Shown here piece after piece: positions 1 to 64,000 of a stretch of 64,000 bases of DNA. The notes under the pieces were generated by a model. The model worked only from the letters and a program-made list of their open reading frames with translations, did not search any database and had not been told where the DNA came from. The DNA is from Anthoceros angustus (taxonomy: Eukaryota; Plantae; Anthocerotophyta), in contig VJWM01000019.1 in assembly GCA_010909165.1 (NCBI GenBank), positions 868,001-932,000 on the forward strand, read 5' to 3'. Numbering within the stretch: position 1 is the first letter of the stretch; each line of letters starts with the position of its first letter. A program made the position numbers and the translations under genes.

Positions 1-1115
1 GTATATTCACCGCCTAAATATTATGCCAGTTGTAGGCTTATCTTGAGGTCTGGCTGGACAGGGAGTATGTAGCATGAGAACTGGAACCAGATTTGTGGAG
101 CGCAGGTTAGATTGCCTAGATCTGCGGCATGTTTGATAAACTTTTTTTTTTGGACTGAGCTCACTATGGTGGGTATATGTGGCAGGGGAGTGGTGGATTG
201 AGGTGGCAGGGACGTGTTGGGTACGGGTGGCAAGGGGTGGCAAGGGAGTGGTGGATTGAGGTGGCAGGGAAGTGGTAGGCAGAGGTGGCAGGGTATGCAG
301 TTGGGTTTAGGTGGTCCTTGGTTCATTGTATTTCTAATCGCTGGTTCTTGATGGCTTTCATGGAACTCCCGAGGGAACCGCTGGATATGCACGGTGGTGG
401 AGTATCGAAGATCACCTTGTAGGATCACACGATCACAGCAGCCTGACACCTACAACCGGATCCGTGGAGGTGCGAGCTGCGACCGAGGGATCAAGCTTTA
501 GGGTTGTGCTCGGTTCTTTGGCTCGCTGTGGCAGGTACAAAGTTGGAGTCTAACAAATAGCTATGCTTTTGTTTAGGTGGTGCATGTAGCGTATGGCTTA
601 TTACCATCACCGCCAAATGGAGCCAAGGGCTAAGTAAACGTCGACAAAGAAGAACGCCAGCCTGTGCCCAGTACATAAGTCAAGCATCTTCTAGTGAAGC
701 TGGTGTTCAAGAGTTGTCGGGAAGGAGACTAACAAGGAAACTTGGTATTCCTCAAGTGCAGAGGTCAAACGAGGGGACCCATGCAGCACGAGAGGAAGGT
801 GGAGCAGAAGAGGATGCCACTACTGTGCAAGAAACTCAGGTGCCCAAACTTTAACCGTCTGCATGAAGTTTAGAGAGCGCGTAGCTATGGGTCATTGCTT
901 CGGTGTTAAGGAATGCTTGACGTCAGCAAGGTGATGTGGCTCGCAAATTAGGTCATCGCTTTCTAGAGCTTACAAGTGGATACACAGCAGAATGTCGTCA
1001 AGACATTATGGAGAAGTTTAGTAACCTACCATTGCTGAAGATGTTTTGACCAAGAGCTCGACAGGATGCCAAAGACAGCCAATTGGGAGCATTGTTGTTG
1101 AAGAATGTGCGTGAG

Positions 1116-4100
1116 TGTGGCGCGACTTTCGCTGACGGCCAGCCGGGCGCGCACAATTCCGTGTCGTTGTAGTAAGGAGTCCGTTCCCAAGAGAATGATA
1201 AGCTCCGCTGCTTCACCGATTCTCACCTTACTTTCCCGCTCAACTTTAACACACGCAATCGCTGCTTTGCGCCTAACTACTCATAACGCTCACCGAACAG
1301 CCCGTGTGGCCAAACGCTTAAGGACCCGCTTGTCAGATCGCTCACGCACGCCACTCTCCCTTTAGTCCGCTCTCATCACCTCACTACGCCATCAACCTTG
1401 GAAAAGAACGCAAGTGGCTACGCCCCGACCTCCTCCGTTGCTCAACCGGCCTCCGTCCGGCTCAGACGCCTCCCGAGTTCCTCCGCTCACACGCCCGGCC
1501 CGCTGACGCCGCCTGACGAACACGGGTCCCCGCCGCCTTCCCCGCACACACCACCACACGTTAGGGTCCGCTACTGTGACCTTGACGCCTCTCCGAGCTG
1601 CCGGCTCGCCATGACTCAGACTCACGTTAGCATGAAGACACACAAGGTCTGCAAGAAACGCGATCAACACCAAGAGAAGATGATTTATTCAGCCCTCAGC
1701 CTCTTATACTACGCCCAAGTCGGCGCTTTATTACACTCCTATTCGAGGGTGGCTACCAAGACGCCCTAATCGGCCGCCTACCATCCTATTCCTCCTCCTA
1801 TCTCCTTCGCTTGGTGGGCCTGGAAGGTCCTCGCCTCTTGGTGGTCCAATCTCCGTCCCGATAGCTGCGACCCAATCGGATGATCCGCGAGGCGGGACCC
1901 TTCCTCTTCCCGAATCCCGTGTACACGGGCGGCCCTGACGACCGCCACACACAACGCTCCCCCGCCCCCGAGGTCCCTCCTGTGAGGGGCCACCGACCGA
2001 TCGCCTCCCGTAAGCCTGAGGGGACTCCTCCGCTCGAGTCCGGACTCGAGGTCCGGCCTCGACTCCCGAGTCCGAACTGGAGTCTCTTTCCCGAGTCCGG
2101 CCTCACGGGTCCGGTCTCATCTCGGGGTTCTGACCTCGTGGTCCGATCTTATTACACGGGTCCGTCCCCAAGCTCCGACTTTATCTCGCGGGACCACCCA
2201 TCGCTAGGCCCTCATCTACCCACCCACCCTTGTCTTGGGTCGGGTTGATTTTCTCCTTCCGCGCCTTTCTGTGGCCCCCATCTCTATCCTCCCGGACAGT
2301 GTGGACTTACCCCGAGGTCCGCTGTATTGGCTGCCCCGCCTCCTCCCGAGGCTCTTCTCCTCACGCTGCCTCCAAACAGGCCACTAGGGTCCCTGCGCCC
2401 CATGTCCTTCATCCCTTCCTCGAGCCTTCCGGGTCCGCCCGCTGTAGCGCGGCGCCGAGAGGCTTCCAATGCCTTAAGGAGCTCGTAGTAGGCAAAATCC
2501 GAGTCAATTTGGATTGCCTCTTCCACATGTGCCCGAGCACCCGATACCTTTCGCCATTGGTGCTCCGGAGCCGAGCGGGTCCGCTTTGGCTGGACCATCT
2601 CGCCAGTTTGATACCGAGCCGGCCGACCTCGAGGCCACAAGGGACGCCACCTCCTGCAACCGCCGCTGCCCGCCCAGCCCCGCTGCTTCCGCCTCCGCCA
2701 TGCCATAACGCAGCCCCTTCCGCCTTCCTTAATCGACCAGTTTTTTCAAGGCCCCAAGGTTTCGCCTCCCCTGCTCATCCCGGCCTTTAGCTCCATCTCC
2801 TCTAGACGGCCGCAACTCGCCTGATCATGGCTTCCCTGTGTCCTTCTCCATTTCGACGCCCCGCCTGCTCCATCGCCTTACCTCCTCCGTCCGCCAATGT
2901 AGCCGGAGCCGCTTATCTCGCTCGTGATCCGTGATCACGCCCGCAGACATTCCCCGCCTAATGGTAACTTGAGCCGCAGCCTGTGGTCTCTTGCGTCTTC
3001 CATCTCCGCCATTGCTCCACCTCACGAATCGAGTCCCGAGATCCTCCATCTCCTTGTCGCGGCTTCCTTCTCGCATGGCCCGCACTGCCCGCCGCCTCCG
3101 CCTGCCTTCAGTTAGCCGCAGCTATCCCCGCCTCCTCCACCGGCTTCGATCACGCCGATAGTGATCGCGGCCTGCCTTAGCCGCCTCCCTGCCGCTTCAC
3201 TGGGCGTCCACCGCCTCACCCAGTCGCGAGCCTTCTTCGCCGGCCTCCTCCGCCTCCTTCGCTACCCTCTCCGCAGAGGTCTTCACCGCTGGCCTCCTCA
3301 GGCTCGCTCACCGCCACCCACTGAAGAATTTAGTCCGTCCGCCGAATGGACCAGATTTCGGCCTCCCGCTTCCTTCTTCGATGCGGCCGAGAGCTTCGCC
3401 TCCGCCTCCCCGGGCCCCCAATTGCTCCCCGGAGGAGCACCATGCGCCTCCTGGCTTCCACCGGGGTCTTCTACGTCCCCAGAGACCCTAGCATACCGCC
3501 ATAGCTGACCCGCCGTGTCTCTTCCACGGCCGCCATTGGTGAGGCCCCCAAAAGTCCGAGGGAGCGGCATCTCACGGTCCGCCAAGGACCTCCATACCGC
3601 AGCCGAGTAAGTCCGGCCGGGTTCTCCTGACCTAATCAGTCCCTTAGGTCCCGATTGCCGAGGTCCCGAGCTCACCTCCTTGGCCCTCTTGGCCGCCAAA
3701 TTTTATTCGCCTCTTCGTCCCGGGGCCCTGAGGTGAGGGGTTCGAGCCGACCCTTGCCTCCCGGCCGGGCATGTGACCGGCCGGGTTGTTGCCTGACCTC
3801 CGCCTCCTGAGCGCCTCTTCGCCTTCTCACCGCCTTCGCCTCTTTACCTGGGTGGGCAGGCATGCACGAGTGGCCGGCGGGCACTCCGCCTTTTGCCCGC
3901 GAGTCTGCCGGGCTCATCGGCCGCTGGGGCCGGTGGTCAGCCGAGCCGGGCCGCCTGCCGCAGACTGCCCGGGGCACCAAGAGGAGGGAAGGGATATCTT
4001 CCCACACTTCCCTAGGTGGTGAGGGGTCCGCCTGCACGTATGGAGTCCGATCCTCCCGCCTCCTCCCGACTGCTTGGCCCTAGGGGTCGGGCCTCTACCC

Positions 4101-5352
4101 TGCGCCTTGCCCGCCTCTCGTAGGGCCGCCAACCCTTCCGAGCGCCCGCCTCTTCCCCATCCTTCAGAGGTCGAATGTCCCCACACATGGATCGTATGGG
4201 ATAGTCCCGACGGAGGTGGCTCGCCTCACCAGGGCCTCGCCGAACCTCAAGATGATCCTTCCCCTTCTCGCTTGCAGCAGCATGCTGAACACTAAATTAT
4301 CACCAAGGTGATCCACCTTGGTGAGCAAGTTCCAGTGGACAATGATCCGGCCACGCCTCACCTCCCCGTCCAAGCAGTCCGACATCAACCACCGCTGGTT
4401 GTCCGCCGCTCCGGCTTCAAAGACGCCGCCGCCTATCTTTCCCCTCGCCTTGAGGGGCCGGACTACGCCCAATCTCCTCCGCGGCCAGAAGCCGCCTCAG
4501 ACCTCCAAGGTCCACCTCGATCCTCCCGAGGTTCTTGGATCGAACCTCCTTGTTGGTCACCGCTAACATCTTCCCGAACTCCTGACTAGGTGACATCACA
4601 AATGTCCAGATGAACACGCCTAGGTGCCACTCTTCGACCAATCCTCCGCCTCCTCCATCCAAAGTCCGGATAGCGCATAATGTTGCGCTTACTGTGTTCC
4701 ATGGCTCATACCGCAGCCTTTTGGGTCCCATCGCCTTTCTCCTTTCTCTCAGAGCGATTGTCCGAGATCGCCGCACGATGCGCCTCACGCTGTCACGCCC
4801 AACCCCAACGGTGAGCCGCTGCCAAGATGCCCGAGGCTCGGAGAGATAGCGCCAGAGTGGGTTGCGAGCGCAAGAGACGCGAGAATTGTCTCGAGGTCGC
4901 AGAGAAATGACCTCCTCGCCACCGCACTGCTGGGAGTAATCCATGAGGGTGCCCTTCCTCGTCCAGAATCGCCGAGGTCTGCATGGCTTACTCGCCTTAC
5001 GCCACGCCGCCCAGCTGCCGCAGCCGCTGGGCGTGAATACCGCTATAACCGGGCTACGGCCTGCCGCATGCCCGACCTCCATGTGGCCGCCACGCGCCCA
5101 CCGCCTTCACGACTCAACTTCTAAATTACGCGATTTATCCTGCTTTGACCCGGAGTGGGGTCCGGACTTATCCGATACCCCGCGCACCAGTAGCTCGTCA
5201 GTGGTACCGGGGTCCACACCACTCCGAGTCCGAGTACTCCGAGTACCCCGAGTCCCGTGCTTATTCCTCCTTTTCCCTTTATTTTACTTTCTGACCTACG
5301 AAAAACAAAACCCCAACTTATTTCCTAACCCCAAGGGAAGTCCGAGTCTACA
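1116..5352 (-). mobile_element. 4.2-kb TG..CA element with 5-bp TSD (giant solo-LTR-like), copy 1
   Basis: GTGAG at 1111-1115 and 5353-5357. Termini TGTGGCGCGACTTTC...GAAGTCCGAGTCTACA. Homologous end to end, inverted, to 32527-44963. Confidence 0.9.
1798..4731 (-). pseudogene. Frameshifted ~950-codon ORF of unknown function (globular N-terminus, coiled-coil middle, basic C-terminus) inside element copy 1
   Basis: Starts MGPKRLRYEPW. Peptide blocks shared with copy 2: WLMSD.LD...IVHWN.LTKVDHLGDNL, PREVWE.I..LLLVP, VWRSL.DREMP, RAHVEEAI, SRIIRL. Confidence 0.7.
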
Positions 5353-8300
5353 GTGAGGCTTGTACAAGTTTAAAGGATGTTCAAGTTGGTGACAAATTGC
5401 GGGCAAGGAACACCTTGTTCAACATTATCTTATCGAGGATATCCAAGGAAAGGGTCCGGTTTCGAGCCTTTCTCGGCACATAGGAGTGAGCAGGAGGCGA
5501 TCCATCAAGCTTTGAGCACCGTGCGTGGAGGATATGTTTCGTGCCGAGAACATGGTGTGGGCCGGAAGGAAAGCAAGGTCCGACATCCTTCCGCCTATGT
5601 GAAAGCAAGCATCGCCCGCTTTTGGGAATCGCGGCCCTTCACAAACACAAAGATACCAAGCGCCGCGACAGCCTAAAACCTTCATCACCCACATCACGCA
5701 CTTTCTTGACATGTCGCAAGCACGCTTTTGGGTCATGGTCTTGTGCCTTTGTGTGATGCACAAATCCATGTTATTGCCGGTTGCCTTTTACATGCCGCTT
5801 GGGCATCTCCTTGTCGAGTGTGTGTGAATGCCTAGTGTACATGTTGATTGTAACCTTAGTTGGCCATCCGCTTGGGGACATGATGTAAAAATTTGGTGCC
5901 GCACCGGTTCATTTGAGGTGTAGCATTGCATGTACCAAGTCGTAATAGAGGCTCGCCTGCAAAGTGGGTTTGTAAGCTTTTGACTCATTTCACCGTGTGT
6001 AATGCTTAGTGTAGATGTTGCTCCCGAACTTCAATTAGGCATCCGCTTGGGGCCTTGTGGGCAAATTGTGGCACCGGTGTTCAAGTTCATCCGAGGTGTG
6101 GCGGATCGCATGTGTGTCGGTGAATTCTACTTGCGCTTTTGTGAGGAACACCCAACATTCAAGTAGGGCACGAGCTTTGAGAAGTTGAAGCCATTTTTGT
6201 GAAGAGCTGCAGGAGCGTAATCTTTGTTGTTGCTTGGTATCATGTGGAGATGGCCTTTTGAAGGATGCGTTGAATGGCCTCCGTGGACTCTCTCTCGTGT
6301 CCATCCCCGTGGTCTTTGCCATTGTTCTTGTGAGGTCATGCTTTGCCAGTACATCTCCCATTGTTTGTAATGCTCCTCCACATGTGTGGCTGGTGAGGCT
6401 GCTTTGTCAAAGTGCTCTTTGTGCGAAGGCTGATGCAGATTGGCATGCTCGCATGTCCGCAAGGCACTTGTGTCCTATGTGGGGTGAATAAGCTTAAGTT
6501 CATCTGGAGACTTCTATAAATGTTCACCTAATGCTCTTCTAAAATGGAGATGCTTCCAATACCAAGTTGTGGGCAAGGATGTGGATGGGCGGATAAGAAA
6601 CGGATCAAACTTGTCTTCATGGAGACACATCCAGAATTTGTTGAGTTCTTCAAGGGCAAGTTGAAGGATTTCATTCTCCATGACTTTGTTCAACGATGGC
6701 GGAGTTCCATGCATTGCAGAGTGGTTTCCATCGATGTGGTTGTTGTCTGGCTATGGATTTTCTCGAATTACGCATTTGGAGTCCAAGATGAAATCCACCA
6801 TGCATTGGCGTAATGACCGTGTTTCCATCCTCGCTCGTTTTCACAGCGCAATGGCCCCTAGATGCCGACAACCCCGCGCAAACATTCGAAATACTACCAC
6901 TTCTACATCGCTGACGACCTTGTGCATGACACGCTCTTCGCTCAACACTGCTTGATGAAGCATTGGTGGATGTTGGATCTGTGGTTCCCAAGACCTCGGG
7001 AGCATTGGTCGATGGAGCAGCAAGTCAATTCAAGGCATGTCGACCTTCATACTTCATCTCCGGTACCCTAGCTTGACAGTGGCGCAACATCGTGGTCATA
7101 CTTTGGGAGTGGCCATGGCAAGGGAGCATGATGGTGCGGTGCTATTTTGAAGAGAGCCCTTAGAGTCAGCAGAGTCCTCTCCCACGGCGGAGGTTGCAAA
7201 ATGCACGATGTTGTCCAAGACTGCAAGAACACATTTCTGCCGCGCAGAAGCTCTTATGCATCCGGGCAGCATGGAGTGCATAGAAGTTTCGCTTATTGGC
7301 AAGGATGAGGTGAATCGGAGGGTGAAATATGCTTGTGACCCCATACCCGGGTCCAAGAAGATGCATAGCTGTATGGGGCTAGTGTGGCGATCCTGCAACG
7401 AAAATGCGCAGCTGCCTTGTTTTGTGCAGTGTATGGAAAGCAACCATGATGCTCAGAGAGTTCCTCACGCTTTTGGAATTTAGTTAAGATTAGACCACAT
7501 GCCGATGGTCCCGCCTCGGATTACCCGCACACCGGCACCTTTACTCCTGGACGCCTCCTTGTCACCGACGCCCCGATGATGAAGTGTGGATCTCGACGGC
7601 ACCTCTTGGAAGTCGGTGACAACTTCATGGTTTTTGCCAATAAAGAAGATGAGGGCCAAGAATTCTACCTTCAAGGTAATCGAGGTGAAGCACACGCTTA
7701 GCACAAGCCGATCACGCCTTGGAGCCGGTCACACATCGTCGGGTGTGGTGGTTGGTCGATTACATGTTGCGTAAGAATATTCTCGGTCTGCTATACCTTG
7801 CCTCTAGAGAACGCATGTTGTTCAACCAATGAGTTAGTCAAACTATGCAAGTTTGACATGGTCCACCATGAACAGGATGGTGACGAGTTGTTATACGTCC
7901 TATCATCGATGCTCAAGTAGTGGACTCCCTTGTGGAGGAGAGTAATCGTGATGATCGTTAGGGATCCTTAGGTTGTTTTGATGTGGAGTAAAGTCGTTGT
8001 TTTGGTGTGGAGTGTGCAAGTACCGTTGGCGGACGGAGATTGTTGGCATGTCATTCCGCTTATCGTTGTTTCCTTGATCCATGAAGATAGCTTGTTTTGT
8101 ATCCAATGATGATCCAATAATGCATGGTGCGGTATAAATTGAGATGCTGGTCGTGGGCACACGGTCATTTTCCAGCTCAGAGATATTGATGCTTTATAGA
8201 GCGGTGTAAGTTGTGTCCTTGAACCATGTAGATAATTTCCAACAATGAAATGCATCCGCAAGATGTGCCTGGTTTTTGCTCTTCACAGAGGTGCTCGCCA

Positions 8301-8465
8301 TTTGGCACATCAAAGTTTGAGGAGTGGAAACATGGTTCATCTTGAATTCAACTTCCTTGACCATACACGTGTGGTGGGGATGGAGGCATGTCAGCAAGGG
8401 TTGAACAAGAAGCGCCCTGCAGACAAGTATGGACGTGGCTTTATATAGAGTGGTATGTTCCCTTC

Positions 8466-9005
8466 AAGTTGGTTACATGTGCACTTGTACAGTTGTTCAC
8501 TTTTCTTGCCATGTGATCCTCGCATGTTCCCATGGTTACATGGGCACTTGTGCATGGCTCACTCTTCTTGCCTTGTGGTCCTGGCATGTTCCCGTTGTTA
8601 CATGGGCACTTGTATATGGCTCACTCTTGTTGCCTTGTGGTCCTAGCATGTTCCCATGGTTACATGGGCACTTGTACAATGGTTCACTTTTCCTGCCATG
8701 TGGTCGTGATATGTTCCCGTGGTTATATGGGCACTTATATGGGTGTGGCATGGTGTACTTTGCTATGTGGTCGTGGCATGGTGTACTTGTCTTGCCATGT
8801 GGTTACGGTCCCGTGGTTACATGGGCACTTGTGCATTGGTGTACTTGTGTGGTTACGGTCCGTGGTTACATGGGCACTTGTATATTGGTACTTGTCTTGC
8901 CATGTGGTTACGGTCCGTGGTTACATGGGCACTTGTATATTGGTGTACTTGTCTTGCCATGTGGTTACGGTCCCGTGGTTACATGGGCACTTGTATATTG
9001 CCATG
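8466..9005 (+). repeat. Minisatellite array with core GGTTACATGGGCACTTG (~55-62 bp units)
   Basis: About 9-10 visible copies of (C)ATGGGCACTTG with variable spacers. Produces spurious ORFs in all three + frames. Confidence 0.95.
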
Positions 9006-9187
9006 TGTGATCCGAGCTTGTTTTTCATGTTGCATTACATGGCTACTTCAACACTTGTTCGCATCATGTGTTTTGTGCGGTTGGGCACTTCACCACCGCA
9101 GTGTGTGGTAGCTTTCGTTTAGGGCTTTGCTTAAAGTCCATGCTTTGGCGTCCGTGACTATACCTTTTGTTTTGTAGGGCGCGTACG

Positions 9188-10050
9188 ATGGCTCATCCAT
9201 CACGGCAGGCACTCATCCGGCCATCACTCATCCTGACGGCTTTTAGAAGCCACATTGCCTCCACATGGCTTCGACAGCGGCTCTTTCGGCTCCGGAACCC
9301 ATCCTCCGCTCTGGACGGTCCTGCTGGTTCTTCGTGGTTTGGGAGTGCTTCACCTCCACCGTTAACTCTATAGACCACTTCTCCCACAATCCCTTCATCG
9401 TCAGGGATTGAGACCGGCATGATGCTTTCCGCTTTTCACTATCTTTGTTTGAATTGGAAGGGATATGGTGGATCCGCTAAGGTTTCAAAGAGGTCAGAGG
9501 GTGTGGTGATTCCACTCCCTGGGATGTCTCGAGTATATCCTTTGGACTGACACACCCCGCCCTCTATTGGGAGTTGGGCTTTCTTGTTGATCGAATTGTA
9601 ATGAAGAAGCGTTATCCTTGCCGCGGAACCGGGGATGGCGCAGATCCGAAGGATGCGGTGGAAGTGGGTGCCTAAGTCACCGCTCCAGCCGCAATGAGGA
9701 AATTTCAGTTCGAGCACGAGATCCAATGCATACCGAGGTCGGACGAGTTCAAGGGATGTATGAGTTTGAGGCAAGAATTCGCCATTGGTGCAGCTTTTGC
9801 ATTTACCCGAGCATCGACATTGTTGTCGGCGACCCGGAGGCTGGTGACATGGTCCGAGTCCCTCACGAGTAAGAGATTGGTTGTCCACATGCTAAGGGCA
9901 TTGTAATGTGACTAATCGGTTTGAGAAATTGAAGCAGGAGGCCCAGTGGTGGCAAAGTTTACTACAAGATGTGGTTCCAGTGCAAGTGATTTCGTTGAAG
10001 ACGAACTTCTTTCGGCTGGGAAGTTGGATTGAGAGGTGGCCAAGCCAGGC
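9188..10050 (+). pseudogene. Possible accessory ORF of the Sola element, unknown product
   Basis: ATG (MAHPSRQ) just after the array, followed by coding-like ORF fragments at 9167-9373 and 9694-9906. No recognisable domain. Confidence 0.3.
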
Positions 10051-10179
10051 TTAATGTCTAGATGTGAGCATCAGCACACCAGCCTGATTGGCATGTGAAG
10101 CAATTCTAGGTAGGCGGCTAGAATCGTTTCTAGGCTTCGACATTTTCGGACATAACGCTCTTGTGTGGGCTGCATACAA

Positions 10180-10230
10180 GGTTGTAGGTTGAAGTCCGTT
10201 GTAGGTTGTAGGTTGTAGGTTGTAGGTTGA
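10180..10230 (+). repeat. (GGTTGTA)n short tandem repeat
   Basis: About 6 copies directly visible. Confidence 0.9.
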
Positions 10231-11677
10231 AGTCTCAAAAACTTTCAGCTTCCAAACAGAGAGCTTGTTTACTTTGAAAGCTCCATACAAGTCTGCTTCT
10301 AGGTTTTGCATATGTGAATGTGCTCGAGGTGAAGGCATGTGTGTGAAAGCTTCCCGAGTAGTGGATGTGAAGCCGCTTGAGGGTTCGGTTCTAGCCTCTG
10401 CATAAAACCGACTTGCATCACACATCAAACATCATACAAAAGCATTTGAGCATCACAATCAAAGTAGACTTGGGCAATAGAAATCTTATTAGATACATGT
10501 CCGTAGTTTTCTCACCTTTCGACATCATGCCCATTCGAGGCAAACTTTACAATGCCCAAGGCCTCACTCACAAATTCAAAATCCATCCCACGAGCCATCT
10601 AGGCTTGCTTCCACGGGCATGATTCAATGAGAAGTAATCATCTCACCCTTTCAATGGTGGCCTTATGCACACGCTGGCCTTCGCCGCAACTTAAAGCCCG
10701 CGGTCTACCCTCGGTTCCACTTTATCGAGCACGAGCACCCTCGCACCACGGGTCCCGCCTTTGCACTCAATGGAAGCTATGGCGCCTTGCAGAATGGATG
10801 ATATTGTTGTGATGGAGGGACATGGAATCTCCAAGCCGAGCACGAACGCCAAGGGCGCCCTCTTTGCGCGGAGGTGAGTATCACCATCTAGCTATGATGA
10901 TTCACGCTTTTCAACTTGGTCAGTAAAGATTTGCATCGAATGGAACGGGCCAAGGCACGGCAGCAGAAGAAGGTGCGAGCTCTGGTTGGCCCCTATGCCA
11001 GCCTCTCCGCCGCACGTGGTGCGATGGACCGGAGGACAAGGTGCTCATGGATGACTCAAGCGAGCACGACACCGGCGTGGTAGACCGAGGCGCCTCGAGC
11101 GGAGCAACGGCCATCGTGCTTGCATATAGCATGTATGGTCGAGGCATGTCGGCAAGAGGGATGTGTGGCACACCGCTCGCTCATGGGTGTGCTATGCTTG
11201 GCGAGGCGGATGTATTCGGACTCTTCACAAATGGTCATTTTAACTGTTGTGCTTTTCATGCTTGGACAAAGACCGCCCGAGATGTGCACTTGTTTTTAGG
11301 CTGGCCTTGTGTAGCTAGCCATTCTTTTGAGGCAATGTAGCTCGTGTAGCTATGCGAGGCACACCGATTAACACCTGTAGGTGTTAATCGACAAATCCAA
11401 ATGCACATCTAGACAAGCAAGGCAAGTGTGAAGGGTCACAAGCGCACAACATTCCAATTGCCAATCAACACACCGAACTCACACACACAACATAGTTTGA
11501 ATCCATGTCACAACATCCGAGAGCTGGCATGTTTAACATGGTTCACCAAACTAAAACCATATCTCGTAGAAAATCGGAGGCATCCACAGCTAAATTGCCC
11601 ATTGTAGATGCTTCCACACCAGGTTGGGACTCCACACTCTCTGACAAGTCGTGGATAGCTTTGCTGCAATCCCTCTC

Positions 11678-14330
11678 CTAGTTCGCCACAGCTTGATCCA
11701 ACCATGCTCTATATCCAGCAGAAAGCCAGTACAGCTGTGGAGTCTTCTTGTTCTTCTCGTTGGCCTTCGGAATAGCTACCATTGGAAACTTTGTGGTCAG
11801 CACAGTGTCTGCTTCAAGCATTATTGGGTCACCACGTGGCCCTGAATCTAGCAGCTCAAACGCACTTTTGTCAGACGGCACTTGCTCATAGTAATAACCT
11901 TTCACCACTTTTTCACCCGTAAAATCTCACCACCCAAGCGGTCTTCGCCGCTAATGTCGTGAGTGCCTCTGCATTTCGGCATACCACTTGACCTTCTCCT
12001 TATTATCCTTCATTGCACGCACCATGAAATTGTCTCCGGATGCGTGACGGCACCAAATTCCACGGTGGTGCTTCCACCAAGGCACCTTGTCGCTTTCTTG
12101 GGACGCCCGTCTCCCGGTCTTGGAGGCACTCTTCGTTTCAATGTGCCCGAGTCCGATCCGGCTTGCCTCTTGGTTTGGAGAGCGACGTCCACGAAGCTTC
12201 ACCACATCGGAGCGATGTTTCAAGTTGTGGTGCTTTCCGTCTACCAGTAATAGCTTTCGGTGAATTCAATTCCTTAACCTGCTCTGTGGGCACTTCCTTA
12301 CCCAGTGCAGTAGCCATTTCGTCGGTGGCCTGGCTCATAGTGGTCAGTGCACCACCAGGAAAAGTGGCCACTGCGTCACCAGCACAAGTTGCCACTTCAA
12401 CGGTGGCCTGACCCATAGTGGCCACTACACCACCACTGCAAGTGGCCACTACATCACCAACACAAGTGGCCACTGCATCACTTGCACAAGTGGTCACTTC
12501 CTTACCACTCAGTGGGGCCACTTCCTCATCGTCCTTGGTGGTGGCCACCTCCTTCTCTGCTACCAATCCCCTCTCTAAGAGCATCTCCACATCTTTGGGC
12601 AATTCATCCTCACCGGCACTTGACTTCATCTTTGGGCACTTCATCCTTTCATCTTCATCCATCAGCCTACATTCTTCCCTTCTGTCTCCATTGAGGTGGA
12701 CAAAGACGGCAAAAATCTACGGCGAGTATCACCGCATAACTGGGTTTCGATGACAACCAAAGTTTCATCCTCTTGCACAACCTGAGTCTCCGTAAAAAGA
12801 ATTTGGGTATCCTCCTCCACTGCCTGATTGTCCACTCCCTGAGATGCATCTTTGCCAGGCTGGACATCAACAGCCACACATGTGTGCCCACCATGTCTTG
12901 CCTGGTGAGGCATTATTGGCACACAAGCAGATTGACCCGTCTCACTCACTGGAACTTGAACACTGGGGCCAACAAACAAAGAGGTTGCCACGTTCGAGGC
13001 ACCCCCATTCATCGAAGGGGCCAACCCCAAACATGACACTGCTGGGCTGCCCGGAGAGTGGGAAAAATATCGCATCACACTACACCTGTAGGTGCCACTC
13101 GGACTCAAACCACAGGTTTGAGTCCGAGGCACCACCACCTCCAGTATCTGGACATAGTTGTGCATCGCCAACAAGGACGTCTTGGATTAGCCTGCAGACC
13201 GGTATGGGAGGCCCACGAGGTGGTGTGATGAACACTGAGCACCTCCAAGGGGCGGCAGCCATCAGTATGTGCCTATGACCAAACAAAATCCAAGTTAGCA
13301 CAAATGTCTTGTGAAAGTTGTCCCAAATCATGAAGCCAACTTACACAATTACTAACCAGGAGACTCCCAAACTGCCTTCTTCTGTGAGGCAACAGGGGCA
13401 CTATCTTGTGCGACTCCCCAAAGCAATTCTTCCAAACGGTGCTCCATAATGTGGAAGTCTCGCAGGCAACCATGGTAATGCTCTGTCCACTCTCTCTCCC
13501 GATCACGCTCCCATGCCCGGGGGCTGATTTGTGAATGGCCAACCCTTAGCCTTGAGCCACTTTGGAACCGGAAGACAACAAGCAGGATTGGGGCAAGTCA
13601 CCGTGACCAACATGTGTTGGTAGAGGCATGCATCGTGAAAACAGTGCCCACAGGGGAGGAAAACGAACTCATAGCATCCAACCCCCGCAAATCACCATGG
13701 AACCAATAGTCGTTAGAGGCATGGACACAAATTGAAACAAGAGCCAAGGCATGCAAATAGCAGGAGGACAACCTGGTGCACACGCAGCACTTTGTGATAT
13801 GAAGGGGCACATTTTGGCTGGTGTAACAAGGAGCTGGAATCCACTGAGGAGTCCTTTTTCCCTTCAGCGTCAAACTATGTATGCGGCCGAAGGCATCATG
13901 TAAGTCCTCCGCCAAATTAACCCTTCGTTGAAGGGTGTCACGCTCCTTGTTGTTGGCTGTGAGATTGTCCGCCTGCCTCAGATAAGACGATGTTGCCTCT
14001 CGAACATGGGCAACATGTGCATCCTCTTCCGCAGAGAATACTCCAAAGATTTGTTCGGTTTGAAAAGAATATAAAGTTGAAGTCTGCTGGAAAGATCCAT
14101 ACCTTCTTGTCATAGATTATTGCGCCAAGAGCGTGCGTGTGAGCTCACCAAGAGCAATTTTTGCTGCCACTAGATTGCTTGTCTCCTCGCTTGCAATCTG
14201 TGACAAGCGGTTCTCTTCCTTCGACAAGGAGATAAGCTCCTCAACCAGCTGAGTCTTTATGTGCGTGTGCAGCTCGAGAGTATCCCAGCCTACGCACAAG
14301 AGGGTGGGATGCACATTGTAAAATAGGAGA
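11678..14330 (-). CDS. Spliced/frameshifted accessory gene of unknown function with acidic low-complexity repeats and a C-terminal domain resembling the transposase C-terminus
   Basis: ORF pieces 14117-14330 (coiled-coil-like), 13860-14113, 12662-13174, 12138-12662 (8-aa VATCxGDV repeats), 11951-12060 (GDNFMVRAMKDNKEKVKWY) and 11678-11908 (VKGYYYEQ...QLYWLS). Exon borders not resolved. Confidence 0.5.
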
Positions 14331-14475
14331 GATGAACTTCCAAAAATGGTTGTACAGCTCATGTTATTCGCCACCAAGGCATGCTGCCCATGAAAAAGTG
14401 CACACCTGCCCTCCTTGCCCACACGACAAAATGACAACCTAAGAAAATGCTCACATGTCCACAACGTAAGAACAT

Positions 14476-14735
14476 GAGGAATGACGAATGCCCAACTGCC
14501 TGACATGGAATGACGAAATGCCCAACTGCCCGACATTAGGAATGACGAATGCCCAATCGACATTAGGAATGATTTAAATGCCCAACCGCCCATGATGGAA
14601 TGACGAAATGCCCAATCGCCTATTATGGAATGACGAAATGCCCAATCGCCACATTATGGAATGACGAAATGCCCAACCGCCGACATGGGAATGAAATGCC
14701 CAATCGCCCGACATGGGAATGAAATGCCCAATTGC
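14476..14735 (-). repeat. Minisatellite array, unit GGAATGACGAAATGCCCAA(N10-11), ~30 bp
   Basis: About 9 copies of AATGCCCAA visible. Confidence 0.95.
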
Positions 14736-15209
14736 CCGCGTGGATCGATGAACTAGGCACCCCATGCCAAGATGCCCACCGACAGACACATACTGACCGC
14801 AGCAAGACAAAATGACGTAATGACCAAACAACACGGATGTCAATATGCCCATTGCACCTTGCCAATGTGCACTGATGGAATGCCCAAGTGCCCCCATGAA
14901 GTATCCCTCCCAACAGAGCCTAAAGCATGTTTGAACCTGAATCAACAGGTTGGGAAAACAAATGCACAGAGCAAAGAATTAGCATGCTACCAACTTGGAA
15001 ACACCCACACCATGTAGAGTGATGAGCTTACAAAACCAGAAAGCTTGCCAAGACTGATACTTTTGTACAATCAATAATCAGCCAACATAAAGTCGCGCAA
15101 ATAAAGAAATAATCGATTTTGTACAAAATCGTAAATAATATTGTTCTAGATCTAGATGTACTTGTGAGTAAGTATGAATAACTTCAGAGTCGTTGTGACT
15201 ATAGAATCT

Positions 15210-15560
15210 AGTTTGCACCATAACATATACTTCTTTATGTTGCATATATTTTATGTTTTCTTGAAAGCCCAAGCTTACACCATATCATATACTTCTTTAC
15301 GTTGCATGTCTTTAATGTTTTCTTGAAAGCCTTGAGGTCACATGTGGTAGATGAGCATCGAACCGAGGAGTTTGCACCATAACATATACTTCTTTATGTT
15401 GCATGTATTTTATGTTTTCTTGAAAGCCCCAAGTGTACAAGTAGTAGATGAGCATCGAACCGGGGAGTTTGCACCATAACATATATTTCTTTATGTTGCA
15501 TGTACTTTATGTTTTCTTGAAAGCCCCAAGCGTACAAGTAGTAGATGAGCATAGAACTGG
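15210..15560. repeat. Tandem repeat of ~97 bp (GTTTGCACCATAACATATACTTCTTTATGTTGCAT...GAAAGCCC)
   Basis: Copies begin near 15210, 15275 (partial), 15370 and 15467. Confidence 0.9.
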
Positions 15561-16489
15561 GGAGTAGCTCAGTGGTGTATGATCATGAGGATAACCCATA
15601 CTCTTCCGGTGCCGACCTCTAAGCCCCATACATGCTGTCCTTTTGTCCTCTTGGACTGCCATGAAGGGAATCCCAAAGCACCCAAGATACTATTGTTAGA
15701 TGGTTTCTGAGCCAAGTGCCTACTAAGCTTTTACTTCTAGTCCTTACTTTGGGTTCGTGTGTGCGTGAAACTCCTCTAAAAACTTGTCCCGTCATACTAA
15801 CAACAACGAACAATGAATGCGGTACCCCTCAAACTATACCGGACCTGGTATAGCTTACTGGGTTCATTTTTAGGTACACCCAAAGTTGTTGGGCTACCCT
15901 GCATCTTATAACTGGTGCCACATCATACCGTGGGGGTTGATATTGGGTTCTTCGTAACGGTGCCCTGGCGTGGCTTTGTGGGAAACTACATGTGGCGGTA
16001 AACTTTGAAGCGGACATGATGGGAGTCACTTTTTAAGATGCCCCGACATAACATTCGAATGTGAAACGACCTTCATTTGGGTTTTACGCTAAGGGCTGAC
16101 CATACACGCAAACCCACCCTCACTGCCCTAGACCTGTATGCTATGCTACCCCTCGTTTTGGGATGAAGCTAAGAGACGTGCGGCCGCCACTTCCATGGCT
16201 TGGTGAACCATGCCTCCAGCCTCTCTCCTCTCACTCTTTTTCCTCCACGTATGCCACTCTCCTCATTTTGATGTAAACCCTGTTCACATGGTCAATACAT
16301 GTAAAGCATCTTGTGAATGTGAGTGTCACGACAGCTAGTTAGACCGTGAATAGAAAAAGCATAGTCTCGATGTGTCGAGCACCTGATCAATGCCAGATAG
16401 GCACCCGGACGAGATGGCGGATATTGTAATCCGACATATGAAAGGTGGCATTCAATTTGGAACATGCATTCAAACGCTTGGGGGAATGT

Positions 16490-16680
16490 CGTGCCATCGC
16501 TGCCTAGTGTCGAAAGCCAGCATCTGGTTGTCATTGCATAAAAACTATTCATGCAAAACAATGAATGCCATCAGTCTAGCTGCTGCTCGCTACCACTCCT
16601 TGCTACATTTGTCAGCTGCATTCGCACATCCTTCCCCCTTCACATCACACTACAATTCACACATTCACATCACACTGAAG
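16490..16680 (+). repeat. Dispersed direct repeat, copy 1 (copy 2 at ~20325-20510)
   Basis: TGCCATCGCTGCCTAGTGTCGAAAGCCAGCATCTGG...CTAGCTGCTGCTCGCTA...CACATCC matches the 20325 region. Confidence 0.85.
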
Positions 16681-17276
16681 AAACAAACCAGCTACTAGTT
16701 GTTGTCTGTCCATCTTTATTGGTGCATTCTGACAGCTTCATTGTTGTGTTCTACTGCTGTCACAAACACACAAACTGATTACAATGCCACCATTCCCCCC
16801 TGCTGGTTGATGCTTCTCTAGCATTTCGTGTTTGGAAGTAACCCCGTTAGGGTTAACTTCATTTAAACGTAGTAGCTGTTAGGTTAAGTATGTTAAGTTC
16901 AGTTATTGTCAAAGGTTATGACTCTTGGAGAGTTTTTTGTATATAAACACTTTTGCTGTTATTAAATCATTATCATTTTGAGTACATCGTGTGTATAACA
17001 CTCCGATGTTTTACATGGTATCAGAGCCACCAGGCTTTAATCTGCTATCCTACTCTCTATTTGTAAATGCATCAATCTAATACTGAAGATATACGTAGCA
17101 AAAATAGATCATAGACACAAAACCCAATGACCATAATTCATGGTCCCTGGTTCGTGTGTCTAAGATTGTGTTTTGCTACCTACATGACAATATTAGTGAT
17201 AGGCTATTTACATTTAGCAGAAAAATCATGAAACTTTTCAGTGCAACCGCTTGTAAAAGAGCGATACTCAAGGAAA

Positions 17277-17681
17277 ATGCCTCGACGGGGACGATCTCGC
17301 GTCGAGCATCCCGCTGGAGTGACCTGCAACCAACACAATTTCAGGCAACGCTTGGAATCAGCAAGATCTGCCAGGGATTACAGAGCAGGACAGGACGACA
17401 TTCCATTCACCTTACCTTTCTCTCGAACACCCAATCGAGTACACATCGAGAGATATCCAGAGGGAGAGGTGAACACTGCCCGACGCCAAGAAGCCCTGGC
17501 TGCAATTGATCTTTTTCTGCGGAACCAAACATCTTTGCTTGAAGAAGTGCGTAATCTGCAAGAATTGGTGCGTGATTCTACCTCCAATTCTGGAGCGCCT
17601 TCCACCGCCGCAGATCTGTTGCAGATGCTTGTGCCTCCTCGCGAGAAATCGAGATCCAAAGAGACACCAGCAGCGTTGTAG
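17277..17681 (+). CDS. Extra 134-aa ORF in the 5' leader of the Copia element
   Basis: ATG-initiated open frame MPRRGRSRVEH...ETPAAL between PBS and gag. No known domain. Confidence 0.35.
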   Translation: MPRRGRSRVEHPAGVTCNQHNFRQRLESARSARDYRAGQDDIPFTLPFSRTPNRVHIERYPEGEVNTARRQEALAAIDLFLRNQTSLLEEVRNLQELVRDSTSNSGAPSTAADLLQMLVPPREKSRSKETPAAL

Positions 17682-18042
17682 TGTGCTTCATTGGCGGGCC
17701 TCCCGTGTTTGAAGGCCGCTGCGGCATCTTCCCGCGGGAGTTTCAGTGGCGCGTCCTTACCTGGGAGTCGCGACCCATCTACAGATCGTCCGCAGCGAGG
17801 TTGCTTCTCTTGCATCGGCACCGGACGCCTGCTAAGGCAAACATCCGAGTTTAGCTCGAGTTTGCCACAATCGCCACCAGCTGGCGATGTCTGGTGATAT
17901 CTGACATCCAACTAACCTCACCTCTTCGCTGTTTTATATCCACTTCCCGGATGGCTACCTCTTCAGCATTTCAACCCACTTTTTGAAGAAGATCTCGCGC
18001 GGCCTGATCACCCGACCTGATTTTCTTTCAAAAGAAGGTTAG

Positions 18043-19490
18043 AATGGCGACTGGAGGTGGTGCAGGAGGAGGTGGTGGTGGAGGGGAGGAGGCGGGGTGG
18101 TGGTGGAGGGAGGAGGCGGGGCGGGGGTGGTGCAGGTGGAGGGGGAGGTGGAGTAGTCCCTCCATTCCCACCTGTCCCTGTAATACCACAACCTTCCTAC
18201 TCTGTTGAATTTAAAGAGCGGGACAGGTTTAATGGCATGAAATTTGAAGGTTGGAAGGTGCGCATGACAGCTGCCCTGCAAGCGCGACACGTTTGGGGAG
18301 TTGTCACAGGCACGCTTCAGGAACCAGCACAATCTGCCACACAGGAGGAAAAGGACAAGTGGGCGAACCTGAATTACGTCGACGCCGCCTTAATCGGGCC
18401 GGATTTAATCTCGCCGATGTAGCTTTTCTCCACAAAGCCGAAGAGATCTGGACTCTTCTCATACAGACATATGAGGCTAAGAATATCCTTACCATGTGTG
18501 CTGTTCGGGGTGAATTATTCTCCTTGCGCCTCAAGGAAGGCGAAAAGGTGTCTCCTTTTGTCATTCGTTTCAGACAACTGCGAGCCCACCTCATCAACCT
18601 TGGTTCACAGTTTCCTGAGCTTGATGCTGTTAGCCAGCTGCTGACAAGCCTGCCCCCTAGCTACCAGACTTTCGTTTCAAGCTATGGTGCTACTGTCCGA
18701 GCTGCCGATGCTGCTCGAGCTGCAGGACAACCAACCAACATCAATCTTGCCGACGTCATAGGAGCCTTGCTACAGGAGGAACAAAGCAGGCTCACATTTA
18801 CTCACCATGGCGGCCGAACAAAGACTGACAAAGTTCTGTTCACCAGAAGCAAGCCTGATAAACCTCGTTCTTCCCATGGAGCGTTCCAACTCCGATCAAA
18901 CTGACCGAGCTCGAATCGTGTGGCATCCAGGGCCACTGGGAACGCGAATGTAGAAAAAAGAAAGCCGGTGAGGCACGCAAAGCTGAGAAGCCCTCTCGAC
19001 AGGCTGAAGCCCATGTTGCTGCCACCAAGGACCGACCAACTTCGTCGACACCTAACAAGCAACCTGTAGTAATGACAGTTTGTTTTGCTTCGTCTGCATT
19101 TCCTTCCCCACACACATGGTACCTGGACTCCGGGGCCACGTCCCACATTTGCAATGATAAGTCCATGTTTCACCATTATAGAGAGTCTACTACCACTAAC
19201 AAAGTTTTGTTGGGTGATGAAGTAACTCGTACAGGTCTGAGCATCCAAGGACACGGTACCTGCGTGTTTTGCTTGAATGATGGCTCCCTCGCATTTAGAG
19301 AACGCACATGTCCCTCATATGGCCAAAAACCTGATCTCTGTAAGTCAATTGATGTCTCTTCATTTGTACGACCTCTTGTTCACTTCGTCTAGCTGTCAGC
19401 TTACAAAGCGAGGGGGAGATAAGAAGGTCGTAGCAAATGGCACCTTAGTGCATGACTTGTATCAGTTAAATCTGACTTGTATCTGTTGGC
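18043..19490 (+). pseudogene. Copia gag (poly-Gly N-terminus, UBN2-type), zinc knuckle and aspartic protease, frameshifted
   Basis: FNGMKFEGWKVRMTAAL, LLTSLPPSYQTFV, CGIQGHWEREC (~18918), WYLDSGATSHIC (~19117), HVPHMAKNLISVSQL. Confidence 0.9.
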
Positions 19491-20759
19491 TGACCTCATC
19501 ACCGCGAAGGAGATCAGTAGCCGACACTCCCAGTTTGCGATCTGCCAATGTTGATCCGTCGCGAACTCTTTCCAGGCATGGCGGTGGGGGCCTGCTCGTT
19601 CAGCTCCGCCTCGCCCCTTTCTTCTCTGTTTCCTGGCTACCTCACAGCGATGCTGGTACAGTAGATACATCGCTATGGCGAAGGCGAGACCGAGACATGT
19701 GAGTTCCCGCCATCGCTCAGGCCCGACACGCATCTTACTCCCGTTCGGGCGTGTTTGGAAGTAACCCCATTAGGGTTAACTTCATTTAAACGTAGTAGCT
19801 GTTAGGTTAAGTATGTTAAGTTCAGTTATTGTCAAAGGTTATGACTCTTGGAGAGTTTTTTGTATATAAACACTTTTGCTGTTATTAAATCATTATCATT
19901 TTGAGTACATCGTGTGTATAACACTCCGATGTTTTACATTTCGGCACTGTTCATGCATACTCACGGGGCTTGCTTGCAAGCATTGCAAAACCAGGTCCCC
20001 TGTGGCACTTCTTTGAGCGGAGGCTACAGACAAAAAAAATGATATCCTTTGTTGTACTTGTTACAAAGCAATATAGCATCCTTGTCCTATGGCCTGTCAC
20101 AAATTTCACATGGTAAGTCTTCTGGAGTCCACAAGCTAGGTTCAATTTCGGATCGAAGTCCAGCAGATGACATGGTGCTATCTGCATCCATCCCGACCTT
20201 TAAGTTCCACCACTCCGCTCTCCTTGACTTCCACCACCATCTACCTAAGGATTGGTCTACATAGGCCCAGGCCATAGCTTTTCCATCACCGCTTGTTTTA
20301 CATTAGGTACTGTGGATGCTTGTCATGCCATCGTTGCCTAGTGTCAAAAGCCAGCATCTGGCTGTCATTGCATACCATATGTTCATGTTAAAAACAAAAA
20401 CTACAAGCAGGCTAGCTGCTGCTCGCTAACACTTCTTTCTGCATTTGTCAGCTGCAGTTGCACATCCTACCCCCTTCACACCACTCTGCAATTCAGACAT
20501 TCACACTAATAAATAGAGCAATGCATGACGATATGGTAGGGCATCGCCAACCCCTCAGTCTGCTTTCACCTTATGGCATAACTGCAGGTGTGAGCCACAC
20601 TTGCAATGGTAACATCAGTAATAAATCCGTCGATGTCCCTCACCTCGTCGATGACGTCCCTAGGGGCACCCCTAACAACGCCTTAGGAAACAACATCGCG
20701 GGGGTGTGTGACGGGAGGAGAAAGAGAGTAGTTAGAGGGGAGTCACCCGCCTAGGTTAG

Positions 20760-21010
20760 GAGCTGAGTAGATGTTGTGTGTGCTCTCTTCCTCTCAACAG
20801 CGTGCTAAGCTTCAAGCAGCCCGCCATCCTTCACAACTCGCAGGCCACCTCTTCGAGGTGCTGCTCTTAATTTACAACAGAGTACAATGCGTTGCTTGGC
20901 TACCGCATCTACACTCCACACAAAACCAAAGCTAGCTCTCTCATCCAAGTGCTCAGCCTCGCTAGATAAACTGACACTCGAAACTTCAAACCTAGCTCTT
21001 CATTGCATTG
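20760..21010 (-). repeat. LTR-like repeat fragment related to 44990-45260
   Basis: Reverse complement AGCAGCACCTCGAAGAGGTGGCCTGCGAGTTGTG...GGCGGGCTGCTTGAAGCTTAG matches AGCAGCACCTCCAGGAGGTGGTCTGCAAGTTGTC...GGCGGACTACTTGGAGCCTAG at ~45160. Confidence 0.7.
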
Positions 21011-21214
21011 ACAAAACCCTAACTTCAGTTTAATTAGGGCATTGCCCGTTTCTAATCGGGTTGTTCTTAGCACCACAAAGATGAGGATGCTCGACTCTAT
21101 CGACTCACATCCCCGTAGAAAAATAACCTTTCTTCCTCCCGCCCATGTTGTCCCATAGCTCCCATGAACACCATGGCCAAGTGAAGCGAGACCATGATCT
21201 TTGCTCGGTTTTTT

Positions 21215-21405
21215 TTGGCCTCGACCAATTCTACATTGATATTAAATATGCACCTTCCATTGTCCATTTATATCCTTGGTTAAAATATAGGGTGTATATA
21301 CATATATATGTAGATTTATGGAAGCTTAATTATTTGTATATTATGATAGAATACACAGGGCATACGTGTAGGAGTATACTACATACATGTACATGGCACA
21401 CATAT
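21215..21405 (+). repeat. AT-rich repeat fragment of the same family as the inner arms of the 60-62 kb inverted repeat
   Basis: GATATTAAATATGCACC...AAGCTTAATTAT...CAGGGCATAC...GAGTATA matches 61278-61432. Confidence 0.85.
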
Positions 21406-22544
21406 TAATGGTGGGGTGGGGGAGAGTGGTGGGAGACAAGGCTTCAAAGTTGCAGTTCCATATCCCAAAAGGCTACCATATTCGTTTAGTACAATGGCCA
21501 TGTAAACTTTGCAAATGTGAAACTCGAGCAATAAGCTCCACATACATAGAATCTAGAAAGAGAAGACAACATAGTTTGATGTTCTATTCTTCCATTCAAG
21601 TTGGACTATTACCAAGGGACGAGAGGAAGCAAATGACAGCCTTTCATCAATATTTACCTGGCATATATGCTGGCCTGAGGGCAATACACCCAACCGACAA
21701 CCTTTGCAGGAGTTCAACTTGTACGACACCATGATAGTCTTTGCAACTTAGAACAAGGATGATGGGCAAAGCCGCTGAATGCCAAAAGCATGCATTTAGA
21801 GGTTTAGAGGCATACATGTTCAACATAATCTAGCATATCCACAGCATAAGCTATAACCACTATATTGCCAACACGCCGCTCAAAAACCGGAACCTAGCAA
21901 ACTTTCGTCAAACTTCAGTCAAAGCCTCAGCATCTAATGATTTGATTCTTGTCTAAGTCTCTCAATTGTTTGTCTCATCTAGAACTCGCTATGCCATGGA
22001 GTGCCACAGATGCTCTAAGTCTTCCAATTGCTTGAAAGATAGATTTGAAAAACCCAGGCTTACACATCCAAATAAGCTTACCTCGAATACTAATGTGTGA
22101 CCCACAACTGGCGGAAGTCCATTAAACTAGCTTCGGAATCAATTGCTACCACATCTACCAATGGTGTCATTACTTCTCGAACATAGGTGTCTTTGATCTC
22201 CAGCACATGCTCAATCATGTCCTGCAAAGTAGCATAGCATCATACAAAAAAAAAAGGGTGGGCAGACAAGACGGGAGAAAATGAATCAAAGTGTTGAATC
22301 GAGCGAAGAGGGCTCTAACAGGGGAATCAGGAACCGGCGGATCCTCGCCATAACTTTGGAACGGGGCCGACACCAATTCTAACCAGCATTCTACCGCTGG
22401 ACCAGTTCCGTTCAGGGGCTCCAGGACCCGTGTGATAATCTACAGTCTCAGTTGTAGAGAGACCGAGTACTCGCTGCTGAGCACACAGATGTTGTGACGG
22501 GGTTTTCCATTGCATCCTCAGTGCATGGAAGACCCATCCTTAGT

Positions 22545-24860
22545 TCATTGAAGTTGCGGATTAGGAAGCACCTGGTCCAGCTTTATTTGGCCCCGGGGAG
22601 GCTTCTCATCTCCCACCAAGAAATTGTGAGCCACTCCATCCTTGTCTGTCCACCAGCTCTGACCAGGCTGCTTCCATGCCCTGATGCTTTTTCTCCTTGC
22701 ATGCATTCTCTGGGCCTCCTCCCACATCTGGGCACCGGTGCATATGGTTGACATCAACACATGCGATTCGGCATCTTTCTTGTCTAGCTTCACTGCTTGA
22801 TCGAAAGCGAGGCGTCCCACCTCCAAGTTGCTCCACTTTCGACAAGCACCCAATAATGAGTGCCAGACTGCAGCATCAGGCAGCACAGGCATTGCTGTTG
22901 CTAGAGCTAGTGCCTCGTCCAGTTGCCCTGCCCGACCCAGGAGATCCACCATGCATGTGAGGTGGAGTGCCCTGGGAGTGATACCATGGAGTCTGCTCAT
23001 GGCCCGGAAGTACTCTCTCCCCTTGTCAACTAGACCCGCATGACAGCGTACTCGTAGGACACTAAAGAACGTGAGGCTGACTGGCTGTATGCCATCTTCC
23101 TTCATTCTGTGAACCAAATCGAAGACCATATCACAGTTTCCTTGACAGGTGTAGCCTGCAATCAGTGAATTCCACACGACAGCGTCTCTTCCCTGCAATG
23201 AGTTGAACACCTGCTGTGCCTCAACTACACTACCAGACTTTCCGTGCATGTTTATCAAACTCCCAGCTAGAAACACATCAGGTTGAAGCCCTCGCTCTTC
23301 TATCTCTGCATGTAGCTGCCTTCCAGCATGCAAGGCTGCCACATTCGCACATGCCTGCAGGAGGCAGGCAAATGTCATGGCGTTGGGTACAGCCATGCCT
23401 TCTTTCTTCCTGCATATCACTGTAGAGACGAAGGGCTTCCTGCCCCATGCCCTGCTTGGAATATCCTGCAATTAGAGCAGTCCATGTCACAACATCTTTG
23501 TCACAAAGGCTTTGGAACACTCTCTCAGTATCGTCCAAGCTGCCACACTGTGCATACATGTTGACCAAACTGTTAGCTACAAATATGTCAGCTTGATGTC
23601 CTCGTTCTCTAATTTGCACATGAAGCTCCTTCCCCTTCTCCAACGCCGTTGTGCCCACACTTGCATAAGCTTGTAGAAGGCACATGAATGTCACGGAATC
23701 CGGTATTGCAATGGCCTCCTCGTGCATAGCACTGTAAAAGATGGGCTTCCTGACCCATGTCCTGGTGAGAATGGCCTCCTATCATGGCATTCCACGTCAC
23801 TACATCTTTATGAGCTAGTCTGTCAAACACTAGCTGTGCATCTATAAGCTGCCACACTTTGCATACATGTTCACCAGCTGTTGGCTACAACAACATCAAC
23901 TTGATATCCTCGTTCTTTAATTTGCGCACGAAGCTGCTTCCCCATCTCCAAAGCTGGGGCACCTATCCCAGCACATGCCTGTAGGAGGCATACAAATGTC
24001 ACAATGCCCTCGTCTTGCCTAGCAGTGTACAGACAGATGGCTACCTGCCCAGTGCAATGCTGGGAATATCCTGCAATTAGAGCAGTCCAGGTCACCACGT
24101 CCTTTCGCAAACCATCAAACACTCTTTGAGAATCGTCCAACCTGCCACACTTTGCTGCCACACCAAACTGCCAGCCACAGACACATCAGCTAGTCGTCCC
24201 CCTCTCTAATCTGCGCATGAAGGTGCCGTCCCTCCTCAAAGCTTGGTTGCCACACTCGCACACGCTTGGAGGAGGCACACGAAATCACAGCGTTGGGTAT
24301 AGCTACACCTTCTTCGTGCATAGCAGTGTACAGACTAAGGGCTTCCGGCCCATGCCCTGCTGGGAGTACCCTGCCAGGATAGCGTTCCAGGTGATCACAC
24401 CTTTTGGCCGAGTCCGTTGAACACTCTCCGTGCGTCTTCCAAGCTGCCACACTTTGCGTGCATGTTCACCACACTGCTGGCTACAACCACATCGGTTTCA
24501 TAGTCTCGCTCTGTAATTTGCGAGTGAAGCTGCTTTCCCTTCTCCAAAGCTCGGTGTCCACACTTGAAAGTGCCTGCAGGAGGGACACAAATGTCACAGA
24601 ATCAGGTGAGGCAATGCCTTCATTTTCCATTGTACTGTAAATACAACGCTTCATGGCCCATGCCCTGCTGAGAATACCCTGCTATCATGGCATTCCATGT
24701 CACCACTTCTTCGAACAAGTCCGTCAAAGACTGCCTGAGCGTCTTCCAAGCTGCCACATTGTGCATACATTTTGACCAAACTATTAGCTATAAACACATC
24801 AGCTTGACGTCCTCGTTCTCTGATTTGTGAATGAAGCTGCTTTCCCTTCTCCAATGCGCC
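22545..24860 (-). pseudogene. PLS-class PPR (E/E+) pseudogene, 5'-truncated close paralogue of 46526-50578
   Basis: Near-identical to the 3' half of the intact gene (46526-48878) including the 3' flank, with several frameshifts and small deletions. Homology stops abruptly at ~24860. Confidence 0.92.
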
Positions 24861-27800
24861 GGAAGTTCTCTTGTTGACGAAGTAGTACAAGTCAGCTTGG
24901 GTGGATACTCAGTATCTTGCTGCTTCGGAAATGGAGATGGTCTGCGTGCATCCGACTTGAGATTGCCGATGATCTTGTCCCTCGCAGGCCTGCCGGTTAC
25001 GATAGGAGTAACGTCCGAGACCGTGAGCCAGCTATGTCATGAGGGGCGTTGCGCCGAAGCCGTGGAGGCTCTGGGAGTTCTGGTGCAGACGGCTGTTGTA
25101 TTTCCAAGTCCCTCGTTTATGCTGTTTTGAAGATTGTCAGGAAGGATCGCGTGGTGGGTCGCCGAGTACATGCTTTTTCGGTGAAAGCGGGTACCAGTCA
25201 GACACGTTCCTGGGCAACCAATTCCTCCGAATGTATGCTTCCATGGCAGGTTGCAAGACGCGATGGATGTATTTGCAGAAGTTGCGAAACCGGATGCCTT
25301 CACCTGGTCAGCAATTATTTCTGCGCATGCTGATCATGCACAGGAGCATCAGGCCATAGAACTGTACAATCGGATGTGCAGGTCAGGTGTGCAGCAAGAT
25401 AGCCATGTGTTTGTGGCAGTTCTCAAGGCTTGCTCAAAAGTATCAGACCTGAAAACGGGGCAGCAGGTGCATGCTGATGTATTGGCCACAGGCGTTGAGC
25501 CTGATTTGTTTGTCTGCACTGGCTTGATGAACATGTACGCGAAGTGTGGCAGCTTGGAAGATGCTCAGAGACTGTTTGATGGACTTTGTCGAAAGGATGT
25601 GGTGGCGTGGAATACCATGATCGCAGGTTACTCTCAGCAGGGCATGGGGCGGAAGCCCTTCGCCTGTACAGTGCTATGCAAGAAGAAGGAATCGCGGTAC
25701 CCAATTCCGTGACATTGGTATCCCTCCTGCAGGCCTGTGCATGTGGGCAACCAGCTCTGGAGATGGGAAGCTGCTTCATGCACAAATAAGACAGCAAGGA
25801 CATGAAGCGAATGTGTTTGTGGCCAGCAGTTTGGTAAGCATGTATGCAAGATGTGGCAGCTTGGAAGATGCTCAGAGAGTGTTCAACGGACTCGGTGAAA
25901 AGGATGATGTGACATGGACTGCGCTTATTGCAGGGTACTCCCAGCAGGGCTTGGGCCAGGAGGCCTCAGACTCTACACTGCTATGCGAGAAGAAGGCATT
26001 GCTGTACCCAGTTCGAAGACGTTTGTGTGCCTCCTGCAGGCATGTGCAGTGTGGGTACTCCAGCGTTGGAGAAGGGATGCATCTTCATGCAGAAATTAGA
26101 GAAAGAGGACAGCAAGCTGATGTCTTTGTGGCGAGCAGTTTGGTAAACATGTATGCTAAGTGTGGCAGCTTGGAAGATGCTCAGAGTGTGTTTGACGGAC
26201 TTGTTGAAAAGGATGATGTGACGTGGACTGCTCTAATTGCAGGGTATGCCCAGCAGGGCCAGGGGCAGGTAGCGCTTTGTCTCTACAGTGTTATGGAAGA
26301 AGAAGGCATCGCTGTACCCAACTCTGTGACATTTGTGTGCCTCTTGCAGGCATGCGCAAGTGTGGGCATCCCAGCTTTGGAGAAGGGGAGGCAGCTCCAT
26401 TCACAGATTAGGGAAAGAGGATATCAAACAGATGTGTTTGTGGCCAGCAGTTTGGTGAGCATGTACGCGAAGTGTGGGAACCTGGAAGATGCTCAAAGAG
26501 TGTTTGACGGACTTATCGAAAAAGATGTGGTCACATGGACTGCTATGATAGCAGGGTATTCCCAGCAGGGCATGGGCAAGGAAGCCCTTCGTCTCTACAA
26601 TGCAATGCAGGAAAACAGCATCGCTGTACCTAATTCCGTGACATATATGTGCCTCCTGCAAGCGTGCCAATCTGGCAGCTTGCATCTGGGAAGGCAGCTA
26701 CATGCACAGATTGACGAACACAGGCTTCAAGCTGACAGGGGAGTTGCTGGCAGTTTGATAAATATGTATGGAAAGTGTGGGAGCATGGTGGATGCAGAGC
26801 AGGTGTTTGATGGATTGCAGGAAAGGGATGTTGTTGCCTGGAATGCTCTGATTGCAGGCTACGCCTGTCAAGGAGACAGTGAAGTGGTCTTTGACTTGGT
26901 CCAGAGAATGAAAGAGAATGGCATACAGCCAGTGAGCGTCACATTCCTTAGCATACTCTCAGCAGGGCATGGGGCAGGAAGCCCTTCGCCTGTACAGTGC
27001 TATGCAAGAAGAAGGAATCAGTACCCAATTCCGTGACATTGGTATCCCTCCTGCAGGCCTGTGTGCATGTGGGCAACCCAGCTCTGGAGATGGGAAGCTG
27101 CTTCATGCACAAATAAGACAGCAAGGACATGAAGCGAATGTGTTTGTGGCCAGCAGTTTGGTAAGCATGTATGCAAGATGTGGCAGCTTGGAAGATGCTC
27201 AGAGAGTGTTCAACGGACTTGTTGAAAAGGATGATGTGACATGGACTGCGCTTATTGCAGGGTACTCCCAGCAGGGCTTGGGCCAGGAGGCCCTCAGACT
27301 CTACAGTGCTATGCAAGAAGAAGGCATTGCTGTACCCAGTTCGAAGACGTTTGTGTGCCTCCTGCAGGCATGTGCAAGTGTGGGTACTCCAGCCTTGGAG
27401 AAGGGATGCATCTTCATGCAGAAATTAGAGAACGAGGACATCAAGCTGATGTCTTTGTGGCGAGCAGTTTGGTAAACATGTATGCTAAGTGTGGCAGCTT
27501 GGAAGATGCTCAGAGTGTGTTTGACGGACTTGTTGAAAAGGATGATGTGACGTGGACTGCTCTAATTGCAGGGTATGCCCAGCAGGGCCAGGGGCAGGTA
27601 GCGCTTCTCTACAGTGTTATGGAAGAAGAAGGCATCGCTGTACCCAACTCTGTGACATTTGTGTGCCTCTTGCAGGCATGCGCAAGTGTGGGCATCCCAG
27701 CTTGGAAGGGAGGCAGCTCCATTCACAGATTAGGGAAAGAGGATATCAAACAGATGTGTTTGTGGCCAGCAGTTCGGTGAGCATGTACGCGAAGTGTGGG

Positions 27801-28989
27801 AACCTGGAAGATGCTCAAAGAGTGTTTGATGGACTTATCGAAAAAGATGTGGTCACATGGACTGCTATGATAGCAGGGTATTCCCAGCAGGGCATGGGCA
27901 AGGAAGCCCTTCGTCTCTACAATGCAATGCAGGAAAACAGCATCGCTGTACCTAATTCCGTGACATATATGTGCCTCCTGCAAGTATGTGCCAATCTGGC
28001 AGCTTTGCATCTGGGAAGGCAGCTACATGCACAGATTGACGAACACAGGCTTCAAGCTGACAGGGAGTTGCTGGCAGTTTGATAAATATGTATGGAAAGT
28101 GTGGGAGCATGGTGGATGCAGAGCAGGTGTTTGATGGATTGCAAGAAGGGATGTTGTTGCCTGGAATGCTCTGATTGCAGGCTACGCCTGTCAAGGAGAC
28201 AGTGAAGTGGTCTTTGACTTGGTCCAGAGAATGAAAGAGAATGGCATACAGCCAGTGAGCGTCACATTCCTTAGCATACTCTCGGTATGCAGTCAAGCGG
28301 GTCTAGTGAAAAAGGGACAAGAGTACTTTGAGGCTATGAGCAAACAGCACAGCATCAATCCTACATCTCGCCACCTCACCTGCATGGTGGATCTCCTGGG
28401 TCGTGCTGGACAGTTGGATGAGGCAATAGCTTTAGTGGACAATACTGTACTGCCTGATGCTGTAGTTTGGCATACTCTGTTGGGTGCTTGTCAAAAGTGG
28501 AGCAACGTGGAGGTGGGACTCCATGCTTTCCACGAAGCCTTGAAGTTAGATGGGAGAGATGCTGAAGCATATGTGTTGATGTCAAACATATACACTGGTG
28601 CCCAGATGTGGGAGGCACAGAAGATGCAGGGAGAAGACTGCAAGTCAGGGCATGGAAGCAGCCAGGTCAGAGCTGGTGGGCAGACAAGGACGGACAGGTG
28701 CACAGTTTTTGTTGGGGACGACAAGCATGATCACAGGCAGGCAAGGCTGCAGCAGGTTTTCTCCAAATTAATGAAACAGGGATGTATGCCAGACTCTGAC
28801 TCGTCACCGCCCATCATACCTGGTGACGGAAAGGAGGGGTTGAGTATCACCTACGTCCTAAACAACATGTCGGCGGGGATCCCCGGAGGCATTGTGAAAG
28901 ATCTGCGGGTTGTCGTTGATTTTCACACCGCCACGAAGTATACGTCCGTGGTCGAGAATTTGCAGGGATGCATTTCGGCAATCACTTAG
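24861..28989 (+). pseudogene. PLS-class PPR gene with E1/E2 and a degenerate DYW domain; lacks its 5' end and carries a 1.3-kb internal duplication
   Basis: Repeated P (VTWTALIAGYSQQG), L and S (SLVNMYAKCGSLEDA) motifs, CMVDLLGRAG, E domain, and tail IVKDLRVVVDFHTATKY. Segment 25629-26953 is repeated at 26954-28276. Confidence 0.9.
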
Positions 28990-29079
28990 ATACACGGGTC
29001 CAATTTCAGAGCAGGCAAGTATGCTTCCGGTCCGGATGGGATTGGGGAGTCCAGGTTGCTAATACCATCACCATTTGGT

Positions 29080-29500
29080 TTGGGAGGCTCACATGGGGGG
29101 GCGCCTGTGTCATTGTAGAGCACCACATTGCCGTCGAGTTGGAGCTAGGCGTTGTAATCGTACAGGTAGGACTGGGATGAATTGGATGCCCACAGCACGT
29201 CACTGTGGTCTCCGTTGATGACCAGGTTTCCGTCGCGCTCCAGCACCAGGTGGCATATGTACTGGCCGGAGTTGTTGATTCCGGTAGCCCAGTACGCTTG
29301 GTCCTTGTGGTACAGCACAAGGTTGAAGTCAGTTGGAATTGCAGCAAGACCGAGTGGTCCTCGCCGTTCTGGATGGTCAAGGTGAATGCCATTCGTCCGA
29401 GGCGTACAACCGGGAGTCAGGTGGCGGGTGGATGTCAGCCATCCCGGTGCGAGCAGGGCTGCGCAAAGGACGCGGCGAGGAGAAGAGTGGCGCCCATCGC
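29080..29500 (-). pseudogene. GNA-related (bulb-type) mannose-binding lectin with frameshift and internal stop
   Basis: Minus frame reads QTDFNLVLY..AYWATG..LVLERDGNLVI..LWASN..*LQLDGNVVLY, giving three QxDxNxVxY-like sites. Hydrophobic leader MGATLLLAASFA upstream. Confidence 0.85.
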
Positions 29501-30219
29501 CCAGGCTGCAATTGCGACGTAGTGAATGCTGCCCTTGTTTGGAAGATCATGCTCAGGCCCGGTTTCAGAGCTGGAATTGCAGTTGTTGCTGCTGCTTCTC
29601 CTGCTGCCTCTCCTGCTGCCGCTGCGTTTACAGCGCAGTTCTATCAATCTCCGAAGGCCATTAAGGCCTGCCACTCACCGTACCGCACGGCCGTGGCAGG
29701 CCATGGCCTTCCCGAGATCATGCTATGCACATATGCTACCATGGTTTCAAGCTCGTTCCGTCGGACCGTAGCGGTGTAGAATGAGATCACGGTGACCACC
29801 ATCTAGGTAGGAAATCCGGGTTAGGAAAATCTTTACCTTCTGCATACACATTTTCAAAAGACCTTGTTTCAGCCGGTTCCCGCCGCAAGTTGCTTTGCAA
29901 AGCCAGCTCGATCTTCACAATGCGACCGGCCCCTGCAATAAGAGAGAATGTTCCAGCTCGTGTTGTAGCGTTCAATTTGTAAGCTGTTGTGATGCATGCC
30001 ATCTTAACGTATAAATGTGAGCTCAATTTAGCTGCGTTGTGATCATGCCATCTTAACACGATATAGATGTGAGCTGCCAAGCTTGCACTTAGAGAATTAA
30101 ACAGTACTTGTAAATCCTCGGGAGGAAGCTTAGCGGTGTTTAGGGAAGCTTGTACTTAGAAGCCAGCGTGCACTTAGCGGCAACATTAGGGAGAAGCTTA
30201 GACTTAGGATTAGTCCGAA

Positions 30220-31963
30220 ATGGATCTAAATCATGTACTAGTGTAGATGAACTACCTCGATGTGCTATTTGTTGTTCTGAGGTCGAGGACTTTCAAATGG
30301 CGACCTCCATTGGGTTCTATCTATCAAGTGAGAAGCACTCACGGTGGACACATAGTCACGAGAAGGCCGGTCAATTGCTCATATTCCGTTTATGAGTAGA
30401 AGACTTTGTGGCGGGAATGGCATATGATCACGAGCATGCTACCAACTTCTACAAGAAGGACTCTAAAGACCTTGATTTACCTCGTCCCAATACTCCTCAT
30501 CCACCTGCCACACAGGCCTAGTCTTCTTATTGCTGAATGTGGCAGTGTCTTTTTTTGTGCGTAAAATTCTTTTGCATCAAGATCTTGACGCCAGCACCCA
30601 TGTTTCACACTTTCCCTTTGAGAACTGCAGTGGCAAGCTTACTATATGGCCAAAAGTGGCGGAGATTGGGCTTTTCGAAGACAAACATCTCGACATGGCA
30701 GGTATCCTTTGTCATGGAGTTTCTTACCAGGCTCGAGATGTCCGGGCTGCTTGGCTGTCAGATGAGAAAAAAGATTGGGTTAGACACTGCCTTTACTGTA
30801 ACATTTCCATAGATGAGATCATGCGTCGGCATACAGAGGCTTTGTATCCCAAAGTTACAAACCAAGCAGTGCCTTATCAAAAGATTAGGGATGACTTCTT
30901 GCAACGGTACGATGTAATCAATATTGCCAGAAATGTGGTCATAGGTGATTGGAAACTTCACCCTGATGATTCAACTTCAGTTTCTGTTTGGATTAGGCAG
31001 AATGCTTCCATGGTTTTCTATCAATCCATCGAGGAGCAACTCTTTGCCTTAGGTATCCAAACCTTTTTCATGCTGGAATCTATGATCAAGTATGGGAATT
31101 ATAGTGTTTTGTCTTTGGATGCAACCTTCGGCATGAACAAGTACAAATACCACTTGTTCACCGTCATGGCCTTCGATCAGCACTTAAATGGTATGCCTGT
31201 AGCATGGGCTATCACATAGAAGGCAACAATTGAAACATTGGTGGCATGGTTGTCAGCACTACGCATCCGGGTTGAGCAGCATGATTCTACTTGGACACCG
31301 AGCAGCTTCCTTGTGGACGACTGCCAGGGAGAAATCTCTGCTATTCAACAAGTCTGGACTCGTAACATACCCATCTTGCTGTGTTTGTGCCACGTGCGAA
31401 AGGCATGGAGGAAAAATGTATTGAAGAAGGTAAGGTCGCAGCCCGACTAGATCTCGATTTGGGCTGAACTTGGTGAGATCATGTATGTCAATGGGTTTTC
31501 CAGTGCAGATATTTACGTGGCTACAGCAGAAGCTATGTTGGACTTGTTCTATGCACGTTGGGCAGAAAGGAAAATTGCGTTTGTTAAATACTTAAGGGAA
31601 CAATGGGGCGGGACCATAAGTATGTGCCATGGGACCTTTAAGTTCATGCACTTAGTTCCTGCTCTCCTATTTGTCTCTAACTGAACTGCTTGTTATTTTG
31701 AAATAGTAATGTGGCTTTGTCGTGCGAGGATGCTGCCACATGCTGGGCAGATTACCACTTCCGCTGTTGAAGCCTTCCACAGATATATGACAGAGAGAGC
31801 ATGTGTTTCCAAGTCCAGTTTAGCAGGTCGTCGAATGGATTGGTTGGTCCACCAGCTTGTGAACGTTGTTGCACGATATTTTTGGTATCAACATTTCACA
31901 AATAAAATGCTTATACTCGGAACAAGAAGCAAGAGATGTTGGAGGAGAGCGGCACTTGCGGCC
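30220..31963 (+). pseudogene. MULE (Mutator-like) transposase relic
   Basis: SLDATFGMNKYKYHLFTVMAFDQHLNGMPVAWAI, FLVDD, LCLCHVRKAW, TTSAVEAFH. In-frame stops at ~31219 and ~31450. Confidence 0.9.
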
Positions 31964-32707
31964 TGAAGGTACATTTCAAGCAACGTGTTTGGAGCGTCAA
32001 GTATCACTTCACTCGGGACCGTGCCTTGGGGCCATGTCTTCAACTCAACAACCCTAAGCTTCGCGAACTTCTCTCTAGACCCCTTATTTTGTGGTTTAAA
32101 ACTCTTCCTATGAAGAAAGAGGAAAAAGGTCGGCTTGGGGCCCTCAGGCTGCCGATGGATGGTGACTTTATAAAGCATATACGGTCTTCGATCTTTGTCG
32201 ACTTCGCTCTACCTTTGATTTGTGTTGAACAAGCTAACCACTTTCGCCATTCGCTTGTAAAACCCTAGAGTAATGGTATTGATGAAATAAGATAGAAAGG
32301 TGAAAAGTTAAAAGAGGTAAAAGTTTAAGTTAGTAGCTGCCTGTTAAGGAGATGCATGTGTTGCATGCTTCATGCAATTTCCTGTTAGAGAGGAATTGCT
32401 ACAACCACAAATGAAGAGCTGCTAAGAGAGGACTCTTAGTGGTCAGTGGAGAGGACTCTTAGTGATCAATGGTCTGTAAGTATCCCTAGATTTAACAGCT
32501 GCCTAGTTGAGGTTGGGTTGTGGGATTGTGGACTGCGAACTCCCCCCCTTAGGAAGGTAATAAATTGTTTTTTTTGTTTTTTCCTTAGTGTGGAGTGAGA
32601 AATAAGGCGGAAAAGGGGAAATAAGGTCGGGAACAGGTGAAAGGGAAATGGACGGCTGAGAGGCATAAGGACAGGCAGCAGGAAACCCCGGCGTGAGCCG
32701 CTCCGAC

Positions 32708-32838
32708 CGAACTCCGGAGAAGGCCGGGGTGAGTCCAGACTGGATTCCGGAGTAGGCGGAAATAAGTCCAGACTGAACTCCGGAGTAGGCCGGGGTGAGT
32801 CCGGACTGAACTCCGGAGTAGGCCGCGATAAGTCCGCC
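32708..32838 (+). repeat. 33-bp tandem repeat (AGTCCAGACTGAACTCCGGAGTAGGCCGGGGTG) near the 5' end of element copy 2
   Basis: About 4 copies visible. Confidence 0.85.
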
Positions 32839-34110
32839 GGGAAAAGTAACTTCGAAAGGTCTCAGTGCTTGCATGCAGATTCTCCTCTCAAAATCCACGT
32901 GGCCCTTGCCAATTCGCTCCACTTGTCACCGGGCCGTTATGGGCAAGTAACCACGACCCAAATACATGCACCCAGGCGTGACATAAGGCTAGAGTCGCGG
33001 CGTAAGACTGGCGATTCTGACAGCGAAAAGTCCTCTTGTGCTTCGATTACTTCGGCGTTACGCGAGAAGGCCATTCTCTCGATCGACTTCTCGACAGTTT
33101 TCGCAGTCACTTGCGCTCAGGCATCCTGCCCTCTGGCGCTATCTCTTCCGACGCTCAAGCGCAACTACGAGCGGCCATCTCCCCCGAACTCAGCGCTCAT
33201 CGCGGCGGAACGTAGCGGGAGCATTGTTGCCCACCACCTCACAGCTACACACCAGCCATCGCGCGAGTATGGGACCCAAGAAGGCAGTGGAGGTCTAGGA
33301 GCCCTGGCGCCTAGTAGAGAAGAACATTGTCATCAGGCGCTATCCGGTTGGACCACGGGCCGGTGAGGCGGTGCGGTGGCGCACTGGACATCTTCCGGGC
33401 GGTGTGGACCTTTGGCGTGGCGCTGGTGCATCTTGGGAAGATGGCGGTGCCAACAAAACCGTTAAAGCTTGAGAGCTTGAGAAGAGGGAGGAGATGGATC
33501 GTAGAGGTCCTGCGGGCATTCTACAATAGACCGGTGAAGGAGATTGGGGGCGTGGTTCGGAGCCCTTAAGGTGAAGGTGGAGCGGCAAAGGCGCTTTTGA
33601 GGCCGGGGACGCAGCGGTCCTCAAACGGGTGGCTCATGTCGGACCTGTTGGACCGACATGTGAGAGCGGTAGCGAAAGTCATCGTTCACTGGAACATGCT
33701 CACCAAGGTGGACCACCTTGGTGACAATTTGCCTGTGTTCCTCCATGCCTTGCAGAGAGGAAAGAGGAAGGCGGGGAGGATCATCTTCATGCGGATTAAC
33801 CCGAGGAGGCGTGAAGTTGAGGCAGCAGCCACCACCTCCCCATTCATCGTCCACGATGGGAGCCTAATCTCTGAAGGAGGGACGGGAAGGCGGCGGAAGG
33901 GTTGGTGACCACTGAGGCGAGAGGCAAGGGCAGGCAGGAGGGCGTCCACCCAAGCCCGGTAGGACCCGGGGAAGACGAAGATTGGGAGGGCATTCCGGAC
34001 TCCATACGGCTGGAGCGAACCCCCTCGCTGCCCAGGGAAGTATGGGAAGAAATTTCCGCTTCCCTCCTTTTGGTCCCTCCACCAGAACACCCCTCACCAG
34101 AGGCAACCAT

Positions 34111-37100
34111 TGTAAGGGTATTAAAGCCCAATGTACTTAGACTAATACACTTAGTCTAAGTTAGGTGTCAGTTAAGTATCATTAGTTTAGCTGAAGCTAA
34201 TCACTAGGAAGCTTCTTGTGCTCCTTCCTAGGGGCTTCTTGTGGAGCTTCCTAGGGAGCCCTCCAAACCCTCATCTCAATGGGAGAGAGTTACACTTGCC
34301 TCCTCCTCTCCTCTCCTCTTTCCACCATCATGGGCGCCACGATCCTTCAACCGTATCGAGCTTTGGTTTGGTTGTGTTGTGATGCTAGAATTTTCTAGCT
34401 GCGGGGCGGCGGCTCGTGGAATTGCGGTGATCCACATCGCGGCGGCGCCCGCAAGTGGCGAGGCGGGCGCGGCCGCCGCGCGCGCGCCGCGGCAGGCGCG
34501 CGCGCGGCGAGGCGCGCGCGCGGCGCGCGGGCGGCGCGGCCGGCGCGCGCGGCGCGGGCGGCGCGCCGGCCGCGGCGGGCCGCGGGCGCGGGCGGCGCGG
34601 CCGCGGCGCGCCGCGGCGCGCGCCGCGGCGCGGGCGCGGGCGCGGCGCGGCCGCGGGCGCGGCCGCGGCGCGCGCGCGCGCGCGCGGCGCGCAGTCTTGA
34701 GTGCGTGGCGCCACGTGGCCGGCGGCCCGGCCGCGCGGCGAGGCTGCGGCGCGCGCAGCGTGGCGGGCGGGCGCGGCGAGCCGCGCGAGGCGCGCGCCGC
34801 GGCACACGAGGCGCGCGCGCGGCGCGCGCAGGCGCGGGCGGCGCGCGGCGAGCCGCGAGCCGCGAGCCGCGCGGGCGCGGCGCGCGCGGCCGCGGCGCGG
34901 GCGCGGCGCGCGCCGCGGGCGCGGGCGCGGCCGCGGGCGCGGCCGCGGGCGCGGCGCGCCGCGGCAGGCGCGGGCGCGGCGCGGCCGGCGCGCGCGCGCG
35001 GCCGGCGCGCGCGCGGCGCGCGCGCGCGGCGCGGGCGGCGCGCGCGGCCGCGGCGCGCGCGGCCGCGGGCGCGGCCGCGGGCGCGGGCGCGGCCGGCGCA
35101 TCAGCCGAAAATTGCGAAATATTCGGAATACTCGAGCGATAGCAGCAAATATACGGGCCGCGATGACTTTTCTTCTTTGACTTTTTGACAAGGCGAGTCA
35201 GTGTTTTATACATGTCGATTTTTGAGTCATGATGTCTTCATCATCGAAAAATCATGTTCAATATCGAGAAGTTAGATGGTACTAACTTCCCGTTGGAAAG
35301 AACAAGTGTATAATGTTCTAGTCTGCGAGAAGATCAAGCCCATAAAGTTGTTAGGCGTCAAACCGATAGTATGACAGGGATGAGTGGCGGGACTGGATGA
35401 GCTTGCTAGATCTACTATCATGCTAACATTGTCAAAAGCGTGTACTTCAATGTGAAAGATAAGACCACGAGTTATTTGTGGCGGATGTGACTGTATGAGA
35501 AGCAAAGTGCGGCTTCTCGGTGTATTGGTTGAAACGGTGGTGGACTTGAAGATGAAGGAAGGGACGAGGATGTCCGATCATCGAATGATTTCAATACCAT
35601 TTTCAGCCAGCTCTCATCTCAAGGTATCACATTCCCAGTTAGTGAGCTATGTTTCGCTGGTCACATTACGAGAGTTGGGACACCTTTTAAATGCACGAGT
35701 AATTACGCTGCTAGTGGTCTTACCATTGTAAATGTAGAAGGTAGCCCGTTAACGAGGAGGTGAGCAGGAAAAACATGGAACCTTCAAAAGGTTCCGGTGC
35801 CCTCATAGTGAGAGGGAGGTCCGCTGCGAAGGGGCAGGAAGCTTCTTGTGCTCCTTCCTAGGGGCTTCTTGTGGAGCTTCCTAGGAGCCCTGCTGGAGGG
35901 TATAAATACCTCCAAGCCTCATCTCAATGTGAGAGCTACACTTGCCTCCTCCTCCTCTCCTCTTTCCACCATCATGGCCGCCACGATCCTTCAACCGTAT
36001 CGAGCTTTGGTGGTTGTGTTGTGATGCTAGAATTTTCTAGCCGCAGTCGGCAGCAGCCGTGGAATTGCGGTGATCCACATCGCGGCGAGGCGCGCGCGCG
36101 GCCGGCGCGGGCGGCGCGGCGCGCGCGGCGGCGCGCGCGGCCGCGCGGCGCGCCGCGGCGCGCCGCGGCGAACACGGCGCCGCGGCGGGCGGGCGCGCGC
36201 GGCCGCCGCGGCGCGCGGGCGGCGCGCGCCGCGGCGCGGGCGCGGCGCGCCGCGGCGCGCGGGCGCGGGCGCGGGCGCGGGCGGCGCGCCAGCCGGTTGA
36301 GGAGCGCGGGCGCGGCCGGCGCGCGCGCGCAGCGCGGGCGCGGGCGCGGCGCGCCGCGGGCGCGGCGCGCGCGGCGCGGGCGCGGGCGCGGCGCGCGCGC
36401 GCGCGCGGCGAGGCGCGCGAGCGCAGTGAGGTCGCATGAGCGAAAATTCGCGAAATATTCGTTCGTGGAATACCAACGAATACACGCGACGATGACTTTT
36501 CTTTGACTTTTTGACAAGGCGAGTCGAGTGTTTTATCCAGATCGATTTTTGAATCATGATGTCTTCATCATCTAAAAACGCATGTTCAATATCGAGAAGT
36601 TAGATGGTACTAACTTCCCGCTCGAAAGAACAAGTGTATAATGTTCTAGTGCGTAAAAAGCGCATCAAGCCCATAAAGTTGTTAGGCCAAACCGATAGTA
36701 TGACATGTGATGAGTGGCGGGACTGGATGAGCTTGCTAGATCTACTATCATGCTAACATTGTCAAAAAAGTGTACTTCAATGTGAAAGATAAGACCACGT
36801 TACGGATCGCGGGTGTGGGACTGATGAGAAGCAAAGTGCGGCTTCGTGTATTGGTTGAAAGGTGGACTTGAAGATGAAGGAAGGGACGAGGATGTCCGAT
36901 CATCCGAATGATTTCAATACCATTTTCAGCCAGCTCTCATCTCAAGGTATCACATTCCCATTCCGTGAGAGCTATGTTTCGCTGGTCACATTACGGAGAG
37001 TTGGGACACCTTCGTGACCTGAGTAATTCCGCCTCGCTAGTGGTCTTACCATTGTAAATGTAGAAGGTAGCCTGTTAACCGAGGAGGTGAACAGAAAACA

Positions 37101-40100
37101 TGGAACCTTCCAAAGGTTCCGGTGCCCTCATAGTGAGAGGGAGGTCCATGAAGGGAAGCAACCGAAGCTTTTCTCGTAGCAAATCTCGTAGTCGTAACAA
37201 GAATGTGGAGTGTCACTATTGTCACAAAGGGTCACTTCAAAAGAGTGCGAGAAGTTCAAAAGGACCAAGGAAAAGAAGCGGGGCGACAAGGCGAGTCGAG
37301 TGTTTATATCGATTTTTGAGTCATGATGTCTTCATCATCGAGCGTCATGTTCAATATCGAGTTAGATGGTACTAACTTCCGTTGGAAAGAACAAGTGTAT
37401 AATGTTCTAGTGCGGAAAAAAGCGGATCAAGCCCATAAAGTTGTTAGGCGTCAAACCGGATAGTATGACACGGGATGAGTGGCGGGACTGGATGAGCTTG
37501 CTAGATCTACTATCATGCTAACATTGTCAAAAGCGTGTACTTCAATGTGAAAGATAAGACCACGAGTTACGGAGTGGCGGTATGTGACTGTGAGAAGCAA
37601 AGTGCGGCTTCTCGGTGTATTGGTTGAAACGGTGGTGGACTTGAAGATGAAGGAAGGGACGAGGATGTCCGATCATCGAATGATTTCAATACCATTTTCA
37701 GCTCTCATCTCAAGGTATCACATTCCCAGTTAGTGAGCTATGTTTCATTGGTCACATTACGGAGTTGGGACACCTTTTGACAACTAGTTGCCCCTAGTGG
37801 TCTTACCATTGTAAATGTAGAAGGTAGCACATTGGCGAGGAGGTGAGCAGGAAAAACATGGAACCTTCAAAAGGTTCCGGTGCCCTCATAGTGAGAGGGA
37901 GGTCCGCTGAAGGGAAACAGCAGAAGCTTTTCTCGTAGCAAATCTCGTAGTCGTAACAAGAATGTGGAGTGTCACTATTGTCACAAAGGGTCACTTCAAA
38001 AGAGTCAGAAGTTCAAAAGGACCAAGGAAAAGAAGCGGGGCGACAAGAAGGCGACTTAAATGCAGAGTTGGAAGAGTTAAACTACATTGAGGGCGGAGAT
38101 GTCCTTATCTCTTCTTACTTGAATCTTGCACAATTGAGTGGATAGTCATTTATTACGCAATTGGATAATTGACTGGTGCATCTTTCCATGTTACTCCTCA
38201 TAGAGTGGTTTAGCACGTATGATGCTACAAGGAAAGGATGCGTTAGGCTTGGAAATAACTATGCATGCGGATCGCGCGTGGGTGATGTGCAACTCAAGTT
38301 TGACAACGGATCTTCATTCATCTTTGAAGGGCGTTAGGCATGTTCGAAGTTGACAAAAGCATGATTAGCGGGGTTGGATGATCTTTGGTTACCACTTCTT
38401 TGGTTTGGGGATCACTCTTGGAAGATCTCAAAGGTTCTCTTGTGTTAGCTCGTGGATCGAGTGTGGCACTTTGTACTCACTTGAGTAAACCTCAAAGATC
38501 ATGTGATGCATGTGAGCGACCAAATGTTTCCTTGTGGCATTGCGGTTAGGACATATGTCTCGAGAAGGGAATGAAGGTTTTATCTCGTTACGGTTATATC
38601 CATTCTTAACTTCTCGATCTCTCGATGTGTGAGCCTTTGTTTATATGGGAAGCAGACAAAATCATCACATCGAACAAGAGGTAAAGTAGGAGTAAACCTC
38701 TTGAGTTGGTTCACGATGTGTATGTGGACCTATGCCTCTGCATCATTAGGCGGTGCCTCTATTTTGTCACTTTCATAGATGATTTCTCACGCAAGGTGTG
38801 GGTTTATCCTTTGAGGAAAAAGGATGAAGTTACGGTGTTTGAAATTTGTCACCCTTGTAGAATCGATCGCCGATTGAAGTGTCTAAGGAGATAATGGTGG
38901 AGTATGTTTAGCTTTCGGTCATTACGTGATTCCAAGGGAATCAAAAGAGAATTATTTGGTATACTCCTCCACAAAATGGTGTGGGCGGCGGATGAGCAGA
39001 ACCATTCGGAGAGGATCGTGGTTTGTTGTCAAACTGGATTGCCTAATGGGTTTTGGGCGAGCGATGTCTCTGCAGTTCATCTTATTAACGGATCTCCTAA
39101 TAAAGTGATGAGCGGGTTCGGAGGAGCTATAGTGCGGAAAGAAACCATCCTACAAGCATCTGCGAGTGTTTGGTTTGAGGCATCTTGCCATGTTCCAAAA
39201 GAGTTTCGGGACAAGTTGGCACCTAAGTCCAAGAAATGTATTTTTCTTGGCTATGGTGATTACGGTGAGATGGGATCTGGTTTGTGGGATCGAGGCTAGA
39301 AAGGTTGTTCGTACTAACGTGTTCTTCAATGAGAACAAGATGCAGGAAGCCTACTCCAAGCTGTGGAGGTGCGAAGGGTGATCTTCAAGAAGATGGACAT
39401 GATCATCATGGGCGGGTTGATAAGTGGTAATGCGAGCACATTCCTCCACCGATAGATGAACCAAGAGTCGAACAAGCACCTATAGAGGTGCACGTGCGTG
39501 GGTCGGCGAGGATTACGACCTCACGGCGGTATGATCCATCTGGATTATGTCTGCGGAGTTGTGGGAACCCTCTTCTTACAAAGAGGCCATGTCAATGAGT
39601 AACAAAGAGAAGTGGGAGAAGGCCATGCGATCGAAATGAATTCTGCATAAGAACCAAACTTGGGAGTTGGTTGGTTGCCTAGGATAAGAAGGCACTCAGG
39701 TGCAAATGGGTGTACAAGATGAAGGTCATACCTTGATGGCAAACCAAAGTACAAGGCACGATTGGTTGCTAAGGGTTTCAAGCAACAACCGGCATTGACT
39801 TTGATGAGATTTTCTCACGATGGTCAAAATGACAACTTTGCGATGTGTTCTTGCTTTGGTTGCCAGGAATGATATGGAACTTGTACAGATGGATGTCAAG
39901 ACGAAGCAAGCCATATGGCTTGGTGACCTGATTCTTGCATGGTGACCTTCAAGAATTAGAAGACCAAGCCATATGGCTTGCTCGTTTAGTGGGAGACTTG
40001 GGGATCAAGGTTGAGCTGCCAGTGTTGCATTGTGATAGTCAGAGTGCTATCTAGTTGGCAAAGAATCCAGTGTTTCATGCGAAGACTAAACATGTGGATG

Positions 40101-40540
40101 TGAAGTATCACTTCATTCGAGAGGTGTTGGATGACAAGAGGGTACAACTTGTCAAGGTTCACACCACCGAACCTAGATATTCTTACCAAGGGACTCTACG
40201 AGCAATTGCTGGCTTCGGACAACGATGGGCATGAGGTAGTCCATTCTTCTACGGTAAATTGGCCTTTAAGTGGGAGGTTGTAAGGGTAGTAAGCCCAATG
40301 TACTTAGACTAATATACTTAGTCTAAGTTAGGTGTCGATTAAGTATCATTAGTTTAGCTGAAGCTAATCACTAGGAACCTTCTTGTGCTCCTTCCTAGGG
40401 GCTTCTTGTGGAGCTTCCTAGGGAGCCCCGTTGGAGGGTATAAATACCCTCCAAAGCCTCATCTCAATGTGAGAGAGTTACTCTTGCCTCCTCCTCTCCT
40501 CTCCTCTTTCCACCATCATGGGCTGCCGCACGATCCTTCA
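34111..40540 (+). mobile_element. Ty1/Copia LTR retrotransposon with internal duplications of the LTR/leader/gag region
   Basis: LTRs 34111-34349 and 40279-40540 (TGTAAGGG...GATCCTTCA). TSD ACCAT on both sides. Garbled Met PBS at 34350 and PPT AAGTGGGAGG at 40268. Gag FNIEKLDGTNF, zinc knuckle, IN YFVTFIDDFSRKVWVY and KLAPKSKKCIFLGY, RT YKARLVAKGF and QMDVKT, RH CDSQSAI and KTKHVDVKYHFIR. Central RT deleted at ~39905. Confidence 0.95.
34440..35100. other. Almost pure G/C low-complexity tract in the Copia leader (second copy 36080-36420), probably corrupted sequence
   Basis: Hundreds of bases nearly devoid of A/T. The two duplicate copies differ about two-fold in length. Confidence 0.7.
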
Positions 40541-40862
40541 ACCATGACGGGGAGGGAGCTAGTAGTCGCCGTGCCAGCAGACCAACAACCTGCGTCGGCC
40601 CCAACTACCGAGCCTCAGGACGGGAGGAGGCAAAGAAGGCAGCCCGCACCACCACCCCAGGTCCGCTCCGGTGCCCTTGCCTTTGCCAGCGGGTGGCGGA
40701 GGCGAAAGTGGTGAGAAGAGGCGGAGGCGGGATCTGACCCGGTGGCGGGCACACCGAGCCTCGCGGACGGGAGGAGGCGGGCCGAGCTCCGGACTCCTTC
40801 ACCGCCTCCGGACCCCAGCGTCGGTGAGCCGGAGAAGGAAGCAGGCGGGCGGAGAGGGCCAA

Positions 40863-43180
40863 GGAGGTAGAAGCTCCCGGCCAGAATAATCAGGACCTAA
40901 GAGTCCTGATTGGGTCTAGAGCTCCTAATCCGGACTCCCTCCCGGTTTGTGATCAGCGGTCCTTAATGAAGGAGATGCCGCACCCTCGGCGGACTTCGGT
41001 ATCCCAGTGGGCATGGAGGAGACACGGTGGGTTTTAGCACGTCAAGGACGGTATGCTCTGGGGCCTCTGCGGCGAGAAGACCCGAGGAGGTGGAGGCCAC
41101 TCGTGGCGGATGGTGGAACTCCAAGGCCGAGGCGGAGGGCTGTAGCGGCCAAAGGAAGCAAAGTCCTCGCTAGGGTCGAGGAGGAGAAGCGCCGGATGGT
41201 AGGAGTTGGAGGCAGGTCCACCCAACGAGGCTAGGGTGCTCCAACTATGTGAACAAGAAGGACGCCCGGGCGCAAGCAAGAGCGGAGGACCTTTGCCCAG
41301 GTGGAGGCCACTCGTGAGCGGATGGTGGAACCCCAAGGCCAGCAGAGGTGGCACAAGCGCCAAAGGAAAGCAAAGTCCTCGCTAGGGTCGAGGAGGAGAA
41401 GGCCGGATGGCCGAGTTGGAGGCCAGTCCACCCAACGATGGTGGCTAGGGTGCTCCAACTATGTGAATCAGGACGCCCGGAGGCGCAAGCAAGAGCGGAG
41501 GACCTTTGTCAAGGAGAGGAGTGGCCCGAGGAGGCGAAGGAAGCAGGCGGGCGGAGAGGGCCAAAGACTTGGCGAAAGCGGCCCGACAGGGCGAGAACCG
41601 AGCTTGGGAGGCTCGGTGAAGAAGCGCGGAGGCGGAGGCTTCTACCAAGGCAGACGAGGATCACTCTGGCCGGCCAGCCGGTGGAGGCGGCGAGGGCCAG
41701 GAGGTAGAAGCTCCGGCGGAATAATCGGGACCTAGAGTCTGATTGGGTCTAAACTCCCTAATCCGGACTCCCTCCCGGTGCGGGGTCTAATAGACCCGAG
41801 ATGCCCGCACCCTCGCGGACTTCTCGGTATCCCAGTGGGCATGGAGGAGACACGGTGGGTTTTAGCAGCCGTCGGAAGACGGTATGCTCTGGGGCCTCTG
41901 CGGGAGGAAGACCCGAGGAGGTGGAGGCCACTCGTGGCGGATGGTGGAACTCCAAGGCCAGGCGGAGGGCTGTAGCGGCCAAAGGAAGCAAAGTCCTCGC
42001 TAGGGTCGAGGAGGAGAAGCGCCGGATGGTAGGAGTTGGAGGCAGGTCCACCCAACGAGGCTAGGGTGCTCCAACTATGTGAACAAGAAGGACGCCCGGG
42101 CGCAAGCAAGAGCGGAGGACCTTTGCCCAGGTGGAGGCCACTCGTGAGCGGATGGTGGAACCCCAAGGCCAGCAGAGGTGGCACAAGCGCCAAAGGAAAG
42201 CAAAGTCCTCGCTAGGGTCGAGGAGGAGAAGGCCGGATGGCCGAGTTGGAGGCCAGTCCACCCAACGATGGTGGCTAGGGTGCTCCAACTATGTGAATCA
42301 GGACGCCCGGAGGCGCAAGCAAGAGCGGAGGACCTTTGTCAAGGAGAGGAGTGGCCCGAGGAGGCGAAGGAAGCAGGCGGGCGGAGAGGGCCAAAGACTT
42401 GGCGAAAGCGGCCCGACAGGCGAGAACCGAGCTTGGGAGGCTCGGTGAAGAAGGGCGTGAGGAGGCGGAGGCTTCTACCAAGGCAGACGAGGATCACTCT
42501 GGCCGGCCAGCCGGTGGAGGCGGCGAGGGCCAGGAGGTAGAAGCTCCCGGCCAGAATAATCAGGACCTAAGAGTCCTGATTGGGTCTAGAGCTCCTAATC
42601 CGGACTCCCTCCGGACTGTGGTCTGGCGGTCCTTAATAGACCGGGAGATGCCCGCACCCTCAGCGGACTTCTCGGTATCCCCAGCGGTGGCTGTGGAGGA
42701 GACACGGTGGGTTTTAGCAGCCGTCAAGGACGGTATGCTCTGGGGCCTCTGCGGGAAAGCAGAGAAGACCCAGGAGGTGGAGGCCACTCGTAGGCGGATG
42801 GTGGAACTCCAAGGCCAGGCAGAGGTGGCACAAGCGGCCAAAAGGAAAGCAAAGTCCCTCGCTAGGGTCGAGGAGGAGAAGCGCCGGATGGCCGAGTTGG
42901 AGGCCAGGTCCACCCAACGGGACAGGGCTAGGGTGCTCCAACTATGTGAACAACTGAAGGACGCCCCGGAGGCGCAAGCAAGAGCGGAGGACCTTTGCCG
43001 AAGGAGAGGAGTGGCCCAGGAGGAGGCGAAGGAAGCACGCAGGCAGGCAGAGAGGGCCAAAGACTTGGCAAAGCATTGACAGGAGGCGAGCCAGGCTTGG
43101 GAGGCTCGGTGAAGAAGCGCGGAGGCGGAGGCTTCTACCAAGACCAGACAGGATCACTCGCGAAACCGGTGGAGAGGCGG
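40863..43180 (+). repeat. Triplicated 650-835 bp segment within the element ORF
   Basis: GGAGGTAGAAGCTCC restarts at ~40863, ~41700 and ~42533. Copies 1 and 2 also contain an inner ~210-bp duplication. Confidence 0.9.
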
Positions 43181-46100
43181 CAGAGTAGCCACGCCAACCT
43201 GAAGGCGGAGTAGGCAGCCGCAGAGCAAGCACGGGTAATCCGTGAGGGGGAGATGGAGGCCAGCACTAGGGAGCTAGGAGACCTCCGTGTACAGCTACAG
43301 GACATGGAAGAACGGCGCTAGGAGTTGGAAGGCCAGAAGGAGACCTTGGAGCTCTGACAGGTAGCAGGCGAGCAGGCCTCAAGGAGGATCGAGGATCACG
43401 AGCGGGAGTTAGAGCGGCTCCAGCTCTGTTGGAGGGCGGAGGAAAGTCGTCGGCGAAGTAAGGAGCAAGATATCGCCGAGTTGGAGAGGGACTTGGAAGA
43501 AGCAGCGTGAGGTTGCTAGAAACGCTGGAGCGAGACATGGTGGCCCTTGGGCAAGATGGAGCCGGAGGAGGGCTACGAGGAAGAGCAAAAGTTGCTGGTC
43601 CGTTTGCGGAAAGTAGAAGGAGAGACTATGGCGACAAGTTAAGCCGTCTTTATGCGGCGAGAGGAGGCGGAGGCGGGCGGCGGAGGTTGAAGTGGCGGGC
43701 GGCCTTAGCAGCCTCAAGAGACTCAGCCGGACCGTGGGTGACCTTCTTGGCTGGCCGGGCAACTCGACATGCCGGTTGCAGAGAACCTATGGAGGCGTGA
43801 GTATCGGGTGCTCCGCGCCCATGTGGAGGAGGCCATCCGGAGGTCTCCGCGCATATTATCATCTGAGCTCCTCAAAGCCGGTGGAGGTAGTGCACCACAC
43901 AGGGCAAATTGAAGGGCCGCTGGAGGAGTTAGAAGGAGCGTGGAGGCGAGGCACAGGGGATAACATCGCCACAGGAACCACAGGCGTTGTTCGGGGGAGG
44001 CGGCGGAGAAGGAGAGCACCCAGACGAGGGGAATATGGCGGACACCATAAGACCATAGGTAAGTCCAGGAGTTCGGGCACGGCAGGCGGCTGCAAGGAAG
44101 AAGGAGAGGGTCCCCAACCTGTGGGGATCCGGGATGGGGAAGGGGTCCGGTGGGTGAAGACAGACCCATGGAGAATGCTCTGGGCGAGGATGCCCGAAAC
44201 CCTGAGGCGGACCTTGGTCCGGACTCGAGCGAGCGGACCCGGTCCCGGACTCGAGGGGGAAGGGGTGGATGAGGGTCAGTGTCAACCCACACAGGAAGAA
44301 TGGGTTCCGAGCGGACCCACGGGTGTGGACCCACCAGCATGCCAAGAGGCGAGGACCCAGCATGCCAAGAGACGGAGGAGAGACTTGGTGGTCAACTGCA
44401 GTTGTTAGGCCGCCGCCCATGGCCGACAGAGTCTCGGCGAGGAGAGCCTCATCGCGGATCATCCGATTAGATGCGCCGCAATTACGGTGAGGATTGGGTT
44501 GCCCGGCGCTAGAAAGGAATCTGATCAGTGACCCACCGCCGTGGACGTAAATAGGACAGGAGATAGAGGGTTGCGTGCTAGGGCACAGTGAGCTGGACAT
44601 CAACTCAGAATAGGGGTGTAATAAAAGCGCTCCCTCAGGACGTAGTATAAGAGGGTGGTGGCCGCTCCAGTAAAGGGATCTGTCTTTTGGGGTTGATACC
44701 GCGTTATCTTTGCAGGCCCTTGTCGTCACGCCTTCTTGTGATCCAGGTCAGAGTGGGCAAGACTACTTCGGAGATCGACTGATCCAGTGGGTCATAGAAG
44801 TAACTAGGGGGTAAGCGACCGTTGGGAAGTGCCTCCGGACTGGTGGCGGCGAGCCACGATCGTGCAAAAATGGGACAAATCATTCCCTTGGAAACGGACC
44901 CCTTACTGCAACGACACGGGATTAGTGCGAGCCCGGCTGGCCGTCAGCGAAAGTTGCGTCACAGGGATATATAAGGGCTAGAGCAAAGGCTTTGAGGAAC
45001 AAGTGAGACTCACTCTTTGACAAAATAGGCAAGTGTGCGTTGCAAGCTTTGTGTTGAGAAAGCTGTGGAGAGCTAGCTAGTGAGCTTGTCGTGGAATCAA
45101 GAGCACTAGCCAGTTGGGCGTAGATAGCCAGATTCTATCGTTCTATTCTTTCAATAAAAAGCAGCACCTCCAGGAGGTGGTCTGCAAGTTGTCAGTGGAC
45201 GGCGGACTACTTGGAGCCTAGTGCGGTGTTGTGAGGTTGAGAGCGCTGAGAATCGTGCAAGTCTCTTGTGGAGTGAATTGGCGAGGTCTTAGATCGCTGG
45301 GAAGCCAACACTTGTCGCTTTCTTACTGGCTGCGCAGTGAGGGGTGATTCCTAGGCCCTCATTTGCCTGATTTGTTATTCGAAAGCGATAGATTTCTGAC
45401 TAACCCCTTCCTTGGTGAGAACCACATGTACAAGTTTCCTTGTGTGTGGTTCGTCTATTCCTCATCACGGACCGAGCCAAGGGCTGGCCAGGGCCGCATG
45501 GCTTACGTCCATAAGTGAGTCGAATTTGCCTCAAAGCAAAAGTTGAGCTTTCCGGGCAATGAGTAGTGTCACTCCCTCCTCGGGGGCGTGTGGACATACA
45601 TCTGCATTGCGGCTGTTGCCACTCACATGGTACACCAAACTGTGCTTTCACCCGACACTAAAGGGCAATAGTGGAGCTAATAAGCTGCATGAAGACATCC
45701 CCAACCTCAAGTGAGCGCAAACCAAAACCTGCTAGCAAGTTGGTCATTATGGACAAACCATAGCAACCAACTTGCTAACGTGTGAGATCCGGTGAGGCGC
45801 CTATGGAGCTGTAGAAAGGGCCAAAGCTAGAGTAGCCCGGTCGAGAGAAAAACTATCCTTGAGACAAGTCTCGAAGATGTCATAGGAATGAAATCCGTGG
45901 AGGTTGGATGGAGGGTCTGAAGCGCAGCAATAGTCCAGATCTTCTAAAAAGCAGGGGTTATGGGAAGTGCGAAAAAGCCCTAGCTGCGTGGGCATATTCA
46001 CCCGCTCGACCTATGCCCCACAACATCCGAGCCACTCGTTTTTTTGTCCGGGAAGGTGCAAAGAGCATCGGGGTGGTGGGTCAGGTTGGCCACCCCACGA

Positions 46101-46525
46101 TGTGGGATAATTTGCCACAGGAAGTGGGAAAGATAGGCCCGAGTTCACATCTGGGTTAGATTTGGAATTGACGCCGTGATTGCCAGCACACTCAAAATGC
46201 TGAATCAAGAGAAGAGGGCCCTAACAGAGGAATCGGGAACCGGCAGATTTTCGCCATAACTTTGAAACGGGGCCGGCACCAGTTCTAACCAGCATTCTAC
46301 CGCTGGACCAGTTCCGTTCACGGGCTCCAGGACCCGTGTGAGAGCATTGTGGACGCAGCCCTTGAAGCAGCTGCAACCTCCATAAAGATCCGCTTTCGCT
46401 CAGGAGGAGAGGGAGTCTCTCTACAGTCTCAGATGAAGAGAGACCGAGTACTCGCTGCTGAGCACACAGATGGTGTGAGGGTGTTTTCCATGGCATCCTT
46501 AGTGCATGGAAGGCCCATCCTTCGT

Positions 46526-49500
46526 TCATTGAAGTGTCTGCGGATTAGGAAGCACCTGGTCCAGCTTTATTTGGCCCCGGGGATGCTTCTCATCTCCCAC
46601 CAAGAAATTGTGAACCAGCCCATCCTTGTCTGTCCACCAGCTCTGACCAGGCTGCTTCCATGCCCTGACGTTTTTTCTCCTTGCCTGCATTTTCTGGGCC
46701 TCCTCCCACATCTGGGCACCTGTGTATATGGTTGACATCAACACATACGCTTCGGCATCTTTCTTGTCTAGCTTCACTGCTTGATCGAAAGCGAGACGTC
46801 CCACCTCCACGTTGCTCCACTTTCGACAAGCACCCAATAATGAGTGCCAGACTGCAGCATCAGGCAGCACAGGCATTGCTGTTGCTAGTCCTAGTGCCTC
46901 GTCCAGTTGCCCTGCCCGACCCAGGAGGTCCACCATGCATGTGAGGTGGAGTGCCGTCGGAGTGATACCATGGAGTCTGCTCATGGCCCGGAAGTACTCT
47001 TTCCCCTTGTCAACTAGACCCGCATGACTGCATACTCTTAACACACTAAGGAACGTGATGCCGATTGGCTGTATGCCATCTTCCTTCATTCTGTGAACCA
47101 AATCGAAGACCATATAACAGTTTCCTTGACAGGTGTAGCCTGCAATCAGTGAATTCCACACGACAGCGTCTCTTTCCTGCAATGAGTTAAACACCTGCTG
47201 TGCCTCAACTATACTACCAGACTTTCCGTACATGTTTATCAAACTCCCAGCTAGAAACACATCAGGTTGAAGCCCTCGTTCTTCTATCTCTGCATGTAGC
47301 TGCCTTCCGACATGCAAGGCTGCCACATTTGCACATGCCTGCAGGAGGCAGGCAAATGTAACGGCGTTGGGTACAGCCATGCCTTCTTCTTGCATAGCAC
47401 TGTAGAGACGAAGGGCTTCCTGCCCCATGCCCTGCTTGGAATATCCCGCAATTAGAGCAGTCCACGTCACAACATCTTTGTCACAAAGGCTTTGGAACAC
47501 TCTCTGAGCATCGTCCAAGCTGCCACACTGTGCATACATGTTGACCAAACTGTTAGCTACAAATATGTCAGCTTGATGTCCTCGTTCTCTAATTTGCGCA
47601 TGAAGCTCCTTCCCCTTCTCCAAAGCCGTTGTGCCCACACTTGCACAAGCTTGTAGAAGGCACATAAATGTCACGGAATCCGGTATTGCCATGGCCTCCT
47701 CTTGCATAGCACTGTAGAGATGAAGGGCTTCCTGACCCATGCCCTGCTGAGAATGGCCTCCTATCATGGCATTCCACGTCACTACATCTTTATGAGCTAG
47801 TCTGTCAAACACTAGCTGTGCATCTGCCAAGCTGCCACACTTTGCATACATGTTCACCAAGCTGTTGGCTACAACAACATCAGCTTGATATCCTCGTTCT
47901 TTAATTTGCACATGAAGCTGCTTCCCCATCTCCAAAGCTGGGGCACCTATACCAGCACATGCCTGTAGGAGGCATACAAATGTCACCGAATCAGGCACGG
48001 CAATGCCCTCGTCTTGCATAGCAGTGTAGAGACAGATGGCTTCCTGCCCCATGCACTGCTGGGAATATCCTGCAATTAGAGCAGTCCAGGTCACCACGTC
48101 CTTTTGAACGAGGCCATCAAACACTCTTTGAGCATCGTCCAAGCTGCCACACTTTGCGTACATGTTCACCAAACTGCTGGCTACAGACACGTCAGCTTGT
48201 CGTCCCTGCTCTCTAATCTGCGCATGAAGGTGCTTCCCCGCCTCCAAAGCTTGGTTGCCCACACTCGCACACGCTTGGAGGAGGCACACGAAAGTCACAG
48301 CATTGGGTACAGCTACACCTTCTTCTTGCATAGCAGTGTACAGACTAAGGGCTTCTGGCCCCATACCCTGCTGGGAGTACCCTGCCAACATAGCGTTCCA
48401 GGTGATCACACCTTTTTGGCCGAGTCCGTTGAACACTCTCCGTGCATCTTCCAAGCTGCCACACTTTGCATACATGTTCACCAAACTGCTGGCTACAACC
48501 ACATCGGTTTCATAGTCTCGCTCTCTAATTTGTGAGTGAAGCTGCTTTCCCTTCTCCAAAGCTCGGGTGCCCACACTTGAACATGCCTGCAGGAGGGACA
48601 CAAATGTCACAGAATCAGGTGAGGCCATGCCTTCATTTTGCATTGTACTGTAAAGACAAAGCGCTTCATGGCCCAAGCCCTGCTGAGAATACCCTGCTAT
48701 CAGGGCATTCCATGTCACCACGTCTTTTTGAACAAGTCCGTCAAAGACTGCCTGAGCGTCTTCCAGGCTGCCACACTGTGCATACATGTTGACCAAACTA
48801 CTAGCTATAAACACATCAGCTTGACGTCCTCGTTCTCTGATTTGTGAATGAAGCTGCTTACCCTTCTCCAATGCGCCAGTACCCACCCTTGCACATGCCT
48901 GAAGGAGGGACAAAAAGGTGATGGAATCGGGTACTACAATAGCCTCTTGTTGCATAACACTGTAGAGTTGAAGGGCTTGCTGGCCCATGCCTTGCTGGGA
49001 GTATCCTGCTATCATGACATTCCACGTCACCACGTCTTTGTGACCGAGTCTGTCAAACACGCTCTGAGCATCTCCCAAGCTGCCACACTTTGCATACATG
49101 TTTACCAAACTGTTGGCTACAACCACGTCAGCTTCATGCCCTCTTTCCCTAATTTGTGAATGAAACTGCTTTCCCTTCTCCAAAGCAGACGCACCCACAC
49201 TTGCACATGCCTGCAGGAGGCACACAAAAGTCACGGCATTGGGTGCAGCTATGCCTTCTGCTTGCATAGCACTGTAGAGACGAAGGGCATCTTGTCCCAT
49301 GCCCTGCTGGGAATACCCTGCAATCAGAGCAGTCCATGTCACGACCTCTTTTCGACTGAGTCCATCAAACACTCTCTGGGCATCTGCCAAGCTGCCACAC
49401 TTCGCATACATATTCACCAAACTGCTGGCTACAGACAAATCATCTTCACGTCCTCCTTCCATAATTTGCCCATGAAGCTGCCTTCCCTTCTCCAAAGCTC

Positions 49501-50578
49501 GGGTGCCCACACTCGCACATGCCTGCAGGAGGCACACAAAGGTCACAGAATCGGGTGCAGCAAGACCCTCCTCTTGCATAGCATCGTAGAGACCAAGAGC
49601 TTCCTGGCCCATGCTCTGCTGGGAATACCCTGCAATTAAAGCAGTCCACGTTACCACATTTTTCCTATCCAGTTCATCAAACACTCTCTGAGCATCTGCC
49701 AAGCTGCCACACTTGGCATACATGTTCACCAAGCAGTTACAGACAAACAAATCAGGCTCAACCCCACTGGCCAACACGTCAGCATGCACCTGCTGCCCAG
49801 ATTTCAGGTCCGATCCCCTCGCACACGCCTGAAGTGCTGCCACCAGTACATGTCCGTCCGGCGTCACACCCGACCTGCGCATCCGATGATACAGTTCTAT
49901 GGCACCATGTACTTCCCCCTCCTTAACATGCGCAGAAATGACCGCAGACCACGTGAAAGCATCCGGTTTGCTCACCATTCCAAACACATCCATCGCGTCT
50001 CGCAACCTGCCATGAGCAGCGTACATTCGCAAAATATGGTTGCCCAGGAACGTGTCCGACTGGTACCCCTTCCTCACCGTCAAAGCATGGACCCGGCGAC
50101 CCAAAACAAGATCCTTCGTCACCGCACATTCCTTCAGCACAATATAAAAAACAGACTTGGCAATACAACAGTCTCCCTGCACCAGCACCCCCAGGGCCTC
50201 AACGGCCTCACGCAGATGCCCCTCATTACACAGCTTGCTCACGGTGTGATCCGTTATGCCCCTATCATACCCTGCGGCCCTGCCTGGGTAGGGATCATCA
50301 GCCAACCTCCAGTCAGAAGCAGCCCGACCCATCTCCACATCCAAAGCAGCAACCCAAACTGCCTTGCAAAAGTGAACCTCCTGGGACTGCCTGTGCCCAA
50401 TGCAAGGCCACCGGAGACTCTTCTCGATGCAACATCCTTGCTTCCTTGAAGCCAGGCCAACAGGAGCTCTCCCTCGACTGCCAGTCAGCCCACCAGTTTG
50501 CTGGGTCCCCACAAACTGTCCCCACAACGGAACCTGTTGCCCTCTGCGTGCCTGAATTGCAACGCTCTCGACAGCCAT
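46526..50578 (-). CDS. PLS-class PPR protein (~33 motifs, E1-E2, WW-type PG box, truncated before the deaminase), putative organellar RNA-editing factor
   Basis: Intact, intron-less 1350-aa ORF. Transit-peptide-like N-terminus, 9 P1L1S1 triplets plus P2L2S2, then KQPGQSWWTDKDGLVHNFLVGDEKHP and a stop. Confidence 0.97.
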   Translation of the reverse strand: MAVESVAIQARRGQQVPLWGQFVGTQQTGGLTGSRGRAPVGLASRKQGCCIEKSLRWPCIGHRQSQEVHFCKAVWVAALDVEMGRAASDWRLADDPYPGRAAGYDRGITDHTVSKLCNEGHLREAVEALGVLVQGDCCIAKSVFYIVLKECAVTKDLVLGRRVHALTVRKGYQSDTFLGNHILRMYAAHGRLRDAMDVFGMVSKPDAFTWSAVISAHVKEGEVHGAIELYHRMRRSGVTPDGHVLVAALQACARGSDLKSGQQVHADVLASGVEPDLFVCNCLVNMYAKCGSLADAQRVFDELDRKNVVTWTALIAGYSQQSMGQEALGLYDAMQEEGLAAPDSVTFVCLLQACASVGTRALEKGRQLHGQIMEGGREDDLSVASSLVNMYAKCGSLADAQRVFDGLSRKEVVTWTALIAGYSQQGMGQDALRLYSAMQAEGIAAPNAVTFVCLLQACASVGASALEKGKQFHSQIRERGHEADVVVANSLVNMYAKCGSLGDAQSVFDRLGHKDVVTWNVMIAGYSQQGMGQQALQLYSVMQQEAIVVPDSITFLSLLQACARVGTGALEKGKQLHSQIRERGRQADVFIASSLVNMYAQCGSLEDAQAVFDGLVQKDVVTWNALIAGYSQQGLGHEALCLYSTMQNEGMASPDSVTFVSLLQACSSVGTRALEKGKQLHSQIRERDYETDVVVASSLVNMYAKCGSLEDARRVFNGLGQKGVITWNAMLAGYSQQGMGPEALSLYTAMQEEGVAVPNAVTFVCLLQACASVGNQALEAGKHLHAQIREQGRQADVSVASSLVNMYAKCGSLDDAQRVFDGLVQKDVVTWTALIAGYSQQCMGQEAICLYTAMQDEGIAVPDSVTFVCLLQACAGIGAPALEMGKQLHVQIKERGYQADVVVANSLVNMYAKCGSLADAQLVFDRLAHKDVVTWNAMIGGHSQQGMGQEALHLYSAMQEEAMAIPDSVTFMCLLQACASVGTTALEKGKELHAQIRERGHQADIFVANSLVNMYAQCGSLDDAQRVFQSLCDKDVVTWTALIAGYSKQGMGQEALRLYSAMQEEGMAVPNAVTFACLLQACANVAALHVGRQLHAEIEERGLQPDVFLAGSLINMYGKSGSIVEAQQVFNSLQERDAVVWNSLIAGYTCQGNCYMVFDLVHRMKEDGIQPIGITFLSVLRVCSHAGLVDKGKEYFRAMSRLHGITPTALHLTCMVDLLGRAGQLDEALGLATAMPVLPDAAVWHSLLGACRKWSNVEVGRLAFDQAVKLDKKDAEAYVLMSTIYTGAQMWEEAQKMQARRKNVRAWKQPGQSWWTDKDGLVHNFLVGDEKHPRGQIKLDQVLPNPQTLQ

Positions 50579-51375
50579 GGCTGCAAGGAGCTACCTGGGA
50601 TGGCAACTAGCCTACAAGATACACATGCTGTACGATCACATTATTCAGGCACTGGTGATGGATTATCATGCGATTAGCAGAGCTATGACCGAGTCCATCA
50701 ATTCCACTGAATTGGAGTCATCGGACACGGTTTTCAATGAGAATCTGTCGTCACTCTCAACAGCTACACACTTGTGAGAGACATCATGCAAGTATGACAT
50801 AGCTTAAACAAAACGTCTCCGTCAGCACGGAACATGCATCTCAAACTCAAACAAGGGACGATCCAAAATCGAGACGACGGTATCGCTTGCGGTAATACGA
50901 TAAATTACTGGGTTTTGTTTGGAAGGCGAGAGAGTCTAGAGAATTCTTCACCAGGCGTCTCAGCTTGCTTTGCATTTCATTGGGTGGAAAGTTGTAGAAA
51001 CGGAAGTCTCCAGAAGGCACGTCTGAACTCCATTACACCCACACTCGCTTCCAGCGCAAGCGTTTCGCATCGTGCGCGCTCGGAGGCCAGCCTGCCAGTC
51101 TCACGCTGAGCGACCTCTGTCTCGTGCATTGATCCGCCTGCGTGGCCGCCACCTTTTCTGGTACGTTGCTGCGTCGTGCCCACCTGCCCTTTGCAGCTGA
51201 AGCTTTGGGCAGTTGGTTGCAGACGGTTCTTTCCCGCTCCCAGCGCATCTGAAGGCCGCCGCGGCGGGCACTCGATTCTCTCCGTCGCCTGCTGCTGAGA
51301 AGCCGGCTCTTTTTTGGTCTTGTGCAGAGCCTACCGTGTTGCTGCTGCAGGGGGGCTGCTTTCGGTGGTGTTGCC

Positions 51376-54374
51376 ATGGAGGATTTCGAGCTTCCCGAGG
51401 CTGAGGACCTCGGAGAAGAGGATTTCGGAGGGGACAAGGGTTATGGGGATGGAGCCACCTCGGCTGGGCCGCAGAAGGTCGGTGAGGAGCGGGAAATCGT
51501 CAAGGGACGTGTCAAGAAGCTCGTGCAGAAGGAGGGAACTGGATGGGAGACTCCTGATGCCGGGGATGAGGTGACAGGTGAGGGAGTGGTGCGAGTTGCG
51601 TGAATTTTGGTTACTGGCGTTGGCTCTGACACTGGCACTGCGGCCTGCTGTGGTGCTCCAGTGCATTACACCGGAACGCTGCTGGACGGAACCAAGTTCG
51701 ACAGCAGCCGGGATCGAGGGACTCCTTTCACGTTCAAGCTTGGCCAAGGTACGGGTTTTGCTCTTTCGCTGGAGTATGTGGTGTCTTGGGGCTCGGCACT
51801 GAGGCGTGAGCGTGGGAGCAGGTGAGGTCATTCGGGGATGGGACGAGGGTGTGGCAACCATGAAGAAAGGAGAAGTTTCGGTGTTGACTATTGAACCTGA
51901 GTATGCGTACGGAGAGACCGGATCGCCTCCCACAATTCCTCCTAACGCCACTCTGAAGTTCGAAGTTGAGCTGCTGTCGTGGAGCAGCGTGAAAGATATC
52001 TGCAAGGATGGCGGCGTGCTCAAGAAGGTTCTCAAGGAGGGTGAAAAGTGGGAAACGCCAAAGGGAGAAGACGAGGTGACTGGTAGGTTGTCACCTCTTA
52101 AAGTGTGTCCTAGCGTTTTTGACATAAACCCGTGCTCCAGGTTTCCTGTAGTGCCGTTCGGTACCTGATACTATGTGTACCCAAATGCAGTGCGATTTGA
52201 GGCTAGGCTTGCAGACGGCAGTGTTGTGGAGAAAACCCCTGAGGAGGGTGTCGAGTATGTCTTGAGTCAGGGTAAGTATATCGTGCCACCCTGGAGTGCC
52301 TACGCAATGGCATGTTGTGAAATAGTTGGTTTCCCCGCGAAATTGCAGTTTTGCTTAGCTTGGTGCTGCAATGATCCATGGCAGGTTATTTCTGCAATGC
52401 CATCAGCGCAGCAGTAACAACCATGAAGAAGGCTGAAGTTGTGGCACTAACAGTTAAACCTTCATGTAAGTATCGCTATGTTTTCCCGATGGTGTGTTTT
52501 GTTCTTTTGATGACCAGCAATTGATGTAATGCGCTTTCTTCCAGATGGTTTTGGTGACAAGGGAAGGCCAGCACAAAATGGTCTGGCAGCTGTACCACCT
52601 AATGCATCATTAACTATTGATCTTGAGCTTCTTTCTTGGAAATCCGTTGAGTCTGTGACGGATGATAAGAAAGTAACGAAGAAGATTTTGAAGCCAGGAG
52701 AAGGCTATGAGAAGCCAAACGATGGATCCGTTGTGCAAGGTCGGTCTACGTGGGATATGTGATTCAGATGGAGAGATTATTTTGAATGCAGCTTCTGTCT
52801 CGATGCTTGCCGGGTTTTGGATTTGAGCTGTAACAGGCTTTGGTCGTCTTGTGCAGTTAAGTACGTTGCAAGATTGATTGATGGGACCATATTTGAAAAG
52901 AAAGGGCATGATGATCAGCTTCTTGAGTTTGTGACGGACGAAGGTATAGGGGAGCATCTCAGTCTCCACCTCAGAAGTCCAGCCTGTGTTCCTTTTCGTT
53001 ACGAGTGACTAATTCTGAAGCGGTGCATCACAGAGCAAGTGATTACGGGTTTGGATAGGGGAGTTGGCACCATGAAGAAGGGCGAGACAGCACTGCTGAC
53101 TATCCACCCAGAGTATGCTTTTGGGGATGTGGAGGTGAAAAAGGATCTGGCTACTGTGCCCGCTGGGTCCACTGTGGTGTATGAAGTTGAGTTAGTATCT
53201 TTCACGAAGGTGAGTTGCTTATTTCCTCTCCTTATGCGATGGGTCCGCTTCAGTAAACTGGTGAATTCATGGTGACTTTTCACGAAGGTGAGCTGCTTTT
53301 TCTCTCTCCTCCTGACACTGGTGGTTCCTCTTCCTCTTCTGCAGGAGAAGGAGGTATGGGATTTGGACACCGCCGAAAAGCTGGTGTATGCTGCAAAGAA
53401 GAAGGAAGATGGGAATGTTTTATTTAAAGCTGGGAAGTACTGGAGAGCGGCGAAGAAGTATGAGAAGGTGAATTTCTTGGTCTGCCCGTTCGTCTGGAGT
53501 TGTGAAAAGTGTGGTGGAACACCACACCTGGTGAAGCTGTGGAATCTAAGGTGGACTACACTGGTTCATGTGCAGGCTGTGAAATACCTTGAATATGACA
53601 CCTCATTTAATGATGAACAAAAGAAAACATCCAAGGCTCTGAAAGTTACCTCCTACGTGAACAATACGGCCTGCAAATTGAAGCTTAAGGATTTTTCAGA
53701 GGCCGTGAAACTGGCCACCAAGGTAAGTTCTGTCCCACCCGACGGCTACCGTTTTGATTAGGGCGGTCCTCCTTGCGTTGATTTCTTCAAGCTGACCCGT
53801 GTTTCTCGGTGGATCTAGGCTTTAGCGTTGGAATCCTCAAATGTGAAGGCACTCTTCAGACGAGCCCAAGGGTACATAGAGACGGCAGATTATGATTTGG
53901 CTGAATGGGACATAAAGAAGGCATTGGAAATTGAGCCAAATTCCAGGTCTTACCAGTTCCTGAGCCTGCCTGTGTACCATGAGTTTTTTGCTTGATCGAG
54001 CTTGGGGTTCTTGGAAAGCTATCTCACAAAGCAAGCTGGCAACTGCAGAGAGATTCGTGCGCTCTTGAAGTCGGTGAAGCAGAAACAAATCGAACAGAAC
54101 AAGAAAGAGGCAAAACTGTATGGCAATATGTTTGCTCGGTTGAGCAAGCTTGAAGCGAAGGAGGTCAAGGTACCAAGCGAACACCCTGCCTCCTGATCTC
54201 GTGCGATGCCCTGAGCTGGCTGGTCGTACTGTTGCCCTTCCTATTTTAAAACTTTGGTATGGTCTTTGCGGACAGAGTGAAGGCGGGGAGCCTATGGAGG
54301 TGGACAAGGGAAACGGGAATATCACTGAGGTCAGAGCTGAGGAGGGTGAGGCCATGGCGGTGGACAAAGATTAG
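51376..54374 (+). CDS. FKBP62: Multi-domain FKBP-type peptidyl-prolyl isomerase (3 FKBP domains + TPR), FKBP62/65 (ROF1/ROF2)-like, multi-exon
   Basis: [101 protein letters not shown] introns. Confidence 0.95.
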
Positions 54375-54922
54375 GTGCTGTGGACGGGTCGCATTGTAGA
54401 GACACCACTGATTAGGTTTAGGTGAGGCACGTTAGGTCATAATACTGGGATTCCAAGCGCCCTGGTTCGATTGATGACGGAAAACAATTTGTAAAATGGA
54501 GAGCAGCAGGAGGGGCTGTGTGCCCATGTTGTGTGGCAGAACCATTTCCTTTTGACATGTGCACCCTCTGTCATACCAGGCTTACCTGGTTTCGGGCTGT
54601 CACCCGACTTGTGGAACTTTTCTCGGCTATCAGCTTGTCTCAGATCGAAAACTGCCAGGCTGCTGTCCGTTATGGCGAAGAAAGAAGTCTTCAGGTCAAA
54701 AATTTGTAATATAGGTCCACATATATAGGTCTATAAAAAGGATGAACCAATATTCTCGCTAACAATCGGAAGCGATTCACAGTTTGGCTATATATGAGTG
54801 TAACGCAGAAAGGCTGGTTAGGTTTCGCGCAACGTTTAGGGCACAGGAGTAAATTGCTCTCTCCTTTTGAGCAGCAGAACAGGTTGCAAACGCTGTCGGC
54901 GACTCGTTTGCCTTGAGTAGCA

Positions 54923-55757
54923 ATGGTGCATGTGGCGTTCTACCGCAACTATGGCAAGACGTTTAAAAAGCCGCGTCGACCTTTTGAGAAGGAGCGGTTG
55001 GATTCGGAACTGAAGCTGGTGGGCGAGTATGGCCTGCGGAACAAGCGTGAGTTATGGCGGGTTCAGTACGCCTTGAACCGCATCCGCAACAATGCCCGGA
55101 TGTTGCTCACCTTGGATGAGAAGAACACTCGTCGTATCTTCGAGGGCGAGGCCCTGCTCCGTCGGATGAACAGGTGTGTCTCAGCTGGAATAACCAATTG
55201 TCTGCAGGTTGTGCTTGTGTGGGACTGTGTCGGAGAATTGCTGTGAAGAAGCTCAGCCTAGCGACTAGGGCAATTGAGAAATCGGCTGTGGCCCTAGAAA
55301 TTAGGGCAGGGTTACCTTGGCCTGCTTGACGATGGATTGCAGGGAGAGCCTGCAACTTGAATTTTTCCCCTTGAATTCAGTCTGCTGGTAGCTCATTTTT
55401 GGTCCTTGCAGGTACGGTCTGCTGGACGAGGGCCAAAACAAGCTCGACTATGTCTTAGCTCTGACCCCCGAGAACTTCCTGGAGCGTCGTCTGCAGACTT
55501 TGGTGTTCAAGTCTGGCATGGCCAAGTCCATCCACCACGCCCGTGTGCTGATCAAGCAGAGGCACATCAGAGTGGGCAAGCAGATTGTGGACGTGGCTTC
55601 CTTTCTGGTGCGGGTCGACTCCCAGAAGCACATCGACTTTGCCCTTTCCAGTCCTCTCGGTGGCGGCCGCCCTGGACGCGTGAGGAGGAAGAACATGAAG
55701 GCAGCGTCCAAGAAGGCAGCTGGTGGCGATGGTGACGAAGAGGAAGATGATGAATAG
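54923..55757 (+). CDS. RPS9: 40S ribosomal protein S9 (uS4), exons 54923-55173 and 55412-55757
   Basis: [27 protein letters not shown]...; [24 protein letters not shown]...GGGRPGRV; one GT-AG intron. Confidence 0.98.
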
Positions 55758-56951
55758 AGTAGCTATTCCAATTAGGGTTGCGGGAACTCATTTCTAGGGT
55801 ACCTAATCCATTGTGCACGGTGCCGAAGTCCCTCTTTTTGGGACATTTCGTGGAGCTCTTCCTCGGGAGGAAGTGGAATTCTTTGTCCATACCTTGTCCT
55901 ATTCCATATTTTTTCCATCGGCTCAGTCCTTGCATCAATCGGAAGGGCAACTTGTCCCTGCATGTGCTCCTGCGAAAGCATGACTTCTTTTCCCGATTCT
56001 GGTGGCTCCTCCAAGCCATGCACGTTTGAGCATCTCCGCATTCCTTTTCATTACATCAATGTTGTAGACTCCCCAAGACAGTGCAGATTGCGGGTCCCAA
56101 GCCAGCTGAGCTCAAATGCTTCCAAACACGGGCAATAATGCTCCGCGGTAGGGCCCACCGGTGACGTGCTTGACACCACGTAGATTACTCTACTTGTGAT
56201 AAATGCTGAAGGCCACCGACTGGCTCTAGAAAGCAGTCGCAGATCCTAGCTTGTGGGCAGCGTGGGCTCGTTAGCTTCCTTCCTCACGGCTGCACCCAGA
56301 CCTGATCTACGCCGTACGCTGAGCACGAGCTGGAACTCGAACAGTTTCATACTCTGTTGGCCGAGCTGGATGCCATACGAACAGGACTCGGCGTCCGCCC
56401 ACGTTGTGTTTTATCATTCTTCCATAAACTCTCCCCGGTAGTTGCCTGCACATAATAAACTTCAGAAGGATTCCAGCGAGATGTTGCTTGGTCGCTTGGT
56501 CTCGGCTCAGCTGGCCCTGCTTCCAATTCCCTTCCTCACCCTCTCCCACATACAACACAAATTTCCGGTCAGTGGGTTTTGGAAGTACTGTTTGACCGCC
56601 GGGATGGGAACATTGCAATCTGTACGACCCCTCCTCGCATTTGGCAGCGCGAGGAAAGCAAGGCCATGATCACATGTGCGTAATTCGGAAGCTCCTGGAA
56701 GCTCGATAGTGGATAGTCACTGCCGGCCCGCGCACTACAACTGCCCGATCTCTGCAGGCTTCTCCTCGAACTCTTCCACTGCTTCCACAGGCAGAGCTCA
56801 CAGAAAACGTTTCGTGGCCTCACAATTCGTGAAAGGGCTTCCACAAGCCTGCCGGCGCCATCCAGACTCCAGACTCCACATCACTGCCACCGAGCGCGAA
56901 CCGAGTTCCAACTTCCAACACACCAGCTTCCACGCCACCGATACAGGATAC

Positions 56952-59818
56952 ATGGCGAGGGAAATGGCAGTGCAACCCATGGTTACGCTTGCAATCGCTT
57001 GCGTCGTCGTGGTCGTTTGCCACGCTTTACAAGCGTCTGCCAACATCACGTATGGAGACGAGGGCCCGTACAAGGTGGACAAGGGGCGCAAGGGATCGGA
57101 ACCCATCACCCACTACTTCGACTGGAAGGTTAGTGCGTACTCCAGATCTGGATCATTCCAAAACTCCTCCTGGACAGCCATCGGATGCGATGGTCTTGAA
57201 ACGTGTTTGAATCTCGAGCTCACCAGCTCGCCTGATGAATTCATGTGAGACTTGTCATGAGAAGGATATCTGGCAATGAATCTCATGAATTCAAGTGGTG
57301 CATGCCTGCCAACAGGTGCAGTACGTGAATGTGACTCGGCTATGTCTTACAAAGCCGCTCGTCACCATCAACGGCCAATTCCTGGCCCTCCGTCTACATT
57401 AGAGAGGACGACAGAGTTGTCATCAAAGTGACCAACGAGGTTTCGTACAACGTCACGCTCCACTGGTACTGGGCCTTCCTCGCCACCTTTCTTAAATGCA
57501 ACGCATTTGGAGTTCAGTTCAGGGAATCGTTCCTGAATTGAACTCCAAGAACTCCAGGAACTTCAATGCAGGACTTGCATTCCTGGCACGATCGTTTGAG
57601 GGCCAATCTTGGCGGCTGAGGCTGATTGTGCGCAAATTCGTGTATCACTGCAGGCACGGATTAAGGCAGGTGCTACAGAACTGGCAAGATGGTCCTGCAT
57701 ACATCACGCAGTGCCCGATCCAGACAGGAAATTCCTTCACTTACGACTTCGTCGTGGACAACAGTCAGCGGGGAACCGTGTGGTGAGTGCCACAACCGTT
57801 TTGTCATCCACGACCATTTTGTCGACTCTAGCAGCTGGAATGCTTTGCTTAGATCTACTGGTATCGTGTGAACGTATGTGCATAGCTACTAGATAGGTCA
57901 TTTGCAATCTTAGCTTGCAAGGCTTGACGAATTTTTATTGCCTCTTTCCCGGAAAAGCTTACGTCGGCACGCGTCCTACTTTGGATTAGGAAATTCTTGT
58001 TGAAGATTCGTCTGGGTTTGTGTGCCGACATTCAGATGTTGAGCAGCAAATTGATGTGGAATTCGTCTGCAGGTACCACGCTCACATCACATGGCTACGA
58101 GCTAGCCTGTACGGAGCCTTCATCGTCCTCCCAAGAAGGGGTTCCCTACCCATTTCCCAAACCCGCTGGGGAGCAAGTTATCCTATTCGGTAGGCTCATG
58201 GCTTCCGTCCATCGCCACTTGCAGGATGCAAATTCTGTTCCCTCGAGCTCGAGACTCATGTAGATTGGTCTTTCCCCTGGCAGGAGAATGGTGGAACACG
58301 AACTATGAAGACGTGGAAACTGCAGCCATCAGAGGAGGAGCTGGTTACAACATCTCAGATGCCCTCTTGTTGAACAGCCAGCCCGGCGGTCTCTACAACT
58401 GCTCGTCTCAGGGTACGTATCAAACTCTATTGATGGATTCAAGTTTCTTGGAACACATCCGGGCTGTCCACTGAAGGAGGTTGTCGTTGTGGTGCATCAT
58501 GATGGCAGAAACCACGGTTGTGCAAGTGGAGTACGGAAAGACATACCTGCTCCGACTGATCAACTCCGGGATGAACTTCGAGCAATACTTCAGCATCTAC
58601 AACCATGACCTGACGGTGGTAGAAGCCGACGGCGAGTACACCAAGCAGCTGAAAAGGTCCGTGGTGCTGTTGACACCAGGCCAGTCCATGAACGTGCTAG
58701 TGAAAGCCGATAAGGCAGGAGGAGGAAGGTTCTACATTGCGACCAGCGTGTGGTCCCCGGCTCCAACGACAAGCGTCCCCTTTCCCACCGTATCGGCCAC
58801 AGCCATTCTGGAGTACGTGAAGCCCCAGACCGATCCGAGAAAGGTGTTGGCTTCCCAGCTGCCCGCCTTCCCTGAGCACAACGACAGCGCGTGGGCCTTG
58901 GACTTCGACGACAAGATCAGAGCCTTGGCCAGCAAAGAGTTCCCCATCACCGTGCCCAAGAACATCAGCCCAGGAAAGACCTGCTGTTCACGGTGGGATA
59001 CAACCTGCAATTTTGCAATGCCACGGACGGATGTGGGCTCCGGAACGGCACTGCCAAGCTGGTCACCAGCATTAACAACATCACATTCGTGGAGCCCAAG
59101 AGGTCCATTCTTGAGGTACAATGAAGCTTCTTCGATCATTCTTCGAATTTCGTTACCTTTGCAAGGAATCGCTCTCAGACTGATTGATGTGGTACTGCTG
59201 CGATGGACAACAGGCCTACTTCGACCACACAAACAACATCTACTCACCGGACTTCCCCGATGACCCGGCCTTCTTCTACAACTTCACAGGAACCGTTATC
59301 CCCGCCAACACGCAAGGGCTGAGGGGGACCAGGCTGAACGTTATCCCATTCGGGTCTGAGGTGCAGCTGGTATTTCAGAACACTAATTTGGTTTTCTTTG
59401 AGAGCCATCCTTTCCATTTGCACGGCTTCAGCTTCTACATCGTGGGCTCTGGATTTGGTACCTTCAATGCCACGGAGGACCCCAAATATTTCAACCTCCA
59501 CGACCCACCTCTCCGCAACACGGCTGCCGTCCCTGCTGGGGATGGACTGCCATTCGATGGAAAGCAGACAACCCCGGTACAAATTTATCCAACACTCGCA
59601 TCAATTTGACCCTGTGCCTGCCCTTCACCTTTTCATATCACGTGTGCATTTTGGCTTATAACCTCATTGTTTGTGTAACTACTGCAGGTGTTTGGTTCAT
59701 GCACTGCCATCTGGAGATCCACACCTCGTGGGGCATGGCTATGGGCTTCATCGTGCAGAATGGACATGGGCCTCTCGAGACTCTGCCTCCTCCCCCGCCT
59801 GGCATGCCCAAGTGCTGA
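56952..59818 (+). CDS. LAC: Laccase (multicopper oxidase), multi-exon, with a few apparent homopolymer frameshifts
   Basis: Signal peptide, TLHW|[18 protein letters not shown]|[35 protein letters not shown]. Confidence 0.93.
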
Positions 59819-60199
59819 TTTGTCATAAGCGCTTGGGGCAACCCTAGTGCTGATTGGTGATGAGCGGTTGGGTTTAGTGTTTTATTTGTATTAATGAATT
59901 TATTTATTTATTTTAACCAAGTAATTAACACCAATTAATATAAAAGTGCTTATATTAACTAAGTGTTAATTAAACATGATAAGTTAACTGGGTAAGCACA
60001 ACCCTACTAGAAATGACATCCTATATTACAGTCGTTGTTGCAATTTTATGTTACACTTCCAAATTACAACATACTTTGGAACCGCGGAGCGGGAGGATGC
60101 GGGCAGTGCGGCTAGTGCGGCCGGTGATGGAGGACAAGGTGGGACGCGGGGTTTGGCGGTGTGCGGAAGCGGCGGACGGCGTGTGAGGCCCCGGTGTGG

Positions 60200-63100
60200 T
60201 GGGCCACCATGTGCGGGTCGGCAGGGGCGGTTTGGCGGGCCCGCCTTGCCCTGCCCCTGCTAGCCCTGGCTTCTGACCGTGCGGGCCCAGGTTCCAGCCT
60301 TCCGCTGGTCTGGCATGCGTCCGTCGGTGCGACTTGCGTCTGTGTCCACGGGCTTAGTTTTAGGGTTTATGCCTTTTTTCTGGCAGGGTTTCTGACAAGG
60401 GTTCTAGCCATGCTTGGCGTCTAGTTTTGGTGGATTCTGGCATGGGGATTAGTAGTTTTTAGCATTAGTTTTAGTTTTTTCTGGCGTTGGGGGTACTAAT
60501 TTTTAGCATCAGGTTTTGGCATCAAGCGTTGCGTCCACGCCCTTGTCCCCCTTGCCATCGAGACTCTCCAGGTTCGTCAAGGCCTGCGCCAAGGCTTATC
60601 ACAGCCGCAAGAATGGGGTTGGCCTCCCCCTTTCTTGTATCGTTGCTTTCTTACGGGAGAGGGTTTCCATCGCTCTGCAGAGGGTGTTGGCTAACGTAGT
60701 GTACAAAACAACAGCGAGCGCGGGAGATGCAGCTTCTTCGACACCGGTAGTACGTAGGCCTTTTCACATCCCTGACCACGAAGTTCTTCGGGCGGTTGGT
60801 AGTTTTGAGATACGTGATCGTGGAGGCTAGTCCCCCTGACATGATGGTTTGGTTTTTCCTCCTTTGTTTTTGGGGTGGATGGGTTTTTCCCATCTCTTTT
60901 TTATAATAGCCTCCTGTTCACCAAAAAAACATACTTTTGAGGCTTGATATTAAGTTTGTCATTTCTTTTCCCATGTGGTGCCACCATCTTAACCCGAACC
61001 TCCTAGTTCTCTCTTCTCCTACCTCACCTTCTGAACTATACCCCTCTCTCATAACCATTTTTTATTATTTCTCACATGCAATTGCAACATGAATGTAATC
61101 AGGAGCCTCCTCTCCCCCCCCTTATCAGGCTCCTCTCTTGATTACACCCTCTTTAAAGAACTATTAATACACGCTCCAACCTCATAACTACACCATTTTT
61201 TAATCAATTCTTTTACTTGACCATACCTATACATAGGTTGAACACTAATTTTTTTGGCTTTCAACCAGTCATACATAGATATTAAATATGCACCATCCCA
61301 TTATTCATTTATATCTATGGTAAAAATACACGGTATGTATACATGTATATATAGATTGATACAAGCTTAATTATATGCTTTATTATTATGTCAGACTATA
61401 CAGGGCATACATATAAGAGTATATTACATATATATTCTGAATTTTGCCAACGCGGGATGCAACCGGATGGAATGTATTCCTGAATTTTGCAAGGCTTCCG
61501 GAATGCAATGGAACGGGATGTAACCTATGTGACATGTACATATATGTAATATACTCTTATACGTATGCCCTATATAGTCTGTCATAATAATAAAGCATAT
61601 AATTAAGCTTGTATCAATCTATATATACATGTATACATACCCTGTATTTTAACTATAGATATAAATGAACAATGGGATGGTGCATATTTAATATCTATGT
61701 AGGACTGGTTGAAGGCCAAAAAAATTAGTTTCCAACCTATGCATAGGTATGGTCAAGTAAAAAAATTGATTAAAAAATGGTGTAATTATGAGGTTGGAGC
61801 GTGTGTTAATAGTTCTTTAAAGAGGGTGTAATAAAGAGAGGAGCCTGATAGGGGGGGAGAGGGGGCTCCTTATTACATTCGTGTTGCAATTGCATGTGGG
61901 AAATAATAAAAAATGGTTGTGAGAGAGGGGTATAGTTCAGAAGGTGAGGTAAGAGAAGAGAGAACTAGGAGGTTCGTGTTAAGATGATGGCACCATATGG
62001 GGAAAGAAATGACAAACTTAATACCAAGCCTCCAAAGTATGTTTTTTGGTGAACATGAGACTATTATAAAAAAGAGATGGGAAAAACCCATCCACCCCAA
62101 AAACAAAGGGGAAAAAACCCAACGAAGGGCACCATGCCAGGGAGACTAGCCCCCATGATCACATATTTCAAAACTACCAACCGCCCGAAGAACTTCGTGG
62201 TGAAGGATGTGAAAAGGCCTACTTACCACCGGTGTCGAAGAAGCCACATCTCTTGCGCTTGCTGTCATTTTGTACACTGCGTTGGCCAACGCCCTCTGTA
62301 GAGTGATGGAAACCCACTGTCGTAAGAAAGCAACAATACAAGAAAGGGGGAGGCCAACCCCATTCTTGTGGCTGTGATAAGCCTTGGCGCAGGCCTTGAC
62401 GAACTTGGAGAAATCCTAGCCCATGGCTCCATGAGTCTCGATGGCAAGGGGGATGAAGGCGTGGACGCAACGCCTGATGCCAGAACCTGATGCCAAAAAC
62501 TAGCCTGATGCCAAAAACTAGTACCCCCGACGCTGAGAAAAAAACTAAAACTAATGCTAAAAACTGCCACTACAAGAATCACAGGTATTTTACAACGTAT
62601 TTTACAACATAATTTACAATCTCATGTTGTAAAAACGGACATTGTGATTAATAACAATAATAAAGAGTTAAAAAAATAAAGAACACAATTTGAGAAAAAT
62701 GGTTTACAACGTAATCTACAACAAGGGAGCCACATCATCAATTGCTGTTGTAAATGGCCTCCAATCATATTTTTGTGATTAATAATAATAATAATAATAA
62801 TAAAGGTTAAAAAAATTAAAAACACATTTTGAGAAAAATATTTTACAACGTAATCTACAACAAGGAAGCCATGTCATCAATCGTTGTTGTAAATGGCCTC
62901 AAATCATATTTCTGTGATTAATAATAATAATAAAGAGTTTTGAAGAAATAGAAAATAAATTTTGAGAAAAAAGCTTTACAACGTAATCTACAACAAGGCA
63001 GCCACGTCATCACATGCTGTTGTAAATGGATTCCAAACATATTTTTGTGATTAGTGATATTAATAAATATTTTTAGAAAAAAAAGATCAAATTTTTAAAA

Positions 63101-63489
63101 AAAGGCTTTTACAACGTAATCTACGACGAGGGACCCACATCATCAATCCATTGTTGTAAATGAGCACCCGAAAGAGTGCCATATCATCCAACTAAAAACC
63201 TCCATTGTAAACCGAGTCTTAAACTTGCCACATCAGCGAAACTTAAACCAATTTACAGCGGAGGTTGTTAGTCGTTATAGAGATTAGGACAGTTGCAAAA
63301 GGGGGCCACCAAAATTAGACACCAAGAATAGCAAGAACCCTCGCTGGAAACCCTAAAACTAAGCCCGCGGACACGCACTGCCGGCTGACGCAGCCGCTAC
63401 CGGAAGGCGGAGCCCCGGCCCGGTAAGTCCGGTAGGCAAGGCATGCCCATTACAGCACACCGCCAGCCATAAGCCCGTGACGCCCGCCG
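60200..63489. repeat. Long imperfect inverted repeat: arm 1 ~60200-61432, spacer ~100 bp, arm 2 ~61538-62567 resuming at ~63305-63489
   Basis: Mirror ORFs (MGKTHPPQKQR.. at 60893- and 62077+) and continuous reverse-complement match. CCACCAAAATTAGAC...ACCCTAAAACTAAGCCCG at 63305 matches 60345-60433. Confidence 0.92.
62568..63300. mobile_element. CACTA transposon end with ~135-bp subterminal repeats; other end not found
   Basis: CACTACAAGAA at 62568 followed by repeated TTACAACG / TGTTGTAAA motifs. Confidence 0.8.
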
Positions 63490-64000
63490 TGAGACGGTTA
63501 TGCAGCTAACCCGCTTAGGTTATCGACCCAGAGGTACCACTACCTGCTCGAAAGAGAACCCGGAATGTGATAATGACGCGTTAGGGCATGCTAAAACTTA
63601 AACTTGTTTTCCGAAACTAGTCCTAGTAAATAGGTTATTTACTAACTTAGGCTAGAGAAAGGGGATTAAATCCCCATTTACTGTGGTAGTTAGACTTGAT
63701 CCTGAACAGACTTCCCAGTCTGTTACCAGGGGCTTCTTGGCCGGACACTAGCCAGCCCCTTCTTGTACTATGGACACTAAGAATTCAATAGCCATTTGCT
63801 GAAGGCTCATCTCACGACGGGGAGCTCAGGTCCTGAAAGCGCATCTGGGTTTGAATGCAGATCCTTGCCGTGACACTTGGTATCAGAGCAACGACCTTGG
63901 ACTCAACGACGAGACAGGCCCAACTGCCAACCTAGCGTAGAGAACACAAGGAGTCAGGGAAGCGAGATCAAGGAACAAGAATCGGAGTTGGGATTCCTGA
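63490..64000 (+). mobile_element. 5' LTR (63490-63875) and Met-tRNA PBS of an LTR retrotransposon running off the window
   Basis: TGAGACGG...CCGTGACA inverted ends. TGGTATCAGAGC at 63878-63889. Confidence 0.8.

Follow-up and report, generated by a model that had tools for sequence, protein, structure and literature searches.

The window analysed here is a 64-kb stretch of Anthoceros angustus DNA (contig VJWM01000019.1, positions 868,001 to 932,000), and near its start lies a decayed transposase gene of the Sola2 type. This pseudogene, copy A, occupies positions 6192 to 7728 of the plus strand and may extend to about 7900. A preliminary description had taken it as part of one multi-gene Sola-type transposon reaching from 600 to 16074. 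Elsewhere in the window are PLS-class PPR genes, a laccase, a copia gag and a MULE fragment (30530 to 31216), which is the sole MULE match in the window with Pfam and is unrelated. For one PPR of 1350 aa the best database matches share just 40-57% identity and are scattered among conifers, ferns, lycophytes and leafy liverworts.

A profile HMM built from 14 mostly full-length relatives matched copy A at 6258 to 6485 and 6451 to 7728 with an i-E of 2.6e-35, which is far beyond chance. In tblastn the relative P0004 aligned with E 5e-23, and the alignment of the relative P0001 begins at 6192. The stretch is a real transposase gene, albeit a dead one, with at least eight in-frame stops and at least seven frameshifts. 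For this analysis the pieces of the pseudogene were queried separately, read-through with X at stops was confined to local profile scans, and motif coordinates were derived from alignment positions. The DFAENY block near 6760 has decayed to IFS-NY, and thus the first catalytic Asp is gone. ADDLVHD is located at 6910 to 6930 and DGAASQFK, in another frame, at 7011 to 7034. GHGK follows at 7111 to 7122, EHDGA from 7124 in yet another frame, and finally GDNFMV...FYL, reaching 7671. All transposase motifs named in the preliminary description were found on the plus strand, but their reading frame is broken: "WSDG" has lost its first two residues, W and S, and "GHGK.E.DG" spans a frameshift, since EHDGA and GHGK lie in different frames.

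Pfam, which has no Sola model, returned nothing relevant for 10 transposase pieces and 10 long ORFs, and a word search with a 93-aa transposase piece gave zero candidates. A full-library search yielded six weak matches, which were sufficient to lead to the family of relatives. These come from the liverwort Riccia sorocarpa, from a sea cucumber (Holothuria; E 5e-15, coverage 93%) and from metagenome contigs. An AF2 model of the relative P0018 reached a pLDDT of 78.9. Foldseek against the PDB gave no match below E 0.0097 for this model, and the weak matches were nearly all RNase H-like (NurA, PFV integrase, EndoV, PIWI, IstA, RuvC, RNase HI). These weak fold matches suggest that the transposase core of the relatives may be an RNase H-like nuclease.

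Few superfamilies of cut-and-paste transposons have been studied as little as Sola; Bao et al. 2009 is reportedly the reference for the superfamily and its Sola2 group. Across 24 relatives the blocks DFAENY..Q.E.QS.HW, ISDD..HD, (T/S)DG...Q(Y/F)K and F..(S/G)HG are invariant, and the window copy retains the later ones, its first Asp being lost. We compared the window sequence and its relatives by eye with the published cores of Sola2-1_HM and of a sea-urchin protein (PMC3985635, supplementary file 5). Sola2-1_HM of Hydra, the reference element of the Sola2 group (clade E.12 in Majorek et al. 2014, PMC3985635), has the core blocks (D)FAENY..Q.E.QS.HW, ISDD..HD, SDG...Q(F/Y)K and F..(S/G)HG. Their order is identical in the relatives and in the window transposase, where the initial D and, in SDG, the S are missing. 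Another echinoderm match fits this: a sea-urchin protein belongs to clade E.12 (PMC3985635), and our set of relatives contains the protein from Holothuria. The published cores of Sola1 (FDLEK.. / SDNCGGQNRN / ERGHTQS) and Sola3 (KDYCQKV.. / SDNASSY; both PMC3985635, supplementary file 5) do not match the window or the relatives. The overall layout of acidic residues in Sola1 and Sola3 resembles that of the clade studied here, and both groups have been joined to Sola2 in one superfamily through PSI-BLAST links (PMC4455052). By this comparison the original assignment of the transposase, Sola-type and closest to Sola2, holds.

The relatives are large elements that encode more than a transposase. 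At 12 metagenome loci the genes follow in a fixed order as far as the contigs extend: on the plus strand UP, the HTH part, and the transposase; on the minus strand NIF, a NIF/FCP1-type phosphatase, then F7 or F5, a gene without assigned function, then a RING-like (RING) and a coiled-coil (COIL) gene. UP matches Pfam HTH_29/HTH_11, and NIF clears the Pfam gathering score. The metagenome elements have 24-bp TIRs, GGT(A/G)AAAGCATGCGAGTGGAAACA, at a spacing of 8.9 to 10.3 kb. They also contain internal tandem arrays, two of them in a live-type element; such arrays are a trait of the family. Transposase identity between the families of relatives is just 45-55%, yet the TIR-bounded six-module plan of 9-10 kb is kept. 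With hhalign the C-terminal domain of the transposase showed no common origin with any accessory family (probabilities of at most 0.2%). In three metagenome elements with both TIRs (L008, L011, L014) the flanks disagree with one another and no TSD is readable, which may result from chimeric assembly of a multi-copy repeat. A full-text literature search gave no paper tying an NIF/FCP1-type domain to DNA transposons. In Riccia the 8.8-kb block common to the copies consists of the transposase gene and a non-coding tail, nothing more. At one Riccia locus a Peptidase_C48 (ULP1-like) gene follows 5 kb downstream, beyond this shared block.

At the position that corresponds to UP in the relatives, the window has two plus-strand traces between 5459 and 5782: an HTH-like stretch (5459 to 5500, profile positions 162-175), which corresponds in place to the HTH_29/HTH_11 match of the relatives, and a C-terminal stretch (5675 to 5782, positions 238-269). 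Among the 34 segments directly upstream of the transposase, the segment 5603 to 5824 matched the UP profile with E 0.003 and is also the best UP match window-wide; the segment 5393 to 5512 matched with E 0.16. A third, weak trace lies at 936 to 1043 (plus strand, positions 72-107 of 273). It is the second-best match among the 1973 stop-free segments of the window, with E 1.1 window-wide and E 0.05 among the 93 plus-strand segments of 1 to 6300, and is merely suggestive of an N-terminal part of the transposase gene. The top two matches of the UP profile in the window are thus both on the plus strand, upstream of the transposase and collinear.

Between these traces, at 1113 to 5010, lies a GC-rich repeat of 3.9 kb, the limits of which were set by pairwise alignments. 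It has collinear inverted homology to 44996-33062, and no transposase is present near that second copy. The repeat does not belong to the Sola2-type element and is most simply a nested insertion. We had at first considered a start at 600 simply wrong because 1.1 to 5.0 kb is another repeat; this was revised, as HTH-part traces flank the repeat on both sides. Given the trace at 936 to 1043, an element start near 600 is not unreasonable.

Downstream of copy A, TRF gives five tandem arrays in the block rather than the three minisatellites counted earlier. The first, at 8470 to 9000, has units of 62/55 bp (scores 362-386 and 334; repeat families D2-D4) and is open in all three plus-strand frames because the repeat unit has no stops. 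A short array of 7-bp units (10179 to 10229) is followed by arrays of 24/78-bp units at 12309 to 12498 (families D5 and D7), of 30/61-bp units at 14478 to 14722 (D6 and D9) and of 97-bp units at 15210 to 15565 (score 451; D1).

ORF remnants had been reported on both strands of this part. In our analysis only the minus strand is in excess: between 9050 and 14470 it has four stop-free stretches of at least 150 aa against a mean of 0.30 in dinucleotide shuffles, and none of 300 shuffles reached four, whereas the plus strand is at chance level. The excess is inflated partly by arrays that have no stops in any frame. The array at 12309 to 12498 sits within a 192-aa minus-strand stretch (12141 to 12716).

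An isolated piece of a Sola2-type transposase, fragment B, lies on the minus strand at 11753 to 12127; it derives from the C-terminal domain and is interrupted by two in-frame stops. It covers profile positions 449-575 of 594 (i-E 5.6e-10) and was also found by tblastn with P0012, P0015, P0017 and P0018. We considered whether B might be the inverted C-terminus of copy A. This was ruled out: positions 449-519 are present in both, and thus B is not the missing end of A. The overlap on opposite strands could instead mean that two Sola2-type copies stand tail to tail, A on the plus strand and near full length, B on the minus strand as a truncated or internally deleted derivative, each with its own flanks. 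DNA transposons often give rise to internally deleted derivatives and often insert into one another. However, the sequences after A and after B show no DNA or translated similarity (5000 to 9999 against 10000 to 16999, sensitive blastn and tblastx), and B has neither a catalytic core upstream of it nor an HTH part anywhere in the window. Moreover, the RING-like remnant described below is found upstream of B, also on the minus strand, where the canonical plan would not place an accessory gene of B. We therefore regard two copies as unlikely.

This RING-H2-like zinc-finger remnant is located at 13560 to 13664 on the minus strand. With Pfam zf-RING_2 it scored 21.2 bits (E 3.5e-4, 106 segments scanned), which is under the gathering score and equal to the 21.2 bits of the relatives' own RING protein. 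The relatives' RING profile had its top match here, with E 7.6e-4 when the 92 minus-strand segments were scanned and E 0.011 across all 1365, although this match, like those of UP, is weak, and any RING-H2 finger would score with this profile. The Cys/His spacing agrees with that of the relatives' RING proteins, including the unusual C-x4-C of the last pair. The first half of the finger, immediately upstream, is interrupted by two stops. No other segment of the 64-kb window is RING-like. The distance to the transposase end is 5.7 kb, compared with 2.8-3.7 kb in the relatives. Directly distal to the RING remnant, at 13817 to 14270, are coiled-coil-like ORF remnants on the minus strand (stop-free stretches 13601 to 14116 and 14120 to 14653); their placement is that of the relatives' COIL gene, but there is no sequence similarity to it. 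In searches of the window with the relatives' accessory proteins (tblastn, tblastx, profiles), RING alone was found, and NIF, F7/F5 and COIL were not detected. An NIF match at 12306 to 12566 was dismissed as low complexity and an "EDLHD..G" match as non-collinear.

The long minus-strand stretches together with fragment B could also be read as a single decayed host gene at 14.7 to 11.7 kb, non-mobile, that had captured a transposase C-terminal domain as a domesticated fusion. The significant excess of stop-free stretches and their ending in a transposase-like domain would fit this. We consider it very improbable nonetheless: the domain itself contains two stops, tandem arrays supply much of the ORF length, and no Pfam family besides RING is present.

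No TIR or TSD of the window element was found within the window, and LTR-like direct repeats were not found either. The sequence at 16056 to 16074 that had been proposed as the right end exists, but it has no inverted copy in the window even with up to 3 mismatches allowed. The 24-bp TIR of the relatives has no match in the window, 16056 to 16074 included; a right end at 16074 is thus unsupported. Inverted matches between 1 to 1112 and 14300 to 17000 do not exceed 10 nt. It may be that the left end precedes the first position of the window.

Our preferred interpretation, to which we give an even chance, is that the block represents a single large cut-and-paste transposon of the Sola2 clade, oriented along the plus strand, that died long ago and has since eroded. 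Since the relatives are elements of 9-10 kb with extra genes, a large multi-gene element is plausible here as well, albeit only partly shown. The claim of a single element of more than 11 kb with accessory genes gains from this and from the RING remnant and coiled-coil ORF, which are in the expected order and on the expected strand, as well as from the collinear UP matches and the minus-strand ORF excess. It loses from the undetected NIF, F7/F5 and COIL genes, from the missing TIR and TSD, and from the weakness of the RING and UP matches and the greater distance of RING from the transposase. The repeat at 1113 to 5010 is foreign to it, fragment B has no slot in the canonical plan, and the Riccia block with the transposase as its only gene also counts against it.

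It is possible, though somewhat doubtful, that only about 5.4 to 7.9 kb is a Sola2-type relic and that 8 to 16 kb is unrelated debris brought downstream of it by chance: minisatellites, fragment B as a truncated Sola2 insertion in its own right, and what is left of a decayed gene with a RING finger or coiled coil, or of other transposons, on the minus strand. Such a mosaic would explain why no termini bind the block together and why three of the relatives' accessory genes have no homologue here. RING fingers are abundant in plant genomes, the match in the window is below the gathering score, and the surroundings are a transposon graveyard (nested GC-rich repeat, copia gag, MULE fragment). The minus-strand ORFs are less damaged than the transposase and longer than its pieces, which could reflect a younger age or a different origin; the Riccia copies, too, have a single gene in their shared block. 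On the other hand, it would then be chance that the sole RING-like segment in 64 kb has both the strand and the side expected from the relatives, shares their unusual C-x4-C spacing and is followed distally by a coiled-coil ORF as theirs is, and that the block contains internal arrays typical of the family.

The relatives show how a live element of the clade is built. It is bounded by 24-bp TIRs, and one strand encodes an HTH part together with a probably RNase H-like DD(D/E) transposase; convergent to these, a module of NIF/FCP1-type phosphatase, extra gene, RING-like gene and coiled-coil gene lies on the opposite strand. The HTH part would bind the element ends, and the metal ions needed to excise and integrate the element would be held by the acidic residues of the DFAENY, SDD and GHGKGEHDG blocks. 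For their part, the accessory proteins would probably act on host transcription or silencing. The window copy would retain the HTH-part traces, the transposase, the RING-like remnant, the coiled-coil ORF and several arrays. It is immobile because of the lost catalytic Asp, at least eight stops and seven frameshifts, the 3.9-kb repeat in its 5' part and the stray inverted fragment B. Any function of this inert fossil is improbable; it is of value because it leads to the family and documents an ancient invasion.

Tentatively, we go one step further. The window may hold a relic of a lineage of giant Sola2 elements (9-10 kb) that has so far escaped description, in land plants, where Riccia sorocarpa and the window plant place the clade, and in at least one further eukaryote. 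Its opposite-strand module of four genes (NIF/FCP1-type phosphatase, RING-like, coiled-coil and one extra protein) might act on host transcription or silencing, as the Sola counterpart of the VANDAL anti-silencing genes.

To our knowledge, the Sola and Sola2 elements described so far are single-gene elements with the transposase alone. The clade found here differs from this in its size of 9-10 kb, four conserved accessory genes and internal arrays. Sola is defined by a 4-bp TSD; in the window, where the copy is a pseudogene, neither ends nor a TSD can be recognised, and the relatives have TIRs. The VANDAL and other multi-gene MULEs of Arabidopsis (VANA/VANB/VANC; ULP1-carrying KI-MULEs) share with the clade a layout in which family-specific genes accompany the transposase. 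Among these, VANC counteracts silencing, and the extra genes of MULEs presumably act on the host. The likeness to VANDAL elements drawn in the preliminary description stands for this layout and for nothing else: VANDALs belong to another superfamily, their accessory genes have no sequence relation to those of this clade, whose accessory function is putative, and, where a VANDAL-type MULE combines a MuDR-type transposase with VANB/VANC, the window transposase has no MULE match in Pfam. PIF/Harbinger (Myb-like ORF) and CACTA (TnpA/TnpD) also need or carry a second protein beside the transposase. Their proteins are unrelated, however, and the present clade has four opposite-strand genes, including a phosphatase of the RNA polymerase II CTD-phosphatase family and a RING-like protein. 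The relatives thus offer a concrete case of a DNA transposon with candidate host-manipulation genes, beyond the examples from MULE and CACTA.

The transposase motifs reported in the preliminary description lie on the plus strand as it had stated, but a six-frame reading of 5.4-8.4 kb shows them split over several frames of a broken gene. No Pfam model matched this transposase. A 93-aa piece (6532-6810) found no match in a word search; in a full-library search it gave six weak matches, three of which are, or share a cluster with, hypothetical proteins of the liverwort Riccia sorocarpa. With a Riccia protein as the query, a second search found relatives of 570-640 aa in metagenome assemblies and one sea-cucumber protein. 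A profile built from 14 relatives, mostly full-length, matches 6451-7728 (i-E 2.6e-35) with an additional piece at 6258-6485. Pieces of the pseudogene were searched separately, and read-through with X at stops was confined to local profile scans. A continuous path through this copy has to shift frame at least seven times and read over at least eight stops. Four blocks survive on the plus strand: ADDLVHD (6910-6930), DGAASQFK (7011-7034), GHGK (7111-7122) and EHDGA (from 7124). The DFAENY block has degraded to IFS-NY, and thus the first catalytic Asp is gone. The window transposase is real but dead, and the window copy of the element is an inert fossil.

For the assignment to a Sola group, the blocks were compared by eye with the cores of Sola1-1_AP, Sola2-1_HM and Sola3-1_HM printed in Majorek et al. 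2014 (supplementary file 5; PMC3985635). The Sola2 core (..GDFAENYTF..QDEIQSYHW.., ..FISDDITHD.., ..FTDGCAGQYKN.., ..FFATSHG; PMC3985635) recurs in unchanged order in the relatives found here and its blocks are invariant in 24 of 24 sequences, whereas the published Sola1 and Sola3 cores are plainly unlike them (PMC3985635). At the motif level this supports Sola2 for the transposase, as had been proposed from the motifs in the window. The AlphaFold model of one relative, P0018, has fairly high confidence (pLDDT 78.9). Foldseek returned no PDB match to it below E 0.0097, and the weak matches were nearly all RNase H-like nucleases. These predicted-fold matches would fit the placement of Sola in the RNase H-like superfamily by Majorek et al. 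2014 (PMC3985635) and add no proof of it.

The metagenome contigs (L001, L006-L008, L011-L018) share a single fixed gene plan; the samples behind the metagenome elements include ERZ26858887, ERZ1034369 and ERZ27227293. A plus-strand ORF with a helix-turn-helix domain (Pfam HTH_29/HTH_11, E about 5e-5), here called UP and likely to be an N-terminal exon of the same gene, is followed by the transposase itself. On the minus strand come, in this order, an NIF/FCP1-type phosphatase (31.2 and 28.9 bits against a Pfam gathering score of 21.8), a gene of family F7 or F5, a small RING-like protein and a coiled-coil protein of about 240-320 aa (COIL). This order is kept among families whose transposases are merely 45-55% identical. 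Copy comparison revealed sharp element ends, with 24-bp inverted repeats GGT(A/G)AAAGCATGCGAGTGGAAACA spaced 8.9-10.3 kb, and two internal tandem arrays. In all three metagenome contigs with both ends the flanks disagree and no target duplication is readable; such disagreement is expected if a multi-copy repeat has been chimerically assembled. Functions of the accessory genes are pure inference. The NIF-phosphatase gene of one metagenome family (L001, 5043-7325, minus strand) has acquired an extended N-terminal region of tandem peptide repeats, whose units are Glu/Gln/His-rich and about 16 residues long. This minisatellite within an accessory ORF recalls the 24-bp array in the minus-strand ORF 12141-12716 of the window.

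Four Riccia copies have about 8.8 kb in common, consisting of UP and the transposase gene followed by a non-coding tail of 4 kb that contains 71-bp and 21-bp arrays. Since metagenome and Riccia copies are both large and contain internal arrays, these two features characterise the family as a whole. An accessory module has been demonstrated for the metagenome lineage and not for Riccia. At one Riccia locus (L002, CM100797.1) a 1079-aa Peptidase_C48 (ULP1-like) gene lies 5 kb downstream of the Sola2-type transposase (18367-21805, minus strand), outside the common 8.8-kb block, and contains a weak match to the RING profile (19969-20064, E 0.005); it may be part of a longer autonomous element. At another (L003, CM100800.1, 12375-17527) the transposase gene is interrupted by an insertion of about 5 kb between profile positions 334 and 339.

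Traces of this plan were also found in the window. The UP profile has its two best window-wide matches at 5603-5824 and 921-1046, both on the plus strand upstream of the transposase; a third match, at 5393-5512, covers the HTH, and the order of the three matches is collinear with that of the profile. A Pfam scan of all 106 stop-free stretches of at least 60 aa in 4.9-16.6 kb gave one relevant match, a RING finger at 13506-13691 on the minus strand (zf-RING_2, 21.2 bits, E 3.5e-4). The RING protein of the relatives scores an identical 21.2 bits against this model. With a RING profile made from the relatives only, the same stretch ranks best of all 1365 in the window (E 0.011), and E falls to 7.6e-4 if only the 92 minus-strand stretches downstream of the transposase are counted. 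Its Cys/His spacing is that of the relatives, including the unusual last pair, C-x4-C, after which comes x3-(V/I)-P, and two stops break the first half of the finger. Just distal to it, at the position of COIL in the relatives, are coiled-coil-like minus-strand ORFs (about 13817-14270) that have no sequence similarity to COIL. The NIF, F7/F5 and COIL profiles found nothing real in the window. On the minus strand of 9.05-14.47 kb there are four stop-free stretches of at least 150 aa against 0.30 expected (reached in none of 300 shuffles); those on the plus strand are at chance level. Singly, the UP and RING traces are weak; in our post hoc judgement it is their joint placement that carries weight.

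Two components do not belong to the plan of the relatives. A second transposase piece at 12127-11753 on the minus strand matches profile positions 449-575 (i-E 5.6e-10). It was considered as an inverted piece of the first copy and rejected; because it overlaps profile positions which that copy also has, it is a separate fragment. Its domain is related to none of the accessory families, and the relatives contain no counterpart. The other is a GC-rich repeat (up to 64%) of about 3.9 kb at 1113-5010, which has no Pfam match. Since it is flanked by UP traces to its left and right, a nested insertion is the simplest account of it. Its second copy is inverted (33062-44996) and has no transposase nearby; insertions, among them Arg/Ala-rich simple sequence at 34.2-36.5 kb, have lengthened this copy to 12 kb. 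Within this second copy lies a 300-bp direct repeat (41130-41429 and 41960-42259; 100% identical, 830 bp apart). The main rival to a single large element, possible but less likely, is that the block is a mosaic of unrelated debris.

Neither TIR nor TSD nor a match to the TIR of the relatives was detected in the window. If the element had the proportions of its relatives, its left end would lie at the start of the window or before it, and its right end somewhere near 15.5-16.5 kb. The limits 600-16074 proposed earlier are therefore possible by these proportions but unproven, and the right end at 16074 has no inverted partner in the window. A G-rich 58/24-bp tandem array at 179-293, near the window start, could be a subterminal array if the Sola2-type element begins before 600.

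The gene content of the window is that of a land plant, with PPR genes, a laccase-like gene, a MULE fragment and a copia gag. PLS-class PPR sequences cluster at 22545-28989 and 46526-50578, with broken paralogues on both strands. The intact gene (46526-50578, minus strand, 1350 aa) has best database matches of 40-57% identity across conifers, ferns, lycophytes and one leafy liverwort. Stretches of 300 bp at 22555-22854 and 46539-46838 are 95% identical, which points to recent local duplication and decay. The copia-type gag ORF (18251-18901, Pfam Retrotran_gag_2, E 6e-16) lies between 190-bp direct repeats (16827-17016 and 19750-19939, 99.5% identical); together they resemble an LTR element that is either small or internally deleted and is young relative to the Sola2 relic. 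An 84% match between 16487-16669 and 20321-20505 is not collinear with these repeats. The MULE/FAR1-type transposase fragment (30530-31216, plus strand; Pfam ZSWIM1-3_RNaseH-like E 5e-7, MULE E 5e-4) is unrelated to the Sola2 relic. Nested long inverted repeats at 60565-62411 (61109-61433 and 61540-61864, 325 nt, 94%; 60565-60846 and 62130-62411, 282 nt, 90%) are followed by an AT-rich 133-139-bp tandem array (62647-63148), and the whole looks like a foldback element.

Taken as a whole, the preliminary description is partly confirmed. We give an even chance to its proposal that the block is a single element, longer than 11 kb, that carries accessory genes. Of greater interest is a finding made outside the window: a Sola2 lineage bounded by TIRs and built of six modules, among which are a phosphatase and a RING-like gene. 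We found no description of such a lineage in the literature searched, and a full-text search for NIF phosphatase together with DNA transposons gave nothing relevant. Among the papers searched, those in which Sola2 is named present it as a group with a transposase only.
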